Part shown: piece by piece, positions 1-64,000 of the stretch
How positions within the stretch are numbered: position 1 is the first letter of the stretch
How the letters are laid out: every line of letters begins with the position of its first letter
Translations under genes and position numbers: made by a program
Assembly: GCA_040397215.1 (NCBI GenBank)
Contig: JBBAWK010000004.1
Strand: one strand, 5' to 3'
DNA length: 64,000 nt
Source of the DNA: Candidatus Limnocylindrus sp.
GTDB lineage: Bacteria; Chloroflexota; Limnocylindria; Limnocylindrales; Limnocylindraceae
Notes under the pieces: generated by a model
Databases searched by the model: none
The model's input: the letters and a program-made list of their open reading frames with translations, nothing else
What the model was told of the DNA's origin: nothing

Positions 1-89
1 CCATTGGGCCGCAGGTGCAGTTCTGGCTCGGCAGACTCGATCGCGGCGGTCGCGCGAAGCGACAGGCTGCGGCGGCCGATCGACGCTAA
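1..89 (+). CDS. 3' end of a membrane protein, possibly YczE/YitT-like (truncated by window edge)
   Basis: Frame 3 reads IGPQVQFWLGRLDRGGRAKRQAAAADRR* with TAA at 87-89; IGPxVQF resembles the YczE-family C-terminus. Confidence 0.35.
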   Translation, partial: IGPQVQFWLGRLDRGGRAKRQAAAADRR

Positions 90-99
90 GGTCGCGCCG

Positions 100-1923
100 C
101 TAGCGCGGCAGGATTGAGTCGATCGCGATCGCGGCGAAGATCAGGGTGAGGTAGCTGATCGAGAAGCGATAGAGGCGCGTTGCGCCACGCAGTAGTCCGT
201 CGCCGAGCACATCACTACGCAGGCGCCAAGCGCGGAGCAAGAAGATCCCGCCGCCGACGACGGCAACCGCTAGGTAGACGAGACCCATCCCGGCCACCGC
301 CCAGAGCATCAGGCTCATTGCCACGAGAAGGATCGTATAGAGCCAAATCTGCCGCGCCGTCTCCACTGGTCCGGCGGTAACGGGGAGCATCGGCACCCCT
401 GCGGCGGCGTAGTCGGGACCAATTCGGAGTGCGAGCGCCCAGAAGTGTGGCGGCGTCCAGTAGAAGACGAGGGCGAAGAGGAGGATCGGTACCAGCGAGA
501 TATCACCCGTGACTGCGGCCCAGCCGATCACCGGCGGAAGGGCACCCGCCGCTCCACCGATCACGATGTTCTGCGGGGTTGAGCGCTTCAGGATCAGCGT
601 ATAGATCAGCACGTAGAAGGCGATCGCGAGGAGCGAAATAAACGCCGCCATGATCGTTGTCGTGAGTGCCAGGAAGATGAAGCTTGCGACGCCAAGGATG
701 CTTGCAAAGAGGAGCGCCGCCCCAACGCTGATTCGGCCGGTGACGAGCGGGCGTGCAGCGGTACGCGCCATCTGCGCATCGATGTCCGCGTCAATGATGC
801 AGTTAAAGACGTTGGCGCTCGCGGCACTGAGCGTGCCGCCAACGAGCGTGGCGGCGATCATCGTCAGTGGTGGAAAGCCATGTGCTGCAAGGAGCATCGC
901 GGGAATCGTGGTGATCAGCAGCAGCTCAACGATGCGCGGTTTGATCAGCGCGATATAGGCAGAAACTGTCTCCCGGCTGGTTTGTGGCCTGCGTGTTGAT
1001 TGACTCGCCAAGCCACCCCCTGCGGAACGCCCCTCAAGCAGTGCAATCGATGCGGCGCCGACGGTCAAAATCCAGATCATGGTGGCCAGTGCGACATGCA
1101 GCGTCTGCGTCCATGGTGCGAGCTTGGTGAAGATTTGCGCCGCGCCGATGAGGCATTGCATGGCAAATGTGGCTGTGGCGTAGGTCAGTAATTGACGCAC
1201 GCGCACCGAGCTCCCCTTCTCGCGGAGCACGATCCAGAGCGCTGAGACCAGGATGAGCGCAACGATCGCGGTCGCGTACCGGTGCGCAATCATCGGTGTT
1301 GAGAGTGCAGTGATTGGCGGGAAGAGGGTGCCGCCCATGAGTGGCCAATCGGGGTAGAGCAGGCCAGTATCGGTGCCCGTCACGTTCGAGCCGAAGAGGA
1401 GCAGCGCGTAGATACCCCCCGCGGCAACGATCGGCGCCACAACGCTCCCGCTTGCGCGACGGATACCGGCGAGGGTCTCGGCGTACCCGCTTCGAGCGAG
1501 CACCCAGACTTGCAACCCGACGAATGCCATCGCCGTGGCGAGGTGTGCAGTCACAGAGACGCCCGAGTTGGACTCCAGGACCGTTTGGCGCCCGAGCCAT
1601 GCCTGGAAGAGAACGAGTGCGAGCAGGGCGACCGAGGCCCCCTGGAGTGATCGGCGACCCTTGAGGTTGCGCAGCGCGAAGAACACCAATGCCAAGGCGA
1701 TTAGGCCGATCACCGCCGCGATCGTGCGGTGGATCCACTCGAGCCACGCCTTATAGGCGATGACGTCTCCCGAGTCAGTGGTTGGCGGAATGATCTGCCC
1801 GTAGCAGAGGGGCCAGTCTGGGCAGCCCATTCCAGACTCAGTTGCCCGAACGATGACGCCGACGACCACGAGGCCAATAGTCGCGCCAAGTAGTAGACGC
1901 AGCGTTGTGCGGAAACTCTTCAT
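100..1923 (-). CDS. ctaA-ctaB: Fused heme A synthase (CtaA/COX15) and protoheme IX farnesyltransferase (CtaB/CyoE)
   Basis: N-half has CPDWPLCYG, EWIHR and further His ligands; C-half has LIKPRI, NxxxDADIDAQMARTAARPL, LKRSTPQNIVIGG, WTPPHFWAL. Start placed at ATG 1923, 6 nt after a TACCAT -10. Confidence 0.92.
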   Translation of the reverse strand: MKSFRTTLRLLLGATIGLVVVGVIVRATESGMGCPDWPLCYGQIIPPTTDSGDVIAYKAWLEWIHRTIAAVIGLIALALVFFALRNLKGRRSLQGASVALLALVLFQAWLGRQTVLESNSGVSVTAHLATAMAFVGLQVWVLARSGYAETLAGIRRASGSVVAPIVAAGGIYALLLFGSNVTGTDTGLLYPDWPLMGGTLFPPITALSTPMIAHRYATAIVALILVSALWIVLREKGSSVRVRQLLTYATATFAMQCLIGAAQIFTKLAPWTQTLHVALATMIWILTVGAASIALLEGRSAGGGLASQSTRRPQTSRETVSAYIALIKPRIVELLLITTIPAMLLAAHGFPPLTMIAATLVGGTLSAASANVFNCIIDADIDAQMARTAARPLVTGRISVGAALLFASILGVASFIFLALTTTIMAAFISLLAIAFYVLIYTLILKRSTPQNIVIGGAAGALPPVIGWAAVTGDISLVPILLFALVFYWTPPHFWALALRIGPDYAAAGVPMLPVTAGPVETARQIWLYTILLVAMSLMLWAVAGMGLVYLAVAVVGGGIFLLRAWRLRSDVLGDGLLRGATRLYRFSISYLTLIFAAIAIDSILPR

Positions 1924-1970
1924 ACGCAGATGGTACGCCGACCCTCGGAAACGTGGGATAGAGTGGGTGT

Positions 1971-2939
1971 GTGAAGAAGGTATTGCGAAGCGCCGTTCTC
2001 GCCTCCCTCTGCGCCGCTCTTGTTGCGTGCGGCGGGTCAACCCCCACCCCAAGCGCCAGCGCGGGCGATAGCGCCAGGAACGGCTGCACCGATGCCTGGC
2101 CCGCTGCCGGTCAGGCGACCTCCACTGGACCACTCCCCCTGTTGGCGAACAGTGACCTCGCCCCTGGTGCGACGCGACTCATCCTCGGTCTCGTCGACAG
2201 CGCCAGCTTCCCGCTCGGCTCTCCGGCCTGGACGCTCAAGAGCGAAGTCTTTGACATCACCACCGACGGTTGCACGCCACTGGCAGCTGCGTCGCCGCTC
2301 CCCTTCGCCTGGGCGATCACCAACGTTCGCGGCTTCTTTATCGGCACCACCGAGATCCCCGTTGGCGCGCGTGAGATCGGCCTCGTCATCAGCGGCACCG
2401 ACGCCGGTGGAGCAGCCGTGCTGATCCGCGTCACCTCAATCGTGCAGTCAGCCAGCATTGCGCCGCGCCCTGGCAACAAGGCGCCAACCGTCGCAACACC
2501 GATTGCTGCCACCGACCCACACGGAGTGGCGGGGATCTCCACCGACCCCGATCCGCGTGCCGCCTTCTATTCGCACTCCGCAGCTGAGCTTCTCGCAACG
2601 GGGACTCCCTTCCTGATCGCCTTCGCCTCGCCAGCATTCTGTGTGTCGCAGGCGTGCGGGCCAACGCTCACGATCTTGAAAGCCGCGGCAGATCGACACC
2701 CAGGGGTCGTGGTCATTCATGTGGAGCCATATCAGATGAGTTGGAACGGCACGCGCTTGATTCCGGTCCTTGCAACCGGAGGTGGACTGCAGCCAACCAG
2801 CGTTGTAGACGCATGGCAGCTTCCGGTCGAGCCGTGGATCTTCACCGTCGGACGCGACGGGCGCATCCTCCGCTCCTATGAGGGAATCATTAGCCCCGCA
2901 GAGATCGACGCGGCGCTTGCCGAACTCGCCGCGAACTAG
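1971..2939 (+). CDS. Lipoprotein with a C-terminal thioredoxin-like fold
   Basis: Lipobox LVAC; FASPAFCVSQACGP (Cx4C); EPWIFTVGRDG cis-Pro region. Confidence 0.7.
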   Translation: MKKVLRSAVLASLCAALVACGGSTPTPSASAGDSARNGCTDAWPAAGQATSTGPLPLLANSDLAPGATRLILGLVDSASFPLGSPAWTLKSEVFDITTDGCTPLAAASPLPFAWAITNVRGFFIGTTEIPVGAREIGLVISGTDAGGAAVLIRVTSIVQSASIAPRPGNKAPTVATPIAATDPHGVAGISTDPDPRAAFYSHSAAELLATGTPFLIAFASPAFCVSQACGPTLTILKAAADRHPGVVVIHVEPYQMSWNGTRLIPVLATGGGLQPTSVVDAWQLPVEPWIFTVGRDGRILRSYEGIISPAEIDAALAELAAN

Positions 2940-3650
2940 CTAGCGGCCGCTATTCCCAGGGGCGCCGATCGGCTCTCCCGACGCACAAAGTGGGCAGTCG
3001 ACTGGCTCATACGTCGGCAGGTTCAGCGTGATCCCGGCGATCAGCGGAATCGGTTCACGTCCCTCAGCGTCGATTTGCGTGAGCCCCGGCGTGCGACTCG
3101 CAATAACAGCGGCGGCGATCGGATGGGCACCCGCGGCGTAGAGCGGCGGAAGAAGTGCTTGTAGCGATCCGCCAGTGGTCAGAATGTCGTCAACCAAGAG
3201 CACGCGTGCGCGCGGTGGAATCTGAAAGCCGCGACGGAACTCGCGTCGTGTAGCTCCGACTGTGCCACGCACCTCCTCAGCGAAGAGTCCGCGCACCCCG
3301 AGGAGCCGGCCAACCTCATACGCCAGTAGTACTCCGCCAGTGGCTGGCCCAACGACGAGGTCGATGTCGCCACCAAGCGCCTCAACGCTCTCGAGGCTCT
3401 GCACGGCGAGTGCGTGCGTGATCTCTGCAGCGGCAGATGGATGTTGTAAGAGCGACCACTTTTCGAGGTACTGGTCGCCGTGCCGTCCGCTCCTAAGCAG
3501 GAAGTGGCCACGCTGCAGCGCGCCAGTGGCGAGCAGCAGGCCCTCAATGCGCTGGGCTGTTGCTGCGCGATCGCGCGGATCGACTGGGGCGGCGGGGTAG
3601 CCGGAGGGCGGCGTCAGCAACTCGCGCAGTGGGCGAAGTGGTTCACTCAT
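2940..3650 (-). CDS. pyrE: Orotate phosphoribosyltransferase
   Basis: GHFLLRSGRH, VLLVDDILTTGGS PRPP-binding motif, C-terminal CPLC. Confidence 0.9.
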   Translation of the reverse strand: MSEPLRPLRELLTPPSGYPAAPVDPRDRAATAQRIEGLLLATGALQRGHFLLRSGRHGDQYLEKWSLLQHPSAAAEITHALAVQSLESVEALGGDIDLVVGPATGGVLLAYEVGRLLGVRGLFAEEVRGTVGATRREFRRGFQIPPRARVLLVDDILTTGGSLQALLPPLYAAGAHPIAAAVIASRTPGLTQIDAEGREPIPLIAGITLNLPTYEPVDCPLCASGEPIGAPGNSGR

Positions 3651-4677
3651 GGCGAGAGCCTAGCGCGCTGCCACGCAGCGCGAGAACGTTGGTCTCGCCA
3701 CGGGCAGCCACCGCACGTCGGAGCGAATCGCCCACCGCTCCAGGGAGTCGTGGATCTGCCCAGAGTGCGGTCCCGAGACTCACCGCGCTTGCGCCAGCGG
3801 CGAAGGTATCGAGGGCGTCGGCTGGCGAGCCGATGCCTCCCCCGCCAATGATCGGTGCGCCCGCACCACTCGCCGCCTCAGCGATCGCTGCGAGTGCGGC
3901 CGGGCGTACCAGCGGCCCAGAGAGCTCACCGATACCTGCCGCCAAGGCTGGGCCACGACGTGCGCGATCGGGGAGAAAGCCATGCGGTGATCCACTCACC
4001 GAGAGAACATCAATCCCCGCATCGATCGACTCGCTTGCCAAACGGCGGAGCTCACTCGCCGCTGACGAGACTTTCGCGATGAGGGGTCGATCGGTCGCAC
4101 CGCGCGCCGTATCAATCAGGCGCAGCGCCTCATCCGCCGACGACTCCCATCGGGCGCCATCAAGGCCATCACACGGGGCGGTGAGATCAATCTCAAGCGC
4201 AGCAATGCCGAGCTCGTCGGCGCGCCGCTCAACCCGCGCGATCAGCTGCGCAAGCTCCTTTACCGACGTGGCGACGAGGGAAAGGGCAACCGCGCACGGC
4301 GCCGAGCGCCAACTTGCACCGTGTCGATCGATCACCTCATCAGCACCGGGGTTTTCACGGTTCACCGCATGCATCACGCCGCCAGGAACCTCCACTAGTC
4401 GCGGCATCAAGCCGCCAAATCGTGGCCGCAGCGAGATACCGCGCACAACGAAGAGGCCAACTTCTCGTAGATCAATCGCGCCGCCTGCCTCGTTGCCAAA
4501 GCCGAGAGGACCACTGGCGACAACGATCGGTCGCTCCAGTCGTAGCGGGTGCTCGGTGCTAAGGGTGACGGCAAGGTCAACGGTGAGCGGATTGATCCGC
4601 TCGTTCACCTGCTCCGCCACCTGCGCGGTTCGGGTCGCGCGCGGCGCGGCCACCTTTGTGCGCTTGCGTGGAGGCAC
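3643..4677 (-). CDS. pyrD: Dihydroorotate dehydrogenase family 1B-like protein with degenerate catalytic motifs
   Basis: VASGPLGFG, LSGPLVRP, IIGGGGI, AGASAVSLGTA; lies between pyrK and pyrE. Confidence 0.75.
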   Translation of the reverse strand: MPPRKRTKVAAPRATRTAQVAEQVNERINPLTVDLAVTLSTEHPLRLERPIVVASGPLGFGNEAGGAIDLREVGLFVVRGISLRPRFGGLMPRLVEVPGGVMHAVNRENPGADEVIDRHGASWRSAPCAVALSLVATSVKELAQLIARVERRADELGIAALEIDLTAPCDGLDGARWESSADEALRLIDTARGATDRPLIAKVSSAASELRRLASESIDAGIDVLSVSGSPHGFLPDRARRGPALAAGIGELSGPLVRPAALAAIAEAASGAGAPIIGGGGIGSPADALDTFAAGASAVSLGTALWADPRLPGAVGDSLRRAVAARGETNVLALRGSALGSRHE

Positions 4678-5529
4678 TTATGCACCACCCTTTGATGCGT
4701 AGCCAGTTGCGTCCACTGCTGGCCCTTCGCGGCAGAGGCGCACCTGGCCAGTGCGCGTTGCAACGGTGCAGCCACCACAGGCGCCAATGCCACAGCCAAT
4801 CTCGTGTGCCAGCAGCGCCTGGAGCCACGGCGCACGATCACCAGCGGGCGCGATGCGTGCGCGCGCAGGCTTGCCACTTGCCGTTGTGCGATCTGCGGTG
4901 CGTCGGCGAAGGGCGGCAGATGTTGCAGCGGATCGAATGTCGGTGGCACCTGCGACGACCGCCTGATCCGCCCAGGAGACGTACTCGGAGAGCAGGTCAG
5001 CGACGGTGCCGCGGTGGCCGATGCTGCCATCGCTCGTGGCGACCACAATCTCCACGACGTCGGGGAGGAGGCTGGCTGGCGGCAGGTCAGCCGCCGTCTC
5101 CGCCTGCTGGAGCATCGTCACACTGATGCCGGCACTCGTTGCGGCGATCGCTAGCGCGCGCACCCAGGCGAACCCTTCGCCGTCAGCAATGAGCAGCAGC
5201 CGCATCGTGGCCTTGTTAAGGAGGATCGGCTGCCCGATCGGTCCGATCAGCTCGATCACGTCGCCGACGCGCAGCCCTGCGAGTGCGTCTTGGCCGCCAT
5301 CAGCTCGTGGCTGCAGCGCAACCTCAACGCTCCCACGAATGAGGTCGACGCGAGAGACAGGGGCAACGCGCCGCACGCGGTAGCCTCCAGACTCTGGACG
5401 TACAAGGTGCAGCGCGTGGCCTGGGCGCAGTGCAGCGATCAGGTTTGGGGCGCGAAACTCAAGGGCGATGCGTCCGGGGGCTAGTTCGCCAATCGCGAGA
5501 AGTTCACCGGCGACGGGCGTGCTGCCCAT
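4678..5529 (-). CDS. pyrK: Dihydroorotate dehydrogenase electron-transfer subunit (FAD/2Fe-2S)
   Basis: GPIG and TSDGSIG motifs; CGIGACGGC...C 2Fe-2S motif. Confidence 0.82.
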   Translation of the reverse strand: MGSTPVAGELLAIGELAPGRIALEFRAPNLIAALRPGHALHLVRPESGGYRVRRVAPVSRVDLIRGSVEVALQPRADGGQDALAGLRVGDVIELIGPIGQPILLNKATMRLLLIADGEGFAWVRALAIAATSAGISVTMLQQAETAADLPPASLLPDVVEIVVATSDGSIGHRGTVADLLSEYVSWADQAVVAGATDIRSAATSAALRRRTADRTTASGKPARARIAPAGDRAPWLQALLAHEIGCGIGACGGCTVATRTGQVRLCREGPAVDATGYASKGGA

Positions 5530-5535
5530 CGCGAA

Positions 5536-5994
5536 TCAGACCGACGCGCGGTCGTCCCCGGCCACGCCGAGGCCCGCCACGATCGCACCGGTTGGTCGTG
5601 GCGCGAGTCCAGCAGCTGCACGCAGTGCCGCTTCGATTCGGTCGTAGAGATCAGCGGCGCCCCAGAGCTCCACCACTTCAGAGATGCTCATGCGGTCCAT
5701 TGACGCCACACCCTCGGCATCGGTTGAGCTCATGGTGAAACCACCCTCCTGCTCCAACACGAGCTCTGCGGCGTCAACCGTGCCCGCGAGGATTAGTGGG
5801 CCCGCGGTCTGAAGCACGTTGCGGTGATCACGTAGGTAGCGGCTTAGCCGCTCGGTTGCGTGCTCAATGGCGAGAAGTCGTTCGGATCCGGCCGCCTCAG
5901 CAGCATCGGCGTAGCGGCGCACGGCATCTTGCGAGATTACGGGCACCCCTTCAACAGGAGCGACTTCAACCTTTGGCTTTCGACCGAAGATCAT
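5536..5994 (-). CDS. Hypothetical protein in the pyr operon
   Basis: 152 aa ORF whose start overlaps the upstream stop; host-like codon usage. Confidence 0.65.
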   Translation of the reverse strand: MIFGRKPKVEVAPVEGVPVISQDAVRRYADAAEAAGSERLLAIEHATERLSRYLRDHRNVLQTAGPLILAGTVDAAELVLEQEGGFTMSSTDAEGVASMDRMSISEVVELWGAADLYDRIEAALRAAAGLAPRPTGAIVAGLGVAGDDRASV

Positions 5995-6320
5995 CAGCCC
6001 GTGTACTCCAGATCCGAAGAGAGTCGCTCGCGAAGGAACATTGAGTGGTGGCGCTCAAACATCCACTCGCCCGCGCGATGGCCGAGGGCGCGTGACGATT
6101 CGTCGGCCTCGAGCTTGTCGAGAGTGCCGTAGTCGGGAAGATCAAACATGATCACGTTGTCGAAGTCCCAGCCGTGCGCCACGTTGTACCAGCCGAGGAA
6201 CTTGATGCCGAACTTCTTCTCATAATCCTTCACTGTGCGCGGAAAGAGGGTCCGCATGAAAAATTTAAAAAAGGGGTCGCGCCCCCGTCGAATCGAGAAG
6301 TAGGTGGCAAGTACTGGCAT
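5994..6320 (-). CDS. Hypothetical protein, possibly a NIPSNAP-like dimeric alpha/beta barrel
   Basis: 108 aa; GIKFLGWY...DNVIMFDLPD pattern; overlaps neighbours at both ends. Confidence 0.65.
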   Translation of the reverse strand: MPVLATYFSIRRGRDPFFKFFMRTLFPRTVKDYEKKFGIKFLGWYNVAHGWDFDNVIMFDLPDYGTLDKLEADESSRALGHRAGEWMFERHHSMFLRERLSSDLEYTG

Positions 6321-6682
6321 TAGCGGGATTCTCCCACGCCGCTGCTCTCCGTGTCGCCCTTGGAATCATCCTCAATCTGCCCGACCGTCTTCGTGGTGCT
6401 CCGCATCGGTGCGCGGCGCCCCTTCCGGTCGGCGGCCACGAGGCGCAGCAGGAAGATTGAGGTCTGCCCCACGAGGAGGAGGAGGATCACCACAAGGAAG
6501 AGGAGCCCAATCGCGATTGGGGCGGGCCAGTTCAGCACCGCAGAGAGCGGCGCCATGATCATTGCGATGACGAGCGCCACCGCCTGAATCCAGAAGCAGC
6601 CGAGGCCAGGGCCGCGACCCGCATTCAACGGGCCGCCCTTGTACTCAGGCATCGTCTCCGGGCTCGTCGGATTGTTTGTCAC
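6320..6682 (-). CDS. Small membrane protein with two TM helices
   Basis: Two hydrophobic helices; directly downstream of pyrR; start could alternatively be ATG 6652. Confidence 0.65.
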   Translation of the reverse strand: MTNNPTSPETMPEYKGGPLNAGRGPGLGCFWIQAVALVIAMIMAPLSAVLNWPAPIAIGLLFLVVILLLLVGQTSIFLLRLVAADRKGRRAPMRSTTKTVGQIEDDSKGDTESSGVGESR

Positions 6683-6691
6683 GCGATCAGC

Positions 6692-7264
6692 TCAGCCCTT
6701 CTCCTTGGCGGCCGCATCGTTCGCAGCGAGATGCTCCGCAAGCAACTCCACCTTAACGAGCGCTTCACCATCGATCTCCTGCACGCAGACGCGCACGACC
6801 TCTCCGCTCGTCGTTGGAATGTTCTTTCCAACATAATCGGCACGAATAGGCAGTTCGCGATGGCCGCGATCGATGAGCGCCACGAGGCGGATCGCCTTCG
6901 GTCGGCCGTAGTCGATAAGTGCGTCGAGGCCGGCGCGAATCGTGCGACCCGTATAGAGCACGTCATCAACCAATATGATCGTCTTGCCAGTGATGTCTCC
7001 AGGGATCGATGTGCCGCGGTGCACTGGGGCAACGGCGATCGTCGAAAGATCATCGCGATAGAAGCTGATGTCGAGGGTGCCCGACTCAACGGTGACGCCT
7101 TCGTGCTCTTTGATCGCCTCAACGATGACCTTGGCAAGCGGTACGCCGCGGCGCTGAATGCCAACGACGACGAGACCTTCGGTCCCCTCTTTCTCAATGA
7201 TTTCATGGGAGATGCGGGTCAGTGCCCTGCGGATCTCTTCGGCGTTCATCACCTGTCGTGCCAT
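6692..7264 (-). CDS. pyrR: Bifunctional pyr operon regulator / uracil phosphoribosyltransferase
   Basis: RRALTRISHEI, LDISFYRDD, VDDVLYTGRT, DRGHRELPIRADYVGKN; SD AAGGAG before ATG 7264. Confidence 0.95.
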   Translation of the reverse strand: MARQVMNAEEIRRALTRISHEIIEKEGTEGLVVVGIQRRGVPLAKVIVEAIKEHEGVTVESGTLDISFYRDDLSTIAVAPVHRGTSIPGDITGKTIILVDDVLYTGRTIRAGLDALIDYGRPKAIRLVALIDRGHRELPIRADYVGKNIPTTSGEVVRVCVQEIDGEALVKVELLAEHLAANDAAAKEKG

Positions 7265-7275
7265 GGTCCACTCCT

Positions 7276-7314
7276 TTGCCCCGCCGGCCGATCTCTGCCG
7301 ACCACGTTGCGGGT
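7276..7314 (-). promoter_or_regulatory. Candidate PyrR-binding stem-loop in the pyrR 5' UTR
   Basis: Minus strand reads GGUCGG-CAGAGA-UCGGCC (7286-7303) with a CNGNGA hexaloop, on a lower CCCGC/GCGGG stem next to the SD; TG-C-TATCGT -10 just upstream. Confidence 0.55.
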
Positions 7315-7337
7315 GCTGCGGAACGATAGCAGGGTGG

Positions 7338-8303
7338 CTAGGCGAGGGCGCGGCGCAGTTCCACAACCGCCTCCTCAGGGGAGATCGGCACCACGGGGAT
7401 GCCTGAGGCGAGTTCCAGCCCGCCGATCGGGCGGAGGCGCGGGTGGAGCTCCCAGTGCCAGTGATAGGTGCCATCGACGCGCTCGCGCAGGGGCGCCGTA
7501 TGCAGAATCAGGTTGTATGGCGGCATGCCGATCGCCCGTAGTGCCCGGACCGCGGTCTGCAGGGTGCTGGCGAATCCGGCGATCGTCGCCGCATCGGTGT
7601 CGGCGAAGTCGGCACTGTGGTTGTTCGGAACGATCCACGTCTCAAACGCCGAACGGCTGGCAAAGGGGGCAACGACCAAGCCGAACGGATCGCGATGGAG
7701 CATGCGTCGTCCGCCGTGCGACTCATCGGCAACGAGGTGACAGTAGGCGCAACCGCCGGCGCGAATGGAGAGGCGCGCCGCGCCACCAATCTCTTCGGCG
7801 AGTCGGTGCGGCACCTGCGGCAGGTCGTAGGCCTCAAAGCAGAGGTGATCGGTCATCGCCCCCGCCTGACCCCCTGCGTTGCGAACATATTGAATGTAGG
7901 CGGTTGCGCCAAGATCACGCGCGCTGCGCAGGTGATCTCGGATCGCCATCAAGAATGCCGACACCACAGCCACCGGCACCTCATCGAGCTCGCCATGTTC
8001 ACGGCCTGGCGCAATAAGGGTTGACCACGAGCCCGCGCGGTCCACATCGCTCAGCGTGAGGAATCCAGATTCCCCAGCGGCGGCATCCATGCGCGTGCCC
8101 ACAGAGTGGAATGCACCTTGGCGCAGCACGCGTCGCGTTACCGCTGCGGCATCAGACTGCGCACAGTTCGTGCACTCCGCTTCGCGAGCGCCAGATGTGC
8201 GCGCCTCATGGAATCGTTTCGGCTCAAACTCGCGATCAACGACGGTTGCCGACCACCAGCCGGTGATCTCGTCGCGACGCAGCTCCCAGATACCACCGCT
8301 CAT
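7338..8303 (-). CDS. GalT-like (galactose-1-phosphate uridylyltransferase family) protein with altered HxH motif
   Basis: ELRRDEITGWW, CAYC, APFASR...ETWIVP, PYNLILH, YHWHWELHPR, GGLELASG. Confidence 0.8.
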   Translation of the reverse strand: MSGGIWELRRDEITGWWSATVVDREFEPKRFHEARTSGAREAECTNCAQSDAAAVTRRVLRQGAFHSVGTRMDAAAGESGFLTLSDVDRAGSWSTLIAPGREHGELDEVPVAVVSAFLMAIRDHLRSARDLGATAYIQYVRNAGGQAGAMTDHLCFEAYDLPQVPHRLAEEIGGAARLSIRAGGCAYCHLVADESHGGRRMLHRDPFGLVVAPFASRSAFETWIVPNNHSADFADTDAATIAGFASTLQTAVRALRAIGMPPYNLILHTAPLRERVDGTYHWHWELHPRLRPIGGLELASGIPVVPISPEEAVVELRRALA

Positions 8304-9037
8304 CGTGAACCCCCGGCAGCTGCAGGAACTGCGCTGTTCACATGAACGCTAGCGCTCGTGCCGTACGCGGCAAGTTCGCTGTCGTACGCCGCGGCAACGA
8401 GATCGGCAACGCTTTGCAGATCAGGGGCCGTGGTACCGATGGAATCACGCTCGCCGCGCGCCGTCGCCGCCCAATCTTGCTCCAGGGCAATCGAGGTCGA
8501 AACTATGCCGGCGTGACCACACGGATTGATCAAATCAAATGGCGCGAGGTCCCGCCCAACATTGAGCGCAAGGCCGTGCCAGGCCACACCACGCTCTACG
8601 CGCACGCCGACCGCACCAATCTTGCGCTCGCCCACCCAGCAGCCGGGCGCGCCATCACGGCGCTCTGCGGCGATATCGAACGCCGCACACGCCGCAATCA
8701 GCGCAGCCTCGAGTGCACGAATGTGCACACGCAGCGAAATTCCGTTCTGGCGCAGCGCTACGACCGGATACATCACCAGATGCCCAGGGCCGTGATAGGT
8801 CACCTCGCCACCGCGCTCTACGTGTCGCACGGCGATGCCGCGCGCGACGTAGTCGGCTTCAGAGAGCAGTAGATGGCTCGGATCGGCGTTACGCCCCAGG
8901 GTCATCACGGGATCGTGTTCCAACGTGAGCAGGGTGTCGCGACCGCGACCCGCAGCCCGCTCGGCCAGCAGTGTGCGCTGCAGGGCATGCGCCTCGTCGT
9001 AGCCGATTCTTCCGAGCCAGCGGTGCTCAAACTCCAT
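8300..9037 (-). CDS. lipB: Lipoyl(octanoyl) transferase
   Basis: LEHDPVMTLG, RGGEVTYHGPG, KIGAVG, HGLALN, INPCG; ATG 9037 lies 6 nt after TACGCT. Confidence 0.93.
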   Translation of the reverse strand: MEFEHRWLGRIGYDEAHALQRTLLAERAAGRGRDTLLTLEHDPVMTLGRNADPSHLLLSEADYVARGIAVRHVERGGEVTYHGPGHLVMYPVVALRQNGISLRVHIRALEAALIAACAAFDIAAERRDGAPGCWVGERKIGAVGVRVERGVAWHGLALNVGRDLAPFDLINPCGHAGIVSTSIALEQDWAATARGERDSIGTTAPDLQSVADLVAAAYDSELAAYGTSASVHVNSAVPAAAGGSR

Positions 9038-9155
9038 GCCCAGAGCGTAGCGTCTCGCACTCACATTTACCCGCGCTTGGCTCCCTTCAACCCCTCCACC
9101 GCACGTCTAGAACCCACTTTCTCTACAATTGCGCAAACACTGAAAGGAGCATCAA

Positions 9156-10181
9156 ATGGCAGACTCCACATTCAAGGTCGGGCTCCTCGCCTACGGCGCG
9201 ATCGGAGATGAGCATCACCGCGCGATCCGCTCGGCGCCTGGGCTGACCCTCACCGCCGTCTGTGACACCAATCCGGATCGCATCAGCGCCGCCCTCGCAA
9301 TCTCTCCCGACCTTCAAACCTTCACCGACGCCGAACTGATGCTTGAACGGTCCGGGATCGAGCTTGTCGTGATCTCCACGCCTCCAAACAGTCACTTTAA
9401 GTGGGCACAGCGCGCCTTGACGCTTGGCCTGAACGTCATTCTTGAGAAGCCGATGGCACTAACTACTAACCAGTGCGATGAGTTGATGGCTCTGGCCAAG
9501 GCCAAACAACTCCTGCTCGTCGTCTATCAGAATCGGCGCTACGACCGAGATTTCATCACCTTGAAGTCGCTGATTGACCGTGGAGAGATCGGTGAGGTGT
9601 TCTCCTATGAAAGTTTTGTTGGCGGTTACTCCGAGCCGTGCGCCCTATGGCACTCGATGACCGATGTTTCAGGTGGCGCGATCTTCGATTGGGGGAGTCA
9701 CTTCATTGATCAGATCATGGCGGTGGTGCCTGCGAAGATTCAGAGCGTTTCGGGTCTCAATCAGAAGCGGGTCTGGCACCACACGACGAATGCGGACCAC
9801 GCGCAGGTGACCATCAACTTCGAGGGAAACGCGCAGGCAACCTTCATCAATTCTGACCTTGCCGCTGCGCGCAAGCCCAAGTTCTACGTCCTTGGAACCA
9901 AGGGGGCGATCGTTGGCGACTGGGACACTTCGGGGACTGGCGCGGTTGCCGATCTGCCAGCGATCATCACGATGCACAGGGATGGTGCAGCCACTCAAAT
10001 TCCCCTCATGGATCGGCCAGCCACGTCATTCCACACAAGCGTTGGCGCATACCTGCAGAGCGGAACAGTAATGCCCGTTACCGCTGAGCAGTCACGCGAT
10101 GTCGTTGCGATCATGCAGGCGGCCGAGGAGTCCGCACTGACCTCCGGTGCACTTATTCGGCCCGCGCTCATCAGCCGCTAG
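9156..10181 (+). CDS. Gfo/Idh/MocA family oxidoreductase
   Basis: Rossmann N-terminus, EKP, YQNRRYD, GGAIFDWGSH; SD AAGGAG. Confidence 0.88.
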   Translation: MADSTFKVGLLAYGAIGDEHHRAIRSAPGLTLTAVCDTNPDRISAALAISPDLQTFTDAELMLERSGIELVVISTPPNSHFKWAQRALTLGLNVILEKPMALTTNQCDELMALAKAKQLLLVVYQNRRYDRDFITLKSLIDRGEIGEVFSYESFVGGYSEPCALWHSMTDVSGGAIFDWGSHFIDQIMAVVPAKIQSVSGLNQKRVWHHTTNADHAQVTINFEGNAQATFINSDLAAARKPKFYVLGTKGAIVGDWDTSGTGAVADLPAIITMHRDGAATQIPLMDRPATSFHTSVGAYLQSGTVMPVTAEQSRDVVAIMQAAEESALTSGALIRPALISR

Positions 10182-11129
10182 ATGGCACCGCTTCGCTGGG
10201 GGTTCATTGGCGCGGGTTATGTAGCCTCCCGTGCGCTCGCTCCCGCCGTTCACACCAGCCCAGGTGCACACCTTCAGGCAGCGGCGTCTCGCGACCTCAC
10301 TAAAGCCCGAGCGTTGAATGCCACGACTTCCTACTCTGACTACACCGCCCTCCTCGCCGACCCAAAGGTCGATGCGGTCTACATCAGCCTTCCGAACCAC
10401 CTGCACGCTGCGTGGGTGATCGCTGCGCTCAAAGCCGGCAAGCACGTGCTCTGCGAAAAGCCATTCGCCACATCCGCAAGTGAAGCCCAGGCCATGATCG
10501 CCACCGCCACCGAATGCCAGCGCACGTTGATGGAGGCGATCTGGTTCAAGTGGCACCCCCGCATGCGCCGCCTCACGGAGCTTGTTGCACGTGGCGCAAT
10601 CGGTCCAATCACCACGATTGACTCCGGCTTCTCCTTCGTCCTGGATGCACCCGACAACTACCGCCTTGACCCCGCGATGGGTGGTGGCAGTCTGCTCGAC
10701 CTTGGCCCGTATCAGCTGCATCTCTGGTCGGCGCTGACTGGAAACACGGCGCAGATCGACTACGACACGATCGAGCGGGAGCTTGGCGCACGCGGCGTTG
10801 ACATGACGACCTCCTTCACGGCGCGGATCAACAAAACAATCAGCGCAACGTCGGTCGTCTCCTTCACTCGATCTCCTGAGCAGCACATTAAGGTGAGTGG
10901 CGCGGACACCACGATTGACTTCACCACGGGCGAGGCATTCACCTCGTGGCACGCACCGAGCGCTCTGACCCTGGCTGGCGTCGAGGAAACTTTCGCACCC
11001 GTTGACCCCTTCCAACTCATGATCGAGGACTTCGCTCTGATCACAGAGGGCGCTGCAAACACCACGGCACCATTGGAGGCGACCCTCTTTGTTGCCCAGC
11101 AGCTCGAACGGATCGCCACGCGAACCTGA
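10182..11129 (+). CDS. Gfo/Idh/MocA family oxidoreductase
   Basis: WGFIGAG, YISLPNHLH, KHVLCEKP, GGGSLLDLGPY. Confidence 0.88.
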   Translation: MAPLRWGFIGAGYVASRALAPAVHTSPGAHLQAAASRDLTKARALNATTSYSDYTALLADPKVDAVYISLPNHLHAAWVIAALKAGKHVLCEKPFATSASEAQAMIATATECQRTLMEAIWFKWHPRMRRLTELVARGAIGPITTIDSGFSFVLDAPDNYRLDPAMGGGSLLDLGPYQLHLWSALTGNTAQIDYDTIERELGARGVDMTTSFTARINKTISATSVVSFTRSPEQHIKVSGADTTIDFTTGEAFTSWHAPSALTLAGVEETFAPVDPFQLMIEDFALITEGAANTTAPLEATLFVAQQLERIATRT

Positions 11130-11226
11130 TCCCCCGTGCGAGGCACCCCCATGGCTCGTGGTGCTTGAGTATCGCCTTCCTGTCGGAGCCAGCACGGCGG
11201 GCCCATACGCTATCCTCACCCCCCAC

Positions 11227-11302
11227 GCGGGAGTAGCTCAGTTGGTAGAGCGTCTGCTTCCCAAGCAGAAGGTCGCGAGTTCGAACCTCGTCTCCCGCTC
11301 CA
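11227..11302 (+). tRNA. tRNA-Gly (CCC)
   Basis: Cloverleaf GCGGGAG...CTCCCGC; anticodon arm TCTGC-TTCCCAA-GCAGA; TTCGAAC; encoded CCA. Confidence 0.97.
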
Positions 11303-11320
11303 AGCCCCTACAATCTCGCC

Positions 11321-12505
11321 ATGGCGAAAGACGGCAAGAAGCCCCTCAAGAACGCATCGCTTGACACCCTGGCGGTCCACGCCGGTGAGAGCGCTGACCC
11401 CACGACCCGTGCCCACAATCTCCCCATCTATCAGACCGCGACCTTCACCTTCGAGACGGCCGACGAGAAGGAGGCAGCGGTCGACGGGGCGCTCGCTTGG
11501 GAGCCGAAACGCTACTTCTATACGCGCACCAATAACCCCACCACGGCAGCACTTGAAGAGAAGCTCGCCGAGCTCGAAGGTGCCGAGAGTGCGGTCGCCT
11601 CTGCGTCCGGCATGTCGGCGATTGCCGCGGGGCTCCTCGCCCACCTGAAGTCCGGCGATCACATCATTGTTGCGGATGACCTCTTCATCATCAGCCAGAT
11701 CCTCTTCGCCGAAGACTTCCCCTCCCGCGGCATTGAGGTGACACCGGTGCCCATCACCGATCACGCTGCGGTACAGGCGGCGATGAAGCCGAATACCAAG
11801 ATCATCTTCTGCGAGGGGCTCTCCAACCCGTGGATGCGCATCACCGACATCCCGGCAATCGCGAAGATTGCCCACGCGGGCGGTGCACTTGTGGTGGTCG
11901 ACAACACCTTCCTGAGCCCCGTGCTCTTCCGCCCACTGGAACATGGTGCGGACCTGGTGCTACAGACAACCACGAAGTGGGTCTCGGGCCACGGTGATGC
12001 GCTCGGTGGCGTTGCCGCTGGCTCCAAGGCACTCGTGGATCCGATCCGACGCCAGACCGATCTTCTCGGCGGTGCGGCGTCGCCATTTAACTCCTGGCTG
12101 ATCGCGCGCGGCGCGCGCACCCTACCACTGCGCATGGAGCGCGCCTCGGCGAATGGCACTGCAGTTGCCGCGTTCTTGGAGGGGCACGAAAAGGTCGAGT
12201 GGGTACGTCATCCGAGCCTCGCATCACATCCAGATCGCGCGGTCGCCGATCGTCTGCTCACCAACGGGTGGGGCGGCATGCTCTCATTCAAGCCACGCGC
12301 GGCGGCCGGCGTTGATCCGCTCGACGCGATGCGCGCCTTCAGCGATCACGTGCAGATGTGCGCCGTGGGTGTGAGCCTCGGCGAGGTCGACACACTCGTC
12401 TACCCAATGCCAAAGCGCGGCGGAATCTTCCGTATCAGCATCGGTATTGAATCGGTGAACGACATCATCGCCGACTTCAGCCAGGCGCTCGACCACGTCC
12501 GCTGA
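11321..12505 (+). CDS. PLP-dependent trans-sulfuration enzyme (Cys/Met metabolism; MetB/MdeA-like)
   Basis: PIYQTATF, YTRTNNPT, ASGMSAI, VVDNTF, TTKWVSGHGD (PLP lysine), VSLG. Confidence 0.88.
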   Translation: MAKDGKKPLKNASLDTLAVHAGESADPTTRAHNLPIYQTATFTFETADEKEAAVDGALAWEPKRYFYTRTNNPTTAALEEKLAELEGAESAVASASGMSAIAAGLLAHLKSGDHIIVADDLFIISQILFAEDFPSRGIEVTPVPITDHAAVQAAMKPNTKIIFCEGLSNPWMRITDIPAIAKIAHAGGALVVVDNTFLSPVLFRPLEHGADLVLQTTTKWVSGHGDALGGVAAGSKALVDPIRRQTDLLGGAASPFNSWLIARGARTLPLRMERASANGTAVAAFLEGHEKVEWVRHPSLASHPDRAVADRLLTNGWGGMLSFKPRAAAGVDPLDAMRAFSDHVQMCAVGVSLGEVDTLVYPMPKRGGIFRISIGIESVNDIIADFSQALDHVR

Positions 12506-12506
12506 G

Positions 12507-12977
12507 GTGAGCACTGAGACGGTCGCCCTCACATGGGAGGAGCTCAACGGGCATGTTGAGGCGCTCGCACTGCAGATTCAAGCCCTCCCCGCAGATCAAC
12601 GCCCCGAAGCGATCCTTGCCATAAGCCGCGGCGGCCTGGTGCCTGGAGCGATGCTCGCCTATCGGCTCGGCATTCGCGACCTCCTCATTGCCGTCGCCGA
12701 ACACTACGATGCCGCCGGTCGGCGACCAGAACCGACCATTACACGCATGCCACCAGATGAATCACTGAAGGGGCGCTCGATTCTGATCGTGGATGAGGTC
12801 TGGGAGAGTGGCCGCACCCTCGCCCTCGTGGCGGAACGCGCGCGCGCTGCAGGCGCTACGGTGCGCACCGCCGTCGTTCATCACAAGCCGAGCAAGAGCG
12901 AGGTGCCTGGCGCCCCCGACCTCTTCGCGGCGCTCGCCGATGGCTGGATCACCTATCCGTATAAGGGGGGCGAGTGA
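12507..12977 (+). CDS. Type I phosphoribosyltransferase (xanthine/guanine PRT-like)
   Basis: ISRGGLVPG, ILIVDEVWESGRT, WITYPY. Confidence 0.82.
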   Translation: MSTETVALTWEELNGHVEALALQIQALPADQRPEAILAISRGGLVPGAMLAYRLGIRDLLIAVAEHYDAAGRRPEPTITRMPPDESLKGRSILIVDEVWESGRTLALVAERARAAGATVRTAVVHHKPSKSEVPGAPDLFAALADGWITYPYKGGE

Positions 12978-13525
12978 GCTACATGTTGGACGAGCCGAAG
13001 GAAACTCCGCGCGGGATCGCGCAAATTGCCGCCGCCGTCAGTAATGCGCTGCTCGGAGTTGTGCTGATTGCCGCCGGCCTCGCTGGTCTCGTGGCCATTG
13101 CTATTGCAGCCTTTGATATCGCGGATCAAACCTGGGTCTCGCTCGGTGCGCAGATTACGGCCCAACTCGGAAGCGACGTTGCCACAATCTTGGAGACGTT
13201 CCAGATTGATTTCGCCGTCATCCTCACCACCCTGGCCGACCAGAACAACCTCCCGGAATTTGGTGCGTGGGTGCGACAGATCCTCGCCCTTCTCATGGTT
13301 GCGACGGTTGCCCTCGGGTTGGCAGGGGCCGCGCCGCTCTGGGTTGCACGAGCACTCTGGTCACGACGCTCGAGTCGCGCGGTGCTCCTTTTTGGGGTGC
13401 TCCTTAGCGCTATCGGCGCCTTTGGCCTCCTCGTGACGGGAGCACCGCAGTTGATCTGGGGTCTGGTGCTGGCCAATGGCCTGCTCACCCTGGTGGCGAG
13501 CCGAACGGCTCGCCCTTCAGCTTAA
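12974..13525 (+). CDS. Hypothetical membrane protein
   Basis: About four TM helices; GTGA overlap with the PRT gene. Confidence 0.7.
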   Translation: MSYMLDEPKETPRGIAQIAAAVSNALLGVVLIAAGLAGLVAIAIAAFDIADQTWVSLGAQITAQLGSDVATILETFQIDFAVILTTLADQNNLPEFGAWVRQILALLMVATVALGLAGAAPLWVARALWSRRSSRAVLLFGVLLSAIGAFGLLVTGAPQLIWGLVLANGLLTLVASRTARPSA

Positions 13526-14592
13526 GCGCCGAATCCGCGCAGGCGTAGCGCCAGGCGCACGAGCGGCCCACGAATCGGATCAAGATCCACATCGAGTGCA
13601 CCTGGGTAGACAACCGGTGCCCCACCCCAACCGGCCTTGAAGTGCGCGATCCCCGGCGTTGAGATCCCCCACATGTCGTAGGTGGCGCTCCCTCGCGCCA
13701 CGGCACGCTCCATCGCGGTGACCTTGAGCGCATTTGGCGCGCGCAGCTCGTTGCCAGCATTCGTTGCGCCACCGAAGAGCTCGGTCGTTGTTGTTGGCGT
13801 GGTGATTACGAGGAGCGCGCCGAGCGTTTCGCCCGACGGTGATTCGGCGATGAGGATCTCCGCCTCGCCGTTGAAGGCACTCACGATGTGCGCGAATGCA
13901 GCACTGCTGCGCGTCTTCACCCCGGTGCGCCCAGCAATTGATGACATCGCCGTGTGGAGCGCCTCAGCACCGTCAGCGCCAACGGCGCGCACGGTGACGC
14001 CAGACTCGGTTGCATGTCGCGCGTACTGCCGCCACTTGCTGCGCCAGGCGGCGCGAACGCTCTCCATTCCAGTGGTCAGATCAATTCGCCGACTGGTCGA
14101 TGGCTGCACCGGTCGTGCGCGATGCAGTGTGATTTGCGCGGTTGATGCTGCAGCGAGCCACGGCGCGCGTAGGTCGGCGCTCAGCGCATCGGCAGGGTTG
14201 ACCTGATCGGCCTCATCGGGGAGCGGCGCACTCTCACCTGGCTCTAGGCGTACCAGCGTGACGCCGTCACTACGCAGCTCGGAGAGTCCACCGAGGAGTT
14301 CGGCGCGCAGTGCCGCGGCCTGCTCCGCGTTCGGCGCAACAACAATGGGTCCGCGTGGCGCGTAGGCGATGCGGCCAAGTCCGGCAGGGAGTCGCTGGAT
14401 CAGGAACTGCGCGCCAGCCCATGCAGCACCGTCTTGTGCCACGAGGCGAACCGACTCCCAGCCGGTGAGCGCTTTCGATGCGGCCCAGGCTGGCTGTTGC
14501 ACAAAGGGGAGGTCGGAAAGTTCACCACTAGCGGCGGCGGCGCGAATGCGTGCCCCCCAGGCGCTTGGCTCTTCTCGCATAACAGGACTCAT
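13522..14592 (-). CDS. FemABX-family peptidyl transferase (lipid II aminoacyl transferase-like)
   Basis: FVQQPAWAASK, IAYAPRGP, VQP...IDL, YDMWG, HFKAGWGG. Confidence 0.82.
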   Translation of the reverse strand: MSPVMREEPSAWGARIRAAAASGELSDLPFVQQPAWAASKALTGWESVRLVAQDGAAWAGAQFLIQRLPAGLGRIAYAPRGPIVVAPNAEQAAALRAELLGGLSELRSDGVTLVRLEPGESAPLPDEADQVNPADALSADLRAPWLAAASTAQITLHRARPVQPSTSRRIDLTTGMESVRAAWRSKWRQYARHATESGVTVRAVGADGAEALHTAMSSIAGRTGVKTRSSAAFAHIVSAFNGEAEILIAESPSGETLGALLVITTPTTTTELFGGATNAGNELRAPNALKVTAMERAVARGSATYDMWGISTPGIAHFKAGWGGAPVVYPGALDVDLDPIRGPLVRLALRLRGFGA

Positions 14593-14627
14593 GCGCGTAG
14601 GGTACGCGCCCCGCTACCCTTGCGCCT

Positions 14628-15305
14628 ATGCCTGCAGATCAGACCCTCCCGCCGTACGTGTTGAACCCCGACGGGGTCGTCTTCGATTTGGACGGGGTGC
14701 TCTGCGATACCGAGCCACTCTGGGCTGAGGCGCGCTTCGCCATCGCCGCCGAAGTCGGCGGTCGGCTCGTCGAAGAGGACTTCCATCGCTTCTATGGAGC
14801 GAACACGCAGCAGTGGGGCGGCGCCATGGCCGAGATCCTTGGTCATCCGGATGCCAACGAGATTGCGACGCGCACCATCAACCACCTTGAGGGGCTTTAT
14901 CGCTCCGGGCGCGTACAAGTCATTCCAGCTGGAGTTGCCGCTGTGCGACGCGCCGCCGCACGTGGCCCTGTTGCGATTGCGTCGGGGAGCCCGCGCAGCA
15001 TCATCGCCACGCTGATCGAACTCCTCGGCCTTGCCGACATCGTGCACACGTACGTCAGCTGCGATGAGGTTGCTGGCGGCAAGCCGCTCCCCGACGTCTA
15101 CCTTGAGGCGTGTCGCCGCATCAACATTGCGCCTGAGCGATCGCTCGCCATTGAAGATTCGCTGGCTGGCGCGCGCGCCGGCAAAGCGGCGGGGATGAGC
15201 GTAGTGGTGGTGCCGCTCCCTGGCGCGCCGTCATCAACGGGCGCAGCCGAGATTGCGGACCTGGTGCTAACGAGCCTCGACGAGCTACCGCTCGCCGCGC
15301 GCTAG
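14628..15305 (+). CDS. HAD-family phosphatase
   Basis: FDLDGVLCDTE, ASGS, GKPLPDVY, IEDS...G. Confidence 0.88.
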   Translation: MPADQTLPPYVLNPDGVVFDLDGVLCDTEPLWAEARFAIAAEVGGRLVEEDFHRFYGANTQQWGGAMAEILGHPDANEIATRTINHLEGLYRSGRVQVIPAGVAAVRRAAARGPVAIASGSPRSIIATLIELLGLADIVHTYVSCDEVAGGKPLPDVYLEACRRINIAPERSLAIEDSLAGARAGKAAGMSVVVVPLPGAPSSTGAAEIADLVLTSLDELPLAAR

Positions 15306-15556
15306 CTCTGAGGGACGCCCGCCTTCGCGCCAAGCTCCGCATTGGAGGGCTCAATCAGGTACGAGCCATCCTCAAAGATGATCACGGGGATTGACTTCGC
15401 GCCGGTCAACGTCTCAATCATCTCCTTGGCGGCCGCATCGGCGTCCACATCTACATAGGTATAGGGAACCTGATGTGCGTCGAGGTAGCCCTTGGAGCGC
15501 GTGCAGTCGCTGCACCAGGCCGCGCCATACAGGGTGATCTTCTTGGCGTCGCTCAT
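15302..15556 (-). CDS. Glutaredoxin-like protein (NrdH/mycoredoxin type)
   Basis: MSDAKKITLYGAAWCSDC...SIPVI...LIEPS; SD GAGGGAGG. Confidence 0.85.
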   Translation of the reverse strand: MSDAKKITLYGAAWCSDCTRSKGYLDAHQVPYTYVDVDADAAAKEMIETLTGAKSIPVIIFEDGSYLIEPSNAELGAKAGVPQS

Positions 15557-15561
15557 GGGTA

Positions 15562-16626
15562 CTACCTCCCTCTCGATGCTCGCCGCGGGCGCGGCGCTGT
15601 CGCCATCGTAGCGCGTCGCAAGAGGAGCATCCCGCCGATCGAGATCAGCGCCCCCGCGATCGGGAGCCCACCGAGCCCTGCGGGGAGATACCAGTTGATC
15701 GCGATAGCGGTCGTCAACACGGGAGGGAGCGCACCGATCCAGAGGAGCGGCTGCTTGGCGCGTTCGGCGCTGCGAATAAGCCGCCAGGCGGTAAAGCCAG
15801 TCAGGAGGCCGATGATGACCCACTCCGCTGGTAGGCGGTCGCAGGCATAGGGTTCGACAGTGCAGGTCTGCAGCGTGTCATAGAGCTGTGCTGTTGCGCG
15901 CGGGACTAAGACCGCGGCGAGCGAACCAACACCAAAAGCTGCGAAGACCTCAACGAAGCGGCGCTCGACGGGGCGAAATCGTGGCGATTCAGCGCGAAGT
16001 AGCTCTCGCCCAAAGAAGAGCGCGGGCAGAAGTGCTGCAAGGTACATTGCAGCGGAAACAACGGCGAGAGGATTCACCTCTTGAGAGAGCGGCTCGCCGA
16101 TCCACGTTGAAAGCGTTTCGACGCCGAGAGAGAGCAGACCGAGAGGGAGTAGCCCAACAGCAAAGATCGCTCCAGTAATGCTGATCCAGTCGGGAAGCCG
16201 TCGCGCGCGACGAGCGAAGATGCGCGCCATCAGGAAAATTGTTCCAGCGTTGATAACCTCTTGGAGCAGGCGCACGAGGAAGCTTGCATCTAGCGGCAGT
16301 ACTGAACGCAGCACGGCCGCTGCAGTGAACACCGTGCTGAGCGCCGCGATGAGCGCGAGGAGTGTGCCGGTGCCAAGGTCCACGGGGAGGCGCGAACTCA
16401 GTCGACCTGCAGCTGCGGCGACAGCCGCGACCGGGGCACCCACAGCCAAGATGGATGCGGCGGTGCGCAGCTGCTCGTTGCCGATCCAGTAGAAGAGGTC
16501 CAGCCGATTAGCCGTGATCCAGGTGACCAGGGCGAGGAGGATGCCGGCGTTCAGCAGGAGCGAAGAGATGACAACATCAAGCTTTTAGGGCGACCCTGTT
16601 GCTGTGCGTTGTGTCGATCTGCTCAT
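15562..16626 (-). pseudogene. Multi-pass membrane protein with an in-frame TAA at codon 14 (possible pseudogene or sequencing error)
   Basis: ATG 16626 (6 nt after CATACT) is in frame with the long ORF; TAA at 16585-16587; hydrophobic sequence continues in frame after the stop. Confidence 0.55.
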
Positions 16627-16683
16627 GGGGCGAGTATGCGCCCTCGGCGTCGCCTCCGCCGCGTTCGCGCTACCCTCCTCTGC

Positions 16684-17076
16684 ATGTTGAGAGGATCGGT
16701 GCTGGTGACCTACGCCGCCTTGGCGACCGCTGAGTTCGTTCGCGGTGTCGGCCTGATCGCCTCTGGGGCGCTGACCTATGGCCTCCTGGGCGGGGCGATC
16801 CCAGCCGAGGGGACGTACGACCGTCTCGTGGCCTTCGCCTCGTTCGCAACAATCGCCCTCGGGGCGCTCGACCTCCTCCTCATCGGGGCGATCGTGGTGC
16901 GAGCCGTCGGTGGGGGTCGGACCCCACGTGCCCAGATCCTCGTGAGCCTGGGGCTCTCCGTGCTCCTAATCCTGGCGGGGGGACCTTTGGCCCCGCAGGT
17001 GGCCATGCTCGTGCTCACGACGATCCTGGCCCTCGCACTGCGCCTCGAGGGTGCCACGCAGGCGGCGAACGGCTAG
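16684..17076 (+). CDS. Hypothetical membrane protein
   Basis: About four TM helices; ATG 7 nt after TACCCT. Confidence 0.65.
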   Translation: MLRGSVLVTYAALATAEFVRGVGLIASGALTYGLLGGAIPAEGTYDRLVAFASFATIALGALDLLLIGAIVVRAVGGGRTPRAQILVSLGLSVLLILAGGPLAPQVAMLVLTTILALALRLEGATQAANG

Positions 17077-17086
17077 ACTCCCCCGC

Positions 17087-17557
17087 ATGGTTGGACCCGT
17101 CTACCTCACGGAATCAGGGAAGGCTGCGCTCGAGGCCGAGCTGCATGACCTGATCCATTCGCAGCGCCCAGCGGTGATCGCGCGCATCAAGGCGGCGAAA
17201 GAGTTGGGCGACCTGCGCGAAAATGCCGACTATGAGATCGCCCGGAACGAGCAGTCGTTCATCGAGGGGAAGGTCTTGGAGATCGAAGAGAAGCTGCGCA
17301 ATGCCGAGATCATCGACGAGCATGCCGGCACCGACGAGGTTGCCCTCGGCTCCACCGTCACCGTGACCGCCGAGCGCAAGAGCCACGACTACCTGATCGT
17401 TGGCTCTACCGAGGCCGATCCGAGTGGTGAGCCGCCGAAGATCTCCAACGAGAGCCCGCTCGGCAAGGCACTGATCGGACGCAAGGTCAACGACAAGGTC
17501 GTCGTTACCCTGCCGAACGGCAACGAGATCAACTACACCATCAAGAAGATCTCCTAA
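17087..17557 (+). CDS. greA: Transcription elongation factor GreA
   Basis: YLTESG, GDLRENADY...EQ, IVGSTEAD, ISNESPLGKAL. Confidence 0.96.
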   Translation: MVGPVYLTESGKAALEAELHDLIHSQRPAVIARIKAAKELGDLRENADYEIARNEQSFIEGKVLEIEEKLRNAEIIDEHAGTDEVALGSTVTVTAERKSHDYLIVGSTEADPSGEPPKISNESPLGKALIGRKVNDKVVVTLPNGNEINYTIKKIS

Positions 17558-17598
17558 CTCCTGAAGCGCACGAGCGCACCCCGCGCGCGGGTGCCGAG

Positions 17599-18414
17599 TT
17601 AGACGAGAATGCCAGCGCCGAAGAAGAGCCCCGCGGCAAGGATCGTTCCCGTCGTGACTGCACCAAGATCGATGTAGAGGAGTCCCGTCGCGGACTCCAT
17701 CGACCGAGCCTTCGCAGTGCGCCAGCCGGCATACGTGAGAAGCGCTGGAAAGACCAGGCCGATCACAAGCCGGAGGGTGGCGAAGAAGTCCCACCCGGCA
17801 CCAAAGCCGCCCAATCCAAGTGCCTGCCAGGCGAGAAAGAGGGCGATCTGCACGGAGATCCCCACACCGAGCGTTCGGCTCAGGAGAAGGAGTGGCGCCT
17901 CCGCTAGTTTCGGTGTGACGAGATACCAGTGCGCAAGAATCATCGCCGCAAATGCGCCACCAGTGACCACGGAGAGGATGAGTAGTTGCAGCGCGAGTGC
18001 CGCCGCCATTAGCGGCGATGGCGCCCAACCAACAGCCGCCACTAGCTGCGCGGCGATCGCCGTGAGAACGGTGATCAATCCGACATGCCGACCGTCACCA
18101 CCGCGCGCTATTCGAAGCATCCAGAGTGTGGCGAGGCACGCGACCAGGATCAAAAGTAGTCTTCGAAGCGCATCTACCTCGGCGGTAGCAGCATGGATCG
18201 GCGCATCTGCCGCGGGGATCGGAAGTGCTCCGTCTGCGAGCCAAGCAAGGAAGGACCAGCCACCGGCGGCAAAAACAGTGAACCCCCGATAGCCGCGCGT
18301 CGACTCTGATCGGCGGGTCAGGAGGAGGATGGCTGCCAGGCTCCCGCCTGCGAGGCTACTCACCACCACCCAGTTGATGAACGAGAGTGAACGCGCAACA
18401 GACTCAACAGGCAT
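17599..18414 (-). CDS. Membrane protein (~8 TM), DmsC/YnfH-like anchor family
   Basis: AMILAHWYLVTPKL and RSMESATGLLY motifs; leaderless TAGGCT+6. Confidence 0.6.
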   Translation of the reverse strand: MPVESVARSLSFINWVVVSSLAGGSLAAILLLTRRSESTRGYRGFTVFAAGGWSFLAWLADGALPIPAADAPIHAATAEVDALRRLLLILVACLATLWMLRIARGGDGRHVGLITVLTAIAAQLVAAVGWAPSPLMAAALALQLLILSVVTGGAFAAMILAHWYLVTPKLAEAPLLLLSRTLGVGISVQIALFLAWQALGLGGFGAGWDFFATLRLVIGLVFPALLTYAGWRTAKARSMESATGLLYIDLGAVTTGTILAAGLFFGAGILV

Positions 18415-18535
18415 GATTGGAGCCTACCACCCGTTCCACCCACGTATCCGCCACCTATGGTTGACGTCGTCACGCCAAGGCACTTTCGGCGAGAATGGAG
18501 AGACAACAGGTACGACAGTAACGAGGAGGACGTGT

Positions 18536-18904
18536 ATGGCCGAACGTAAAGAGGCTGCGATAAGGTCAATCGCCGACCCACGACTCCTGACGACGGAGAC
18601 GCCTGCGCCGCCAGAGGCGGTGCGAGCGATTGCCGCACTCCTCGGCCGAGCGGCTGCCCCGCTCCGCCCTGAGCGGCGTGCGGCAACTCCACCCCCGACA
18701 CCGACGTCAGCGCCCGAAGTTCAGGCGCCCATCGACGGCCTGCGCGACCACGAGATTCTCGTGGAGGGCGAGCACAGCGACCTGATCCGGCTCGCCGCAC
18801 AAGAGATTGATCGCGTGAAGCGGCGCGCCAAGCGCGCTCGACGGGCGGTACGTGAGGCGCTCGCCCGCATCTCAACGCTAGGGGGCGACGAACTCGGCGG
18901 GTAA
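18536..18904 (+). CDS. Hypothetical protein (Pro-rich linker, C-terminal coiled coil)
   Basis: SD GAGGAGG before ATG 18536. Confidence 0.55.
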   Translation: MAERKEAAIRSIADPRLLTTETPAPPEAVRAIAALLGRAAAPLRPERRAATPPPTPTSAPEVQAPIDGLRDHEILVEGEHSDLIRLAAQEIDRVKRRAKRARRAVREALARISTLGGDELGG

Positions 18905-18909
18905 CCCCG

Positions 18910-20346
18910 CTACTGCGGGTCGGCGAGAACGAGCAGCTTGATCTCAGTCATCTCGTCCATCGTCCAGCGCACGCCCTCTCGACCAAGTCCGGAATCCTTC
19001 ACGCCGCCGTACGGCATGTTGTCGATGCGGTAGGTCGGCACATCATTAACTATGACGCCACCAACCTCCAACTGATCGAATGCAGCGCGAACATGCGCCA
19101 GGTCATTTGAGAAGAGTCCGCACTGCAGTCCGAAGCGGCTCTCATTCACCGCGGCAATGGCCGCTGAGAAGTCGCTGAAGCGTTCGATGATCACTACGGG
19201 GGCGAAGGCCTCTTCGCTGCAGATGCGCGCGTCGCGCGGCACGTTCGTCAAGATCGTTGGGGCGAAGAGTCTTGGGGTCTTTGGGTCTGCTGCGGCACCG
19301 CCGGCAATCACCTTCGCACCAGATGCAACCGCTTCGCTCACCCACTCCGCGGTGCGCGCCGCGGCGCCATCATCGATGAGCGGTCCGAGGTTGGTCTTCT
19401 CGTTCGCCGGGTCACCGAGCACCAGCTTCGCAGCACCGGCGGCGAACTGCTCCTCAAAGGCATCGGCCACAGACTCGTGTACAAAGATGCGCTGCACGCT
19501 GATGCAGACCTGACCGGCGTAGGCGAATGAGCCAACAAGCGAGCGCTTCACCGCCCACGAGAGATCTGCAGTGGCATCTACGATGCAGGCGGCATTGCCA
19601 CCGAGCTCAAGGATGACGCGCTTCTTGCCCGCACGCCCTTTCAGCGCCCAGCCAACGGTGGGTGACCCAGTGAACGAGAGCACCTTGAAGCGCTCGTCTT
19701 CAATCAGGCGATCCGCGTCGGGACGCGAGGTTGGAATCACACTAAGCCCGCCAGCTGGGAGGCCAGCATCGACGAGGATCTCCGCGACCTTCAGCATGAT
19801 CAACGGGTCGGCGCTCGGCGGCTTCAGCACCATGCTGCAGCCAACGGCAATGGCGGGTGCAACCTTATGGGCGGCAAGGTTCAGCGGGAAGTTGAACGGG
19901 CTGATTCCAAGCACTGGACCAACGGGAAATCGCTGCGTGATGCCGAGGCGGCCCTTGCTCGCCGGTGCCAGATCGAGCGGGATCGTCTCGCCGATCATCC
20001 GTTCCGCCTCTTCGGCAGCGAGTCGGAAGGTCAGCGCACCACGATCGATCTCTGCGCGTGCATCGCGGATCGGCTTCCCCGCCTCGGCGGAGAGAAGGGC
20101 TGCCAGTTCTTCGCGACGCTCGGTGATCTTTGCTGCGGTGGTGCGCAAGATTGCCCCACGCTCCCAGGCGCCAAGCGCTCGCATCGCGGTAAATCCGGTG
20201 ACGCTCCCGGCGGCGGCGCGTTCGACCTGTTCCGGCGTGGCGAGGTAGGTCGTACCGACCAGATGACCGTCGAAGGGCGACCGAATCTCGACGAGGTTCG
20301 GCGAGCTCTCCCATGCGCCTGCGACGAGGATCTTCTGCGGCTCCAT
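18910..20346 (-). CDS. Aldehyde dehydrogenase family protein
   Basis: SPFNFP, FTGS, LELGGN, GQVCIS, EEAFAP, PYGGVKDSGLGREG. Confidence 0.93.
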   Translation of the reverse strand: MEPQKILVAGAWESSPNLVEIRSPFDGHLVGTTYLATPEQVERAAAGSVTGFTAMRALGAWERGAILRTTAAKITERREELAALLSAEAGKPIRDARAEIDRGALTFRLAAEEAERMIGETIPLDLAPASKGRLGITQRFPVGPVLGISPFNFPLNLAAHKVAPAIAVGCSMVLKPPSADPLIMLKVAEILVDAGLPAGGLSVIPTSRPDADRLIEDERFKVLSFTGSPTVGWALKGRAGKKRVILELGGNAACIVDATADLSWAVKRSLVGSFAYAGQVCISVQRIFVHESVADAFEEQFAAGAAKLVLGDPANEKTNLGPLIDDGAAARTAEWVSEAVASGAKVIAGGAAADPKTPRLFAPTILTNVPRDARICSEEAFAPVVIIERFSDFSAAIAAVNESRFGLQCGLFSNDLAHVRAAFDQLEVGGVIVNDVPTYRIDNMPYGGVKDSGLGREGVRWTMDEMTEIKLLVLADPQ

Positions 20347-20381
20347 ATGGGGCGAGTCTAGCGGCGTGCGCCGCAGCGTGA

Positions 20382-21218
20382 TTAGAGCGCCTCGCCTCGT
20401 GGGTAACTGCCGAGGATGCGGCGCTCCAGCGTCACGTCGGCGAGCCCCTGCATCACGCCAAATATCTCGGGTGAGTCGGCCGCGCCGTCGAGGTCAAGCC
20501 AGAAGATGTACTCCCACTCCCCGACCCGATTTGGGCGTGACTCCAACTTGCTGATGTTGACGCCCGCCTTGGCAATCACTGCCAGTGCGGCGAGGAGCGT
20601 GCCTGGCTCGTTGCGCAGGCCGACGAGGAGTGTGGTGCGCGCTGGGCCGGCCTCGGCGTGTCGTGCTGGCCCACCCGCGCGCTGCACGATCCAGAAGCGC
20701 GTGCGATTCCCCTGCACCCCTTCGATTGGACCGGTGAGTGGGGTGAGTCCGTGGATCACTGCGGCGCGTGGCGAGAGCACAGCGGCGGCATCGCGCTCAC
20801 TCCGCTCGTGAATCATCGCTCCGGCCCCCGCCGTGTTGTAGGTCGTGAGGAGTGCCCAGGGCCGACTGCGCAGAAACTCCTCGGCTTGAGCAAGTGCCTG
20901 CGCGTGACTGTAGACGCGATCAACTTGCTCAAGGATCACACCAGGAAGGGCGGCGAGGACGAGCGAAACGGGCACCACCACTTCGCCAACGATCTCGAGT
21001 GCGCCGTCGCGCAGAAGATCGAGCGTCTCGCGCACGGTGCCATTGATCAGGTTCTCAATTGGCAGCACGCCGTAGATCGCTCGCCCACCAAGGACGGCTC
21101 CGCGAACGTCACCAAATGAAGAGACGCCCAGCGACGGGGCTGCAGCGCCGAAATAGGCGAGGAGTGCATCCTCGGCGAACGCGCCAGGCTCACCGGCGTA
21201 GGCGATCGCCTCGCTCAT
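20382..21218 (-). CDS. pheA: Prephenate dehydratase
   Basis: AYAGEPGAF, PIEN..G, VYSHAQALAQ, NRTRF, ACT-domain KLESRP; ATGA overlap with the cimA stop. Confidence 0.9.
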   Translation of the reverse strand: MSEAIAYAGEPGAFAEDALLAYFGAAAPSLGVSSFGDVRGAVLGGRAIYGVLPIENLINGTVRETLDLLRDGALEIVGEVVVPVSLVLAALPGVILEQVDRVYSHAQALAQAEEFLRSRPWALLTTYNTAGAGAMIHERSERDAAAVLSPRAAVIHGLTPLTGPIEGVQGNRTRFWIVQRAGGPARHAEAGPARTTLLVGLRNEPGTLLAALAVIAKAGVNISKLESRPNRVGEWEYIFWLDLDGAADSPEIFGVMQGLADVTLERRILGSYPRGEAL

Positions 21219-22876
21219 GAAGGTTGCTCGTTCACCGTGTCGCGCTCTGAGCGACGTGACACCTCGCCGCCCTGCAGGCGCAGTGCGTACTCCAGCGAGT
21301 CGGCAAGGGCCGCCGCTGACGCCGAGATGATGTTCTCGCCGACGCCCATGGTCGACCACGACTCGCCATCAGCGACAGAGTCAATGACGACACGCGTCTT
21401 CGCCCCAGTCGCCGACGAGCCGTCGAGGATGCGCACCTTGTAGTCAACGAGATGTACCGCATCGAGCTGCGGATAGAAGGCGCCGAGCGCCTTGCGCAGT
21501 GCGCGATCGAGTGCGTTCACCGGGCCGTTGCCGTCGGCGGCGGTGTGGAGGCGCTCCCCCGCAACCTCGACGCGCACGGTGGCCTCGGCACGCCCGGGCG
21601 CACCTTCACGCTGCTCCACGATCACGGTAAAGTCGACGATGGTGAACGGGGCAACGTAGGTGGGGCGGTGGCGCTCCACGAGCAATTGGAACGATGCCTC
21701 GGCGCCCTCGTAGCTTGCGCCAGCGGCCTCCATCTCCTTGACGAGCGTGGAGAGCGTCTTTGAGTCGAGTCCCGAGTTCGCGAGCTCCACGCCAAGCTCG
21801 GCGGCGCGGCTCCCCGTGTTCGCCTTGCCGCCTAGCTCCGAGACGACGAGGCGCCCGCGGTTGCCGACCAGGGCTGGATCAATGTGTTGATAGGCACGCG
21901 GCGTCTTTACCTGTGCCGCACCGTGCACACCCCCCTTGTGGGCGAACGCAGAGCGGCCAACGTACGGCTGATGATCGTCGGGGGCGAGGTTCGCAATCTC
22001 CGCCACCTCGTGGGAGAGGTGCGAGAGATCGGCGAGACGACCGGCGCCGGCGACGGTGTGCTGCGTCTTTAGGGCGAGGTTGGCGAGCAGGGAAACCATA
22101 TTGGCGTTCCCGGCGCGCTCGCCGTAGCCATTGATCGTCGCCTGCACGTGTCGCACGCCAGCATCCACCGCCGCAAGGGCATTCGCCACCGCGAGCTCGG
22201 CGTCGTTATGCGTGTGGATCCCCCACACGATCTCTTTCGCCGCCGCGTCGGCGGCAAGGGTCGCGCGCGCATCCTTCACGATCTCAGACATGCGACCGGT
22301 GAGTGTGCCGCCATTGGTGTCACAGAGGACGAGCGTTGAGGCACCAGCGTCGCGTGCGGCGCGCAGGGTATCGAGCGCGTAGTCACGATCTGCCTCAAAG
22401 CCGTCGAAGAAGTGCTCGGCGTCGTAGACCATCTCGCGCCCGCGTTCAGCGATGTAGGCGACGCTCTCAGAGATCATCGCAAGGTTCTCGACGCGCGACG
22501 CTTCGAGGACCGCCTCCACATGCAGCGTCCAGCTCTTGCCGAAGATCGTGACGATCGGCGTCTCGGCATCAAGGAGTGCATTGAGGTTGGCGTCGTCGCC
22601 AGGCTTATTCGACTTGTGGCGCGTGCTGCCGAACGCGGCGAGTCGTGCACGCTCCCATCGAATCTTCTTCGCTGCGGCGAAGAACTCAATGTCCTTCGGA
22701 TTGGAGCCTGGCCAACCGCCTTCGATCGCCAGCATTCCGAACTCGTCGAGCGCACGAGCGATGCGCAGCTTGTCTTGCAGTGAAAGGATCAGCCCCTCGC
22801 GCTGGACGCCGTCGCGAAGGGTCGTGTCGTAGAGGAGGACCGGCTCCCGATCGGCGGCGCTGGCGCTGGTTGTCAC
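21215..22876 (-). CDS. cimA: Citramalate synthase
   Basis: [41 protein letters not shown]. Confidence 0.92.
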   Translation of the reverse strand: MTTSASAADREPVLLYDTTLRDGVQREGLILSLQDKLRIARALDEFGMLAIEGGWPGSNPKDIEFFAAAKKIRWERARLAAFGSTRHKSNKPGDDANLNALLDAETPIVTIFGKSWTLHVEAVLEASRVENLAMISESVAYIAERGREMVYDAEHFFDGFEADRDYALDTLRAARDAGASTLVLCDTNGGTLTGRMSEIVKDARATLAADAAAKEIVWGIHTHNDAELAVANALAAVDAGVRHVQATINGYGERAGNANMVSLLANLALKTQHTVAGAGRLADLSHLSHEVAEIANLAPDDHQPYVGRSAFAHKGGVHGAAQVKTPRAYQHIDPALVGNRGRLVVSELGGKANTGSRAAELGVELANSGLDSKTLSTLVKEMEAAGASYEGAEASFQLLVERHRPTYVAPFTIVDFTVIVEQREGAPGRAEATVRVEVAGERLHTAADGNGPVNALDRALRKALGAFYPQLDAVHLVDYKVRILDGSSATGAKTRVVIDSVADGESWSTMGVGENIISASAAALADSLEYALRLQGGEVSRRSERDTVNEQPS

Positions 22877-24048
22877 TTGAGGCTCAGCAGCTGCTCCACG
22901 ATGGCGTCGGTCGCCTCGCGGGTGCCTGCAAGGGTGAAGCCGGCGGCGCGGGCACCAGCGGCGTCGAGCCCTGAGGCAAGGTCTGCGGTGCGCACGCCCA
23001 TACGGATGGTGTTGGCGACCGCCTGCTCAACGGCGGCGGCGGCATCGGCGCGGCCGAGCGACTCGCGCAGCAGCATCGCCCCCGAGAGGATCGTGCCGAT
23101 CGGATTCGCCAGATTCTTCCCCGCAATGTCGGGGGCGGATCCGTGGATCGGCTCGTAGAGGCCGAAGGTGCCGTGAGCGGTACGTCGCGCACCGAGTGCG
23201 GCGGAGGGGAGCATGCCGAGTGAGCCGGCGAGGACGGCGGCCTCATCAGAGAGGATGTCGCCGAAGAGGTTCTCGGTGACAACTACATCAAAGGTGGCTG
23301 GCCAGGTGGCGAGCAGCATCGCGGTGGAGTCGACAAGGCGATGCTCCAACTTCACGTCTGGGTAGTCGGCGCCAACCTCGGTCACGACCTTGCGCCAGAG
23401 TCGGCTGGTGGAGAGGACGTTCGCCTTGTCGACTGAGGTGACCGACTTTCGTCGCGTGCGTGCCAACTCAAACGCGATCACGGCGACACGGTGAATCTCA
23501 TCTTCGTGATACGGCAGCGTGTCGACGGCGCGGCGCCCTGTTGGCGTTACCTCTTCACCCGACGGCTTGCCGAAGTAGAGACCGCCGGTGAGCTCGCGCA
23601 CCATCAGCATGTCAACGCCCTTCAGGCGCTCGGCCTTCAGCGGCGAAGCGTCGGCGAGCTCTGGGTAGATCGTGACTGGGCGCAGGTTGGCGAAGAGTTC
23701 GTAGCGCGTGCGGAAGGCGAAGAGCGCCTGCTCCGGTCGGACGGTACCGTTCGGGTTGTCCCACTTCGGTCCGCCGACGGCGCCAAGGAGCAGCGCGTCG
23801 GCTGTATCGGCAACCAGCAGGTCCTCTTCGCGAACGGCAACGCCGTACGCGTCAATGGCGCAGCCACCGGCCAAGATCTCGCGCCAGGCGAGCTTGAAGC
23901 CAAACTTCGATCCTGCCGCATCGAGCACGCGCCGCGCCGCTGCGACCACATCAGGGCCAACTCCATCCCCTGGAATGGTGACGATCAGGTGATCTGCAGC
24001 ACCGTCGCGCAGCGCCGAGAAGAGTGGTGCCGTTAGAGTCTCGCTCAC
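22873..24048 (-). CDS. leuB: 3-isopropylmalate dehydrogenase
   Basis: PGDGVGP, GAVGGPKWD, RELTGGLYFG, ENLFGDILSDEA, YEPIHGSAPDIAG. Confidence 0.96.
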   Translation of the reverse strand: MSETLTAPLFSALRDGAADHLIVTIPGDGVGPDVVAAARRVLDAAGSKFGFKLAWREILAGGCAIDAYGVAVREEDLLVADTADALLLGAVGGPKWDNPNGTVRPEQALFAFRTRYELFANLRPVTIYPELADASPLKAERLKGVDMLMVRELTGGLYFGKPSGEEVTPTGRRAVDTLPYHEDEIHRVAVIAFELARTRRKSVTSVDKANVLSTSRLWRKVVTEVGADYPDVKLEHRLVDSTAMLLATWPATFDVVVTENLFGDILSDEAAVLAGSLGMLPSAALGARRTAHGTFGLYEPIHGSAPDIAGKNLANPIGTILSGAMLLRESLGRADAAAAVEQAVANTIRMGVRTADLASGLDAAGARAAGFTLAGTREATDAIVEQLLSLK

Positions 24049-25685
24049 TGCATCGCCTCGCGCGATCCCTTCGTTGGCGCGCTTGCCGACCCCGACTCAA
24101 GCGCAGCGAGCTTGTTCGCTGCAGAGACGTAGGCGACGAGTGACGCATCGATGATGTTCGTGGAGAGGCCCTGCCCCGTGACGATCGGCACGTTCGGAAG
24201 TGGCTTCCCCTCTGCATCAAGATCGGTAGAGCGGCGACACTTCGCCGTCACCTGACCCTGGGCATCCTCCCCCTCGCTGACCGCACGAATCTCGTACTCG
24301 GCGAGGATTGGTCGCCAGCCGAGGGTTGGGGTCACCGCCTTATCAAGCGCCTCATAGAGCGCATCTACCGGTCCGTTGCCGGTGGACTCGGCCGTAGCCT
24401 CGACCCCGTTCACACGTACCTCGACGCGACCCGACGAACCGCCGCCGCGCGAGCTGGCAACGCTCCAGTCCAGGAGCTCAATCGTTGCGGCGCTACCGGT
24501 AGCGGCGCGCTTGTCGACGAGCGCAAGGAGGTCGGCGTCGGTCAGCTCCTTCTTCACATCGGCTAGGGCGATCGCCTCGCGGTAGAGGGCATCGAGCGCC
24601 TCGCCGCTGAGGTCGTGACCGAGCTCGGCAAACTTTGCCTGCAGGCCACGGCGACCTGAGAGCTTGCCGATGGTGAGGCTTGAGCCGAGCAGCCCAACCG
24701 ACTGCGGCGTCATGATCTCGTAGGTCAACGGATTCTTCAGCACACCATCCTGATGGATTCCCGACTCGTGGGCGAATGCATTCGCGCCAACGATCGCCTT
24801 GTTCGGCTGCACGGCAAATCCGGTCAGATACGAGACGAGCCGGCTTGCCGACGTCAACTGCTCCGTCTGCACTTGAATGTTGTGCGACTCAAACTGCCCT
24901 GGTCGGGTGCGCAGCGCCATCACGACCTCTTCGAGTGAGGCGTTGCCGGCACGCTCGCCGAGTCCGTTGATCGTTACCTCAACCTGACGAGCACCAGCCT
25001 GCACCGCCGCCAACGTATTGGCGGTCGCAAGGCCGAGATCGTTGTGGCAGTGAACGCTGATCGTGGCATCGCGTCCAACGCGATCCACCACCAACTTCGT
25101 GAGCGCGGCGTACTCCGACGGAATGGCGTAGCCGACCGTGTCAGGGATGTTGACCGTTGAGGCGCCCGCCTCGACCACGGCCTCATATACCTGCAGCAGG
25201 TAGTCGTGATCGGTGCGGCTCGCATCTTCGGCGGAGAACTCCACCTCAGCATCGCGACCGAGCTTCTCGCGCGCGTACTTCACCCACTTCACCGCTTCGG
25301 CGAGTGCCGCCTCGCGCGTGGTGCGCAGCTTGTAGGTGAGGTGAATGTCGGAGGTGGCGATAAAGAGATGCAGGTGTGGTCGATCCGACACCTTGATCGC
25401 GTCGATGGCACGCTGCGGATCGCCATCCTTGCAGCGGGCAAGAGCGGCGATGCCGATCCCCTTCGTGGCGAGGGCGATCTGTCGCACCGCCTCAAAGTCG
25501 CCCTCAGAGGCTGCGGGGAAGCCCGCCTCAATGACGTCAACCTTCAGCTTGGCGAGTTGTCGAGCAACCTCCAGTTTCTCGGCAACGGTGAGGCCGGCGC
25601 CAGGCGCCTGCTCACCGTCGCGCAGGGTTGTGTCGAAGATGCGAACGGCGCCGGTGGCGACGCCAGGGCCCGGTGCCCCGTTCAC
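24045..25685 (-). CDS. leuA: 2-isopropylmalate synthase
   Basis: [35 protein letters not shown]. Confidence 0.96.
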
Positions 25686-26731
25686 TTGCCAGCGCCCTTC
25701 TCCGCGGCGCCCTGTGCGCCATCCATGTCGACCTCGACTGGATTCAAGAAGGTCATCTGGTGGCGCAGCGCCTTGCCGACCTTCTCAATTGGGTGGCCCG
25801 AGTTTGCGGCGCGCAAGCGCTTGTACTCTGGACGGCCCGCCTCATCTTCAGCAATCCAACGCTTGGCGAAGGTGCCATCCTGAATCTCGGTGAGCACCTC
25901 CTTCATGCGCGCCTTCACCGACGCATCAATGATGCGCGGGCCCGACGTGTAGTCGCCCCACTCTGCGGTGTCAGAAACAGAGAAGCGCATAAAGTCGAGT
26001 CCGCCGCGATACATCAGGTCGACGATGAGCTTCAACTCATGCATCGTCTCGAAGTAGGCGAGCTCTGGGTCGTAGCCAGCCTCAACCAGCGTCTCCCACG
26101 CACTCTTCACGAGTTGCGCGGTGCCGCCGCAGAGCACAGCCTGTTCGCCGAAGAGATCGCTCTCGGTCTCATCCTTGAAGGTCGTCTCCATGATTCCGGC
26201 GCGCGTGCAGCCGAGTCCGTTGGCGTACGCCATGACTCGAGCACGTGCAGTGCCGCTCGCCTCTTGCCCAACGGCGAAGAGCGCAGGCACACCGCCGCCG
26301 GATACGTAGACGGAGCGCACGAGGTGGCCTGGCCCCTTCGGCGCGATCATGCCGACATCGGTTCCCTCGGCTGGCTTGATGCGACCGAAATGAATATTGA
26401 AGCCGTGAGCAAACAGCAGCAGTGCACCCTTCTTCAAGTTGCCTGCGATTTCGCTGTCATAAAGAGCCTTCTGCGCCGTGTCTGGCGCGGCGATCATCAC
26501 CACATCGGCACGCTTCGTCGCCTCGGCGGCGGTGAAGACCTCAAAGCCGTCAGCGGCGGCAACGGCGCGGCTCTTCGAGCCTTCCTTGAGACCGATGATG
26601 ACGGTGAGCCCCGACTCCTTCAGGTTGCGAGCGTGGGCGTGCCCCTGGCTGCCGTACCCGATCACGGCGATGACCTGACCCTTCAGGGCCTCGAGTGGCG
26701 CCTCGGCGCTGTAGTACATCTTCACGCTCAT
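25682..26731 (-). CDS. ilvC: Ketol-acid reductoisomerase
   Basis: [34 protein letters not shown]. Confidence 0.97.
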
Positions 26732-27279
26732 CGCTTCACCTGCTCCTCAATTGACCCGCTGCCGCGGGACATCACTACTGAGCCGGTTCGCACCAGCTCC
26801 TTGATTCCGAACTCCCGAAGGAGCTCGACCAACGTGTCGATCTCGGTTGGGTCCCCAACCGCCTCGACGATCACCGCCTCATCACCAAGGTCGACCACCT
26901 TGGAGCGATGCATCTCCGCCACGCTCACAATCTCGGGACGCGTCCGCTTGGTTGCGCGCACCTTGATCAGGGCGAATTCGTGCTCGACGATCGACTCGTC
27001 GGTCACATCCTGCACCTTCAGCACATCGATCAGCTTGTAGAGCTGCTTCGCAGCCTGCTCCACGTGCACCTCATCGCCGACGATCGTGAGGGTCATGCGC
27101 GACGTGTCGCTGCGCTCCGTCACCGAGACGGCGAGCGACTCAATGTTGAAGTTACGCGCGCGCATCAGGCTCGCCACGCGGTTCAGCACACCCGGCTTGT
27201 TGTTGACGATTGCCACGATCAGGTGGCGACGCTCCTCACCCGAGCCTGGAAGAGACCGCGCCGTTGAGCCAGTGCTCAC
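26728..27279 (-). CDS. ilvN: Acetolactate synthase small subunit
   Basis: [29 protein letters not shown]. Confidence 0.95.
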
Positions 27280-29174
27280 CTCGCGCCTCTGCTCTGCGGA
27301 TCTGTGGGGTCCACACGCGGGCCGCTGGCCCCGTCCGTCGCGTCTTCGCCGTCATCGCCCCACTTGTCGATCAGGTCGGAGAGACCCTTCCCCGCCGGCA
27401 TCATCGGGTAAACGTTCTGTCGCTCGGCGATCTCGAACCAGATCAGCGCTGGGCCATCAGCGGCTAGCGCTGCGGCAACCGCAGCATCAACCTCCTCAGG
27501 CTTAGCGACCTTCCACGCAGGGAGGCCGTACGCCTCACACAACTTCAGGTAATCAGGTCCCGCCAACTCCTCGGAGTGGTAGTTACCGCCATACACGATC
27601 TCTTGCCACTGGCGAATCATGCCGAGCTTCTTGTTGTCCATCAGCGCGATCTTTACGGGGATGCGCTCTTGCACGATGGTTGCCAACTCCTGCAAAGTCA
27701 TCTGGAACCCACCATCGCCAGCGATTGCCCACGAGACCTTGTCTGGTACCGCAACGGCGGCGCCCATTGCCGCGGGGAGGGCGAAGCCCATGGTGCCGAG
27801 TCCACCCGATGAGAGGTGCGAGTTGGCACGGCGGAATCCGCCGTAGCGAGCGACCCACATCTGGTTCTGGCCCACGTCGGCGGTGAGGTTGGCATCGAAG
27901 TTTGAGCCTGCTGCAACGCGCTCAACAACGAAGTCGGCTGAGAGCACCCCGTCACGGAACCCGCCAGAGCCGTGCCACGACGAGGCTTCGCTCTCGGTGC
28001 GCCACGTTGCAAGTTCGGCAAAGTAGTCGACTCGATTGGTTGGATCCACCTTGGTGATGAGTGGGAGGAGCGCGTCGAGCACGTGCTTCGCATCGCCCAC
28101 GATTGGCAGATCGGCAACCACGTTCTTTCCGATCTCCGCCGGATCAATATCGATGTGCACGATCTTCGCCTTCGGCGCATAGGTGCGCACGTTCCCCGTC
28201 ACGCGGTCATCGAAGCGCATGCCGATGCCGATCAGAAGATCAGCCGACTGGATCGCACGGTTCACATGCTTCCAGCCGTGCATCCCCATGTAGCCGTAGG
28301 CGAGCGGGTCGGTTTCATCAATGACGCCGATGCCGAGCAGAGTCCAGGTGATTGGAATCTGCGCCGCGCGGGCCAACTCGAGCAGCTCGCGTTCTGCATG
28401 AGCGATCAGCACACCATGCCCCGCAAGGATGACCGGACGCTTTGCACCAGCGATCTCCCCCGCGAGCAGCTTGATCTGACGTGGATGACCATCGAGCTTC
28501 GGCTTATAGCCAGGGAGCCCCGCCTCAACATCGGCGGCCGAGGGGTGCGTTGCCGTGGTCTGGCCCATCAGCGCATCCTTGGTGATGTCAACGTGCACCG
28601 GCCCAGGTCGTCCGCTACGCGCAAGGTGGAATGCCTCAGCAATCACGTGCGGAATCTCATCGGCGCTGCGCACCAGATAGTTGTGCTTCGTCATTGGCAG
28701 CGTGATGCCGGTGATGTCGATCTCTTGGAAGGCGTCCTTGCCGATGAGGGCGTTTGGAACGTTCCCTGTGATCACCACGAGCGGCACGGAGTCGAGCATT
28801 GCGGTGCCAATGCCGGTGACGAGGTTGGTGGCACCAGGGCCAGAGGTGCCCAGGCACACTCCAACGTTGCCAGAGGCGCGTGCGTAGCCATCAGCAGCGT
28901 GCGAGGCCGCCTGCTCGTGACGGACCAAGATGTGGCGCAGCTCGGGGTGGTCAACGAGCACGTCATAGAGCGGCAGGATCACGCCACCTGGATAGCCCCA
29001 GATGGTGTCGCTCCCCTGCAGCAGGATCGCCTCGCAGAGTGCGTCGGCGCCGATGCGTGGGCGTACGCCGTCACGAGCGGTGATGCGGGCATCGCGCAAC
29101 ATGTCACGTCGCGCGCGCTCTGCAGCACTCGCGGCCGGAGTTCCTGCGCCTGGTACGTGACCTGCCTGTGTCAT
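27276..29174 (-). CDS. ilvB: Acetolactate synthase large subunit
   Basis: GYPGG, RHEQ, TSGPGATN, DAFQE, GMHG, RFDDRVTG, GDGGFQMT. Confidence 0.96.
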   Translation of the reverse strand: MTQAGHVPGAGTPAASAAERARRDMLRDARITARDGVRPRIGADALCEAILLQGSDTIWGYPGGVILPLYDVLVDHPELRHILVRHEQAASHAADGYARASGNVGVCLGTSGPGATNLVTGIGTAMLDSVPLVVITGNVPNALIGKDAFQEIDITGITLPMTKHNYLVRSADEIPHVIAEAFHLARSGRPGPVHVDITKDALMGQTTATHPSAADVEAGLPGYKPKLDGHPRQIKLLAGEIAGAKRPVILAGHGVLIAHAERELLELARAAQIPITWTLLGIGVIDETDPLAYGYMGMHGWKHVNRAIQSADLLIGIGMRFDDRVTGNVRTYAPKAKIVHIDIDPAEIGKNVVADLPIVGDAKHVLDALLPLITKVDPTNRVDYFAELATWRTESEASSWHGSGGFRDGVLSADFVVERVAAGSNFDANLTADVGQNQMWVARYGGFRRANSHLSSGGLGTMGFALPAAMGAAVAVPDKVSWAIAGDGGFQMTLQELATIVQERIPVKIALMDNKKLGMIRQWQEIVYGGNYHSEELAGPDYLKLCEAYGLPAWKVAKPEEVDAAVAAALAADGPALIWFEIAERQNVYPMMPAGKGLSDLIDKWGDDGEDATDGASGPRVDPTDPQSRGAR

Positions 29175-29194
29175 CGATCCCCCTTCACTTCGTT

Positions 29195-29223
29195 AATAAA
29201 AAACCCCGCCTCTTTGGCGGGGC
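29195..29223 (-). terminator. Attenuator terminator of the ilv-leu-pheA operon
   Basis: Minus strand reads GCCCCGCC-AAAGA-GGCGGGGU followed by UUUUUAUU, about 20 nt before ilvB. Confidence 0.9.
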
Positions 29224-29266
29224 TCTGAAGTTTCCTTCGGGCGGTATCTCCGCGCCTCTGGTCTCC

Positions 29267-29386
29267 TCAGCCCCGCCGGGGCTGAATAAGCAGCCCGAGT
29301 AGGTTGCTAATGCCCCCAATAAGGGCCCCGAAGAGCACAAAGAGAGTACCGAAGACTGGAGTCAAGAGCAGTGCGCCATTTGTCAT
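29267..29386 (-). CDS. Leader peptide of the ilv-leu operon attenuator (39 aa)
   Basis: MTNGALLLTPVFGTLFVLFGALIGGISNLLGLLIQPRRG*: 10 Leu, 3 Ile, 2 Val, 3 Phe; ATG 6 nt after TAGGCT; its 3' end GGCGGGGCU is complementary to the terminator 5' arm. Confidence 0.88.
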   Translation of the reverse strand: MTNGALLLTPVFGTLFVLFGALIGGISNLLGLLIQPRRG

Positions 29387-29417
29387 GGGTGCAGCCTACC
29401 AGAGCCTGTGTAGGCGA

Positions 29418-30680
29418 TCAAAGAACGTCGCGTGATCGCGAGGCCATCGGTCGGCCCACACGGAGCGGCTCTTCGGCTGCTGCGGCGCGCCCTAGCAGCA
29501 GGTCGACAGTGCGGCGGGCCCCGCCAGCGCTACACATGACCCCGTGACCCGAGTAGCCCGTGTTCACGAAGAGCCCCGCCTGATCGGTTGGCCCAAGGAA
29601 GGGTCGATGATCTGGGGTGTATTCATATTGTCCCGCCTGAAGGCGCCACGCCGGCGGACCGTCGCGCCAGACATCGCGCCAGAAGGGCGCCAGCAGGGCG
29701 AGCGATGTTGGTGATGCTGGATCGAGAAGTGCGTGAGCCATCGCCTCGTCGGTCGGCACCTCAAGGAGCGGCTCACCGACGGGCGTTGTCGGGTCGGTGC
29801 GCAACGCGAATGCCCCAGCGAGGGCCGGTCGCCAGTGCGATCCCGTCTCATCATCGATCGTCATCGGCCCCGACTGATCGATCACCGGCAGGTTTGGCAT
29901 GACCAGCTTCTGGCGAATCGTTGGCGCGATCGGCAGATCGAGAGCGGCGAGCTTGGCGACGACGCCACTCCACGGACCGGCGGCGATCACCGTTTGCGGC
30001 GCATGTACCGCACCCCGGTTTGTCGTGACCCCCGTCACGCCACCGCTCGCATCCCGCACGAATCCGGTGACGGTTGTCTCCAGTGCATAGGTGGCATGGC
30101 CAGAGCCACTGGCGCCACTAATGTGTGACGCGTGTGACGACGCCGCCGCATATCCGTGGGTGAGTGCCACCTGATCAATGAATCCGTCACCCGCGCGGAA
30201 GCGCACCTGTCGAATCTCAGGAGAGAGATATGTCCAGCGAGCACGCGCCTCGTCACCGCTCAACAGCTCCACATCGGTGAGGCCGAATGTTCGTTGCAGA
30301 GCAACGAGTTCTCGCCCCTTCGCAGCACTCGCCTCGGTGCGGCTGCAGAAGAGATACCCCTGCTGACGAATGTCGAGGTTCCATCCCGTGAGCCCCGACT
30401 CTTCGGCAAAGTTCAGATAGAGGGCCAAGCCCTCTTGTACGAGTGCAAGCTCATCGGCGTTGTCGTGCTGCAAGCGAAACGCGCCCGTTGATGCGGCGGT
30501 CGTGAGCGATGCGATGCTGCTGCGGCGCTCAATCACCAACACCTTGAGTCCGGCGCGTGCTGCAAAGTACGCGGTCGCGGCACCTGCAACGCCTGCTCCA
30601 ATAACGACGAGGTCGACACTTGCGGGAAGTGCTCCGTCATTACGGTCGTAGGTTGGGAGAGCGCTGTTGTCGACGATCAC
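29418..30680 (-). CDS. FAD-dependent oxidoreductase (DAO / sarcosine oxidase beta-like)
   Basis: VIGAGVAG, VIAAGPWS, YTPDHRPFLG, TGYSGHG. Confidence 0.88.
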   Translation of the reverse strand: MIVDNSALPTYDRNDGALPASVDLVVIGAGVAGAATAYFAARAGLKVLVIERRSSIASLTTAASTGAFRLQHDNADELALVQEGLALYLNFAEESGLTGWNLDIRQQGYLFCSRTEASAAKGRELVALQRTFGLTDVELLSGDEARARWTYLSPEIRQVRFRAGDGFIDQVALTHGYAAASSHASHISGASGSGHATYALETTVTGFVRDASGGVTGVTTNRGAVHAPQTVIAAGPWSGVVAKLAALDLPIAPTIRQKLVMPNLPVIDQSGPMTIDDETGSHWRPALAGAFALRTDPTTPVGEPLLEVPTDEAMAHALLDPASPTSLALLAPFWRDVWRDGPPAWRLQAGQYEYTPDHRPFLGPTDQAGLFVNTGYSGHGVMCSAGGARRTVDLLLGRAAAAEEPLRVGRPMASRSRDVL

Positions 30681-31321
30681 GCGGGGTGTCCGGCGGCCAC
30701 GCGAGCGGCACGCAACCGAGCTGCGATCGCCGCTGCGCTGCGCGGATCAGCGCCGTCGAGCAGTCGCGGCCCAACGCCGAATCCAGCGGCGCCAGCGGCC
30801 ACCAGTGCGGCGATCTCGTCGAGCCCTACGTTCGTTGGCACGATCTTGCTGGTTGGGCTCGGTGCCAACGCTGCGCGAATAAATGCCGGAGCGTTGATCG
30901 CCGCCGCGGGGAAGAGCTTCACGTAGGTGGCGCCAGATCGTTCGGCGAGGGCGATCTCGGTTGGCGTGAAGGCACCGGGGAGCCAATCGACCCCGGCGGC
31001 GGTGGCGGCGGCGCCCGTTGCGGGGTCGGTGATTGGCGAGACGAGGAATCGTGCACCGGCATCGATCATGCGCTGCGCCGTCGCGGCGTCGTACACGCTA
31101 CCCGCGCCCACTGCGAGGGTTGGGTGGCTGGAGCGTAGGGAGGCGATCGCTGCGGTCACCGCGGCCTCCGCCCCCTCGCCACGCAGGAAGAGTTCAAGCG
31201 CTGGCACACCGGCATCGAGCGCAGCGTCAGCCCATGCCGACAAGACCGCGGCATCCTGTGCGGCGACCGCCGGAAGGATTCCGACGCGCGAGAAGAGTGG
31301 GCCAAATACCTTCGCTTCCAT
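30677..31321 (-). CDS. eda: KDPG/KHG aldolase family protein
   Basis: LELFLR, VGAGSV, GARFLVSP, PGAFTPTEI, VKLFPA; ATG 31321 lies 6 nt after TG-G-GATACT. Confidence 0.78.
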   Translation of the reverse strand: MEAKVFGPLFSRVGILPAVAAQDAAVLSAWADAALDAGVPALELFLRGEGAEAAVTAAIASLRSSHPTLAVGAGSVYDAATAQRMIDAGARFLVSPITDPATGAAATAAGVDWLPGAFTPTEIALAERSGATYVKLFPAAAINAPAFIRAALAPSPTSKIVPTNVGLDEIAALVAAGAAGFGVGPRLLDGADPRSAAAIAARLRAARVAAGHPA

Positions 31322-31429
31322 GGCGGCAGTATCCCACGCTGCCCGCGCCTGGTCGGCACGCATTCACCCTCTCCTTCAGTGGTGGCTCGCGGGGCTAGGG
31401 TGAGTTTCGCCCTCTGGTAGGCTCGCTCT

Positions 31430-32842
31430 ATGCCGAAGACCATCATTGAGAAGATCTGGAACGAGCACGTTGTCGATGAGCAGGAGGGGGCGCCCGCCAT
31501 CCTCGCGATCGACCTACACCTCGTGCACGAGGTCACCAGCCCCCAGGCCTTTACCGGCCTTCGCGCCCGCGGGCTGAAGGTTCGCCGCCCTGACCGCACG
31601 GTGGCCACCGCCGACCACTCCATTCCAACCACCCCGCGCAACCTGCCGATCGCCGATGAGATGGCCGCCGCCCAGGTGAAGCAGCTCGAGGCGAACTGCG
31701 CCGAGTTCGGCGTCCCCCTGCACGGCTGGGAGTCGCCGAACCAGGGGATCGTGCACGTTATTGGGCCAGAGCTCGGCCTGACGCAGCCTGGCGCAACCAT
31801 CGTCTGTGGCGACTCGCACACGGCGACCCACGGTGCGTTCGGCGCGCTGGCCTTTGGTATCGGCACCAGTGAAGTCGAGATGGTCCTCGCCACCCAATGC
31901 CTCTTGCAGCGCAAGCCGAAGACCTATCTCGTGCGCGTCAATGGAACGCTGCGACCAGGGGTATCGGCGAAGGACATCATCCTGGCGCTGATCGCCCGCA
32001 TCGGCGTCGGCGGCGGCACCGGGCACGTCTTTGAATATGCAGGCTCGGCGATTCGCGCTCTCTCCATGGAGGAGCGCATGACGATCTGCAACATGAGCAT
32101 CGAGGGCGGTGCTCGCGCCGGTCTCGTTGCCCCTGACGAGACGACCTTCGCCTATTTGAAGGGTCGACGCCACGCGCCACAGGGTGCCGATTGGGATGCC
32201 GCCGTCGCGCGCTGGCGCACACTTACGAGCGACGATGGCGCAACGTACGACAAGGAGATCGTCATCGACGCTGACACCCTTGAGCCGATGGTGACCTACG
32301 GCACAAACCCAGGGATGGGACTGCCGATTAGCGGCACGATTCCGAATCCGGCCGACGAGTCTGACCCCGCCGCGGCACGCGCACTCACCCGCGCGCTGGA
32401 GTACATGGATCTGCGCGCGGGCGACAGCATCATCGGACGACCGGTGAACACCGTCTTTATTGGCAGCTGCACCAACGGTCGCATCAGCGACCTGCGCCTC
32501 GCCGCGAATGTGCTGAAAGGTCAGACCATTGCGAAGGGGGTGCGTGTGATGGTGGTGCCAGGATCTGCCGACGTGAAGCGACAGGCGGAGCGCGAAGGGC
32601 TCGACAAGATCTTCCGCGACGCGGGTGCCGATTGGCGCGAGGCGGGCTGCTCGATGTGCATCGCCATGAATGGCGACCAACTCGCCCCAGGCGAGTACGC
32701 GATCAGCACCTCGAACCGCAACTTTGAGGGGCGCCAGGGGAAGGGGGGTCGCACCTTCTTGGCTTCACCACTCACCGCCGCGGCCACCGCGCTCACCGGC
32801 GTCGTCGCCGATCCACGCACGCTTCCAGGGATGAGCCGCTGA
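31430..32842 (+). CDS. leuC: 3-isopropylmalate dehydratase large subunit
   Basis: [43 protein letters not shown]. Confidence 0.97.
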
Positions 32843-33474
32843 TGGCCGCCCCAAGGGTCGGCACCCTCACCACCGGGCTCGTGCCACTCCCCGCCGAGAA
32901 TGTCGACACCGACCAGATCGTGCCCGCCCGCTACCTGAAGGTCATCGACAAGGCGGGCCTCGCCGATGCCCTCTTCCACGACTGGCGCTTTGAGGCCGAC
33001 GGCAGTAAGAAGAGCCCACCCTTTGTGATTGACGAGCCGCGCTACGCCGGCCACGGCATCCTGGTTGCGGGCGACAACTTCGGCGGCGGCTCCAGCCGTG
33101 AGCATGCGCCGTGGGCCCTTGGCGCCTTCGGCATAAAGGCGATCCTCGCAACAAGCTTCGCCGACATCTTTAAGTCGAATGCACTGAAGAACGGAATCCT
33201 GCCGATCATCTTGCCCGCCGAGCTGCACGGCACGCTGATGCAGATCGCCAAGGACGACCTCGCGGCGACGGTGACCATTGAACTTGCAACCGCGACGTTG
33301 ACGACCCCCGATGGCACTGCACATCAGTTCCCAATTGACGCCTTCAGCCAGAAGATGCTGCTCGACGGACTTGATGAGTTGGACTACATCCGCACGCAGA
33401 GCGGCAAGATTGAGGCGCACGAGACGGGGCACCCAGGAACGATCAACACACTGCAGCCAAACGCACCGCGATGA
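32842..33474 (+). CDS. leuD: 3-isopropylmalate dehydratase small subunit
   Basis: [30 protein letters not shown]. Confidence 0.96.
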
Positions 33475-35210
33475 GCAAGAGCCCGTACGACCGCGCGAGC
33501 GATCCAGCGAAGCGGCACTCCGCCGCAATGACCGACGGCCCAGACCGCGCACCGGCGCGCGCAATGTTGAAGGCGGTCGGCTTCACCGACGAAGATCTCG
33601 CCAAGCCGATCATTGGCGTTGCCACCACCTGGATCGAGACGATGCCGTGCAACTTGAATCAGCGCGAGCTGGCCGAGGCGGTGAAACGTGGTATCCGGCG
33701 CGCCGGTGGCACGCCGATGGAGTTCGGCACCATCTCCGTCTCCGACGGCGTGGCAATGGGCACCGAGGGGATGAAGGCCTCGCTCATCTCGCGCGAGATC
33801 ATCGCCGACTCCATCGAGCTCGTTTCTGCGGGGCACAGCTTCGACGGCATCGTCTGCCTCACTGGCTGCGATAAGACCAGCCCTGGCGCCGCGATGGCGC
33901 TCGGCCGCCTGAATATTCCTGGACTCGTCCTATATAACGGCACGATCCTTCCAGGCACCTATAAGGGGAAGGATGTGACGGTGCAGAGCGTCTTTGAAGC
34001 GGTCGGCTCGTACAACGCCGGGAAGATCAGCGCCGAGGAGCTCTGGGATCTCGAGAACGCCGCCTGCCCAGGGGCGGGCGCCTGTGGCGGCCAGTTCACC
34101 GCGAACACGATGAGCATGGCGCTCGAGGTGATCGGCCTCTCCCCCGCCGGCCTCAACGGCATCCCCGCCACCGACCCCGACAAGATCGCCGCAGCCGAGC
34201 GCTCAGGCGAGATCGCCGTGGAGCTGGTGCGCAAGAACCTAAAGCCGCGCGACATCGTCACCGGCAAGGCGCTCGAGAATGCGATTCGCGCGGTCGGTGC
34301 AACCGCCGGCTCAACGAACGCAGTGCTGCACCTACTCGCCATCGCCCGCGAGTTCGATCTGCCGCTCGAGATCGAAGCCTTTGAGCGACTCGGTGAATCA
34401 ACGCCCGTCATCGGCAACCTGATCCCAGGCGGCTCATACGCCGCACTCGATCTGTATAAGGCTGGTGGCATCGCGCTCGTGTTGCGTGAACTGGCCGCTG
34501 GCGGCCTGCTGCACCTCAACGAGCAGGGCGTCGACGGACGAACGATGGGCGAGATCGCATCGCAGGCGAACGAGCGCGCCGGACAAGATGTGATTCGCCC
34601 GATCAACAACCCAATCAAAAAGACGGGTGGCCTCACCGTGCTGCGCGGCAGCCTCGCACCTGAGGGTGCGATCGTGAAGCTCGCCGGACACGAGCGCCGA
34701 CATCACAGCGGACCGGCGCGCGTCTTCGATTCCGAGGAGGCGGCCTTCGCCGCGATCCGCGCCAACGGCATCGTTGCGGGCGACGTCGTGGTGATTCGCT
34801 ACGAAGGGCCAGTCGGCGGACCAGGGATGCGCGAGATGCTCGCCGTGACCGCTGCACTCGTGGGGCAAGGGCTCGGCGACGAGGTCGCACTCATTACGGA
34901 CGGCCGCTTCTCTGGCGCAACCCACGGCTTTATGGTGGCGCATATTGCTCCTGAGGCGGCGCTCGGCGGACCGATCGCCCTCGTTCATGAAGGCGACACC
35001 GTCACCATCGATGTTGACTCGCACGAGCTGCGCATTGAGGTCGCCGAGAGCGAGCTAGCGGCCCGTCGCGCAGTATGGCGCGCCCCCGCGCCACACTACG
35101 CTGGCGGAGTCTGGGCGAAGTACGCTGCCTTGGTGAGCAGTGCGTCAGATGGCGCCATCACCACAGGGGTGCGCCTCGCCAAGGCGCTGAAAGGATCAAC
35201 CGACCGATGA
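33471..35210 (+). CDS. ilvD: Dihydroxy-acid dehydratase
   Basis: [40 protein letters not shown]. Confidence 0.97.
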
Positions 35211-35440
35211 GCGCAGCGAAGGCGATCGATCCGAGAGACCCACGTGGTGGCCTGCGTGGCCTTGACGCCCCAGCAATTCCGGGGGGCGACCAACTCACGC
35301 AGGCACAACAGACGAAGGCTGATGCCGACGAGCGCAGCGGTAGGCGCGGCGTGAAACTCATCGTCGGCGCCATCGTCGGCATCACGCTTGGAGCACTCAT
35401 CTTGCAGCTCATCCTCACGATCGCCGGTGTTGGCCAGTGA
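35207..35440 (+). CDS. Small protein with a C-terminal TM helix
   Basis: [11 protein letters not shown]...; overlaps the ilvD stop (ATGA) and the next start (GTGA). Confidence 0.6.
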
Positions 35441-36945
35441 GCGGCACCTCGCGCTTCACCGCAACCGCCGCGGATCACTTCCCGCAGGGCCTCCCCTCCG
35501 CCTCCGTTGATGCCGCACTACTGAAGCGCATCGGCGCCGAGGCGGGTGACGATCTGGTGAAGCTAATTCGCGCCGAGAGCGTGAACCCTCCAGGCAATGA
35601 GACGCGCGCCGCCAAGGTGCTGATTGAGCTGCTCCGCCGTGAGGGCCTCGAGCCTGAGTTCTTCGAGCCAATCCCCGACCGCGGCAATGTCAGCGTGCGA
35701 CTGCGCGGCAGCGCCTCCGCTGCAAATCCGAAGCTCGACCCACGCGATCCAAAAGATGGCGCGCTCCTCCTCTTCGCCCACCTCGACGTGGTGCCCGCCA
35801 ACCAGGATGGCTGGACAGTTGATCCGTTTGAAGGCGTCGTGAAGGACGGCTACATCTGGGGCCGTGGCGCCGTTGACATGAAGGGCGCCTTAGCGGTGCA
35901 GGTCGGCGTGATCCGACTCCTCTGCGAGCGCGCTCGCGCCGCCGGACTTAATCCGGCGAAGGATGTGATCCCTGGCCTGCGTCGCGACATCATCCTCACC
36001 GCCACCGCCGACGAAGAGACGGGCGGCCTAGAGGGGATCGCCCTCGTCCTCCAAGACCGCAAGCACTGGCTCGACGCCGCGGTTGGCCTCACCGAGGCGG
36101 GTGGCATGACGATCACCGCCGCCGGCCGGCGCATCTACCCGCTGCAGGTTGCCGAGAAGGGCTTCGCCCGATTCACCATCACCGTCAGCGGGCGCTGGGG
36201 CCATGCCTCGATGCCCGACAGCGACAACGCCCTGCTCCGCGCCGCCCAGGTGGTGGAGCGCGTCTCAGTGCCTGGCCCCGTCCAGATCGTGCCCGAGAAC
36301 GAGGCGCTCCTCACCGCCCTGCGTGCCGCCCTCCCAGCTGGGGCGATGGGTCGCCTCGAGCGCCTCCTCAGCGAGAAGACCTTTGACGACGCCAAGGAGC
36401 TCAATGCCGAAGCGTCGGCCGCGGGCTGCGCCCCTGAGCTCCTGCGCGCGCTGCGCGCCGTGTTGCGCGACACGTTCGCGCCAACGATCCTTGCCTCAGG
36501 CATTCGCTCCAACGTGTTGCCAGGATTAGCAACCCTCACCGTTGACAGCCGCATCCTGCCAGGGACAACGCGCGAAGCTGCAGAGCGCAACATGCTCGAC
36601 CGCATCGGTGCTGACCTTGCACCGTTCGTGAAGCTTGACCTCATCGAATATGGTGGCGCGGTAAGCAACCCGATGGATCACGAGATCCTTGGCATTGCGA
36701 GCGCCGCGATTCGCACACGCGACAGTGAGGCGATCATGATGCCCGCCGTCGCGCCGTATGCGACCGACGCGAAGATCACTGTGCCAGCTGGGATTCCAAC
36801 CTACGGATTCTCACCGTATCTGCTGGATCCGAAGGAGCGCTTCATGGAGCGATTCCACGGCATCGACGAGCGCGTCTCACAAGAGGCCCTCGCCTGGGGC
36901 GTTGAGGTGCTGTACGACGTGGCTATGGGGTACGCAGGGGAGTAA
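35437..36945 (+). CDS. M20/M25/M40 family metallopeptidase/deacylase
   Basis: AHLDVVPA, WGRGAVDMKG, ADEE, AEKG, GHAS, HGIDER. Confidence 0.9.
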   Translation: MSGTSRFTATAADHFPQGLPSASVDAALLKRIGAEAGDDLVKLIRAESVNPPGNETRAAKVLIELLRREGLEPEFFEPIPDRGNVSVRLRGSASAANPKLDPRDPKDGALLLFAHLDVVPANQDGWTVDPFEGVVKDGYIWGRGAVDMKGALAVQVGVIRLLCERARAAGLNPAKDVIPGLRRDIILTATADEETGGLEGIALVLQDRKHWLDAAVGLTEAGGMTITAAGRRIYPLQVAEKGFARFTITVSGRWGHASMPDSDNALLRAAQVVERVSVPGPVQIVPENEALLTALRAALPAGAMGRLERLLSEKTFDDAKELNAEASAAGCAPELLRALRAVLRDTFAPTILASGIRSNVLPGLATLTVDSRILPGTTREAAERNMLDRIGADLAPFVKLDLIEYGGAVSNPMDHEILGIASAAIRTRDSEAIMMPAVAPYATDAKITVPAGIPTYGFSPYLLDPKERFMERFHGIDERVSQEALAWGVEVLYDVAMGYAGE

Positions 36946-37504
36946 CCGGCGCGCGCGTTGCCAGTGCGGCAACAGCAGCAGCAACCAGACCACGCTCCGC
37001 CTTCGGTAGTCGTCGCACCAGATCCACAAACTGTTCCGCGCGACCGCGATCAATGGAGGTGAGGAGCGCTTCGCCGCTTGGAGCAAGCTGCGATCGACGC
37101 ACGCGGGCATCACTCGTTGGCGCGGCGCGCAGATAGCGACGCTCATGCAAGAAGCTGACCAGGCGACTGGTCGCCGAATGCGAGCGGCCGAGGTCTCGAG
37201 CGATCTCCCCTACCGATCGCGGCTTCCCGTCAGCGAGTAGATAGAGCGCGGCGACCTGCGCGAGCGAGAGTTCGCTCGGTGCAAGTTGCTGTGCTGTAGA
37301 CAGCACCAGTTCGCGCCAGAGGCGACGGATGGAGACGATGCGACCGCCGATCTCACCGAGACTCTGCCGGCGTCGCGACACCTCGTCGAGCGGGCTCTCC
37401 CCCATCTCACCGCGGGCGACGCGGACTGCGGCGGGGAGACGGCTGCGCAGCCCCTCGGCGGCCTTGGCTATCTCGGCAATTCGGTTACGGCGAGGTGTAT
37501 GCAT
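36923..37504 (-). CDS. MarR-family transcriptional regulator
   Basis: ELSLAQ...SVGEIARDLGRSHSATSRLV...DARVR winged HTH; start 37504 or 37516. Confidence 0.8.
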   Translation of the reverse strand: MHTPRRNRIAEIAKAAEGLRSRLPAAVRVARGEMGESPLDEVSRRRQSLGEIGGRIVSIRRLWRELVLSTAQQLAPSELSLAQVAALYLLADGKPRSVGEIARDLGRSHSATSRLVSFLHERRYLRAAPTSDARVRRSQLAPSGEALLTSIDRGRAEQFVDLVRRLPKAERGLVAAAVAALATRAPVTPLRTP

Positions 37505-37515
37505 ATGCGCATACA
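37496..37515. promoter_or_regulatory. Inverted-repeat operator between marR and fabD
   Basis: TGTATGC-ATATGC-GCATACA: an AT-rich perfect 7-bp inverted repeat overlapping the marR -10 and start. Confidence 0.6.
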
Positions 37516-37555
37516 TTAGCGCAGCGGGTCCAACAGGGCGGCTACGATTCCCCGC

Positions 37556-38497
37556 ATGTCACCGAATACCTCGTGGATCTTCCCTGGGCAGGGCTCGCAG
37601 AGCGTCGGCATGGGTGCCGCCGCCCTCGCAGCCTCCCCCGCCGCGCGGGCCGTGCTCGCTGAGGCTGAAGCCGCCCTTGGCCAGCCGCTCGGCCAGCTGA
37701 TGGCGACCGGCCCGGTCGAGGCCCTCGAGCGTACCGAGGTCGCACAGCCCGCCATCCTCACCATCTCCATCGCCATGCTTGCCGCCGCGCGCGAACGCGC
37801 CGCAGCCGCAGACACCCCACTCGACGAGCCGATCCTGATCGCCGGACACTCGGCCGGCCAGTACGCCGCCGCGGTCGCCGCGGGCGCACTCTCCGTTGCT
37901 GATGGTGTCCGACTCGCGCGCCGACGCGGCGAGCTGATGCAGGCATCGGGTGGCGGACGACCCGGCGCCATGGCCGCCATCCTCGGTCTTCCTGAGAGGG
38001 CCGAGGCCGACGTGATCGCCGCTGGCGCAAAGCTCGGCATCTTGGTCTTCGCCAATCGCAACTCGCCGGGGCAGATCGTGCTCTCCGGTGAAGTCGCCGC
38101 CATCGAAGCGGCCGTTGCCGCAGCAAGCGCCGCCGGCGCAAAGCGCGCCGTGCGACTGCAGGTCAGCATCGCCAGCCACTCACCACTGATGGAGGAGGCC
38201 GCCGCCGGCATGCGCGAGGCGCTCGCCGCCGTGACCATTGCCGATCCGAAGACCCCGATGCTCGCCAACGCCACCGCCGCGCGCATCACCACCGCCGCGC
38301 AGCTACGCGACGAACTCTCGAATCACCTCACCGGTGGTGTTGACTGGATCGCCGCGGTGAATGCGATGGCGGCCGCTGGCACGAAGCGCTACATCGAGGT
38401 CGGCTCGGGTCGTGTGCTCGCCGGACTCGTCAAGCGCATCCCATCGGCCGACGGCGCCGAGATCCTCTCCATTGAAGAATTAACCCCAGCAGCCTAA
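37556..38497 (+). CDS. fabD: Malonyl-CoA:ACP transacylase
   Basis: FPGQGSQ, AQPAI, GHSAG, RGELMQ, ASHSPLM, EVGSGRVL. Confidence 0.94.
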   Translation: MSPNTSWIFPGQGSQSVGMGAAALAASPAARAVLAEAEAALGQPLGQLMATGPVEALERTEVAQPAILTISIAMLAAARERAAAADTPLDEPILIAGHSAGQYAAAVAAGALSVADGVRLARRRGELMQASGGGRPGAMAAILGLPERAEADVIAAGAKLGILVFANRNSPGQIVLSGEVAAIEAAVAAASAAGAKRAVRLQVSIASHSPLMEEAAAGMREALAAVTIADPKTPMLANATAARITTAAQLRDELSNHLTGGVDWIAAVNAMAAAGTKRYIEVGSGRVLAGLVKRIPSADGAEILSIEELTPAA

Positions 38498-38515
38498 GAG
38501 GGAAGGAGCAGCAGC

Positions 38516-39781
38516 ATGCGCGAGCCAGATCACACCCGACGCGTCGTTATCACCGGACTCGGCATCGTCTCACCGATCGGCAACACCGTTGGCGACGTGT
38601 GGACATCACTCACCGAAGGTCGCAGCGGCATCGCGCAGATCACCCACTGGGACCCAACCCCTTACGCGCCATACGTGGTTGCTGGCGAGGTGAAGAACTT
38701 TGACGTCACCCAGTTCCTCGACGCCAAGCAGATTCGCCGCACCGGCCCCGAGATCCATTGGGGCGTTGCAGCGGCGAAGGCCGCCCTGCGCGACTCGGGG
38801 CTCGAGATCACCGACGCGAACCGCGAAGAGGTCGGCGTGGTCTTCGGCTCGGGCGCCGGTGGGCAGGGCCTCTTCATTGAGAACCAGATGAGCTGGAAGG
38901 AGAAGGGGCCGCGCGCCGTTGCCCCGACCTTCATCGCCCACGGTCTCGTTGACAGCACCTCAGGAATGATCGCTATCGAATCGGGTGCCGTGGGGCACAA
39001 CCTGGCGGTCGTCTCCGCCTGCGCCACCGGCACGCACGCCTTGGGCGAGGCGGCTGAGGCGATCAAGCGCGGCGACGTGACCGCCGTCATCGCCGGCTCC
39101 ACCGAGAACCCCCTCATCGAGGTGGCCCACATTGGCTTCATGAACATGCGCGGACTTGCCAGCCCGCGCGACGGCGAAGGGCCAGCATCGGCCTGCCGAC
39201 CGTACGACGTGGATCGCGCGGGCTTCGTTCTTGGCGAAGGGGCGGGCGCCTTCATCGTCGAGGATCTCGCATCAGCCACAGCGCGCGGCGCCACGATCTA
39301 CGCCGAGGTTGTTGGCTACGGCAGCTCCGCCGATGCACACGACATGATCCAGCCGATCGAGGGCGGCGCCGGTTCGGCGCGCTCCATCAAGTGGGCGCTG
39401 CAGCGCGGCAAGATCGACTCAACGGAGATTGACCTGATCAATCCGCACGGCACCAGCACGCCGGTGGGCGATGAGCGCGAGGCGCTCGCCTTCCACGCCT
39501 CCTTCGGGCCACGTGCGGCAGAGATTCCCATCTCAGCAACGAAGTCGTTGACCGGCCACCTCATGGGTGCCGCGGGTGCGGTTGAGGCGGTATTCACGAC
39601 CCTCTCGCTGCATCACCAGGTGATTCCGGGAACGCTCCATACGAAGAACGTCGATCCCGCCTGTAACCTGAACGTCAACCTCGAAACACGCCCGGCCGAG
39701 ATTCGCGCCGCGGTGAGCAACAACGTCGGGCTCGGTGGGCATAATGGCGCCATCGTGTTGCGACGCTGGACCGGAAAGTAG
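38516..39781 (+). CDS. fabF: Beta-ketoacyl-ACP synthase II (copy 1)
   Basis: RVVITGLG, SACATG, HGTST, KSLTGHLMGAAG (Cys-His-His triad). Confidence 0.9.
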   Translation: MREPDHTRRVVITGLGIVSPIGNTVGDVWTSLTEGRSGIAQITHWDPTPYAPYVVAGEVKNFDVTQFLDAKQIRRTGPEIHWGVAAAKAALRDSGLEITDANREEVGVVFGSGAGGQGLFIENQMSWKEKGPRAVAPTFIAHGLVDSTSGMIAIESGAVGHNLAVVSACATGTHALGEAAEAIKRGDVTAVIAGSTENPLIEVAHIGFMNMRGLASPRDGEGPASACRPYDVDRAGFVLGEGAGAFIVEDLASATARGATIYAEVVGYGSSADAHDMIQPIEGGAGSARSIKWALQRGKIDSTEIDLINPHGTSTPVGDEREALAFHASFGPRAAEIPISATKSLTGHLMGAAGAVEAVFTTLSLHHQVIPGTLHTKNVDPACNLNVNLETRPAEIRAAVSNNVGLGGHNGAIVLRRWTGK

Positions 39782-39789
39782 GAGGAGCC

Positions 39790-41067
39790 ATGAGCACCAC
39801 CCCAGTACGAACCGATGCCCAGCGCGCGGTCATCACCGGCTACGGCGCCATCACGCCAATCGGCAATAGCGCCGGCGAGTACTGGGAGAGCCTGATCGCA
39901 GGACGCTCAGGTGCAGGCCTCATCACCCACTTCGACGCCTCACCAAACGACGTGCGCATCGCCGCCGAGGTGAAGGGCTTCGATCCGCTCCTCACCATGG
40001 ATATGAAGATGGCGCGCCGCATGAGCCGCTTCGTGCAGTTCGCGATCGCCGCCGCGACCGAAGCCATCGAACATGCTGGCCTCGCCGACATCGCCAGCTG
40101 GGAGCCGGAGCGCCGCGACCGCGTCGCCACGGTCATCAACACCGGCGGTGGTGGCATCGAGCAGGTCACCATGGGGAGCGATGCGTATCGCGAGAAGGGT
40201 GGCCGCTTCGTGAGCGCCTTCGCCATTCCCGCCCTCAGCCCAAGCATGGGCGCCTGCATGGTCAGCATGAAGTACGGCCTCACCGGCGCCGCGATCACGC
40301 AGGCCGCCGCCTGCGCCACGGGCGTGCTCGCCTTTCAAGATGCACTCCGCCTGATCCGCAGCGGCGAGGCCGACGTGGTCGTTGCCGGCGGCGTCGAGGC
40401 ACCACTCCTGCCGATGGCCTTCGCCGCCCTCAGCAACATGGGCGCCCTCAGCAAGCGCAACGATGACCCAACGCACGCCAGCCGACCGTTCGACAAGAAC
40501 CGCGACGGCTTCGTCTTCGGCGAGGGTGGCGCAGTCTTCGTGGTCGAGTCGCTCGCCCACGCCAAGGCGCGCGGCGCCACGATTCGCGCCGAGCTGCTCG
40601 GTGCCGGTGCAACCGCCGACGCATTCCATATCAGCGCCCCGGAGCCAACCGGCCGCGGCGCGGCAGGCTCCATGACCAAGGCGATCCTCGATGGCGGCGC
40701 CGTGATCGACGATATCAGCTACATCGTGGCGCACGGCACCAGCACCCCACTCAACGACCTCACCGAGACGAAGGCGATCAAGCGCGCCCTTGGCGATCAC
40801 GCCTACAAGATTCCGATCAGCTCCCCAAAGAGCATGGTCGGCCACCTCTTGGGTGGCGCTGGCGCCGTTGCCGGGCTCGCCGCCATCAAGGCAATCGAGA
40901 CGGGCACCGTGCCACCAACGATCAACCTCGACACCCCAGACCCAGAGTGCGACCTCGACTATGTGCCGCACACCGCGCGCACGAATCAGCCAGTGGACCG
41001 CGTGCTGATCAACGGATTTGGCTTCGGTGGCCAGAACGCCTCAGCGCTCTTCGGGAAGCTCCGCTAG
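39790..41067 (+). CDS. fabF: Beta-ketoacyl-ACP synthase II (copy 2)
   Basis: AACATG, HGTST, KSMVGHLLG, NGFGFGGQN. Confidence 0.92.
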   Translation: MSTTPVRTDAQRAVITGYGAITPIGNSAGEYWESLIAGRSGAGLITHFDASPNDVRIAAEVKGFDPLLTMDMKMARRMSRFVQFAIAAATEAIEHAGLADIASWEPERRDRVATVINTGGGGIEQVTMGSDAYREKGGRFVSAFAIPALSPSMGACMVSMKYGLTGAAITQAAACATGVLAFQDALRLIRSGEADVVVAGGVEAPLLPMAFAALSNMGALSKRNDDPTHASRPFDKNRDGFVFGEGGAVFVVESLAHAKARGATIRAELLGAGATADAFHISAPEPTGRGAAGSMTKAILDGGAVIDDISYIVAHGTSTPLNDLTETKAIKRALGDHAYKIPISSPKSMVGHLLGGAGAVAGLAAIKAIETGTVPPTINLDTPDPECDLDYVPHTARTNQPVDRVLINGFGFGGQNASALFGKLR

Positions 41068-41112
41068 TAACTCACCACACAACAGAGCGGCCTTTTAAGC
41101 ACGCGGGAAACA

Positions 41113-41149
41113 GTTCGGCCCGACCCGCACGAGGCGGATCGGGCCGAAC
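41113..41149. terminator. Hairpin terminator between fabF and RCC1 gene 1
   Basis: GTTCGGCCCGA...TCGGGCCGAAC stem, followed by UGUUU on the minus strand. Confidence 0.75.
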
Positions 41150-41167
41150 GATTGAACTAGCTAACCG

Positions 41168-42193
41168 TTACTGCACAGCCACCGGGACTGAGCTGTCGGT
41201 CGGGCCTTGGCCGTTGCCAAGGTTGCCGTTGCCGTTATCGCCCCAACAATAGATTGTGCCCCTATCGGTGAGCGCACAGATATGGTAGTCCCCTGTCGTA
41301 TAGGAGACCGCCCCACGCACCGCCATCGTCTGCGGAGTGAAATTTCGCCAAGGGGTTGCTGAGACGCTTTCTGGGAACATCCCATCAGAGGTGTACCCCA
41401 CGCACTGCATCTTCCCGGAACTCATCCCGTAGCACTGCGAGAATGACTCGGGGCTACTGCCAGCAATTGAGGTGTATTTCGCGCCACCCATGGCGAGGGT
41501 CGGAACGGAGGAATTAGTAAAATTGCCGTTCCCGAAGGTGCCGTAAAAGTTTTCGCCCCAGCCGTAGGCTTTTCCTTGTGTCGATAGGGCGCTAGTGTGA
41601 CCGAAACCGAGCGAGAGATCCCTGAACTTCAGGCCGCCGGCAACGGCGACAGGCACCGAGCTGTCATCGAGTTCTGCATCATTATCGCCGAGTTGTCCAT
41701 ATTGGTTCCGGCCCCAGCAATAGGCACGCCCCTGGGCAGTAAGGCCGCAGCTGTGTTGGCCGCCTACCTCAAGGCTCGCGAACTTCAGGCCGCCAGCAAC
41801 GGCGACGGGGACAGAACTTTCAGAATCTGGATCTTCGAGGGCTGAGCCATTGCCGAGCGCACCGTAAGGGCCATCTCCCCAGCAGTAGGCTTGACCATTA
41901 GTGGTGAGGCCGCAGGTGTGAGACTCGCCCGCCCCAATGCTCGCGAACTTCAGGCCTCCGGCGACAGCGACGGGGGTCAAGACATGTGCACTCGTTGACC
42001 CGTTGCCAAGCTCGCCCCGGTTATTGTGACCCCAGCAGTAGGCGTCTCCTCGCGCGGTCAGCGCGCAAGAGAATTGAAAGCCCACTGAAAGCGCCACATA
42101 GCGCCGACTGGCGGCATCAGCAGAAGTCGCGCCAGCCGCGACAAGGGTGAGGACCGCGAGCAGCGTGACGCTGCGGGTCAGTAAGGTACGCAT
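41168..42193 (-). CDS. Secreted RCC1/BLIP-II repeat beta-propeller protein (1)
   Basis: Signal peptide MRTLLTRSVTLLAVLTLVAAG; repeated HxCxLTxxGxAYCWGxNxxGQLG...PVAVAGGLKF; SD AGGAGG. Confidence 0.88.
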   Translation of the reverse strand: MRTLLTRSVTLLAVLTLVAAGATSADAASRRYVALSVGFQFSCALTARGDAYCWGHNNRGELGNGSTSAHVLTPVAVAGGLKFASIGAGESHTCGLTTNGQAYCWGDGPYGALGNGSALEDPDSESSVPVAVAGGLKFASLEVGGQHSCGLTAQGRAYCWGRNQYGQLGDNDAELDDSSVPVAVAGGLKFRDLSLGFGHTSALSTQGKAYGWGENFYGTFGNGNFTNSSVPTLAMGGAKYTSIAGSSPESFSQCYGMSSGKMQCVGYTSDGMFPESVSATPWRNFTPQTMAVRGAVSYTTGDYHICALTDRGTIYCWGDNGNGNLGNGQGPTDSSVPVAVQ

Positions 42194-42346
42194 TCGTTCG
42201 CCTCCTGGCGAACCCGGCGGGCGGAGGTCCGCTACTTGCTGGAACCTGGCGGCAACGTGCCCCTTACGGTCCAGCGTGCGTGAAGGGCACCAGATGTGAG
42301 GGAGTCTCCCAATGGGGTTGCGACGCGGGTGGGGGAGATACCCCAA

Positions 42347-42418
42347 GACCGCGTGCTGATCAACGGCTTCGGCTTCGGCGGCCAGAACGCCTCTGCGCTA
42401 TTCGGAAAGCTTCGCTAA
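42347..42418 (+). pseudogene. fabF: Duplicated 3' end of fabF (last 23 codons plus stop)
   Basis: Encodes DRVLINGFGFGGQNASALFGKLR*, identical in protein to 40996-41067, with 8 third-position differences. Confidence 0.92.
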
Positions 42419-42511
42419 TAAGCCACGGCGCAACAGAGCAACCCCTGTGCACACACCGCCACGTCGTCACGCATAACGTTTCGAACTTCTCGACGCGGAA
42501 CACAGTAAACA

Positions 42512-42548
42512 GTTCGGCCCGACCCGCACAAGGCGAATCGGGCCGAAC
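42512..42548. terminator. Hairpin terminator downstream of RCC1 gene 2 (paralog of 41113-41149)
   Basis: Same GTTCGGCCCGA...TCGGGCCGAAC stem, with 2 substitutions in the upper part. Confidence 0.75.
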
Positions 42549-42566
42549 GAGTTAACCATCTAGCCG

Positions 42567-43811
42567 CTATTGCACAGCCTGCGGACCCTTCTCGTCGGAG
42601 GCGTCCGTGGTGCCATCTCCGAGCTGACCGTCGTTGTTGTAGCCCCAGCAGTAGGCCTTGCCTCGTGCCGTGAGGGCACAGGTGTGGGACTCCCCGCCCC
42701 GAACGCTGGCAAACTTGAGTCCACCAATCACCGCCTGTGGGCCGTTCTCATCGGAGTCGTTCGTGGTGCCATCACCGAGCTGACCGTCGACGTTGTAGCC
42801 CCAGCAGTAGGCGCGTCCCTTTGCGGTAAGAGCACAAGTGTGAGATTCGCCAGGGTTGATGCTGGCAAAGCGTAGTCCACCGATGACCGCCTGTGGGCCG
42901 TTCTCATGCGAGTCGTTCGTGGTGCCATCACCGAGCTGACCGTCTTCGTTGTCTCCCCAGCAGTAGGCCTCACCATTCACAGTCAAGGCGCAGGTGAAAT
43001 TGTGTCCCCCGTCACGGCTCACGTTCAGACTGGCGAACGTATGGTTGCCAATCACTTTCTGCGGGCCGTTCTCATACGAGTCGTTCGTGGTGCCATCACC
43101 GAGCTCACCCTGGCTGTTTGCGCCCCAGCAGTAGGCCTCACCATGTGCAGTCAAAGCGCAGGCATGATCGTCGCCGGCGCTGATGCTGACAAACTTGAGT
43201 CCGCCGATCACCGCCTGTGGGCCATTGACGCCGGATGCGGTCGTGGTGCCATCCCCAAGCCGACCGTCGCCGTCAGCACCGCCGTTAGCACCCCAACAGT
43301 ACGCCTTACCCCGCGCTGTGACGGCGCAGGTAAACAGATCGCCGGCGCTGATGCTGACAAACTTGAGTCCGCCGATCACCGCCTGTGGGCCATTGACGCC
43401 GGATGCGGTCGTGGTGCCATCCCCAAGCCGACCGTCGCCGTTAGCACCGCCGTTAGCACCCCAACAGTAGGCGCGCCCTTTGGTGGTCAGAGCGCACGTG
43501 TGGTCTTGGCCGGCACTGATGCTGGCAAACTTGAGTCCACCGATCACCGCCTGCGGGCCGTTCTCAAGGGAGTTGTTCAAGGTGCCATCACCAAGGGCGC
43601 CAGCCGGAACCATAACGAAGTCGCCATTGTAAGAACCTTGAGATCCCCAGCAGTAGGCCTGGCCTCGTGCCGTGAGGGCACAGGTGTGGTCTCCGCTAGT
43701 CGTGATTTGCACATAACGATTGCCACTTGCGGCAACAGCAGAAGTCGAGCCCGCCGCGACAAGGGTGAGGACCGCGAGCAGCGTGACGCTGCGGGTCAGT
43801 AAGGTACGCAT
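42567..43811 (-). CDS. Secreted RCC1/BLIP-II repeat beta-propeller protein (2)
   Basis: Same signal peptide; seven repeats of CALTxxGxAYCWG...LGDGTT...GPQAVIGGLKF. Confidence 0.9.
   Translation of the reverse strand: MRTLLTRSVTLLAVLTLVAAGSTSAVAASGNRYVQITTSGDHTCALTARGQAYCWGSQGSYNGDFVMVPAGALGDGTLNNSLENGPQAVIGGLKFASISAGQDHTCALTTKGRAYCWGANGGANGDGRLGDGTTTASGVNGPQAVIGGLKFVSISAGDLFTCAVTARGKAYCWGANGGADGDGRLGDGTTTASGVNGPQAVIGGLKFVSISAGDDHACALTAHGEAYCWGANSQGELGDGTTNDSYENGPQKVIGNHTFASLNVSRDGGHNFTCALTVNGEAYCWGDNEDGQLGDGTTNDSHENGPQAVIGGLRFASINPGESHTCALTAKGRAYCWGYNVDGQLGDGTTNDSDENGPQAVIGGLKFASVRGGESHTCALTARGKAYCWGYNNDGQLGDGTTDASDEKGPQAVQ
43171..43469. repeat. Near-perfect internal direct repeat (131 bp, period 168 bp) in RCC1 gene 2
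   Basis: 43171-43301 versus 43339-43469 differ at one position by my reading. Confidence 0.85.
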
Positions 43812-43994
43812 TCGTTCGCCTCCTGGCGAACCCGGCGGGCGGAGGTCCGCTTACTGCTGTGACCTAGTGGCAACTTGCCCCTTCACGATCCAGCGTAGTG
43901 GGAAGGTACCAAATGTGAGGGAATCTTCCAATAGGGCTCCGACACGGGTGGAGGAGATACCCCAAGACCGCGGGCGGCGCCGCCCTCGGACACG

Positions 43995-44292
43995 CTAAGC
44001 GGTGAGCCTCAAGCGCCGAAGGCGCAGGGCGTTTGTTACCACAGTGACGCTGGAAAGGTCCATGGCGGCGGCCAAAACAGGACCCAATCCAATGCCGAAG
44101 GCCGGGAGGGCGAGGCCCGCGGCGAGTGGCACGAGGAGGATGTTGTAACCAAAGGCCCAGCCAAGGTTCTGCTTGATGATGCGCGTGGTGGCACGCGCGA
44201 GATCAACAAGGAGCGGCACGCCGCGCGAGTCTGCGCCGCTCATCGTTGCAGCTGTCGCGTCGATGGGGATCTCGGTGCCCCCACCTATAGAT
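43995..44292 (-). pseudogene. copA: Decaying duplicate of the copA 3' end
   Basis: Encodes GTEI...SGADSRGVPLLVDLARATTRIIKQNLGWAFGYNILLVPLAAG...SSVTVVTNALRLRRL, matching copA ~46370-46662; small indels; no 5' part. Confidence 0.9.
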
Positions 44293-44315
44293 CGGCTGTG
44301 ATTGCACCTTCCAAA

Positions 44316-45524
44316 CTACGCCGGCAGTTGCTGCCGCCATGAAGAGAAACTCCGAACTGATCCTGCAGCCGGCAGCCTCAGCCATGGATATGGGTGCACC
44401 TCAGCGAGTGACGTGAACTTCCTAAACGAAGGAACGGGCGCAAAGGTCACGGCTACCGAGTGCTCCTGTGCAAACTGATAGGGATCACCGATGTATGCCT
44501 CTACACCTCGCTGCGCACTGAGCTCGCCAAGGGCCTGCAGATAGAAACCAATTCGCCGCGCGCTCAGCTGTAGCTTCCTCAGCGCACTCTCATTGAAGAC
44601 AAAGAGCGCGGGCAAGGTTGGATTGGCCACAAGCGCTGGATCCTGCAGTCCGAGAGAGTCAATCGTCAGGAGCACATGCGTTGCGGGGCGTTGGATTCTG
44701 GGCGTGATCGGCCCAGTGGTGCGCTGCACGTCAGGGTCGTTGTCGAGCTGCGAATCTCGCTCGAGCTGTTCTAGTTGGACCTCGCGCGGGAATTCCTCGA
44801 TCGGGCAGTTGGCCTTGAGCGGACATCGTGAACAGATGCCTGGCGCTCGCTTGTCCACCTGCCACTTTGCAAAGCCGTAGGGCTTACCAGTGCCTGCACC
44901 GACCGTCCACTGCCATCCAAGCAGGTTGGCGGCCCTGGAGCCATCGATGAGCTCTTGGTGCATGCGCTCCTGGCCCGAGATCCAGCCAACACCATTGCGA
45001 ACCGTCCAATGGGATGCCAGCCACATGCGAGTCTGATTGACGAGCCAGCCATCCCCCTCGAGCTCAGAGACAACTTCGTCGATGCAGAGCATCTCCCGAT
45101 TCCAGCCGTTCCCCTCGCCACTCCAGTTGGCGGCAAAGCGCAGGTTCTCGAAGAGGCGCACTCCAATGCGGGCGTAGAGGTGCCGCGCATACTCCTGCCA
45201 CCAGAGCTCATCGCGAAACTTCTCACGATCTTTGGCTGGTGCACCCTGTACGGCGTCATAGACCTGGCGCAGCGTGATCATGTTGTGACGAATGTATGGA
45301 GAGAGCACGCTCGCGCCTCGATTCGCCCGTGGAAGCACTTGCGAGCGGCGGTCGGCGTACCCCCTGATATCAAGCTGCTGGAGCGCCCTGTCGGCCGCCT
45401 GTTGCCCGCCGCTGATTGAGCTCAGGCCAAGCGTCCCTGAATAGAGGCCCTCGAAGTGTTCGGCCAGTAGTTTGAGGGGGTCCTCGGTCGCATCGATCTT
45501 CTTTAGGCCGAGGGGGGTCACCAT
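44316..45524 (-). CDS. Photolyase/cryptochrome family protein with an N-terminal FAD-binding domain (NewPHL-like topology)
   Basis: YADRR, SVLSPYIRH, KFRDELWWQEY, GWLVNQTRMWLASHW, LIDGSRAANLLGWQW; C-terminal alpha/beta domain; start overlaps or abuts the SDR stop (45521/45524). Confidence 0.82.
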   Translation of the reverse strand: MVTPLGLKKIDATEDPLKLLAEHFEGLYSGTLGLSSISGGQQAADRALQQLDIRGYADRRSQVLPRANRGASVLSPYIRHNMITLRQVYDAVQGAPAKDREKFRDELWWQEYARHLYARIGVRLFENLRFAANWSGEGNGWNREMLCIDEVVSELEGDGWLVNQTRMWLASHWTVRNGVGWISGQERMHQELIDGSRAANLLGWQWTVGAGTGKPYGFAKWQVDKRAPGICSRCPLKANCPIEEFPREVQLEQLERDSQLDNDPDVQRTTGPITPRIQRPATHVLLTIDSLGLQDPALVANPTLPALFVFNESALRKLQLSARRIGFYLQALGELSAQRGVEAYIGDPYQFAQEHSVAVTFAPVPSFRKFTSLAEVHPYPWLRLPAAGSVRSFSSWRQQLPA

Positions 45525-46234
45525 GGGATTACCTGGCGCTCCTCCCACAGCACTCCGGTCAACCTCTCTTGATCGGACGCGCCATCACTGTTGAACGGTC
45601 GGGTTGCCAACCAGATCGCCGTATCTGCGCCCTCTTCGGCAGAGAGTGGTGCAGTTGGCCCGCCCATATCGGTTCGGGAGTGATTCGGGCAGACAGCGTC
45701 GATCAGGAAGCCGCGCTTGCCATGGAGCGTTTCATGCGCAAGGTTGCGCACGAGTGCATTGACCCCCGCCTTGCTCACACGGTACGGCACCAATCCCCCT
45801 GCATTGCCTGGTCCTGACATGCGACCAAGACACGCCGAGAAGACAACCACTCGCCCCTGGCGCGCCTCAGCCATTGGCTTCGCAAGAATATTGAGTGTAC
45901 AAAAGACAGAATCCAAATTAATTGAGAGCACTCGGCGCCACTCGCTAGTGTTGGTGGCAAAGGTTTTGGAGGACTTTTCACTCATCACCCCGTGCGCAAG
46001 GATCAGAACGTCGGGGGCACCGCGCGTGGCGAGGATCGCCGTGAATGCTTGCTCGGTAGCCTGGAGATCCGCGAGGTCCACACTCTGGTACTCACACCCT
46101 AGGCTTTGGGCAGCTGCGGCCAGGCGCGGTTCATCCTTTGCGAGCAGCAACACCGTTTGGCCGTTCGCCCGCAGCGCCTTGGCGCACTCAAAACCAAGAC
46201 CTCGAGAGCCCCCCGTGATCAGGGTGTATCCCAT
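45518..46234 (-). CDS. Short-chain dehydrogenase/reductase
   Basis: TGGSRGLG, YRVSK, RTDMGG...GADTAIWLA; SD AAGGAGG. Confidence 0.88.
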   Translation of the reverse strand: MGYTLITGGSRGLGFECAKALRANGQTVLLLAKDEPRLAAAAQSLGCEYQSVDLADLQATEQAFTAILATRGAPDVLILAHGVMSEKSSKTFATNTSEWRRVLSINLDSVFCTLNILAKPMAEARQGRVVVFSACLGRMSGPGNAGGLVPYRVSKAGVNALVRNLAHETLHGKRGFLIDAVCPNHSRTDMGGPTAPLSAEEGADTAIWLATRPFNSDGASDQERLTGVLWEERQVIPW

Positions 46235-46347
46235 GGCGGAGAACCTCCTTGCTTTGACTCGGCTGTCACGTGCACCTGCGGCAGAGACGACAGTTTGCCG
46301 ACCAAACTTGCGCCAATCAGTAACTCGAGAAATCCTAGCAGGGGGTG

Positions 46348-48678
46348 CTAGTTCAGCCGATCTCGCTCGAGCGGCAGTCTTCGCAGCCTTAGGGCATTCA
46401 ACACCACCGTCACGCTCGATCCGCCCATTGCGGCAGCGGCGAGTGCTGGGTCAAGGCCAATTCCGAATGTTGGAAGCAGGAGGCCGGCGGCGAGTGGCAC
46501 CAGGAAGATGTTGTAGCCAAAGGCCCAGGCAAGGTTCTGCTTGATGATGCGCGTGGTGGCGCGTGCGAGGTCCACAAGGAGCGGCACACCGCGCGGGTCG
46601 GCGCCGCTCAGCGTTGCAGCTGAGGCGTCAATGGCGATCTCGGTGCCGCCACCCATGGAGATGCCCACGTCAGCGGCGGCGAGCGCTGGGGCGTCGTTGA
46701 CGCCGTCCCCAATCATTGCCACGGGTCCACTGCCGCTGCGTCGAATCTCAGCGATCGCCTCGCCCTTACCGCCAGGGAGAATGCCGCCGCGGGCGCGCTC
46801 TGATGGAATGTTGAGATCGCGGGCGATGACGTTCACCACCTCTTGGCGATCGCCGCTGATGATCCACGACTCAATGCCGCGCGCGGTAAGGGCCCGAATC
46901 GCTGCGGCACTCTCTGGTCGAACGGTGTCGGCGAGGCTAAGTGCGCCGGCTGATTCTTCGTTGATTGAGATGAAGAGCGGTGTGCGACCAGCGGCCGCCT
47001 CTGCTGTTGCCCAGCTGGTCAGCTCAGGATTGGTAGTAGCGGTGAATGCCTCAGTGCCGATGCGTACAGCTGCGCCATCAACGCTGGCGCTTACGCCGTG
47101 ACCGGCATGCATGACAAAGTCGGTGGCCTTTGCTGCGACCGTGCCGGCGGCGCGCACGATCGCGCGGGCGAGTGGGTGCTCCGATGGACTCTCCACTGCG
47201 GCGGCAATCTGCAAGAGGCGATCGGTGTCGCCAGCGAGTGGACCGGTGGCGAGGGCGAGTCGGCCGACGAGGGCGTGCTGGCCGAGGGTGAGGGTGCCGG
47301 TCTTATCCCAGACCACGGCGCGCAGCTTCCCCGCCGCCTCGAGGATGGCGGCGTCGCGCACGAGGATTCCCGCCTCGGCGCCTCGACCAGTGCCGGCGAT
47401 CACGGCGGTTGGGGTGGCGAGGCCCATGGCGCAGGGGCAGGCGACCACGAGCACGGCGATGGCGGTGGCTACGGCGCGCACCAGGCGCGGCTCTGCTCCG
47501 AGCAGATACCAGCCGACAAAGGTCGCCACGGCGATCAACAGGATGGCCGGAACGAACACCTCGGAGATGCGATCAGCAAGACGAGCAATCGCAGGCTTCG
47601 ACCCCTGCGCCCGCTCGACCATGGCCACGATGCGTGCCAGCGTGGTGTTGGCGCCAACCTGTGTGGCGCGCATAACGATTGACGCATCGGTCAGCAGCGT
47701 GCCCGCGGCAAGTCGGCTCCCTGGGCCGCGCTCCACTGGGAGTGACTCACCGGTGATTGCCGATTCATCGACGGCGGCGCGGCCACTCACGATGATGCCG
47801 TCAACGGGAATGCGACCACCAGGCCGAATCCGCAGTAGGTCACCGGCAATGATCTTGTTCACGGCGATGGTGATTGCGGTTGGGGCGTCGGCGGTTGCAA
47901 GTAGTTCAGCCTCTTTTGGCTGCAGCGCCAGGATCCCGCGCACCGCGCTGGTTGTCTGCTCCTTGGCGCGTGCCTCCATCCAGCGACCGAGTGCGACAAA
48001 GCCGAGAATGAGTGCTGCCGCATCCCACGTTGCGTGCGCGGGAATGCCAACGCGCATCAGCTGCGAATGGAAGAGGGTAATCGCCACCGACCAACCCCAT
48101 GCCGCTGTGGTGCCAAGGCTGACGAGTGTCTCCATGGTGAGTGAGCCGTGGCGCAGTGCGCGCACTGCGCGCGAGTGGAAACGCCAGCCAACGGCGAACT
48201 GAATGATGGTGGAGGGCACGATCAGGATCCAGTTGATGCGCTCCATGCTGATGAAGAACCACGGCTGCAACATCAGCACCATTGCGCCGAAGCCAAAGGC
48301 GGTGGCAATGATTCCGTCACGAAGCAGTCCGCGCGTCTCTTTGGTGCGCGCGGCAACAAGCTCAGCATCGAGTGCCTCGCGCGCCTCCTGTGCATCGGCA
48401 TCCCCTTCGCGTCCGGCGAGAGCGAGTGCCGCGGCGGGCACTTCGTATCCCGCAGCGGTAATGACCGCAACAAGATCGGCAACGCCCGTTGCCTCTGGCG
48501 CGTATTGAATGGTGGCCATCGAGGTCGCAAGGTTCACGCTCGCCCCGCTCACGCCGTCGGCCTTCTTCAGGAATCGCTCCACGCGGTTCACGCACGAGGC
48601 GCAGGTCATGCCGGTGACGGGGAGGGCAATCTCCGCCACGGGGGTGGTTGGCGCCGCAGGAACAGGCTCAGTCAACAT
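46348..48678 (-). CDS. copA: Copper-translocating P1B-type ATPase
   Basis: GMTCASC HMA domain, TGES, CPC, DKTGT, SEHP, GDGVND, YN and MxxSS. Confidence 0.93.
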   Translation of the reverse strand: MLTEPVPAAPTTPVAEIALPVTGMTCASCVNRVERFLKKADGVSGASVNLATSMATIQYAPEATGVADLVAVITAAGYEVPAAALALAGREGDADAQEAREALDAELVAARTKETRGLLRDGIIATAFGFGAMVLMLQPWFFISMERINWILIVPSTIIQFAVGWRFHSRAVRALRHGSLTMETLVSLGTTAAWGWSVAITLFHSQLMRVGIPAHATWDAAALILGFVALGRWMEARAKEQTTSAVRGILALQPKEAELLATADAPTAITIAVNKIIAGDLLRIRPGGRIPVDGIIVSGRAAVDESAITGESLPVERGPGSRLAAGTLLTDASIVMRATQVGANTTLARIVAMVERAQGSKPAIARLADRISEVFVPAILLIAVATFVGWYLLGAEPRLVRAVATAIAVLVVACPCAMGLATPTAVIAGTGRGAEAGILVRDAAILEAAGKLRAVVWDKTGTLTLGQHALVGRLALATGPLAGDTDRLLQIAAAVESPSEHPLARAIVRAAGTVAAKATDFVMHAGHGVSASVDGAAVRIGTEAFTATTNPELTSWATAEAAAGRTPLFISINEESAGALSLADTVRPESAAAIRALTARGIESWIISGDRQEVVNVIARDLNIPSERARGGILPGGKGEAIAEIRRSGSGPVAMIGDGVNDAPALAAADVGISMGGGTEIAIDASAATLSGADPRGVPLLVDLARATTRIIKQNLAWAFGYNIFLVPLAAGLLLPTFGIGLDPALAAAAMGGSSVTVVLNALRLRRLPLERDRLN

Positions 48679-48736
48679 ACTCAGGGGGAGTATACGCCTC
48701 ATTTGATTGGTAAGTGCCTGCGGCTAGGCTGCGCGC

Positions 48737-49267
48737 ATGCAGATTTACGCGTGGTCTAGCCCCTGGGGAGCGCTCCCCGTTGCGGTGGAGAACGGCCGTA
48801 TCTACGCCATCGCCCTTGACCCACGAGCGCCATTTGCGCCTATCGCCGACGCGGGGGTGAGCCGCCGAGCAGCGGGGCCGATCACCAGTGCACGTGAGGT
48901 GAACCGCATCCTGAACGCCGCGCTACGTGGGCAGCTCAGTGCGCGTGAGCGGCTTGCCGCAACCGACCTTTCGTGGGCAACCGAGTTTGAGCAGCGCGTC
49001 TTGCGCGCACTCGCCGGAGTGCGCCTCGGCAGAACGGTGACCTACGGCGAACTAGCAGCAGCGAGTGGGTCGCCACGTGCCGCACGCGCAGTTGGTGGTG
49101 CGCTCGGCAAGAACCGTGTGCCAGTGCTGATCCCCTGCCATCGCGTGCTGGCCTCGGCCGGCATTGGCGGATTCGGTGGTGGCGCGGGGAGCAGCTGGCG
49201 CCCTGGGGCAACGGATCCGATTGCCTTCAAGCGCGCGCTGTTGCGCGGCGAAGGGGTCGACGCTTAG
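48737..49267 (+). CDS. ogt: Methylated-DNA-protein-cysteine methyltransferase
   Basis: TYGELA, AARAVG, IPCHRV. Confidence 0.88.
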   Translation: MQIYAWSSPWGALPVAVENGRIYAIALDPRAPFAPIADAGVSRRAAGPITSAREVNRILNAALRGQLSARERLAATDLSWATEFEQRVLRALAGVRLGRTVTYGELAAASGSPRAARAVGGALGKNRVPVLIPCHRVLASAGIGGFGGGAGSSWRPGATDPIAFKRALLRGEGVDA

Positions 49268-49575
49268 GCGTGCAGCGTGAGGCTGTGGAAGCCGAGCACC
49301 ACGCGGGCTCGCGGTGAGTCGGCAAAGATCAGCGCGATCTCACCTTCGCGCACCAGGCTCTCGATGATGCGTGCCTCGCGCTCTGGGAGGCCGATCCATG
49401 CCGGACCTTCGGGCGTCTCGATGCGCGTGGTGATCTCTTCATGACCCGGGAGTCCGTAGGTTCTTCGCAAGTCATGCAGCGGCACATACGGTCGTGCCTT
49501 GGCGATGCGGCGCACCTGCGCCGGCGTCGCCTGGCGAACCTGCTGCTGCGCGCTTGCGACTGGACCGTCGCTCAT
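49264..49575 (-). CDS. Hypothetical protein
   Basis: 103 aa; ATGA-coupled to the upstream peptidase. Confidence 0.65.
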   Translation of the reverse strand: MSDGPVASAQQQVRQATPAQVRRIAKARPYVPLHDLRRTYGLPGHEEITTRIETPEGPAWIGLPEREARIIESLVREGEIALIFADSPRARVVLGFHSLTLHA

Positions 49576-50819
49576 CCGGCCACCACGTAGAGATCACGCT
49601 TCGTGTGATTTAGTGCATCAACTGCGCTGTCGCCACAGAGGACGATGTCTTCGATGCGGGCGCCGTTGACGCCCTCGACGTAGATACCAGGCTCAATCGA
49701 GAAAGCGTGGCCTGGGACGAGCTTCGTGGTGTTCCCCGCGACGATGTACGGATCTTCGTGCTCCTCGAGGCCGATCCCGTGCCCGGTGCGGTGGAAGAAG
49801 CGAGCCCCCTCCCCTGCCGCGTCAATCACGGCGCGAGCGGCGGCGTCGACCGATTCGCAGCTCACCCCTGGGCGAACATGATCCATCGCCGCCTGGTGGG
49901 AACGCTTCAAGATCTCGTAACGGCGCAAGAAATCGTCGGTTGGCGGCACCGCACCGTTCGGGCCGGTGACCCAAATAGTTCGGGTGGTATCACTGCCATA
50001 GCCGCCGAAGACGCCACCAATGTCGAGCACGATCGCGTCGCCGGCGTTGATTACGCGTGACGAGGCCTCGTGATGTGGGGAGGCAGAGTTCGGACCCGAG
50101 CCAACGATGGCGAACGATGAGACCTCGTGCCCTGCACCGGTGAGTCGCTCGCGCACTTCGCGCGCCACATCGTTCTCGGTGCGACCAAGCAGCTTGCCGC
50201 TCGTGATCGCCATCACGACGGTGTCCACAGCGCGACCTGCGCCGCGGAGCAGAGACGCCTCTTCAGCCGACTTCACCATGCGCAACTTGCCAATCACATG
50301 CGACGCCAGCTGTGTCTGGGTGATGGCGCCGTGGGCACGCAGTGCCGCCTCAATGCGGATCAAGAAGGTTGACCAGAGTCGGTCTGAGACGGCCACGCCG
50401 CGCGCAGCAGAGCCAGGTCGGCCGCCAGCCTTCACCGCTGTTGCGACAAGTGCAAACGGATCGTCGGTCTCGCCGAAGGGGACGCGGGCCACGTGGCCAC
50501 CGCGCATCGCAGGGGCGTCACCAGCCATGCCTGTTTCGAGTCGCGGCACGATCAGGGTCGGAGCGCCGTTCGCTGGAATCACCAGCATGGTGAGTCGCTC
50601 GAGGGCCGGTGCGGCGTAGCCGGTGAGATAGCGCATGTCGGCGCCGAAGCCGAGCAGCACCGCATCGAGGCCGGCGTCGTTCACCGCGTCACACGCGGCG
50701 GAGAGTCGCGCAGCGTAAGCGGCGGGGCCGATGAGCTTCGCCTCGAGGGCGTGACCGGCGCCAAGCCCTGGGGTGGCGGCGGCGTAGGCGGCGTCAATCT
50801 CGGCGCTTCGGTTGCTCAT
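49572..50819 (-). CDS. Xaa-Pro aminopeptidase/dipeptidase (M24)
   Basis: YLTG, ASPHH, DIGG...YGSDTTRT, HRTGHGIGLEEHE, SIEPGIY, RIED. Confidence 0.9.
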   Translation of the reverse strand: MSNRSAEIDAAYAAATPGLGAGHALEAKLIGPAAYAARLSAACDAVNDAGLDAVLLGFGADMRYLTGYAAPALERLTMLVIPANGAPTLIVPRLETGMAGDAPAMRGGHVARVPFGETDDPFALVATAVKAGGRPGSAARGVAVSDRLWSTFLIRIEAALRAHGAITQTQLASHVIGKLRMVKSAEEASLLRGAGRAVDTVVMAITSGKLLGRTENDVAREVRERLTGAGHEVSSFAIVGSGPNSASPHHEASSRVINAGDAIVLDIGGVFGGYGSDTTRTIWVTGPNGAVPPTDDFLRRYEILKRSHQAAMDHVRPGVSCESVDAAARAVIDAAGEGARFFHRTGHGIGLEEHEDPYIVAGNTTKLVPGHAFSIEPGIYVEGVNGARIEDIVLCGDSAVDALNHTKRDLYVVAG

Positions 50820-51232
50820 GCACCCTCCTCAGTTGCTCTCGCTGGACTCGTTGCCGGTGGCACCGGCAGATCGAGTAGCCCTGCGAGGATCGCATGCCCG
50901 CGCTCAAAGAGGGCGCGGTACGGCATGGCGCGCACCGCCCCTGCGGCGATCAGGCTCGCCCGACCCTCAGGATCGTCGTGCTGCACGAGGGCGAGGACCC
51001 GTGCCCCAGTTGTAGACACCTCCCGAACCGCCGCCTCGGCGTCGTAGGCGCGGGCGGTAGCGTCGATTGTCACTAGGTCGGTGGGGGTGGCGGGGTGAGC
51101 GGCGAGGGCGGCAAGGAGGGGTGCTGGCGTTGTAAATCGCTGGACATCAGCGCCGAGGGTGCGCCCCTGCCCTTCGAGTCGAGTCGACCAGATCAGATCG
51201 TCGGCCAGCACCAAGAGGCGCGGCGCGGTCAC
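50816..51232 (-). CDS. Stand-alone atypical receiver-domain-like protein
   Basis: LLVLADD and DLVTID pattern; coupled to korB and to the peptidase. Confidence 0.6.
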   Translation of the reverse strand: MTAPRLLVLADDLIWSTRLEGQGRTLGADVQRFTTPAPLLAALAAHPATPTDLVTIDATARAYDAEAAVREVSTTGARVLALVQHDDPEGRASLIAAGAVRAMPYRALFERGHAILAGLLDLPVPPATSPARATEEGA

Positions 51233-52260
51233 TCGACCGTCCAGGTCTCCCCTGAGGCGAGGAGCTTCTGCAGATCAACGGGGCCCTTCGCGGCACGCGC
51301 CGCCTTCGCTCCATCGATCTGCTCAACGAGGAGCTGGTCATGCGTTGGGCGTGGCACGCGACGGAAGACGCCGACCGGTACGGGGAAGTCGGGCCACCAC
51401 ATGCGGCTCAAGATCTGCGTGCGTGTGGCATCAGGGTCGGTCTCGTCATGAACCCAGAGGTCGGCAACGCTCACGCCGTTCTCGCCAATGGTCACGACCT
51501 CTGGTCGTAGACCGTTGAGGCGAATCCCCTTGTTCTTCTCCGCGCCGAAGATCATCGGCTCACCGTGCTTCAGCACCAGCATGCGATCCTCTTTTACCAA
51601 CTTGTCGGTGAAGTCGCGCCATGCGCCATCGTTGAAGATGTTGCAGTTCTGCAGCACCTCGAGGAAGGCGGCACCCGAGTGCTCGCCAGCACGATGCATC
51701 ATCTCTTGCAGGTGCTCGGAGTGCGTGTCGACCGACCGCGCGATGAAGCTTGCCTCGGCGGCGGCGACGAGGTTGAGCGGAATGATCGGCGTCTCGATGG
51801 TGCCGAGCGGCGTCGACTTCGTCTTCTTCCCCATCGGCGAGGTTGGCGAGGCCTGACCCTTAGTGAGACCGTAGATGCGGTTGTTGAACATGATCATCTT
51901 CATGTCGACGTTGCGGCGCATGGCGTGGATCAGGTGGTTGCCGCCGATGGAGAGAGCGTCACCATCACCGGTGATCACCCAGACCATCAGGTCAGGTCGC
52001 GCCGCCTTGAGGCCGGTGGCGATGGTTGCTGCACGGCCGTGGATCGTATGGAAGCCGTAGGTGTTCATGTAGTACGGGAGGCGACCCGAGCAGCCGATCC
52101 CAGAGATGAAGACGATCTTCTCCTTGGCGACGCCGAAGTCGGGCATCGTCTTCTGGGTCTGCGCCAAGATCGAATAGTCGCCGCACCCTGGGCACCAGCG
52201 AACATCCTGATCGGACTCGAAATCCTTCTTTGTCAGCACAGGGAGCACAGACTGGGTCAC
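51229..52260 (-). CDS. korB: 2-oxoacid:ferredoxin oxidoreductase beta subunit
   Basis: WCPGCGD, SGIGCS, IHGR, GDGDALSIGGNH, NNRIYGLTKGQASPT. Confidence 0.95.
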   Translation of the reverse strand: MTQSVLPVLTKKDFESDQDVRWCPGCGDYSILAQTQKTMPDFGVAKEKIVFISGIGCSGRLPYYMNTYGFHTIHGRAATIATGLKAARPDLMVWVITGDGDALSIGGNHLIHAMRRNVDMKMIMFNNRIYGLTKGQASPTSPMGKKTKSTPLGTIETPIIPLNLVAAAEASFIARSVDTHSEHLQEMMHRAGEHSGAAFLEVLQNCNIFNDGAWRDFTDKLVKEDRMLVLKHGEPMIFGAEKNKGIRLNGLRPEVVTIGENGVSVADLWVHDETDPDATRTQILSRMWWPDFPVPVGVFRRVPRPTHDQLLVEQIDGAKAARAAKGPVDLQKLLASGETWTVE

Positions 52261-54137
52261 TTTGCGGCCTCCACACTCTCGCCGAGGATCGACTCGGCCT
52301 TCGCCTCAATCTCACCGATCTGGAACGGTTTGCCGCGCACCAGGTTGAAGCCCACGGCGTCGACCAGGTACTTGGCGCGAATGAGCATGCGTAGCTGGCC
52401 GGCATTGAGCTCGGGCATCAGCACGTGCTTGAAGTTCTTCAGCATCGCATCGAGATCGTTCGGGAGTGGGTTCAGGTATCGCAGGTGGGCGTGGCTAACG
52501 CGCTTGCCGCGCGACTGCAGGCGCTCGACCGCCGAACGAATCGCCCCATAGGTTGAGCCCCAGCCCAAGATCAGCAAATCGCCCGTGGCCTCGCCGTAGA
52601 TTTCGGTCGGCGGAGCGTCGCGGGCGACGCGCGCCACCTTCTCGGCGCGCAGCAGGTTCATGCGGTGATGGTTGTCGGGGTCGTAGCTGACGGTGCCCAA
52701 CTCGTCGAGCTTCTCGAGCCCACCAATTCGGTGCTCAAGGCCTGGGGTTCCTGGCACCGCCCACGGGCGCGCCAGCGTTTCAGGATCGCGCTGATACGGG
52801 CGGAAGCCTGGCTTATCTGAGGCAGGTGCGTTCTCAACCTTGATCGGTGGCAGGTCGGCGACATTTGGAATGCTCCACGGCTCGGCGCCCGTGGCCAGGA
52901 AGGCATCACTCAAGAAGACGACCGGCGTCATGTGGTGCAGCGCGATGCGCCACGCCTCAATCGCCATCGTGAAGCACTCGGCAGGAGTTGCTGGTGCTAC
53001 CACTGGGATCGGCGAATCAGAATTGCGGCCGAACATGCTCATCAGCAGGTCGCCCTGCTCGGTCTTCGTTGGCATTCCTGTCGACGGACCAGCGCGCTGC
53101 ACATCAACGACGACGAGTGGCAGTTCAACCATCACGGCGAGGCCGAGCATCTCAGCCTTCAACGCCATGCCTGGCCCCGAGGTGGTGGTCATGCCCATCG
53201 CACCGCCGTACGCCGCACCAACCGCGGCACCGATCGCTGCAATCTCATCTTCGGACTGCACCGTCTTAATGCCGAGGTGCTTGTACGACGAGAGTTGATG
53301 CAGGATGTCGGAGGCGGGCGTGATCGGGTAGCTGGCTAAGAAAAGGTCGCGCTCGGCGAGCTTTGATGCCATGACGAAGCCGAGGGCGGTCGCCTCATTG
53401 CCGGTGATGTTGCGGTACGTTCCTGGTGGTAGGTGCGCTGCGGCGACGCGGTAGTGCGTGTGGAAGATCTCGGTCGTTTCGCCGAAGGCGTAGCCCGCAT
53501 GCAGTGCGCGACGGTTCGCCTCGGCGATCGCATCCTTGCCGGCGAACTTCTCGGCGATCCACTTCTCGGTGCCCGCCATCGAACGCTCGTAGAGCCAGAA
53601 CATCACGCCGAGGGCGAAGAAGTTCTTGGTGAGCTCAACCTGCTTGCTGCTGAGGCCGAGACCCTCGCAGACACCAGCAACCATCGTTGACATTGGAATC
53701 TCGTAGAGGTTGAACCCTTGCAGGCTCTGGTTCTTCAGCGGATCTTCGGTGAAGCCCGCCTTGCGCAGGTTGATCTCATTGAAGGCGTCCGTGTTCACGA
53801 TGATTGCGCCGCCTGGAACCAGGTCGCCAAGGTTCACCTTGAGCGCGGCTGGGTTCATGGCGACGAGCACGTCGGGGCGGTCACCCGGGGTGTGAATGTC
53901 ACCGCTGGAGAAGCTGATCTGGAATCCTGAGACACCTGGCAGCGAGCCGGCTGGTGCACGGATCTCGGCGGGGTAATCGGGGAGGGTCGAGACGTCGTTG
54001 CCGAAGAGCGCGGTGGTGGCGGTGAACTGCGAGCCGGTCAACTGCATCCCGTCGCCGGAGTCGCCGGCGAAGCGAATCGTGACGCGGTCGAGCTCGGTAA
54101 CCGTGCCGTGCTGCGCTCCCGAATCGGGGGTGGTCAC
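52257..54137 (-). CDS. korA: 2-oxoacid:ferredoxin oxidoreductase alpha subunit (gamma-alpha fusion)
   Basis: FAGDSGDGMQL, PAEIR, YPITPAS, EDEIAA, TSGPG, QRAGPSTG. Confidence 0.95.
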   Translation of the reverse strand: MTTPDSGAQHGTVTELDRVTIRFAGDSGDGMQLTGSQFTATTALFGNDVSTLPDYPAEIRAPAGSLPGVSGFQISFSSGDIHTPGDRPDVLVAMNPAALKVNLGDLVPGGAIIVNTDAFNEINLRKAGFTEDPLKNQSLQGFNLYEIPMSTMVAGVCEGLGLSSKQVELTKNFFALGVMFWLYERSMAGTEKWIAEKFAGKDAIAEANRRALHAGYAFGETTEIFHTHYRVAAAHLPPGTYRNITGNEATALGFVMASKLAERDLFLASYPITPASDILHQLSSYKHLGIKTVQSEDEIAAIGAAVGAAYGGAMGMTTTSGPGMALKAEMLGLAVMVELPLVVVDVQRAGPSTGMPTKTEQGDLLMSMFGRNSDSPIPVVAPATPAECFTMAIEAWRIALHHMTPVVFLSDAFLATGAEPWSIPNVADLPPIKVENAPASDKPGFRPYQRDPETLARPWAVPGTPGLEHRIGGLEKLDELGTVSYDPDNHHRMNLLRAEKVARVARDAPPTEIYGEATGDLLILGWGSTYGAIRSAVERLQSRGKRVSHAHLRYLNPLPNDLDAMLKNFKHVLMPELNAGQLRMLIRAKYLVDAVGFNLVRGKPFQIGEIEAKAESILGESVEAAK

Positions 54138-54167
54138 GTCGCTCGTACTCCTCTGCCCGTGGGTCGG

Positions 54168-54824
54168 TTAGCGCCCAGACCGGGCGCGTCCACGCGAGAC
54201 TACCGCATCTGGGTAAGCGACCCGTAGGGCGGCCAAGAGGCGCTCCTCGTCACGGCGGGAGAGGAAGTGCCAGAGCAGATAGAGGGTGACGCCGATGGTC
54301 CAGAGCGCCCCGGCGAGAAGCACGCCGACGGGCATCCCCCCAGCTGTCACCTGGATGAGGCCCTCGTCGAGTCCCGCCCCCCAGAGAAGCGCCGCCGCGA
54401 TGGAGTAGCCGATCGTCATGACGCTGCCATAGCCGCTCAGCCGACCAAACGAGAGAAACGAGAGCTTCGGTGCGTCGGGTTCATAGAAGTAGGCCGCCTC
54501 TAGCCGATGGACCGCCAGTACTTCACGACCGAGCCGCGCGTTGATGGTGCGCTCTAAAAATTCTGCGTGCCGTCGCGCAAACACCGTGTAGTAGAAGGTG
54601 TAGCCCGCCTCGAGAAAGGTGAAGGGAACGACAAAGAGCAGGAGCACTGCGACAGGTGCTCCATCGCTGAGCGCTGAGATCGCAAGGAGCACCAGGCTCA
54701 CGACACCCCAGATGGTGATCTGCCGAAAGAAGAGCTCCGAATACGCGCCCAGCATGCCGCGCATGCGGTCGAGCTGCGCCTCAAGGATGCGGAGCTCTTC
54801 TGCCCCACCACGTCGTCCTGCCAT
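54168..54824 (-). CDS. Hypothetical membrane protein
   Basis: About four TM helices; SD AAGGAGG. Confidence 0.7.
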   Translation of the reverse strand: MAGRRGGAEELRILEAQLDRMRGMLGAYSELFFRQITIWGVVSLVLLAISALSDGAPVAVLLLFVVPFTFLEAGYTFYYTVFARRHAEFLERTINARLGREVLAVHRLEAAYFYEPDAPKLSFLSFGRLSGYGSVMTIGYSIAAALLWGAGLDEGLIQVTAGGMPVGVLLAGALWTIGVTLYLLWHFLSRRDEERLLAALRVAYPDAVVSRGRARSGR

Positions 54825-54865
54825 CGTCTCCTCCTTGACTAATTGCCTTCGGGTATGATCGCATG

Positions 54866-55255
54866 ATGAGGCGATCCACCGTGCTGCTCCTGACCCTCGT
54901 TGCCGTCACCAGCCTGGCGGCGTGCAGCAGCGCGACCGAGCCAACAGGAACCCCCGCCTACACCATCACCCGCAGCTGGTCGAACGGCATGGAAGAGCAG
55001 GGGCTTATCTATGCCGATGGACGCATCGTCATGACGCACGGCGAGCACACCGAGCGTGTCACGCTCCCAGCCGAACAGTTGGCGGAACTTGCCGCCGCGG
55101 CTGTGCTCGAGATTCCTACAGGCGCCAACAGCGACGACCCGATCATTGGAGTCGCGATTGGAGATGGGGAACCGATTCGCCCCGCGGGCCTCACAAAGGG
55201 CGCGCTACCGGAACTCCTGAACCGACTCCTCGACTCGCACACGCTGCACCCGTAA
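54866..55255 (+). CDS. Hypothetical lipoprotein
   Basis: Lipobox LAAC; ATG 6 nt after TATGAT. Confidence 0.68.
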   Translation: MRRSTVLLLTLVAVTSLAACSSATEPTGTPAYTITRSWSNGMEEQGLIYADGRIVMTHGEHTERVTLPAEQLAELAAAAVLEIPTGANSDDPIIGVAIGDGEPIRPAGLTKGALPELLNRLLDSHTLHP

Positions 55256-55261
55256 GGGCTG

Positions 55262-56122
55262 CTAACGCGCCGTCGCCTCGATCAGCACGAGGTGTCGACC
55301 GAGCACTTCGGCGCTGCGATCAGTAAATCGAGCGCCGAGAATCTCCCCCGCCGCCTGCTCCAACGTTGCCGGGTCAAAGTTCGGCGGGGCCAAATCGATC
55401 ACGGCAATTCGTCCACCTGGCGCTAACCACGCATACGCCACATCGATCATGCGCGCTCGCGGTTCGGCGGCCAGTTGGCTCAACACGAACGGCACCACGA
55501 CGAGCCCGGCGGGAGCCCCCTCAGGGCCCGCGTCGATCGCACGGGGATGCAAATGCGCAGTGAGGCCGTGCGCGATCAGTCGCCGGCGCGCGCGCTCTAG
55601 GCGATCCTCCCGCGCGTCATAGGCGCTCGTGTCGCCGCGCGAGGCGAGTAGCACCGTCCAGAATCCGATCCCGGCACCAAGCTCCACAATTCGTCCTTCA
55701 TACGGGAGTGCATCAAGCCAGAGCACTGCGCGATCGAGTTCCCCCTGCCAGGTTGCACCGCCGAGCGGTCCGCGATCGTACGGCGCACGATTCAGGTACC
55801 ACGCCTCCAGTTCGTCTGGGTGCTGTGGTGGTGGCAAGAGTCCGAGTCGCGCGGGCACGCCGCTCTCACCAGCATCGGGTGCGCCGCTCACTGCAGGCGC
55901 TGCTGGTGTCGGTGTCGACGCGAGTGGAATGCCGACGGGTGGCTGTGAACCTTCGGCGCGTCGGCGCAAGCCCTCTTTTAGTTTTGCTTTGAGGTATGGC
56001 TGGCCGGGTGCGCGCTCAAGGCAGGCGGCACAGAGGAGTGTCCACGCCGAGAGATCCTCAAGCGTTGTTGCGGATACGGGGAGGCCGCACCACGAACAGG
56101 AGAATGGTGCGACGGCGCTCAA
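55262..56122 (-). CDS. Class I SAM-methyltransferase-like protein with an N-terminal CxxC...CxxC module
   Basis: CSWC...CAAC, Pro/Ala linker, IVELGAGIG, LAPGGRI. Confidence 0.7.
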   Translation of the reverse strand: MSAVAPFSCSWCGLPVSATTLEDLSAWTLLCAACLERAPGQPYLKAKLKEGLRRRAEGSQPPVGIPLASTPTPAAPAVSGAPDAGESGVPARLGLLPPPQHPDELEAWYLNRAPYDRGPLGGATWQGELDRAVLWLDALPYEGRIVELGAGIGFWTVLLASRGDTSAYDAREDRLERARRRLIAHGLTAHLHPRAIDAGPEGAPAGLVVVPFVLSQLAAEPRARMIDVAYAWLAPGGRIAVIDLAPPNFDPATLEQAAGEILGARFTDRSAEVLGRHLVLIEATAR

Positions 56123-56132
56123 GGCGCCCGCC

Positions 56133-56420
<288 letters not shown>

Positions 56421-56497
56421 GGTCGCGAGCTCCTCTCTCTCTTATCTCCTGCTGGAGACCTGTGCGCGAGAAGGTACCACTTCCCGCCCGACTTGCC

Positions 56498-56740
56498 CTA
56501 CATCCCCGAGGGCTGATATCCCGCGTCAAGGAACGGAGCGGGGTCGTCCTGGAAGTCGAGGAGGCAGCCACGCCCACAAAAGTAGAAGCGCTCCTGCCCA
56601 GGGGCGCTCACGTCGAGTGCTCCGCGATGGCGGTCGGCCTGGCCGGCAACGGCGAGCCCCGCGACTTCAATTGAGGCGGTGAGGGCGTCAGGGGCGATCG
56701 TCACCTCCATGCCGCAGACCGGATCGATTGCCACGCTCAC
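56498..56740 (-). CDS. YHS-domain protein
   Basis: DPVCGM...FYFCGRGC...F..DP; GTGA overlap with ctaG. Confidence 0.78.
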   Translation of the reverse strand: MSVAIDPVCGMEVTIAPDALTASIEVAGLAVAGQADRHRGALDVSAPGQERFYFCGRGCLLDFQDDPAPFLDAGYQPSGM

Positions 56741-57681
56741 CCTTCACTCCTCTTCCGCTCCGCCAGGAGCACCTCTCGCCGACGGATCTCCGCGATTGCA
56801 GCCGCCGTCTGCGCCTCATCGTATCGCGATTCGGGGCGATCCTCTAACTTCGCCAGCGCGGCCAATACGACGAAGATCGCAAACAAGAAAAGCCCGTCGC
56901 CAACGAGCCACATGATCGCGCCGGCGAGCTGCTGATCCTCGAGTGGCGATGGCCCCCAGGCGCGCTGCAGCGTGACGTAGTGCGGATAGAGCGGCGTCGT
57001 TGACCACATGATCGCCACGCCGAGGAAGCTGTTCTGCGGCATCTGTGCAATGAGGTAGACCAGTGCGCCAGCGCCGCGCAGGGGGTGCCGGATCGGGTCA
57101 ACCGAGAAGATCGGCGCCCAGAAGAGGAGGGCGGTTCCTAAATAAAGTGAATGCTCCAAATCGTGAATAAGTGGCTCCTCAAGTGCCGCCTCAAACAGCA
57201 TGGAGAGGTGCGTCCCCCACATCACCGCAACCAAGAGCGTCCAGCCGACGAGCGGGTGGCTGATCACCCCAACGGCGCGGCTCTGCAAAATGGCGAGGAT
57301 CCGCACGCGCCATCGCGGCGAGGCGACCCGCAGGAGGAGTGTCATTGGCCCGGCCTGCAGCAGCAGGATCGGCACCGGGAAGAGCAGGATGAGGTGCTGA
57401 ACCATGTGCACCGAGAAGAGGGTGGTGTCGTAGCGCTCGATACCTGACTGCAGCGCGAGGAGAATAAGGACGAAGGCGGCGATCAGGCTGAGCGTGCGGC
57501 GACGTGGATACGGGTTCCCGGGATGTGCGCGTGCCACCTGGCGGATCGCACGGGCCCAAAGCAGACCAATCACGGCGATTGCGACCGTAACGACTGGTGG
57601 CCAGGCCCAATAGAGGAGCGCCCCGAGTGAGAGCTCAGGCGGAGTCGGCCCATGAGTCGGGACCAGCAACAGGTGCGTCAT
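56737..57681 (-). CDS. ctaG: Cytochrome c oxidase assembly protein (caa3 CtaG family)
   Basis: LFSVHMVQHL, HP...H, HDLEH, FW, EDQQLAGAIMW. Confidence 0.88.
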   Translation of the reverse strand: MTHLLLVPTHGPTPPELSLGALLYWAWPPVVTVAIAVIGLLWARAIRQVARAHPGNPYPRRRTLSLIAAFVLILLALQSGIERYDTTLFSVHMVQHLILLFPVPILLLQAGPMTLLLRVASPRWRVRILAILQSRAVGVISHPLVGWTLLVAVMWGTHLSMLFEAALEEPLIHDLEHSLYLGTALLFWAPIFSVDPIRHPLRGAGALVYLIAQMPQNSFLGVAIMWSTTPLYPHYVTLQRAWGPSPLEDQQLAGAIMWLVGDGLFLFAIFVVLAALAKLEDRPESRYDEAQTAAAIAEIRRREVLLAERKRSEG

Positions 57682-57775
57682 ACCCGCATCTTCGTCCAGT
57701 TCGTAGTTTTTTGGGCGGCGCTACAATCGCACAAGCATGTACGACCAGCCCACTTGGGCGTTAGGGGGGAGCACA

Positions 57776-57940
57776 ATGAACAGGTTCGCCTACGCATTTG
57801 GTCTCCTCTTCGTGCTCCTCGGCGCCGTCTACCTCTTCGTCTCCAACGACCTACAGGGCGCCGTGCTCCTATTCGCCCTCGGGATTGCCATGGCGACGAT
57901 GACGCTGATCCTGATCCACGCGATGAACACCGACGGATAA
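57776..57940 (+). CDS. Small two-TM protein resembling the N-half of actinobacterial-type oxidase subunit IV
   Basis: MNRFAYAFGLLFVLLGAVYLFVSNDLQGAVLLFALG...; SD GGGGGAG. Confidence 0.6.
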   Translation: MNRFAYAFGLLFVLLGAVYLFVSNDLQGAVLLFALGIAMATMTLILIHAMNTDG

Positions 57941-57955
57941 GGGAACCCCCTCGAC

Positions 57956-59041
57956 ATGGAGTTTCTCCGCTCCCTTCTTGAGTGGGTGATCTCACTTCTT
58001 GGGCCATTCGTCGCTCCTGACTGGGGCGCACTCATCAAGCTCATCCCGCTCGGCGTTCTTTTCCTTGTTGTTGCCTTCTACGGCTGGGTCTTCTGGCGCT
58101 TCCGTCGCGCAGGGCCGCGTCGTATCGGCATACCGATTCGTAAGCCGCAGGCGCCAGCGGGAGTTCACCTACCAGGGCCAAGCCTCGCGCCGTTCCTCAT
58201 CTCCGCAGCCTCTGCCGCACTCTTCTTCTCCGTCGCACTGGGCGGCCCAGCACTCGCCGGCGCTGGGATCCTCTTCGTCCTGGCACTCGTTGCCTGGGGC
58301 CGCGAAGCGGTTCGCGAGTACGACGCACTTGGCGCAGGCTCAGCGATGGCGCTGCGCGTTGACGAACTTCCAGTCACTGCGGCGCCGATCGGGCCACCAG
58401 AGGGTGTCCATCTGCCGCCGCCATCACTTCTACCACTCCTGGTGAGCGCCGGCGCTGCGGTAATGCTCTTCGGTGTTGCGATTGGACTCGAGTTTGCCCT
58501 CCTCGGTATGCTCATGACGGCGCTCGCGCTTGTCGGTTGGCTCCTTGACGCAGCTCGCGAATATCGTGCCACCGCCGAAGCCGACAGCACGGGGCATCTT
58601 GTTAATCCAACTCCGCAAAAGACACCGCGAGTTGCGATCGCCCTCTTCAGCTTTACCTTCCTCTTCTTCGCTGGCTCCCAGGTCGGCATCATCGGTGGGA
58701 GTGACGCAAGCCCTTCGCCGAGCGGCGAGCCCGTTGCCTGCGCCGAAGGCGGCACGGCGACTGTCACGATCTGCGCAAAGCTCGTCGCCTATGAGACAGC
58801 GACAATCACCGTGCCAGCTGGTGCGCCATTCACGATTCGCTTCGTCAACAAGGACGAGGGGATCCCGCACAACGTCGCGATCCACGAGGGCACCGGTGCT
58901 GGTCCAGAGGTCTACCAGGGCGAGATCTTCAACGGTTTTGATGAGCGCACCTACGACGTGCCCGCCCTCACCGCCGGCACGACGTATGTCTACGTTTGCA
59001 CGGTGCACCCCAACATGCTCGGGGCGATCGTCGTTCAGTGA
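57956..59041 (+). CDS. Membrane protein with two Cox-IV-like repeats fused to a type-1 cupredoxin domain
   Basis: GVHLPxPS..P...W..[ED]A.REY occurs twice; C-terminal PHNV...CTVHPNM. Confidence 0.82.
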   Translation: MEFLRSLLEWVISLLGPFVAPDWGALIKLIPLGVLFLVVAFYGWVFWRFRRAGPRRIGIPIRKPQAPAGVHLPGPSLAPFLISAASAALFFSVALGGPALAGAGILFVLALVAWGREAVREYDALGAGSAMALRVDELPVTAAPIGPPEGVHLPPPSLLPLLVSAGAAVMLFGVAIGLEFALLGMLMTALALVGWLLDAAREYRATAEADSTGHLVNPTPQKTPRVAIALFSFTFLFFAGSQVGIIGGSDASPSPSGEPVACAEGGTATVTICAKLVAYETATITVPAGAPFTIRFVNKDEGIPHNVAIHEGTGAGPEVYQGEIFNGFDERTYDVPALTAGTTYVYVCTVHPNMLGAIVVQ

Positions 59042-59559
59042 TCAGCCTGGCGCGCATCCGCCGCGCCGCTTTTGCCCTTCTCATTGCGAGCCTGATCGCC
59101 GGCTGCAGCGGCTCTGCTACCAGCAGCGACACGCTGCTTGGCCGTACCATGCGCATCGGTGAGGCACACCCCCTCAGCGACCCGACGACCACGATCACCG
59201 CTTGGCCAGACGTGGCGAGTGGTGACCAGCGCATCCTGCTGAACTTCTGGGCGAGCTGGTGCATCCCCTGCCGCGATGAGATTCCGCTCCTCTTCGACTA
59301 CACCGCAAGCTTCGCCCCTGGCGCCACGGTGCTCGGTGTTCTCTATAAGGATTCGATTGGGCCGGCAGCAGCCACTGCGGCAGAGCTCGGCGCAACCTGG
59401 GTAACGCTGATTGATGCCGATGGCGCCATTGCCGCGCAGGTGCCAGTGAGAGCCGCGCCCCTCACCCTGCTCCTTGACGCAAACGGGGTGGTACTCGACT
59501 ACCGCGTTGGGCCGTTCACCAGCGTCGCAGAGATTGCCGCCTTCGCCGACGGTCCATAG
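59038..59559 (+). CDS. TlpA/ResA-like thiol-disulfide oxidoreductase lipoprotein
   Basis: Lipobox IAGC; LLNFWASWCIPCRDE. Confidence 0.85.
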   Translation: MISLARIRRAAFALLIASLIAGCSGSATSSDTLLGRTMRIGEAHPLSDPTTTITAWPDVASGDQRILLNFWASWCIPCRDEIPLLFDYTASFAPGATVLGVLYKDSIGPAAATAAELGATWVTLIDADGAIAAQVPVRAAPLTLLLDANGVVLDYRVGPFTSVAEIAAFADGP

Positions 59560-59593
59560 GCGGGCGTGCCCCGATACGGGGTTGGTGTTGTGT

Positions 59594-59668
59594 TGGTTGC
59601 GGGGGATGGATTCGAACCACCGACCTTCGGGTTATGAGCCCGACGAGCTGCCACTGCTCCACCCCGCT
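59594..59668 (-). tRNA. tRNA-fMet (CAT), initiator
   Basis: Cloverleaf; anticodon arm TCGGG-CTCATAA-CCCGA (three G-C pairs); unpaired 1:72; encoded CCA. Confidence 0.95.
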
Positions 59669-59711
59669 CGCGAAGTATCGGCAGCGCGGGGCAAACCGTC
59701 AAATGCGCAGG

Positions 59712-60041
59712 TTATTCCCCATATTCAATCGGGAGCCCTGCAGCCTCCCAATCGGTAATGCCGCCCGCAAGGTTCGCAACGTTGGCGCGGCCGGCGGTGC
59801 GTAGCGCCAGCGCCGCCTGACCTGAGCGGCCCCCCGAGCGGCACTGCATGATCAGCGCCCGACCTGCGGGGATCTCGTCTTGCCGTGCCACAAACTGCGA
59901 GAGCGGAATCAGCAGTGCACCAGGGATGCGCATCTCGTTCCACTCCGACTCTTCACGAACATCGATCATCAACGGAGCGTCGGGTCCTTCGAGGAGTGCT
60001 GCCGCCTCTGCGGGGGCGAGCGTCAACGGGAGATCGCTCAC
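59712..60041 (-). CDS. Rhodanese-like domain protein
   Basis: IDVRE..EW...IPGA, CRSGGRS, NLAGGI..W. Confidence 0.9.
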   Translation of the reverse strand: MSDLPLTLAPAEAAALLEGPDAPLMIDVREESEWNEMRIPGALLIPLSQFVARQDEIPAGRALIMQCRSGGRSGQAALALRTAGRANVANLAGGITDWEAAGLPIEYGE

Positions 60042-60538
60042 TAGCGCTCGGATTCGGCGGATGCGGCGAGGCGGCGCAGGAACTCCGCGACCGGCAGGCG
60101 AGAACCGTATCCGTCGCCCATGTTGTGGGCGAAGAGCACCTCGTCACCATCCCCCTCCTCCCAGCAGAGCAGGAACGGATGGCCGAAGGCGATCGCTGGA
60201 AAGTCAACGAGGCCGCGATCAATATCGCGCAGCTCAACGCCGCGGCCGGTGACCCGATCGACGCTCGCCTGCATCTGATCTACCGCCGCCCGAATGCGCA
60301 TCTCAACCACGGAGCTACTCGCGAGTTTGTCGCGAAGGGCCGGGTCGAGATCGACCGGCTGCAGCTGATTCTGGTCGGCGCCACCAGGCAGGGCGCCCAT
60401 GCGCTCAAGGCGGCGGAGGCGCAGCAGGTCATCCTTCATGCGTTCAAGTTCGATGCGCTGGTCACGGAGGAGGCTGATGATCGGGCGCAGCCCGGCCAGC
60501 TCCTTTGTCGCCGCGTCAATCGTCCATGAGCGCCTCAT
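60041..60538 (-). CDS. DUF2203-like protein
   Basis: GVELRDIDRGLVDFPA...LCWEEGD...FAH...GYGSRLP. Confidence 0.8.
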   Translation of the reverse strand: MRRSWTIDAATKELAGLRPIISLLRDQRIELERMKDDLLRLRRLERMGALPGGADQNQLQPVDLDPALRDKLASSSVVEMRIRAAVDQMQASVDRVTGRGVELRDIDRGLVDFPAIAFGHPFLLCWEEGDGDEVLFAHNMGDGYGSRLPVAEFLRRLAASAESER

Positions 60539-60596
60539 GACCCTATTCTCCCACGCCCGGGGCTCGTAACGTGCGCCGCCGTGGGAGAATCTGCGC

Positions 60597-60671
60597 GGGC
60601 CGGTAGCTCAGCGGTAGAGCAGGGGTCTTTTAAACCCTTGGTCGCGGGTTCGAACCCCGCTCGGCTCACCA
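60597..60671 (+). tRNA. tRNA-Lys (TTT)
   Basis: Cloverleaf GGGCCGG...TCGGCTC; anticodon arm GGGGT-CTTTTAA-ACCCT; encoded CCA. Confidence 0.96.
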
Positions 60672-60687
60672 AACGTTTCGGGTCAGA

Positions 60688-61362
60688 TCAGCGGCTGCGC
60701 AGCTTCCCAACGCCGAAGAAGATCAGCGCGACCACGTACCCTTCCACAATAATCTTGACCATCTGAGTAAGTACAAATTCATAACCGTGCTCAGCCACGT
60801 TAAAGAACGGATATGGGTAGACCGAAGCGAGTGCGCCATGCACCAGGGTGTAGACCAGGTAGGCGATCGGAATGATAAAGACGCGGAACGTGTCGCCGAA
60901 TGGGAAGCGACCGCGTGGCCCAGCAATACCCCAGACAAGAATCGTGATGATCGGGGTCAAGTAGTGCTCAAAGAGATTTGAGACGGCGTATGGGCCCTGT
61001 GGGTGCGCCCCGCCCGCAAGGAGCAGGTGATAGAGCACCATCGACATGGTGATCATGAGGAGCCCGGTATTGCGCAACCAATCAAAGACGCGCCCAACCC
61101 GCTGTGGATTCCGGTAGAGCATCGTCAGGATGACTGCCACCAGTAGGTTGGACCAGGTGGTGAAGTAGCCGTGCGAGTCGAAGACGCGACCGATCGCACC
61201 GGCCAGACCATCGGCACTGCCGCCGAACGCGTGTGAGCCTGGGACGTAGCGCTCTTCTGGTGGCACGAGCTGAAGCACATTGGTGATCTCGGCCACGAGA
61301 TAACCAAACCATGCGAACAGGGCGTTGATACCAAAGAGGCGCTTTGCGGTTGCTGTATTCAT
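60688..61362 (-). CDS. Pr6Pr (FAR-17a/AIG1-like) membrane protein
   Basis: YFTTWSN, VLYHLLL, H..TP, YPYPFFN; SD AGGAGG. Confidence 0.8.
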   Translation of the reverse strand: MNTATAKRLFGINALFAWFGYLVAEITNVLQLVPPEERYVPGSHAFGGSADGLAGAIGRVFDSHGYFTTWSNLLVAVILTMLYRNPQRVGRVFDWLRNTGLLMITMSMVLYHLLLAGGAHPQGPYAVSNLFEHYLTPIITILVWGIAGPRGRFPFGDTFRVFIIPIAYLVYTLVHGALASVYPYPFFNVAEHGYEFVLTQMVKIIVEGYVVALIFFGVGKLRSR

Positions 61363-61425
61363 GTTTCCTCCTACTTCACACCCGGGCAGGTGTTTCGCGG
61401 AAGTATACGGCGGTGGCGGGCGCGG

Positions 61426-62955
61426 CTAGCGAGCGGATGCGCCCTTGCGGCCAAGCTTTGCACCGACCCACGCACGGAAGCGCTCACGCTGGCTATACGC
61501 CACGGCAGCCCCAAGCATGATCACGAAGTTGAGAGTCCAGGCGCCAGCGGCCGAGAGGAAGCCGATCTGCTGGCCGATCTCGCCCTGGAGTGCCAAGCCA
61601 GGAACGGTGAGACCGAAGAGGCCCGCGCGGAAGACCGGTGCCTTCGGTGAGGTCCCAGCGGTGAGTGCGCCCGCGCTGTACACGCCCGTAGCATCAGCAC
61701 CGCCAAGCAGCATTGCGTGTGCGCCGATCACGACACCGCTCGCGCCAACGCGCGCACCATCGGCTGGGAGGTTGCTCATTTCAACAGATGTCCAGGCGGT
61801 GATGCCCGTTGCGGCAACTGGTGCCGCCCAGAGGACACTAGAAGTTGCTGTGCCGCCTGTGGTGCCACCCGCAATGTAGAGGGTGCCGTTGGCACTCCAC
61901 ATCGCGGCGCCGTCACGTGGCGTTGGCAGGTTGCCGTCACCCTCCGTTGCGCGCCAGCGGAAGATCGTGCCGATCTCCGCGTCGCCTTGCGCCTCGGCGT
62001 CGGGGTTCACCACTGGGGCGCTGTGGCCAGTTGGGGCCGGAGGCGCAACGGCGATGTCGCCGCGGAGTGAACCAGCGGCAGGGCCGCTCGCATCTTTCCC
62101 GCCCCAGACATAGATCGAATCGCCAACAACCGCCGCCGCGGCAAAGCTACGCGGTGCTGAAAGTTCCATGAAGGTTGCCCAGGGCTCAAGTTCGCCACTG
62201 GCGCCGAGCTTCGCCTTCCAGACGGTTGTGGTTGGTGAGCCGTCAGTCCCCTCGCCACCAAGCACAACGATTCCGTCAGAGACAACGGTGACCGATGCGC
62301 CAGCGCGCGCAGCTGGCAGCTCGAGTGCGTCGAGGCGCACCCATGCTGTGATAAGCCCTGTGGTTGCGTCCGGTGTTCCCACGTAGACAGATGCGGTTGC
62401 AGTTGTGGTGTCTGATGCGCCGCCAATTACGTACGCCTTGCCCGCGAAGAAGGCGACGCCAGCATGTGCGCGAGCCTCTGGAAGTTGAGTGCCGGCGGAC
62501 CAGGCACTCAGCCCAGCAGCGTCAACCGTCGCAACAGAGACGGTGGTGCTGGCCACACGCGTCGCCGTGCCCGTCGTGCCACCGATGTAGTAAATGTGTG
62601 CGCCAGCCTGGAGGAGCGAACCATCCACGCCGTCCCCTGGCAGATCGGCCTCGGTGGCGCTCTTCCATGGGATCAGGGCGCCGGCGGGCGCTGGGCATGG
62701 GAGCCCCTCGTCCTCGGCTGGGCAAATATTCACCAGCGACGCGAGGTTCAGACCGAGTTCTACCGTCGGTGACACTGTCAGGTAGTAGGCGCGGTCGGGG
62801 ATGTAGCCGAGCATCAAGATGATCACGAGGGTCCAGAGCACGGAGCGCACACCGGCCCAGCCCCAACCGTTCGCATCGAGCAGGCCGAAGAGCACGCGGC
62901 GTGGCGGGACAGCACCTGGGCCGAGTGCTCGTGGATCGTTGCTGCCGCTCATCAC
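61426..62955 (-). CDS. Membrane-anchored Kelch-repeat protein
   Basis: N- and C-terminal TM segments; repeated xYxxGG...W...LPxxR Kelch units. Confidence 0.8.
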   Translation of the reverse strand: MMSGSNDPRALGPGAVPPRRVLFGLLDANGWGWAGVRSVLWTLVIILMLGYIPDRAYYLTVSPTVELGLNLASLVNICPAEDEGLPCPAPAGALIPWKSATEADLPGDGVDGSLLQAGAHIYYIGGTTGTATRVASTTVSVATVDAAGLSAWSAGTQLPEARAHAGVAFFAGKAYVIGGASDTTTATASVYVGTPDATTGLITAWVRLDALELPAARAGASVTVVSDGIVVLGGEGTDGSPTTTVWKAKLGASGELEPWATFMELSAPRSFAAAAVVGDSIYVWGGKDASGPAAGSLRGDIAVAPPAPTGHSAPVVNPDAEAQGDAEIGTIFRWRATEGDGNLPTPRDGAAMWSANGTLYIAGGTTGGTATSSVLWAAPVAATGITAWTSVEMSNLPADGARVGASGVVIGAHAMLLGGADATGVYSAGALTAGTSPKAPVFRAGLFGLTVPGLALQGEIGQQIGFLSAAGAWTLNFVIMLGAAVAYSQRERFRAWVGAKLGRKGASAR

Positions 62956-63959
62956 TTCACCGTCAACGTGCCGACCATGTTTGGGTGCACGGTGCAGACA
63001 AAGACGTACGTTCCAGCAGTGAGGGCTGGCACGCTGTAGGTGCGCGTGCCAATGCCAGGGAAAATCTCGCCCTTGAAGACCTCGGTCCCCATGGCGGTGC
63101 CCTGGTGGATGGCAACGTTGTGTGGGATGCCAGCATCTTGGTTATCGAACACGATGCTGAATGCCTTACCCGCCGCCACCGCCAGGGCCGAGAGGTCGTA
63201 CTTCACCCCCATCGCAACGATCGTGTAGCTACTGCCTGGGACCATTGATGGTGTTGGGGTCGCTGGCCCGGTCGGCGTTGGTGAGACCGCGAACGCATCA
63301 GACCAGCAGGCTGGTACGGGAGTAGCGTCGGCTGCGGGGGCGTAGGCCGCATCTCGCCATCCCGTGACTTCGACCATCTCGCCAGTAGCTGGATCACGCA
63401 CTTCGATGGTGTCGGTATTAGTTGCCCGGACCCACGCGATCAGCTCTTCAATCTCGCGGTAGTTCAGCGGGCCACCATTGGTGTTGGCCCACACACCCAT
63501 GAGCGAGTTGGCGTTACCACACACGTAGCGGCCGCCAACGGTGAGCACATTCATGAGGTACTGCGGCGTCAGGTGGGCGAGCAGCTTCCCCTGGTCGTTG
63601 AGGACTGGCCCAATCCCGCCCTGGCCCTGTGCGCCGTGGCAGCGGGCGCAGTTCGCTTCAAAGAGGTTGTAGCCGCGCTTGACCGTTTCAAGGTACTGCT
63701 CGCGCTTCGCCGTATCGAGTCGCGATGAGCCCGTGGCGCCGGGGAGGCCCTGGTCGTAGAAGGCATAGACGATGATGAAGAGGGTGACGATGCCGATTCC
63801 GAGGAGGGCTGCCATGCGCGAGGAGCCGCTCTGGTTGACGATCTTGGTGGCGCGCTCAGCGGTGAGGCCATGCGCTTGAATCTGGCTCGGGCTCGAAAGG
63901 CGTGGCACCGGCGTGCTCACCTTTTCGCTCGGCACTGGCAGCTGCTGCTCTTCGCTCAT
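62952..63959 (-). CDS. Membrane-anchored cytochrome c fused to a type-1 cupredoxin domain
   Basis: TM anchor, CARCH heme site, candidate axial Met (SLMGVW), Pro/Thr linker, PHNV...CTVHPNM. Confidence 0.88.
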   Translation of the reverse strand: MSEEQQLPVPSEKVSTPVPRLSSPSQIQAHGLTAERATKIVNQSGSSRMAALLGIGIVTLFIIVYAFYDQGLPGATGSSRLDTAKREQYLETVKRGYNLFEANCARCHGAQGQGGIGPVLNDQGKLLAHLTPQYLMNVLTVGGRYVCGNANSLMGVWANTNGGPLNYREIEELIAWVRATNTDTIEVRDPATGEMVEVTGWRDAAYAPAADATPVPACWSDAFAVSPTPTGPATPTPSMVPGSSYTIVAMGVKYDLSALAVAAGKAFSIVFDNQDAGIPHNVAIHQGTAMGTEVFKGEIFPGIGTRTYSVPALTAGTYVFVCTVHPNMVGTLTVK

Positions 63960-64000
63960 TTAGATGCACCCCGTAGCGGCGCGTGGCGCCTCGATCCCTG
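63960..64000 (-). CDS. 3' end of an upstream gene (truncated by window edge)
   Basis: GIEAPRAATGCI* with TAA directly abutting the next ATG. Confidence 0.3.
   Translation of the reverse strand, partial: GIEAPRAATGCI

What the first reader, a model, noticed from the sequence alone, without database searches (positions are those of the whole stretch)
40996..43985. Tandem RCC1 gene cassettes, each carrying a replacement fabF 3' end, bounded by GACCGCG
Seen: the unit is [GACCGCG + last 23 codons of fabF + double stop][hairpin terminator][RCC1 gene, minus strand][~155 nt leader ending GGAGATACCCCAA], and it occurs twice. GACCGCG is at 40996, 42347 and 43966, and a perfect palindrome GGGCGGCGCCGCCC (43972-43985) follows the last. 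The orphan tail differs from the live tail at 8 of 72 nt, all third-position and synonymous, including TAG/TAA. Inference: both tails evolved under selection as working fabF ends, so this is not a simple duplicate-and-decay event. Unit 1 probably arrived from a relative, supplied a new fabF end and pushed the resident tail and RCC1 allele downstream. Established: integrative elements restore target 3' ends this way, but here the unit is only ~1.35-1.6 kb and has no integrase. It may be a minimal cassette-stacking system for surface-protein variants, driven by a recombinase in trans or by homology-anchored microhomology recombination.
Basis: partly seen in the sequence, partly recalled or inferred. 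Interest (0 to 1): 0.85.

Follow-up and report, generated by a model that had tools for sequence, protein, structure and literature searches.

The report
Stacked RCC1 genes with orphan fabF end
Two secreted RCC1-propeller genes sit in tandem behind fabF because two diverged versions of one variable locus were joined at a chance 7-base match, a scar of ordinary illegitimate recombination and not a dedicated cassette machine.

Summary
The unit [GACCGCG + 23 fabF codons + double stop][hairpin][RCC1 gene, minus strand][~154-nt leader] occurs twice (40996-42346 and 42347-43965). GACCGCG recurs at 43966. The tails differ at 8 of 72 nt, all third-position and synonymous.

Independent Logan contigs from two runs bridge the leader1/tail2 joint with no mismatch. 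The order of the units across a 99-nt exact repeat was not independently checked.

GACCGCG is not a signal: the window holds 34 copies against 33.6 expected. The fabF-ATPase gap is a hypervariable island in this genus, named Ca. Limnocylindrus in relatives' record titles. In 20 other species where the whole island is visible:
- RCC1 genes: 0 of 20.
- Orphan fabF tails: 0 of 20.
- Orphan ATPase 3' ends: 3 of 20, joined at a different 6-nt microhomology.

The window also carries an orphan ATPase tail and a remnant of an MFS gene start. No integrase, transposase or shared recombinase site lies at the locus.

Best reading (0.6): a microhomology-mediated join of two diverged haplotypes, like homology-facilitated illegitimate recombination. 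This is a new example of a known process and of moderate interest.

The parts
39790..41067 (+). fabF-like beta-ketoacyl synthase (425 aa), the live gene whose last 23 codons belong to unit 1
   Evidence: Pfam PF00109 and PF02801. 97-99% aa identity to relatives' orthologues.
40996..41070 (+). Tail 1: GACCGCG plus the last 23 fabF codons and TAG TAA (live)
41113..41149 (-). RCC1a terminator hairpin, copy of the unit 2 hairpin (2 loop differences)
   Evidence: Alignment. Coordinates come from the 1399-nt offset of the 23-nt exact run 41108-41130 = 42507-42529.
41168..42193 (-). RCC1a: secreted RCC1-like propeller, 341 aa, with an N-terminal signal-peptide-like segment
   Evidence: PF25390 175 bits. 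Best other protein in the 5.8-billion set is 52% identical.
42135..42233 (.). Copy 1 of the 99-nt exact repeat R (first ~20 codons of the signal peptide plus 40 nt of 5' UTR)
   Evidence: Logan contigs break here
42194..42346 (-). Leader 1 (153 nt upstream of RCC1a), ends GGAGATACCCCAA on the + strand
   Evidence: no Rfam match
42347..42353 (.). J1: the novel joint. GACCGCG has leader sequence on its left and fabF-tail sequence on its right.
   Evidence: bridged by contigs of X1 and X2 covering 42204-42783 with 0 differences
42347..42421 (+). Tail 2: orphan fabF 3' end (23 codons plus TAA TAA) with no fabF body upstream
   Evidence: 4-11 differences in 72 nt from the tails of the 13 closest species, all coding the same peptide in the close clade.
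42446..42495 (+). Decayed remnant of the 5' end of the MFS transporter gene that follows fabF in G053 and G002. Absent from unit 1 (48-nt gap).
   Evidence: 76% over 50 nt at the syntenic place, E 1.7e-4 in 397 kb of loci; first seen
42512..42548 (-). RCC1b terminator hairpin (16 pairs) followed by a T-rich run on the minus strand
42567..43811 (-). RCC1b: secreted RCC1-like propeller, 414 aa
   Evidence: PF25390 239 bits. 75% identical to metagenome protein P0009, 44% to RCC1a.
43753..43851 (.). Copy 2 of the 99-nt exact repeat R
43812..43965 (-). Leader 2 (154 nt), 85% identical to leader 1
43966..43985 (.). Third GACCGCG, overlapping the palindrome GGGCGGCGCCGCCC, 9 nt downstream of the orphan ATPase stop
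43995..44297 (-). Orphan 3' end (~98 codons, frame intact) of a heavy-metal P-type ATPase. It copies the end of the live gene at 46348-48702.
   Evidence: 83% aa and 81% nt identity to the live tail. pS 0.50-0.56, pN 0.10-0.13 against live tails. The name 'heavy-metal P-type ATPase' is my reading of the C-terminal motif, recalled and not run against Pfam.
44298..44315 (.). About 18 nt of filler between the ATPase fragment and the stop of g410 (joint J2)
44316..46234 (-). Module g410 (photolyase-FAD-like, 44316-45548) plus g238 (45518-46234). It abuts fabF directly in G004, G044, G045, G050 and G051.
46348..48702 (-). Live P-type ATPase (784 aa), the right-hand core flank of the island

Best explanation
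The space between the convergent core genes fabF and a P-type ATPase is a hypervariable island in this genus of small freshwater Chloroflexota. In this genome, two already diverged versions of an RCC1-bearing form of the island were concatenated. Each had the layout fabF end, terminator, RCC1 gene, leader.

A single illegitimate exchange did this. It used a chance 7-bp match, GACCGCG, which lies once inside fabF (codon 403) and once just beyond the RCC1 leader. The product is A-X1-A-X2-A. The live fabF keeps one tail and the other tail is stranded as an orphan.

The most likely route is homology-facilitated illegitimate recombination (HFIR) of DNA taken up from a related strain. One end pairs by homology in a flanking core gene and the other end joins at the microhomology. 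An unequal exchange between two co-resident diverged copies would give the same product.

The same process has left other scars at this locus: an orphan ATPase tail at 43995-44297, an MFS gene-start remnant at 42446-42495, and an orphan ATPase tail in three other species. A 99-nt perfectly identical tract (signal peptide plus 5' UTR) shows later gene conversion or very recent exchange between the units.

Shown: the anatomy, the joint, the synonymous-only tails, the variability of the island and the other scars. Inferred: the two-lineage origin, the HFIR route, and which unit came in second.
For: 1. Structure A-X-A-X-A with exactly 7 shared bases at all three borders. Leader sequence lies left of the middle copy and tail sequence right of it.
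2. A 3-10 bp microhomology at the illegitimate end is the stated hallmark of HFIR (PMC3240628, introduction passage).
3. Tails: S = 17.8 and N = 51.2 sites; 7 sense differences plus TAG/TAA, all synonymous. P = 0.0008-0.0055 if the orphan had drifted neutrally since an in-place duplication.
4. The tails are as far apart (8/72) as either is from the live tails of the 13 closest species (4-11/72).
5. RCC1a and RCC1b are 44% identical. RCC1b is 75% identical to metagenome protein P0009. RCC1a's best other hits are 46-52% and share its odd C-terminal half. So the gene bodies split long before the flanks did.
6. The locus is a hot spot with many configurations across the genus:
 - fabF|p108|ATPase
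 - fabF|p98 p108|ATPase
 - fabF|g410 g238|ATPase
 - fabF|ABC module|ATPase
 - fabF|MFS|ATPase, and other combinations
7. Other scars have other joints:
 - Orphan ATPase tail in the window, with ~18 nt of filler.
 - Orphan ATPase tail in G004 and G050 at the identical joint, within AGGCCG. G051 has the same layout.
 - MFS remnant in unit 2.
8. The orphan ATPase tail diverged mainly at synonymous sites (pN/pS 0.18-0.26), as a once-live end would.
9. ComEC and DprA homologues are present.
10. The joint is real in two runs. The assembly graph used k = 55, judged from 55-nt contig-end overlaps, so a 7-mer cannot create a chimeric join.
Against: - No donor or single-unit haplotype (fabF-RCC1-ATPase) was found: 0 of 20 whole islands in other species carry an RCC1 gene.
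- The metagenome scan for the joint gave 4 hits, all chance.
- The homologous anchor is not demonstrated. The last 244 nt of fabF are 91-93% identical to the nearest species against 95-100% upstream. But neighbouring genes are 88-92% identical, so this may be baseline.
- The total tail divergence (8/72) is roughly what an old in-place duplication would give, taking the leaders' 15% as a neutral yardstick. Only the pattern argues against that, and it rests on 8 sites.
- Experimental HFIR usually deletes recipient DNA at the joint (PMC3240628 introduction). J1 is purely additive.
- ComEC and DprA are widespread and do not prove competence.
- The order of the units across repeat R was not verified with reads.
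Confidence: 0.6

Rival explanations
1. In-place tandem duplication. Unequal sister-chromatid exchange or replication slippage between the two GACCGCG copies duplicated one resident unit. The copies then diverged in place, with diversifying selection or conversion from RCC1 paralogues remodelling the bodies and conversion keeping the 99-nt tract identical.
For: - The A-X-A-X-A layout with a 7-nt microhomology is the classic signature of a tandem duplication.
- The amount of tail divergence (11%) is compatible with the leaders' 15%.
- The genome holds other RCC1 paralogues that could donate sequence (C12/C1, C8).
- Other tandem paralogues exist in the genome (C1:85999-89100).
- No donor haplotype was found.
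Against: - All 8 tail differences are synonymous third positions, with P about 0.001-0.005 under this model. There is no indel and the double stop is kept.
- The RCC1 bodies are 44% identical and belong to types that each have closer relatives elsewhere: 75% for RCC1b and up to 52% for RCC1a.
- The nearest in-genome paralogue is only 69% identical in DNA to RCC1b, so no recent conversion donor is visible.
- The neighbouring orphan ATPase tail and the G004-type scar join modules of different gene content. Duplication alone cannot produce those.
Confidence: 0.2
2. A dedicated integrase-free cassette system. GACCGCG would be the crossover core of a site-specific recombinase acting in trans (for example Xer-type). 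RCC1 cassettes carrying a replacement fabF end would be inserted, stacked and excised as circles.
For: - A 7-bp identical core is the size of a tyrosine-recombinase overlap region (recalled, not tested).
- Two Xer-sized tyrosine recombinases exist in the genome.
- The assembly graph also allows a path in which tail2-RCC1b-R-leader1 closes on itself through J1.
- Contigs of unit 2 have about 1.4-1.9 times the depth of the flanks in both runs. The tool warns that contig depth is not copy number.
Against: - GACCGCG is at chance frequency: 34 found, 33.6 expected.
- The three borders share no arm sequences beyond the 7 bases.
- No second locus or second genome shows the joint or the leader: 0 of 41 genus genomes, 4 of 4 metagenome hits were chance, and 13 of 13 genome-contig hits to the tail pattern hold one copy each.
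- Other borders of the same island use AGGCCG or filler.
- No integrase lies on this contig. No serine recombinase, rve, DDE or TnpB family was found.
- No match in phage or plasmid collections.
- A circle excised from a single-unit chromosome would truncate fabF.
Confidence: 0.07
3. Assembly artefact. Two strains each carry one RCC1 allele at this locus and the assembler chained them.
For: - The sequence is a metagenome-assembled genome with 38 contigs.
- A 99-nt exact repeat lies in both units.
- Depth differs between unit 1 and unit 2 contigs.
Against: - The leader1-GACCGCG-tail2 joint is covered without mismatch by independently built contigs in two runs of two studies.
- The two contexts share only 7 bases there, far below any assembler word size. 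Contig ends overlap by 55 nt.
- In X1 and X2 no contig joins a fabF body to tail 2: the joint table shows 0 for both runs.
- So tail 2 is an orphan under any path through the graph.
Confidence: 0.05

Closest known systems
Homology-facilitated illegitimate recombination (HFIR) during natural transformation (Acinetobacter, S. pneumoniae, P. stutzeri)
   Same: Foreign or diverged DNA is added next to a homologous anchor. The illegitimate end joins at a short microhomology; 3-10 bp is stated in the introduction of PMC3240628. No integrase is needed. Here the joints are 7 bp (J1) and 6 bp (G004/G050).
   Different: This is a natural footprint, not an experiment, and the anchor is not demonstrated. 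J1 is purely additive, whereas experimental products usually carry a deletion of similar size (same passage). The incoming DNA is a diverged allele of the same locus, so the result looks like a tandem repeat.
Orphan arrays made by 3'-end displacement in Rhs, CDI and T6SS effector-immunity loci
   Same: An incoming module supplies a new 3' end to a conserved upstream gene and pushes the old end and its partner gene downstream. This leaves strings of orphans. [quoted passage not shown]
   Different: In those loci the displaced 3' end is the variable, selected cargo (toxin domain plus immunity). Here both tails encode the same 23 residues of a housekeeping enzyme and are passengers. The cargo is a separate, opposite-strand RCC1 gene.
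Tandem duplication (merodiploidy) by unequal crossing-over, including transformation-induced duplication
   Same: The A-X-A-X-A layout with a hybrid middle repeat. Uptake of a fragment carrying a repeat plus its flank can trigger it (PMC3784515, passages from the abstract and the model section).
   Different: Those duplications use long repeats (IS copies, about 1 kb) and yield identical copies of 100-900 kb. Here the repeat is 7 bp, the unit is 1.35-1.6 kb, and the copies were already diverged.
Integrative elements that restore the 3' end of their target gene (integrase-mediated)
   Same: A duplicated 3' end of the target gene flanks the inserted DNA.
   Different: There is no integrase in or near the unit. 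The direct repeat is only 7 identical bases followed by a diverged 65 nt. The site is not reused in relatives.

Membership tests
HFIR product | Short (3-10 bp) microhomology at the illegitimate joint | tested here: met
   7 bp GACCGCG at J1. 6 bp AGGCCG at the G004/G050 joint. J2 has about 18 nt of filler instead.
HFIR product | Homologous anchor on one side, with a donor-derived tract running from the anchor into the insert | tested here: inconclusive
   Against G045, fabF has 30 differences in nt 1-852, 0 in 853-1034 and 22 in 1035-1272. But neighbouring genes are 88-92% identical, so the 3' end may simply be at baseline.
HFIR product | Inserted DNA comes from another lineage | tested here: met
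   Synonymous-only tails, P 0.001-0.005 against in-place decay. RCC1 bodies are of different old types. This is an inference; no donor was found.
HFIR product | DNA uptake and processing machinery in the host | tested here: met
   ComEC (PF03772, 133 bits) and DprA (PF02481, 163 bits) are present. Competence itself is not testable here.
Simple tandem duplication | A-X-A-X-A layout with a hybrid middle repeat | tested here: met
Simple tandem duplication | The copies descend from one resident unit, so divergence should look like decay in the non-functional parts | tested here: not met
   0 non-synonymous changes and 0 indels in the orphan tail. The RCC1 bodies are 44% identical.
Integrase-mediated integrative element or genomic island | Integrase or recombinase gene in or beside the element | tested here: not met
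   The unit holds only an RCC1 gene. The two PF00589 hits lie on contigs C5 and C7. No PF00239 hit. The genome is 91.6% complete.
Integrase-mediated integrative element or genomic island | The same att junction is reused in relatives | tested here: not met
   0 of 41 genus genomes carry the leader or a second tail. 0 of 20 whole islands do. 4 of 4 metagenome hits to the joint were chance.
Integron | intI, attI and repeated attC sites bounding the cassettes | tested here: not met
   No integrase at the locus. The borders share only 7 bases, and the palindrome occurs once.
Rhs/CDI/T6SS-type 3'-end displacement array | The displaced 3' ends encode variable toxin domains, each with a cognate immunity gene | tested here: not met
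   The two tails encode the same 23 residues of a ketoacyl synthase. The cargo is an RCC1 propeller on the opposite strand.
RCC1-like propeller proteins (cargo) | Match to the RCC1-like domain over the curated cut-off | tested here: met
   PF25390 at 175 and 239 bits against a cut-off of 150, plus 5-7 RCC1 repeats. The signal peptide is judged from the sequence alone.

The most novel reading that the evidence does not exclude
The fabF end travels with RCC1 cargo as a portable homology arm. Units would be repeatedly added by one-sided recombination. They would be lost again by recombination between the 72-nt tails or the 99-nt repeat, so either tail can become the live one. This cycling would explain why the orphan shows only synonymous change. 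It would amount to an integrase-free cassette exchange for secreted propeller variants in a streamlined planktonic bacterium that lacks mobile elements, and the same logic would run on the ATPase side of the island.
Probability: 0.12. Interest if true: 0.7.

Novelty: new member of a known kind. Interest (0 to 1): 0.38.

Why it matters
Streamlined planktonic bacteria such as this one have about 1.1-Mb genomes. No transposase was found here, and the only integrases are Xer-sized. Yet they keep hypervariable islands between core genes. How such islands gain genes without mobile-element machinery is poorly documented in nature.

This locus preserves the joints:
- two orphan 3' ends of the flanking core genes;
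- one orphan gene start;
- microhomologies of 6-7 bp, in this genome and in three other species.

That is direct sequence evidence for additive island growth by illegitimate recombination helped by flanking homology. It is useful as a natural example and as a marker for strain-resolved metagenomics. It does not reveal a new mechanism.

Tried and rejected
- GACCGCG as a recognition site: rejected, chance frequency.
- Metagenome scan for the 20-nt joint: 4 stretches, all unrelated, no flank homology. No second scan was allowed.
- Genus-wide DNA search (42 genomes): no leader, terminator-plus-leader cassette or second fabF tail outside G000. 7 of the 41 other genomes gave no match at all, and many fabF contigs end just after the gene. 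So this is 'not found in those searched'.
- Rfam scan of 40900-44400 at E <= 1: 0 matches.
- Consensus promoter scan: 1 hit, inside RCC1b, no more than shuffles give.
- Phage and plasmid collections: no match.
- Ku (PF02735): no match in a 91.6% complete genome.
- Breakpoint inside fabF as proof of import: considered, then downgraded after calibrating against neighbouring genes.
- Protein search with RCC1a: 7734 hits at E <= 1e-20 among the 8000 candidates scored, but none above 52% identity. So no allele series could be built.
- Contig depth (unit 2 about 1.4-1.9 times the flanks in X1 and X2): noted, but not used as evidence, because the tool says contig depth is no copy number.
- Runs X4 and X5 hold only relatives' fabF and ATPase pieces. 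Their 'skips' come from other organisms' ketoacyl synthases aligning to tail 2.
- Papers on Limnocylindrus: a search listing of 9 papers, 8 listed. In PMC13212565, a term search found 0 occurrences each of 'genomic island', 'RCC1' and 'hypervariable'. I did not read the other papers. Supplements are closed and may hold island or strain data.
- The de Vries and Wackernagel 2002 paper is not held. I cite HFIR features only from passages of PMC3240628, PMC5361080 and PMC2884548.

Full report
**What is there.** The window region 38516-48702 holds these genes, in order:
- a ketoacyl synthase (38516-39781);
- a second, fabF-like ketoacyl synthase (39790-41067);
- two minus-strand RCC1-like propeller genes, RCC1a (41168-42193, 341 aa) and RCC1b (42567-43811, 414 aa);
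- an 82-codon open frame (43995-44243) that is the C-terminal end of a P-type ATPase;
- two minus-strand genes, g410 (44316-45548, weak photolyase FAD-domain match) and g238 (45518-46234);
- the full-length ATPase (46348-48702, minus strand).

GACCGCG lies at 40996, 42347 and 43966. From 40996 the sequence reads 23 fabF codons and TAG TAA. From 42347 it reads the same 23 codons and TAA TAA, with no fabF body upstream. Each tail is followed by a spacer, a hairpin whose T-run is on the minus strand (so the RCC1 terminator), the RCC1 gene, and a 153- or 154-nt leader ending GGAGATACCCCAA. The palindrome GGGCGGCGCCGCCC follows the third GACCGCG. The tails differ at 8 of 72 nt, all third positions and all synonymous.

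**What is and is not beyond chance.**
- GACCGCG occurs 34 times in the window against 33.6 expected. It is a common word in a 64% G+C genome.
- Its presence at all three borders is exactly what one exchange between two copies of a short match produces.
- The middle copy has leader sequence on its left, like the third copy, and tail sequence on its right, like the first.
- Beyond the seven bases, the three sites share nothing.

**Is the assembly sound?** The genome has 38 contigs whose ends overlap by 55 nt, so it came from a k = 55 graph. A 7-base match cannot make a false join in such a graph. Two public runs from two studies hold 96-97% of the region's sampled words; one may be the source sample. 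Their independently built contigs:
- cover 42204-42783 with no difference, bridging leader 1 into tail 2;
- bridge 43822-44191 and 44163-44400.

No contig of X1 or X2 joins a fabF body to tail 2 (joint table). The contigs break at a 99-nt exact repeat shared by the two units (42135-42233 = 43753-43851). So I could not check the order of the units independently. The graph also allows a path in which RCC1b closes on itself through the joint. Contigs of unit 2 are about 1.4-1.9 times as deep as the flanks in both runs. The tool warns that contig depth is not copy number, so I leave this unexplained.

**The wider locus.** Record titles of relatives name the genus Candidatus Limnocylindrus. Across the genus, fabF and the ATPase are convergent neighbours and the space between them varies. 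Configurations seen include:
- a 108-aa gene alone;
- a 98-aa plus a 108-aa gene;
- g410 plus g238;
- a four-gene ABC-type module;
- an MFS transporter;
- other sets.

In 20 other species the whole island lies on one contig:

| Feature | Count |
|---|---|
| RCC1 gene in the island | 0 of 20 |
| Second fabF tail, leader or RCC1 terminator | 0 of 20 |
| Orphan ATPase 3' end between g238 and the ABC module | 3 of 20 (G004, G050, G051) |

In G004 and G050 that joint is identical. It lies within AGGCCG, a 6-nt match between the ATPase and the spacer that follows fabF in an ABC-only genome.

The window carries its own orphan ATPase end (43995 to about 44297, roughly 98 codons in frame). About 18 nt of filler separate it from the g410 stop. 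It differs from live ATPase ends mostly at synonymous sites: pS 0.50-0.56, pN 0.10-0.13, ratio 0.18-0.26, against 0.09-0.12 for three live-live pairs.

The spacer of unit 2 also holds a 50-nt remnant (42446-42495) of the start of the MFS gene that follows fabF in G053 and G002. It sits at the syntenic place: 76% identity, E 1.7e-4 in 397 kb of loci. The locus is a palimpsest of illegitimate joins, each with a different junction sequence.

**Were the two units one unit recently?** Three lines of evidence say no.
1. *The tails.* The live tail can change only synonymously. With 17.8 synonymous and 51.2 non-synonymous sites, and an orphan drifting freely, each difference would be synonymous with probability 0.41-0.48. 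Seven or eight in a row gives P = 0.0008-0.0055. The orphan also keeps its double stop and has no indel.
2. *Distance.* The tails are as far from each other (8/72) as from the live tails of the 13 closest species (4-11/72).
3. *The gene bodies.* They are 44% identical. RCC1b is 75% identical to a metagenome protein. RCC1a's best other hits, at 46-52%, share its unusual C-terminal half. The two genes are old paralogue types.

The caveat is that the tail argument rests on eight sites. The total amount of tail divergence would fit an old duplication.

The 99-nt identical tract contrasts with 80-90% identity on either side. It points to conversion or exchange between the units after they were joined.

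**Mechanism.** The best fit is a join of two diverged haplotypes at a microhomology. This is what homology-facilitated illegitimate recombination produces: one end of incoming DNA pairs by homology, and the other joins at a 3-10 bp match (PMC3240628, introduction passage). Touzain et al. proposed it for variable segments (PMC2884548, passages). Kirchberger et al. proposed it for stacked orphan immunity genes (PMC5361080, passages). ComEC and DprA homologues are present.

I could not show the homologous anchor. The last 244 nt of fabF are 91-93% identical to the nearest species against 95-100% upstream. But g410, g238 and the ATPase are 88-92% identical, so the fabF end may just sit at baseline. 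Which unit came second therefore stays open.

**Against a dedicated system.**
- No integrase lies on this contig. The two tyrosine recombinases are Xer-sized (322 and 326 aa) and sit on contigs C5 and C7.
- No serine recombinase, rve, DDE_Tnp_1 or TnpB-type match exists in the 91.6% complete genome.
- No Rfam family matches the leaders.
- Nothing matches in the phage or plasmid collections.
- The joint does not recur anywhere I could search.

**Verdict.** This is a clear natural example of additive island growth without mobile-element genes, in a streamlined freshwater bacterium. It is a new member of a known kind.

Noticed in passing
window 43995-44297 (-) and 46348-46650 (-): An orphan copy of the last ~98 codons of the P-type ATPase (81% nt identity to the live end, frame intact). 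It sits between RCC1b and g410 and is a second stranded 3' end at the same island.
   Followed up: yes
window 42446-42495: A 50-nt remnant of the start of an MFS transporter gene that directly follows fabF in G053 and G002. It is missing from unit 1 (48-nt gap).
   Followed up: yes
L036 (G004) 4418-4570; L092 (G050); L094 (G051): Three other species carry an orphan ATPase tail (33-47 aa) between g238 and a four-gene ABC-type module. The joint lies within AGGCCG and is identical in G004 and G050.
   Followed up: yes
window 42135-42233 and 43753-43851: A 99-nt exact repeat (signal peptide start plus 5' UTR) sits inside units that are otherwise 80-90% alike. It suggests gene conversion. It is also where independent contigs break.
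   Followed up: partly
window 42204-44191, runs X1 and X2: Contigs of unit 2 and of leader2-ATPase fragment have 1.4-1.9 times the mean word depth of the fabF-RCC1a and ATPase fragment-g410 contigs, in both runs (20 vs 28-33; 16 vs 22-30). This could be a second strain, extra copies or noise. Contig depth is not copy number.
   Followed up: no
window 37556-41067: An acyltransferase gene (PF00698) is followed by two tandem ketoacyl synthase genes that are only 36% identical to each other. The pair is conserved across the genus.
   Followed up: no
window 44316-44330: g410 in this genome is five residues longer than in G004, G044, G045 and G050 (four longer than in G051). The relatives' stop codon reads CAG here, so the frame runs into what is spacer in the relatives.
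   Followed up: partly
G000 C1:85999-89100; C7:32279-32562; C12:30566-31403 with C1:1-126: Other repeats in the genome: a ~2-kb tandem pair at 78% identity on C1, a 144-nt tandem repeat at 99% on C7, and an RCC1 gene with internal 156-nt repeats split across the ends of contigs C12 and C1.
   Followed up: no
L094 (G051) 6891-9394: The ATPase of G051 aligns in two pieces (residues 2-679 and 662-784) with about 100 nt between them. This may be a frameshift, an insertion or an assembly fault.
   Followed up: no
L047 (G011) 1923-2657 (-): In G011 the region after fabF holds a 244-aa membrane protein whose start looks rhodopsin-like to me. That resemblance is recalled and was not tested with any tool.
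   Followed up: no

Follow-up and report, generated by a model that had tools for sequence, protein, structure and literature searches.

How are genes added between two housekeeping genes where no integrase is at hand, and what do the stray gene ends beside them record? Genome-reduced freshwater and marine bacteria have large pangenomes and almost no mobile elements. We address the question at one locus of Candidatus Limnocylindrus sp. (assembly GCA_040397215.1, contig JBBAWK010000004.1), within a stretch of 64,000 nt referred to here as the window. Convergent fabF and copA genes enclose two RCC1-repeat genes, a photolyase-like gene, a short-chain dehydrogenase (SDR) gene and two orphan gene tails. 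The initial annotation had read this as an island growing inward from both flanks by a general, homology-driven replacement of gene tails. We propose that versions of the gap were probably stacked through recombination that used the neighbouring core genes as anchors, and that one join was illegitimate, resembling homology-facilitated illegitimate recombination (HFIR). The stray gene ends are most likely ordinary scars of this stacking and not the signature of a new kind of mobile element.

Anatomy of the fabF-copA island

ORF and profile searches confirmed the gene order as first annotated (Table 1). FabF scores 502 bits against TIGR03150, above the cut-off, and is 88-99% identical in amino acids to its orthologues in the genus; CopA scores 554 bits against TIGR01525. 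GC content is 0.58-0.64 within 41.0-46.5 kb and mostly 0.64-0.71 outside. Matches of the photolyase-like gene to NCBIfam photolyase models are weak and far under the cut-offs, and its protein is 93-95% identical in amino acids in G004, G010, G044, G045, G050 and G051. In relatives this gene pairs with the SDR gene, which adjoins copA in G010, G044, G045 and G054.

Table 1. Features of the fabF-copA locus, in window coordinates
Feature	Position	Strand	Basis
fabF, beta-ketoacyl-ACP synthase II, live left anchor	39790..41067	+	ORF; Pfam ketoacyl-synt N and C domains
Live fabF tail, repeat copy 1	40996..41088	+	Repeat family D9, alignment
Hairpin terminator behind RCC1-1	41113..41149	-	Repeat D10, inverted repeat I1
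RCC1-1, secreted RCC1-repeat (beta-propeller) protein, 340 aa from MRTLL start	41168..42190	-	ORF; PF25390, PF13540, PF00415
Conserved 5' module of unit 1: signal-peptide codons and leader/promoter	42107..42356	-	D6 (92%), D8 (80%)
Orphan fabF tail, repeat copy 2	42347..42439	+	86% identity with live tail
Hairpin terminator behind RCC1-2	42512..42548	-	Terminator-like match, 16 pairs and T-rich tail
RCC1-2, secreted RCC1-repeat protein, 414 aa	42567..43811	-	ORF, Pfam
Conserved 5' module of unit 2	43725..43975	-	Repeats D6 and D8, alignment
Orphan copA tail, about 97 codons and stop	43995..~44294	-	Repeat D5, translation
Photolyase/cryptochrome-like gene, cargo	44316..45548	-	PF03441, 34.7 bits
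SDR gene, cargo	45518..46234	-	PF00106
copA, heavy-metal P-type ATPase, live right anchor	46348..48702	-	Pfam E1-E2_ATPase, Hydrolase, HMA

Both displaced-tail repeats described between the anchors proved real. Positions 40996-41088 and 42347-42439 align over 93 nt at 86% identity, the live copy beginning with the core GACCGCGTGC and comprising the final 24 codons of fabF, its stop codon and 18 nt. The 3' ~300 nt of live copA (46348-46659) are the repeat partner of the orphan copA tail (D5); 44064-44291 and 46432-46659 align over 228 nt at 83%, and in a self-blastn of the whole genome the pair spans 257 nt at 80.9% (E 3e-62).

Absent from the initial annotation was the homology of the two RCC1 units (40996-42346 and 42347-43975) at both flanks. 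Their terminator hairpins, which fold at -34.8 kcal/mol (z -5.5) behind RCC1-1 and at -36.3 kcal/mol (z -6.6) behind RCC1-2, are 84% identical; signal peptide and 5' leader are 92% and 80% identical, with ~125 nt of the leader nearly identical between units (alignment columns about 1401-1525). The protein bodies share 43% identity. The 5' module terminates at GACCGCG in unit 1 and at GACCGCGGGC in unit 2. The core GACCGCG(T/G)GC occurs at 40996, 42347 and 43966, and the joint between RCC1 leader and fabF tail sits on it.

Searches for a source of the RCC1 units returned little. Among 42 genus genomes the leader matched only the genome of the window, and an exact 30-nt probe had 0 matches in metagenome contigs, a collection that may be without near-identical records. 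The best 80 of 566 RCC1-2 relatives at metagenomic loci are all at most 50% identical, and none has fabF, copA or a module gene in its flanks. A donor arrangement (fabF> <RCC1 <copA) was not found in the genomes or metagenome contigs searched.

Two further candidates were dropped. A change in GC-skew sign near 46 kb, considered as a replication terminus or dif site, is weak and tracks local gene orientation, and strands are mixed along the contig. The other, I13, pairs 20 nt at 44289-44308 in inverted orientation with the copA stop region (80%) and does not outrank 12 other chance-level pairs listed with it.

Integrity of the joints

Could two alleles of a population have been stitched into one contig by assembly or binning? 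The locus does break many MAG assemblies: in 8 of 24 same-genus genomes the fabF contig stops either in the 3'-terminal third of the gene or no more than 1.3 kb beyond it. We nevertheless hold it to be extremely improbable. Logan contigs of run X1 bridge 40983-42164, 42204-42783, 43822-44191 and 44389-46559 with 0 differences, and thereby three of the four novel joints, although this run may be the source sample and hence not independent. Microhomologies of only 7-10 nt do not suffice to join k-mer graphs, which disfavours an assembler artefact, and the hybrid arrangement described below for G004, G050 and G051 was found in three separately assembled genomes. Faulty assembly does not account for the island junctions.

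At a likeness of at least 90%, contigs of runs X3, X5 and X7 cover fabF, the photolyase-SDR pair and copA and leave 41107-44117 almost without depth; recruitment used contigs, for which absence of cover does not show absence of sequence.

A variable site and a second scar

The proposed variability of the island is borne out across the genus. The gap is a genus-wide hotspot: the 24 other species in which a single contig bridges it show at least 15 gene arrangements, with fabF and copA convergent in 24/24. The modules in the gap include a YciI-like gene, DUF1905, a four-gene ABC module, photolyase plus SDR and a luciferase-like gene, among others; G005, whose contig reaches the fabF side only, adds a rhodopsin gene. 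The cargo is unremarkable for islands of this sort, with secreted RCC1-repeat proteins and a photolyase-like gene in the window and a rhodopsin and transporters in relatives.

In G004, G050 and G051 the order is fabF> <photolyase <SDR <copA fragment (139 nt) <ABC module <copA. The orphan copA tail here differs from that of the window (139 nt versus about 297 nt), and its joint lies exactly at the stop codon of a 237-aa gene, with the shared letters CGGCCT. This arrangement is the photolyase plus SDR version combined with the ABC version, and it is a second, independent scar. Invariant gene content between the anchors, and a lack of other examples in the lineage, had been named as outcomes that would speak against the annotated island; gene content varies and another example exists.

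Natural variants were also seen in metagenome contigs. In a run X3 contig of depth 40, whose shorter side measures 184 nt, position 41067 is followed after 30 other letters by 44334, so that the photolyase-like gene follows fabF directly, a type-B form. A run X7 contig of low depth (2.7) joins 41067 to 46344 with 27 letters between and hints at an empty site, too weakly to count. Two fabF tails or two full copA genes were seen at the locus in none of 33 other species examined, nor did the GACCGCG core appear as an island boundary in other species examined.

Is tail replacement, then, a general mode of gene gain, as the initial annotation suggested? Within the window's own genome it is documented by the fabF-copA locus only. 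The self-blastn of this genome gave 109 non-self pairs and no other orphan gene tail. A per-contig scan for direct repeats (pairs within 20 kb, in a 92%-complete genome) returned 32 pairs, in which the orphan gene fragments are the fabF and copA tails only, plus the RCC1 repeats; the remainder are intragenic repeats, tandem paralogues and three short intergenic repeats (C1 4618/4999, C16 248/519 and C2 90551/90665).

Origin of the orphan tails

At copA the annotated polarity, in which the downstream piece is the displaced older tail, does not hold. In codon alignments with close relatives the orphan tail is 72-78% identical and the live tail 82-92%; by blastn the orphan reaches at most 82% identity to any of 41 other species. 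Against eight close-clade tails its dS is 0.81-1.45 and its dN 0.11-0.14, and the resulting dN/dS of 0.09-0.17 falls within the range of working orthologues (0.03-0.27). It ends in LRLRRLRLTA*, an ending type found in a distant clade, and among 28 species the last residues of the CopA C-terminus co-vary with the downstream module. Judged by its divergence, this orphan comes from a foreign copA and is not the old tail of the window's genome; it most likely travelled with the RCC1 cassette.

The fabF tails lead to the same place by another path. All eight differences between orphan and live tail are third-position and synonymous (8/8), and comparison with five relatives assigns four of them to the orphan copy alone; by simple arithmetic, the chance that 4 random changes in 75 nt all fall at third positions is about 0.01. 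Live and orphan tails are equidistant from 13 relatives (61-69 of 75 nt, G020 left out). The fabF gene itself is a mosaic against relatives, with 82-100% identity per 100 nt and a drop to 79-89% in the last 81 nt. As read from these substitution patterns, both orphan tails diverged under purifying selection and were once parts of working genes; they therefore stem from functional genes in other lineages rather than from a local duplicate that decayed.

That conclusion bears on what we consider a rather unlikely alternative: local tandem duplication of a unit of fabF tail, terminator, RCC1 and leader, by unequal exchange or slippage at GACCGCG, followed by divergence, with the copA piece as a remnant of an old second copA or a separate local duplication. 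The units do stand head to tail with homologous flanks, their boundary falls on a 7-10 nt microhomology at each occurrence of the core, and the leader is unique to this genome within the genus set. Simple duplication followed by even, neutral divergence would leave homology along the whole length, but identity varies strongly along the unit, at ~100% for the leader, 86% for the tail and 80-100% over the flanks, against 43% for the protein bodies. Neutral decay would also not produce exclusively synonymous fabF-tail differences, four of them on the non-functional copy, and a local copA duplicate sits poorly with an orphan that has the dN/dS of a working gene against close relatives and the C-terminus of another clade. 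Doubled fabF tails or copA genes at this locus are in addition lacking in all 33 species (0/33). It may be that a duplication came first and that the live fabF end was then replaced by another allele.

Shared flanks of the RCC1 units are predicted by tandem duplication as well as by stacking. The nearly identical leader requires an extra assumption under stacking, either gene conversion or strong constraint.

Recombinases and DNA uptake

In agreement with the annotation of an island free of mobility genes, Pfam scans of the main ORFs turned up neither a recombinase nor a transposase domain in any of the four cargo proteins. Tyrosine recombinases (PF00589) number only two in the genome, both on other contigs and both fitting XerC/XerD models best. 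No serine recombinase or resolvase, rve transposase or Ku was found in the 92%-complete genome.

A site-specific recombinase acting in trans, on a cis-mobilisable, integron-like or Xer-dependent IMEX-type element, or a circular RCC1 cassette entering by a single crossover in the fabF tail, would nonetheless suit several features of the locus. The core GACCGCG(T/G)GC bounds both RCC1 units, the units are built like cassettes with conserved ends and a variable body, and XerC/XerD-like genes are present. We find this quite improbable, with no integrase within or beside the island. The two Xer-like proteins score 139 and 127 bits against the integron-integrase model TIGR02249 (cut-off 265). Moreover, the repeats are 81-86% identical rather than identical, the copA joints differ in place, at 139 nt and about 297 nt from the stop, and in microhomology, and the core bounds no island in other species examined. 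The earlier argument from unequal tails against a single site-specific recombinase is supported: the tails measure 72, 139 and about 297 nt, and microhomologies underlie two of the joints. Where the photolyase stop meets the orphan copA tail, neither a microhomology nor a parental sequence could be identified.

Competence genes had been suggested as a check on homology-driven gain, and the outcome is divided. ComEC and DprA are present; no pilus or T2SSE-type ATPase was found in the 92%-complete genome, and natural transformation is accordingly unproven.

A model of stacked gap versions

We propose a model that starts from the differing versions of the fabF-copA gap carried by lineages of the genus. 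These versions would move by homologous recombination in both anchors, taking along the last codons of fabF and/or copA, and the usual outcome would be that one version replaces another. In the window, and separately in G004, G050 and G051, one incoming end would have recombined homologously and the other would have been attached by an illegitimate join on a short, GC-rich microhomology, in the manner of HFIR. The incoming version would then come to lie stacked beside the resident one, with a piece of an anchor gene left as an orphan. For the window, the photolyase plus SDR version (as in G044, G045 and G010) would have been combined with an RCC1 version from an unsampled lineage, which would have carried in a copA end of foreign origin; another RCC1 allele, together with the fabF end belonging to it, would have been stacked at the core GACCGCG. 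The anatomy of the locus, its variability, the selected and foreign origin of the tails, the microhomologies and the missing recombinases are observed, whereas we infer the HFIR process, the order of these events and the route of DNA entry.

What remains of the integrase-free, homology-driven island first annotated is its variability, the lack of a recombinase and the differing tails. Its generality, as examined in this one genome, and its polarity at copA are not supported, and inward growth from both flanks is better read as one pasted-in gap version plus a stacked second RCC1 allele.

Beyond this locus, the stacking model may be of use in understanding how such bacteria gain genes. The fabF-copA gap is a clean natural record of that process, in which failure of a crossover stacks versions and leaves datable scars. 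Orphan tails with synonymous differences throughout offer a simple test of imported alleles against local duplications, and applied over thousands of MAGs this test could gauge how often addition occurs relative to replacement. One could go further and suppose that, in streamlined planktonic bacteria free of integrases and transposons, one-sided recombination at the 3' ends of core genes is the main route of gene addition, with RCC1 units, conserved at their ends (fabF tail and terminator at one, signal peptide and leader at the other) and hypervariable in the body, as integrase-free cassettes that loop out between tail repeats and re-enter by homology; we think this unlikely.

Comparison with known systems

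Tyrosine-integrase islands target the 3' ends of tRNA or protein genes, as in tRNA, tmRNA, guaA and dusA islands. The resemblance is in the order of live gene, cargo and displaced 3'-end copy as a direct repeat. Such islands have an integrase, near-identical repeats and a fixed crossover, whereas the window has no integrase, its repeats are 81-86% identical, its crossovers vary and its copA tail is foreign. Nor does the locus resemble an integron cassette array with IntI, attI and attC: the TIGR02249 scores fall far short, and the RCC1 hairpins are predicted to fold as plain terminators with a T-rich tail.

Closer in form are the C-terminal displacement arrays at Rhs, CDI and T6SS effector-immunity loci, as described in Kirchberger et al. 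2017 (PMC5361080) and in Jackson et al. 2009, cited there. In these, too, the conserved 5' part stays live, new 3' ends arrive with cargo and older 3' ends are orphaned downstream, with HFIR as the proposed mechanism and no integrase. Those arrays encode toxins and immunity proteins, and retention of their orphans is thought to be selected; the window has housekeeping anchors, unrelated cargo and short dead orphans. It contains no polymorphic toxin with an immunity gene, and the likeness is of form only.

HFIR itself is described in De Vries & Wackernagel 2002, Prudhomme et al. 2002 and Meier & Wackernagel 2003, as cited in PMC5361080, and in E. coli conjugation in PMC3240628; according to the account in PMC5361080, it is uncommon compared with ordinary homologous recombination. 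Its definition comes from transformation or conjugation experiments in the laboratory, whereas the present locus offers footprints in uncultured bacteria, and one of three joints is without readable microhomology. The likeness lies in one homologous anchor, one illegitimate joint on a short GC-rich microhomology and the addition of DNA with no dedicated recombinase. Illegitimate joints on microhomology are seen at GACCGCG in the window and at CGGCCT in G004, G050 and G051, and the divergence of the copA orphan and the synonymous fabF differences point to added foreign DNA that shares an anchor gene.

As a site, the gap belongs with flexible genomic islands and MGE-free hotspots of horizontal transfer (Oliveira et al. 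2017, PMC5635113; Lopez-Perez et al. 2014, PMC4033161; PMC11375855). As these are described there, the common features are a fixed site between core genes, lineage-specific content, no integrases or transposases and mosaic flanking core genes, and the gap between fabF and copA is such a site. For these hotspots double homologous recombination has been proposed, which is scarless, and the account of island borders in PMC4033161 describes them as without clear hallmarks of illegitimate recombination. In the window, by contrast, the borders can be read, as orphan tails and microhomologies.

Results

The gap between the convergent core genes fabF and copA in the source genome, G000 (1.14 Mb, completeness 92%), holds four cargo genes, all on the minus strand, and two orphan tails, stray copies of the 3' ends of these anchor genes. 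The window corresponds to G000:C4:46117-110116. Both stray gene ends described in the initial annotation are real repeats, and genome self-comparison also matches the orphan copA tail to the copA end (257 nt, 80.9%, E 3e-62). GC is 0.58-0.64 within the island versus mostly 0.64-0.71 outside. A domain search found no recombinase domain in any of the four cargo proteins, bearing out the earlier statement that no mobility gene lies here. The photolyase-like protein has only a partial FAD-binding domain match (residues 155-221, 34.7 bits) and scores far under every NCBIfam photolyase cut-off. It is nevertheless kept, paired with the SDR gene, at 93-95% in six relatives, and may be an uncharacterised, divergent photolyase-family protein.

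Features of the fabF-copA gap in G000 (window positions)
Feature	Position	Strand	Remarks
fabF, left anchor	39790-41067	+	convergent with copA
RCC1-1	41168-42190	-	
Orphan fabF tail	42347-42439		repeat of fabF end 40996-41088; 93 nt, 86%
RCC1-2	42567-43811	-	
Orphan copA tail	43995-~44294		repeat of copA end; 228 nt, 83% (repeat scan)
Photolyase/cryptochrome-like gene	44316-45548	-	
SDR gene	45518-46234	-	
copA, right anchor	46348-48702	-	convergent with fabF

The map is very hard to explain as an assembly artefact. Logan contigs of sequencing run X1 match 40983-42164, 42204-42783, 43822-44191 and 44389-46559 with 0 differences and span three of the four novel joints, and a k-mer assembler cannot be misled by microhomologies as short as 7-10 nt. 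As X1 may be the source sample, this agreement tests the assembler and not the biology.

The RCC1 genes belong to a repeat with two units (40996-42346 and 42347-43975), which had been missed earlier. Each unit comprises a fabF tail, a strong hairpin, an RCC1 body and a conserved signal-peptide and leader block. Both hairpins fold as an RCC1 terminator (-35 and -36 kcal/mol, z about -6). The bodies share 43% protein identity, while the signal-peptide and leader blocks are 92% and 80% identical, with about 125 nt nearly identical. Outside the window lies another RCC1-repeat gene, the third in G000, which shares 68% identity with RCC1-2 and lacks the cassette flanks. It is split across two contig ends (G000:C12:30571-31401 and G000:C1:3-236), the last 55 nt of one being the same as the first 55 nt of the other. 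RCC1-like genes of relatives are often at contig ends too (G019:C53, G019:C61, G048:C21), and these positions suggest a variable, repeat-rich surface-protein family.

The motif GACCGCG(T/G)GC occurs at the RCC1 unit boundary, at 40996, 42347 and 43966. A site-specific or circular-cassette process would suit a recurring core, but we consider it improbable, given the missing integrase, the non-identical repeats and copA joints that shift position. The initial inference of a homology-driven, integrase-free process holds. Elsewhere in G000, contigs C5 and C7 carry two PF00589 genes between them; their products match XerC/XerD models best and score far under the integron-integrase cut-off. A resolvase, an rve transposase and Ku were all looked for in this 92%-complete genome and not found. 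Competence genes, which the initial annotation proposed to look for, turned up in part: ComEC and DprA are present, and a T2SSE-type ATPase was not found in the same 92%.

Of 75 positions, 8 distinguish the live fabF tail from the orphan one, and every one of these changes is third-position and synonymous (TAG/TAA counted). Comparison with five relatives shows four of the changes to be specific to the orphan copy; by our arithmetic, the chance that four of four random hits fall on third positions is about 0.01. Against eight close relatives, the orphan copA tail has dS 0.81-1.45, dN 0.11-0.14 and dN/dS 0.09-0.17, working copA orthologues having dN/dS of 0.03-0.27 among themselves. In codon alignment it is 72-78% identical to these relatives, versus 82-92% for the live copA tail, and by blastn it reaches at most 82% to any species. 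It ends LRLRRLRLTA*, as in a distant clade of the genus, where neighbours end LERDRLN*. The synonymous-only fabF differences, together with the dN/dS, divergence and ending of the copA tail, indicate that the two tails diverged while they were part of functional genes in other lineages; on these comparisons, both orphans are imported alleles and not decayed local copies. Tandem duplication of the RCC1 unit in place is therefore unlikely: it accounts for the flanks common to both units but leaves the synonymous-only pattern and the uneven divergence unexplained, and is viable only if the live fabF end was afterwards replaced by another allele.

The anchor genes themselves carry marks of exchange. 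In a set of 28 species, the final 5-13 residues of CopA (in the window, 46348-46420) co-vary with the downstream module: LERDRLN* stands before SDR, LERNNLNPVRNPR* before an ABC module that includes its 126-aa gene, LERERLS* before one that lacks it, and LNRDQLN* before a YciI-like gene. The extreme C-terminus of the pump thus effectively belongs to the mobile island. G000 fabF is a mosaic, with 82-100% identity per 100 nt to different relatives, and its last 81 nt fall to 79-89% against all relatives compared. Its blocks of 99-100% (39790-41067 against 14 relatives) match G051 at 501-800, G045 at 701-1000 and G004 at 101-200, which we read as a sign of frequent between-species recombination in this core gene. 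Co-variation and mosaic together place crossovers within the 3' ends of both anchors.

The locus was examined in 33 other species of the genus (42 species representatives), 24 of them with fabF and copA on one contig. The two genes are convergent in all 24, while gap content varies over at least 15 arrangements.

Gap contents among genus relatives
Content	Genomes
YciI-like gene alone	G003, G008, G009, G042
DUF1905 + YciI-like	G007, G023, G024
DUF1905 + YciI-like with four-gene ABC module	G019, G057
ABC module alone	G020
Photolyase+SDR	G044, G045; also G010 (broken contig)
402-aa protein (domains not scanned)	G049, G053
Luciferase-like monooxygenase, five combinations	G022, G041, G046, G047, G048
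SDR + YciI-like	G054
Two other genes	G055

In 8 of 24 same-genus genomes of the fabF comparison, the contig that carries fabF breaks off in the final third of the gene or no more than 1.3 kb past it, as a polymorphic site would lead one to expect. Run X3 has a contig (depth 40) in which 41067 is linked to 44334 through 30 letters of other sequence; it is the photolyase+SDR form without RCC1 genes. On a partial contig, G005 has a bacteriorhodopsin-like gene behind fabF (L030:1862-2605, G005:C52; PF01036, 131 bits), adjoining a 514-aa ORF; a light-harvesting trait thus belongs to the flexible site. Convergent genes here are extremely tightly packed: fabF and the photolyase-like gene have stop codons about 12 nt apart in photolyase+SDR genomes (L068, L066 and L024, from G044, G045 and G004), and fabF and a 237-aa gene have theirs about 23 nt apart in G020 (L063:669-698).

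Three relatives (G004, G050, G051) carry a second scar. Behind fabF, and on the opposite strand, come photolyase, SDR, a 139-nt copA fragment, the ABC module and copA, which is exactly the photolyase+SDR version beside the ABC version, a version being one lineage's gene set of the gap. In G000, G010, G044 and G045, the live copA end and its spacer are collinear with this fragment and the spacer that follows it. The joint falls on the common letters CGGCCT, where the 237-aa gene has its stop codon. Stacking that leaves behind an orphan piece of an anchor gene has thus occurred at this site at least twice, with different copA break points in the two scars (139 nt versus about 297 nt before the stop).

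Discussion

The best fit is a model where island versions would be exchanged by homologous recombination in the flanking core genes, with an occasional illegitimate join of one end at microhomology (homology-facilitated illegitimate recombination, HFIR) stacking versions and leaving orphan anchor pieces. The RCC1 version may have been pasted into a photolyase+SDR genome; alternatively, it may first have been installed by double recombination, with photolyase+SDR added later and displacing the imported tail. Both histories predict the same map, and the order of events could be either. Lying directly against the RCC1-2 leader, the orphan copA tail most likely arrived with the RCC1 version, so that the "displaced tail" polarity initially given is wrong for copA in G000. 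A donor arrangement, with one RCC1 allele standing alone between fabF and copA, was not found among genus genomes, metagenome contigs or the best-matching RCC1 loci.

Tail replacement as a general new mode of gene gain is not borne out on present evidence: among 32 local direct-repeat pairs in G000, the only orphan gene fragments are the fabF and copA tails of this island. Of the local duplications in G000, the one that looks most recent lies outside the window (G000:C7:32279-32562), a tandem pair of 144 nt with 99.3% identity. The available text of a paper on Candidatus Limnocylindrus does not mention "genomic island", "hypervariable" or "competence" (PMC13212565).

In this uncultured lineage with its reduced genome, the locus is a real, unusually legible case of a known process. 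Homologous recombination in flanking core genes, as we propose for the G000 gap, has likewise been proposed for hotspots free of mobile genetic elements (PMC5635113) and for flexible islands (PMC4033161). The stacking that would have left the orphan anchor pieces has its counterpart in T6SS and Rhs arrays, to which the HFIR model has been applied (PMC5361080).
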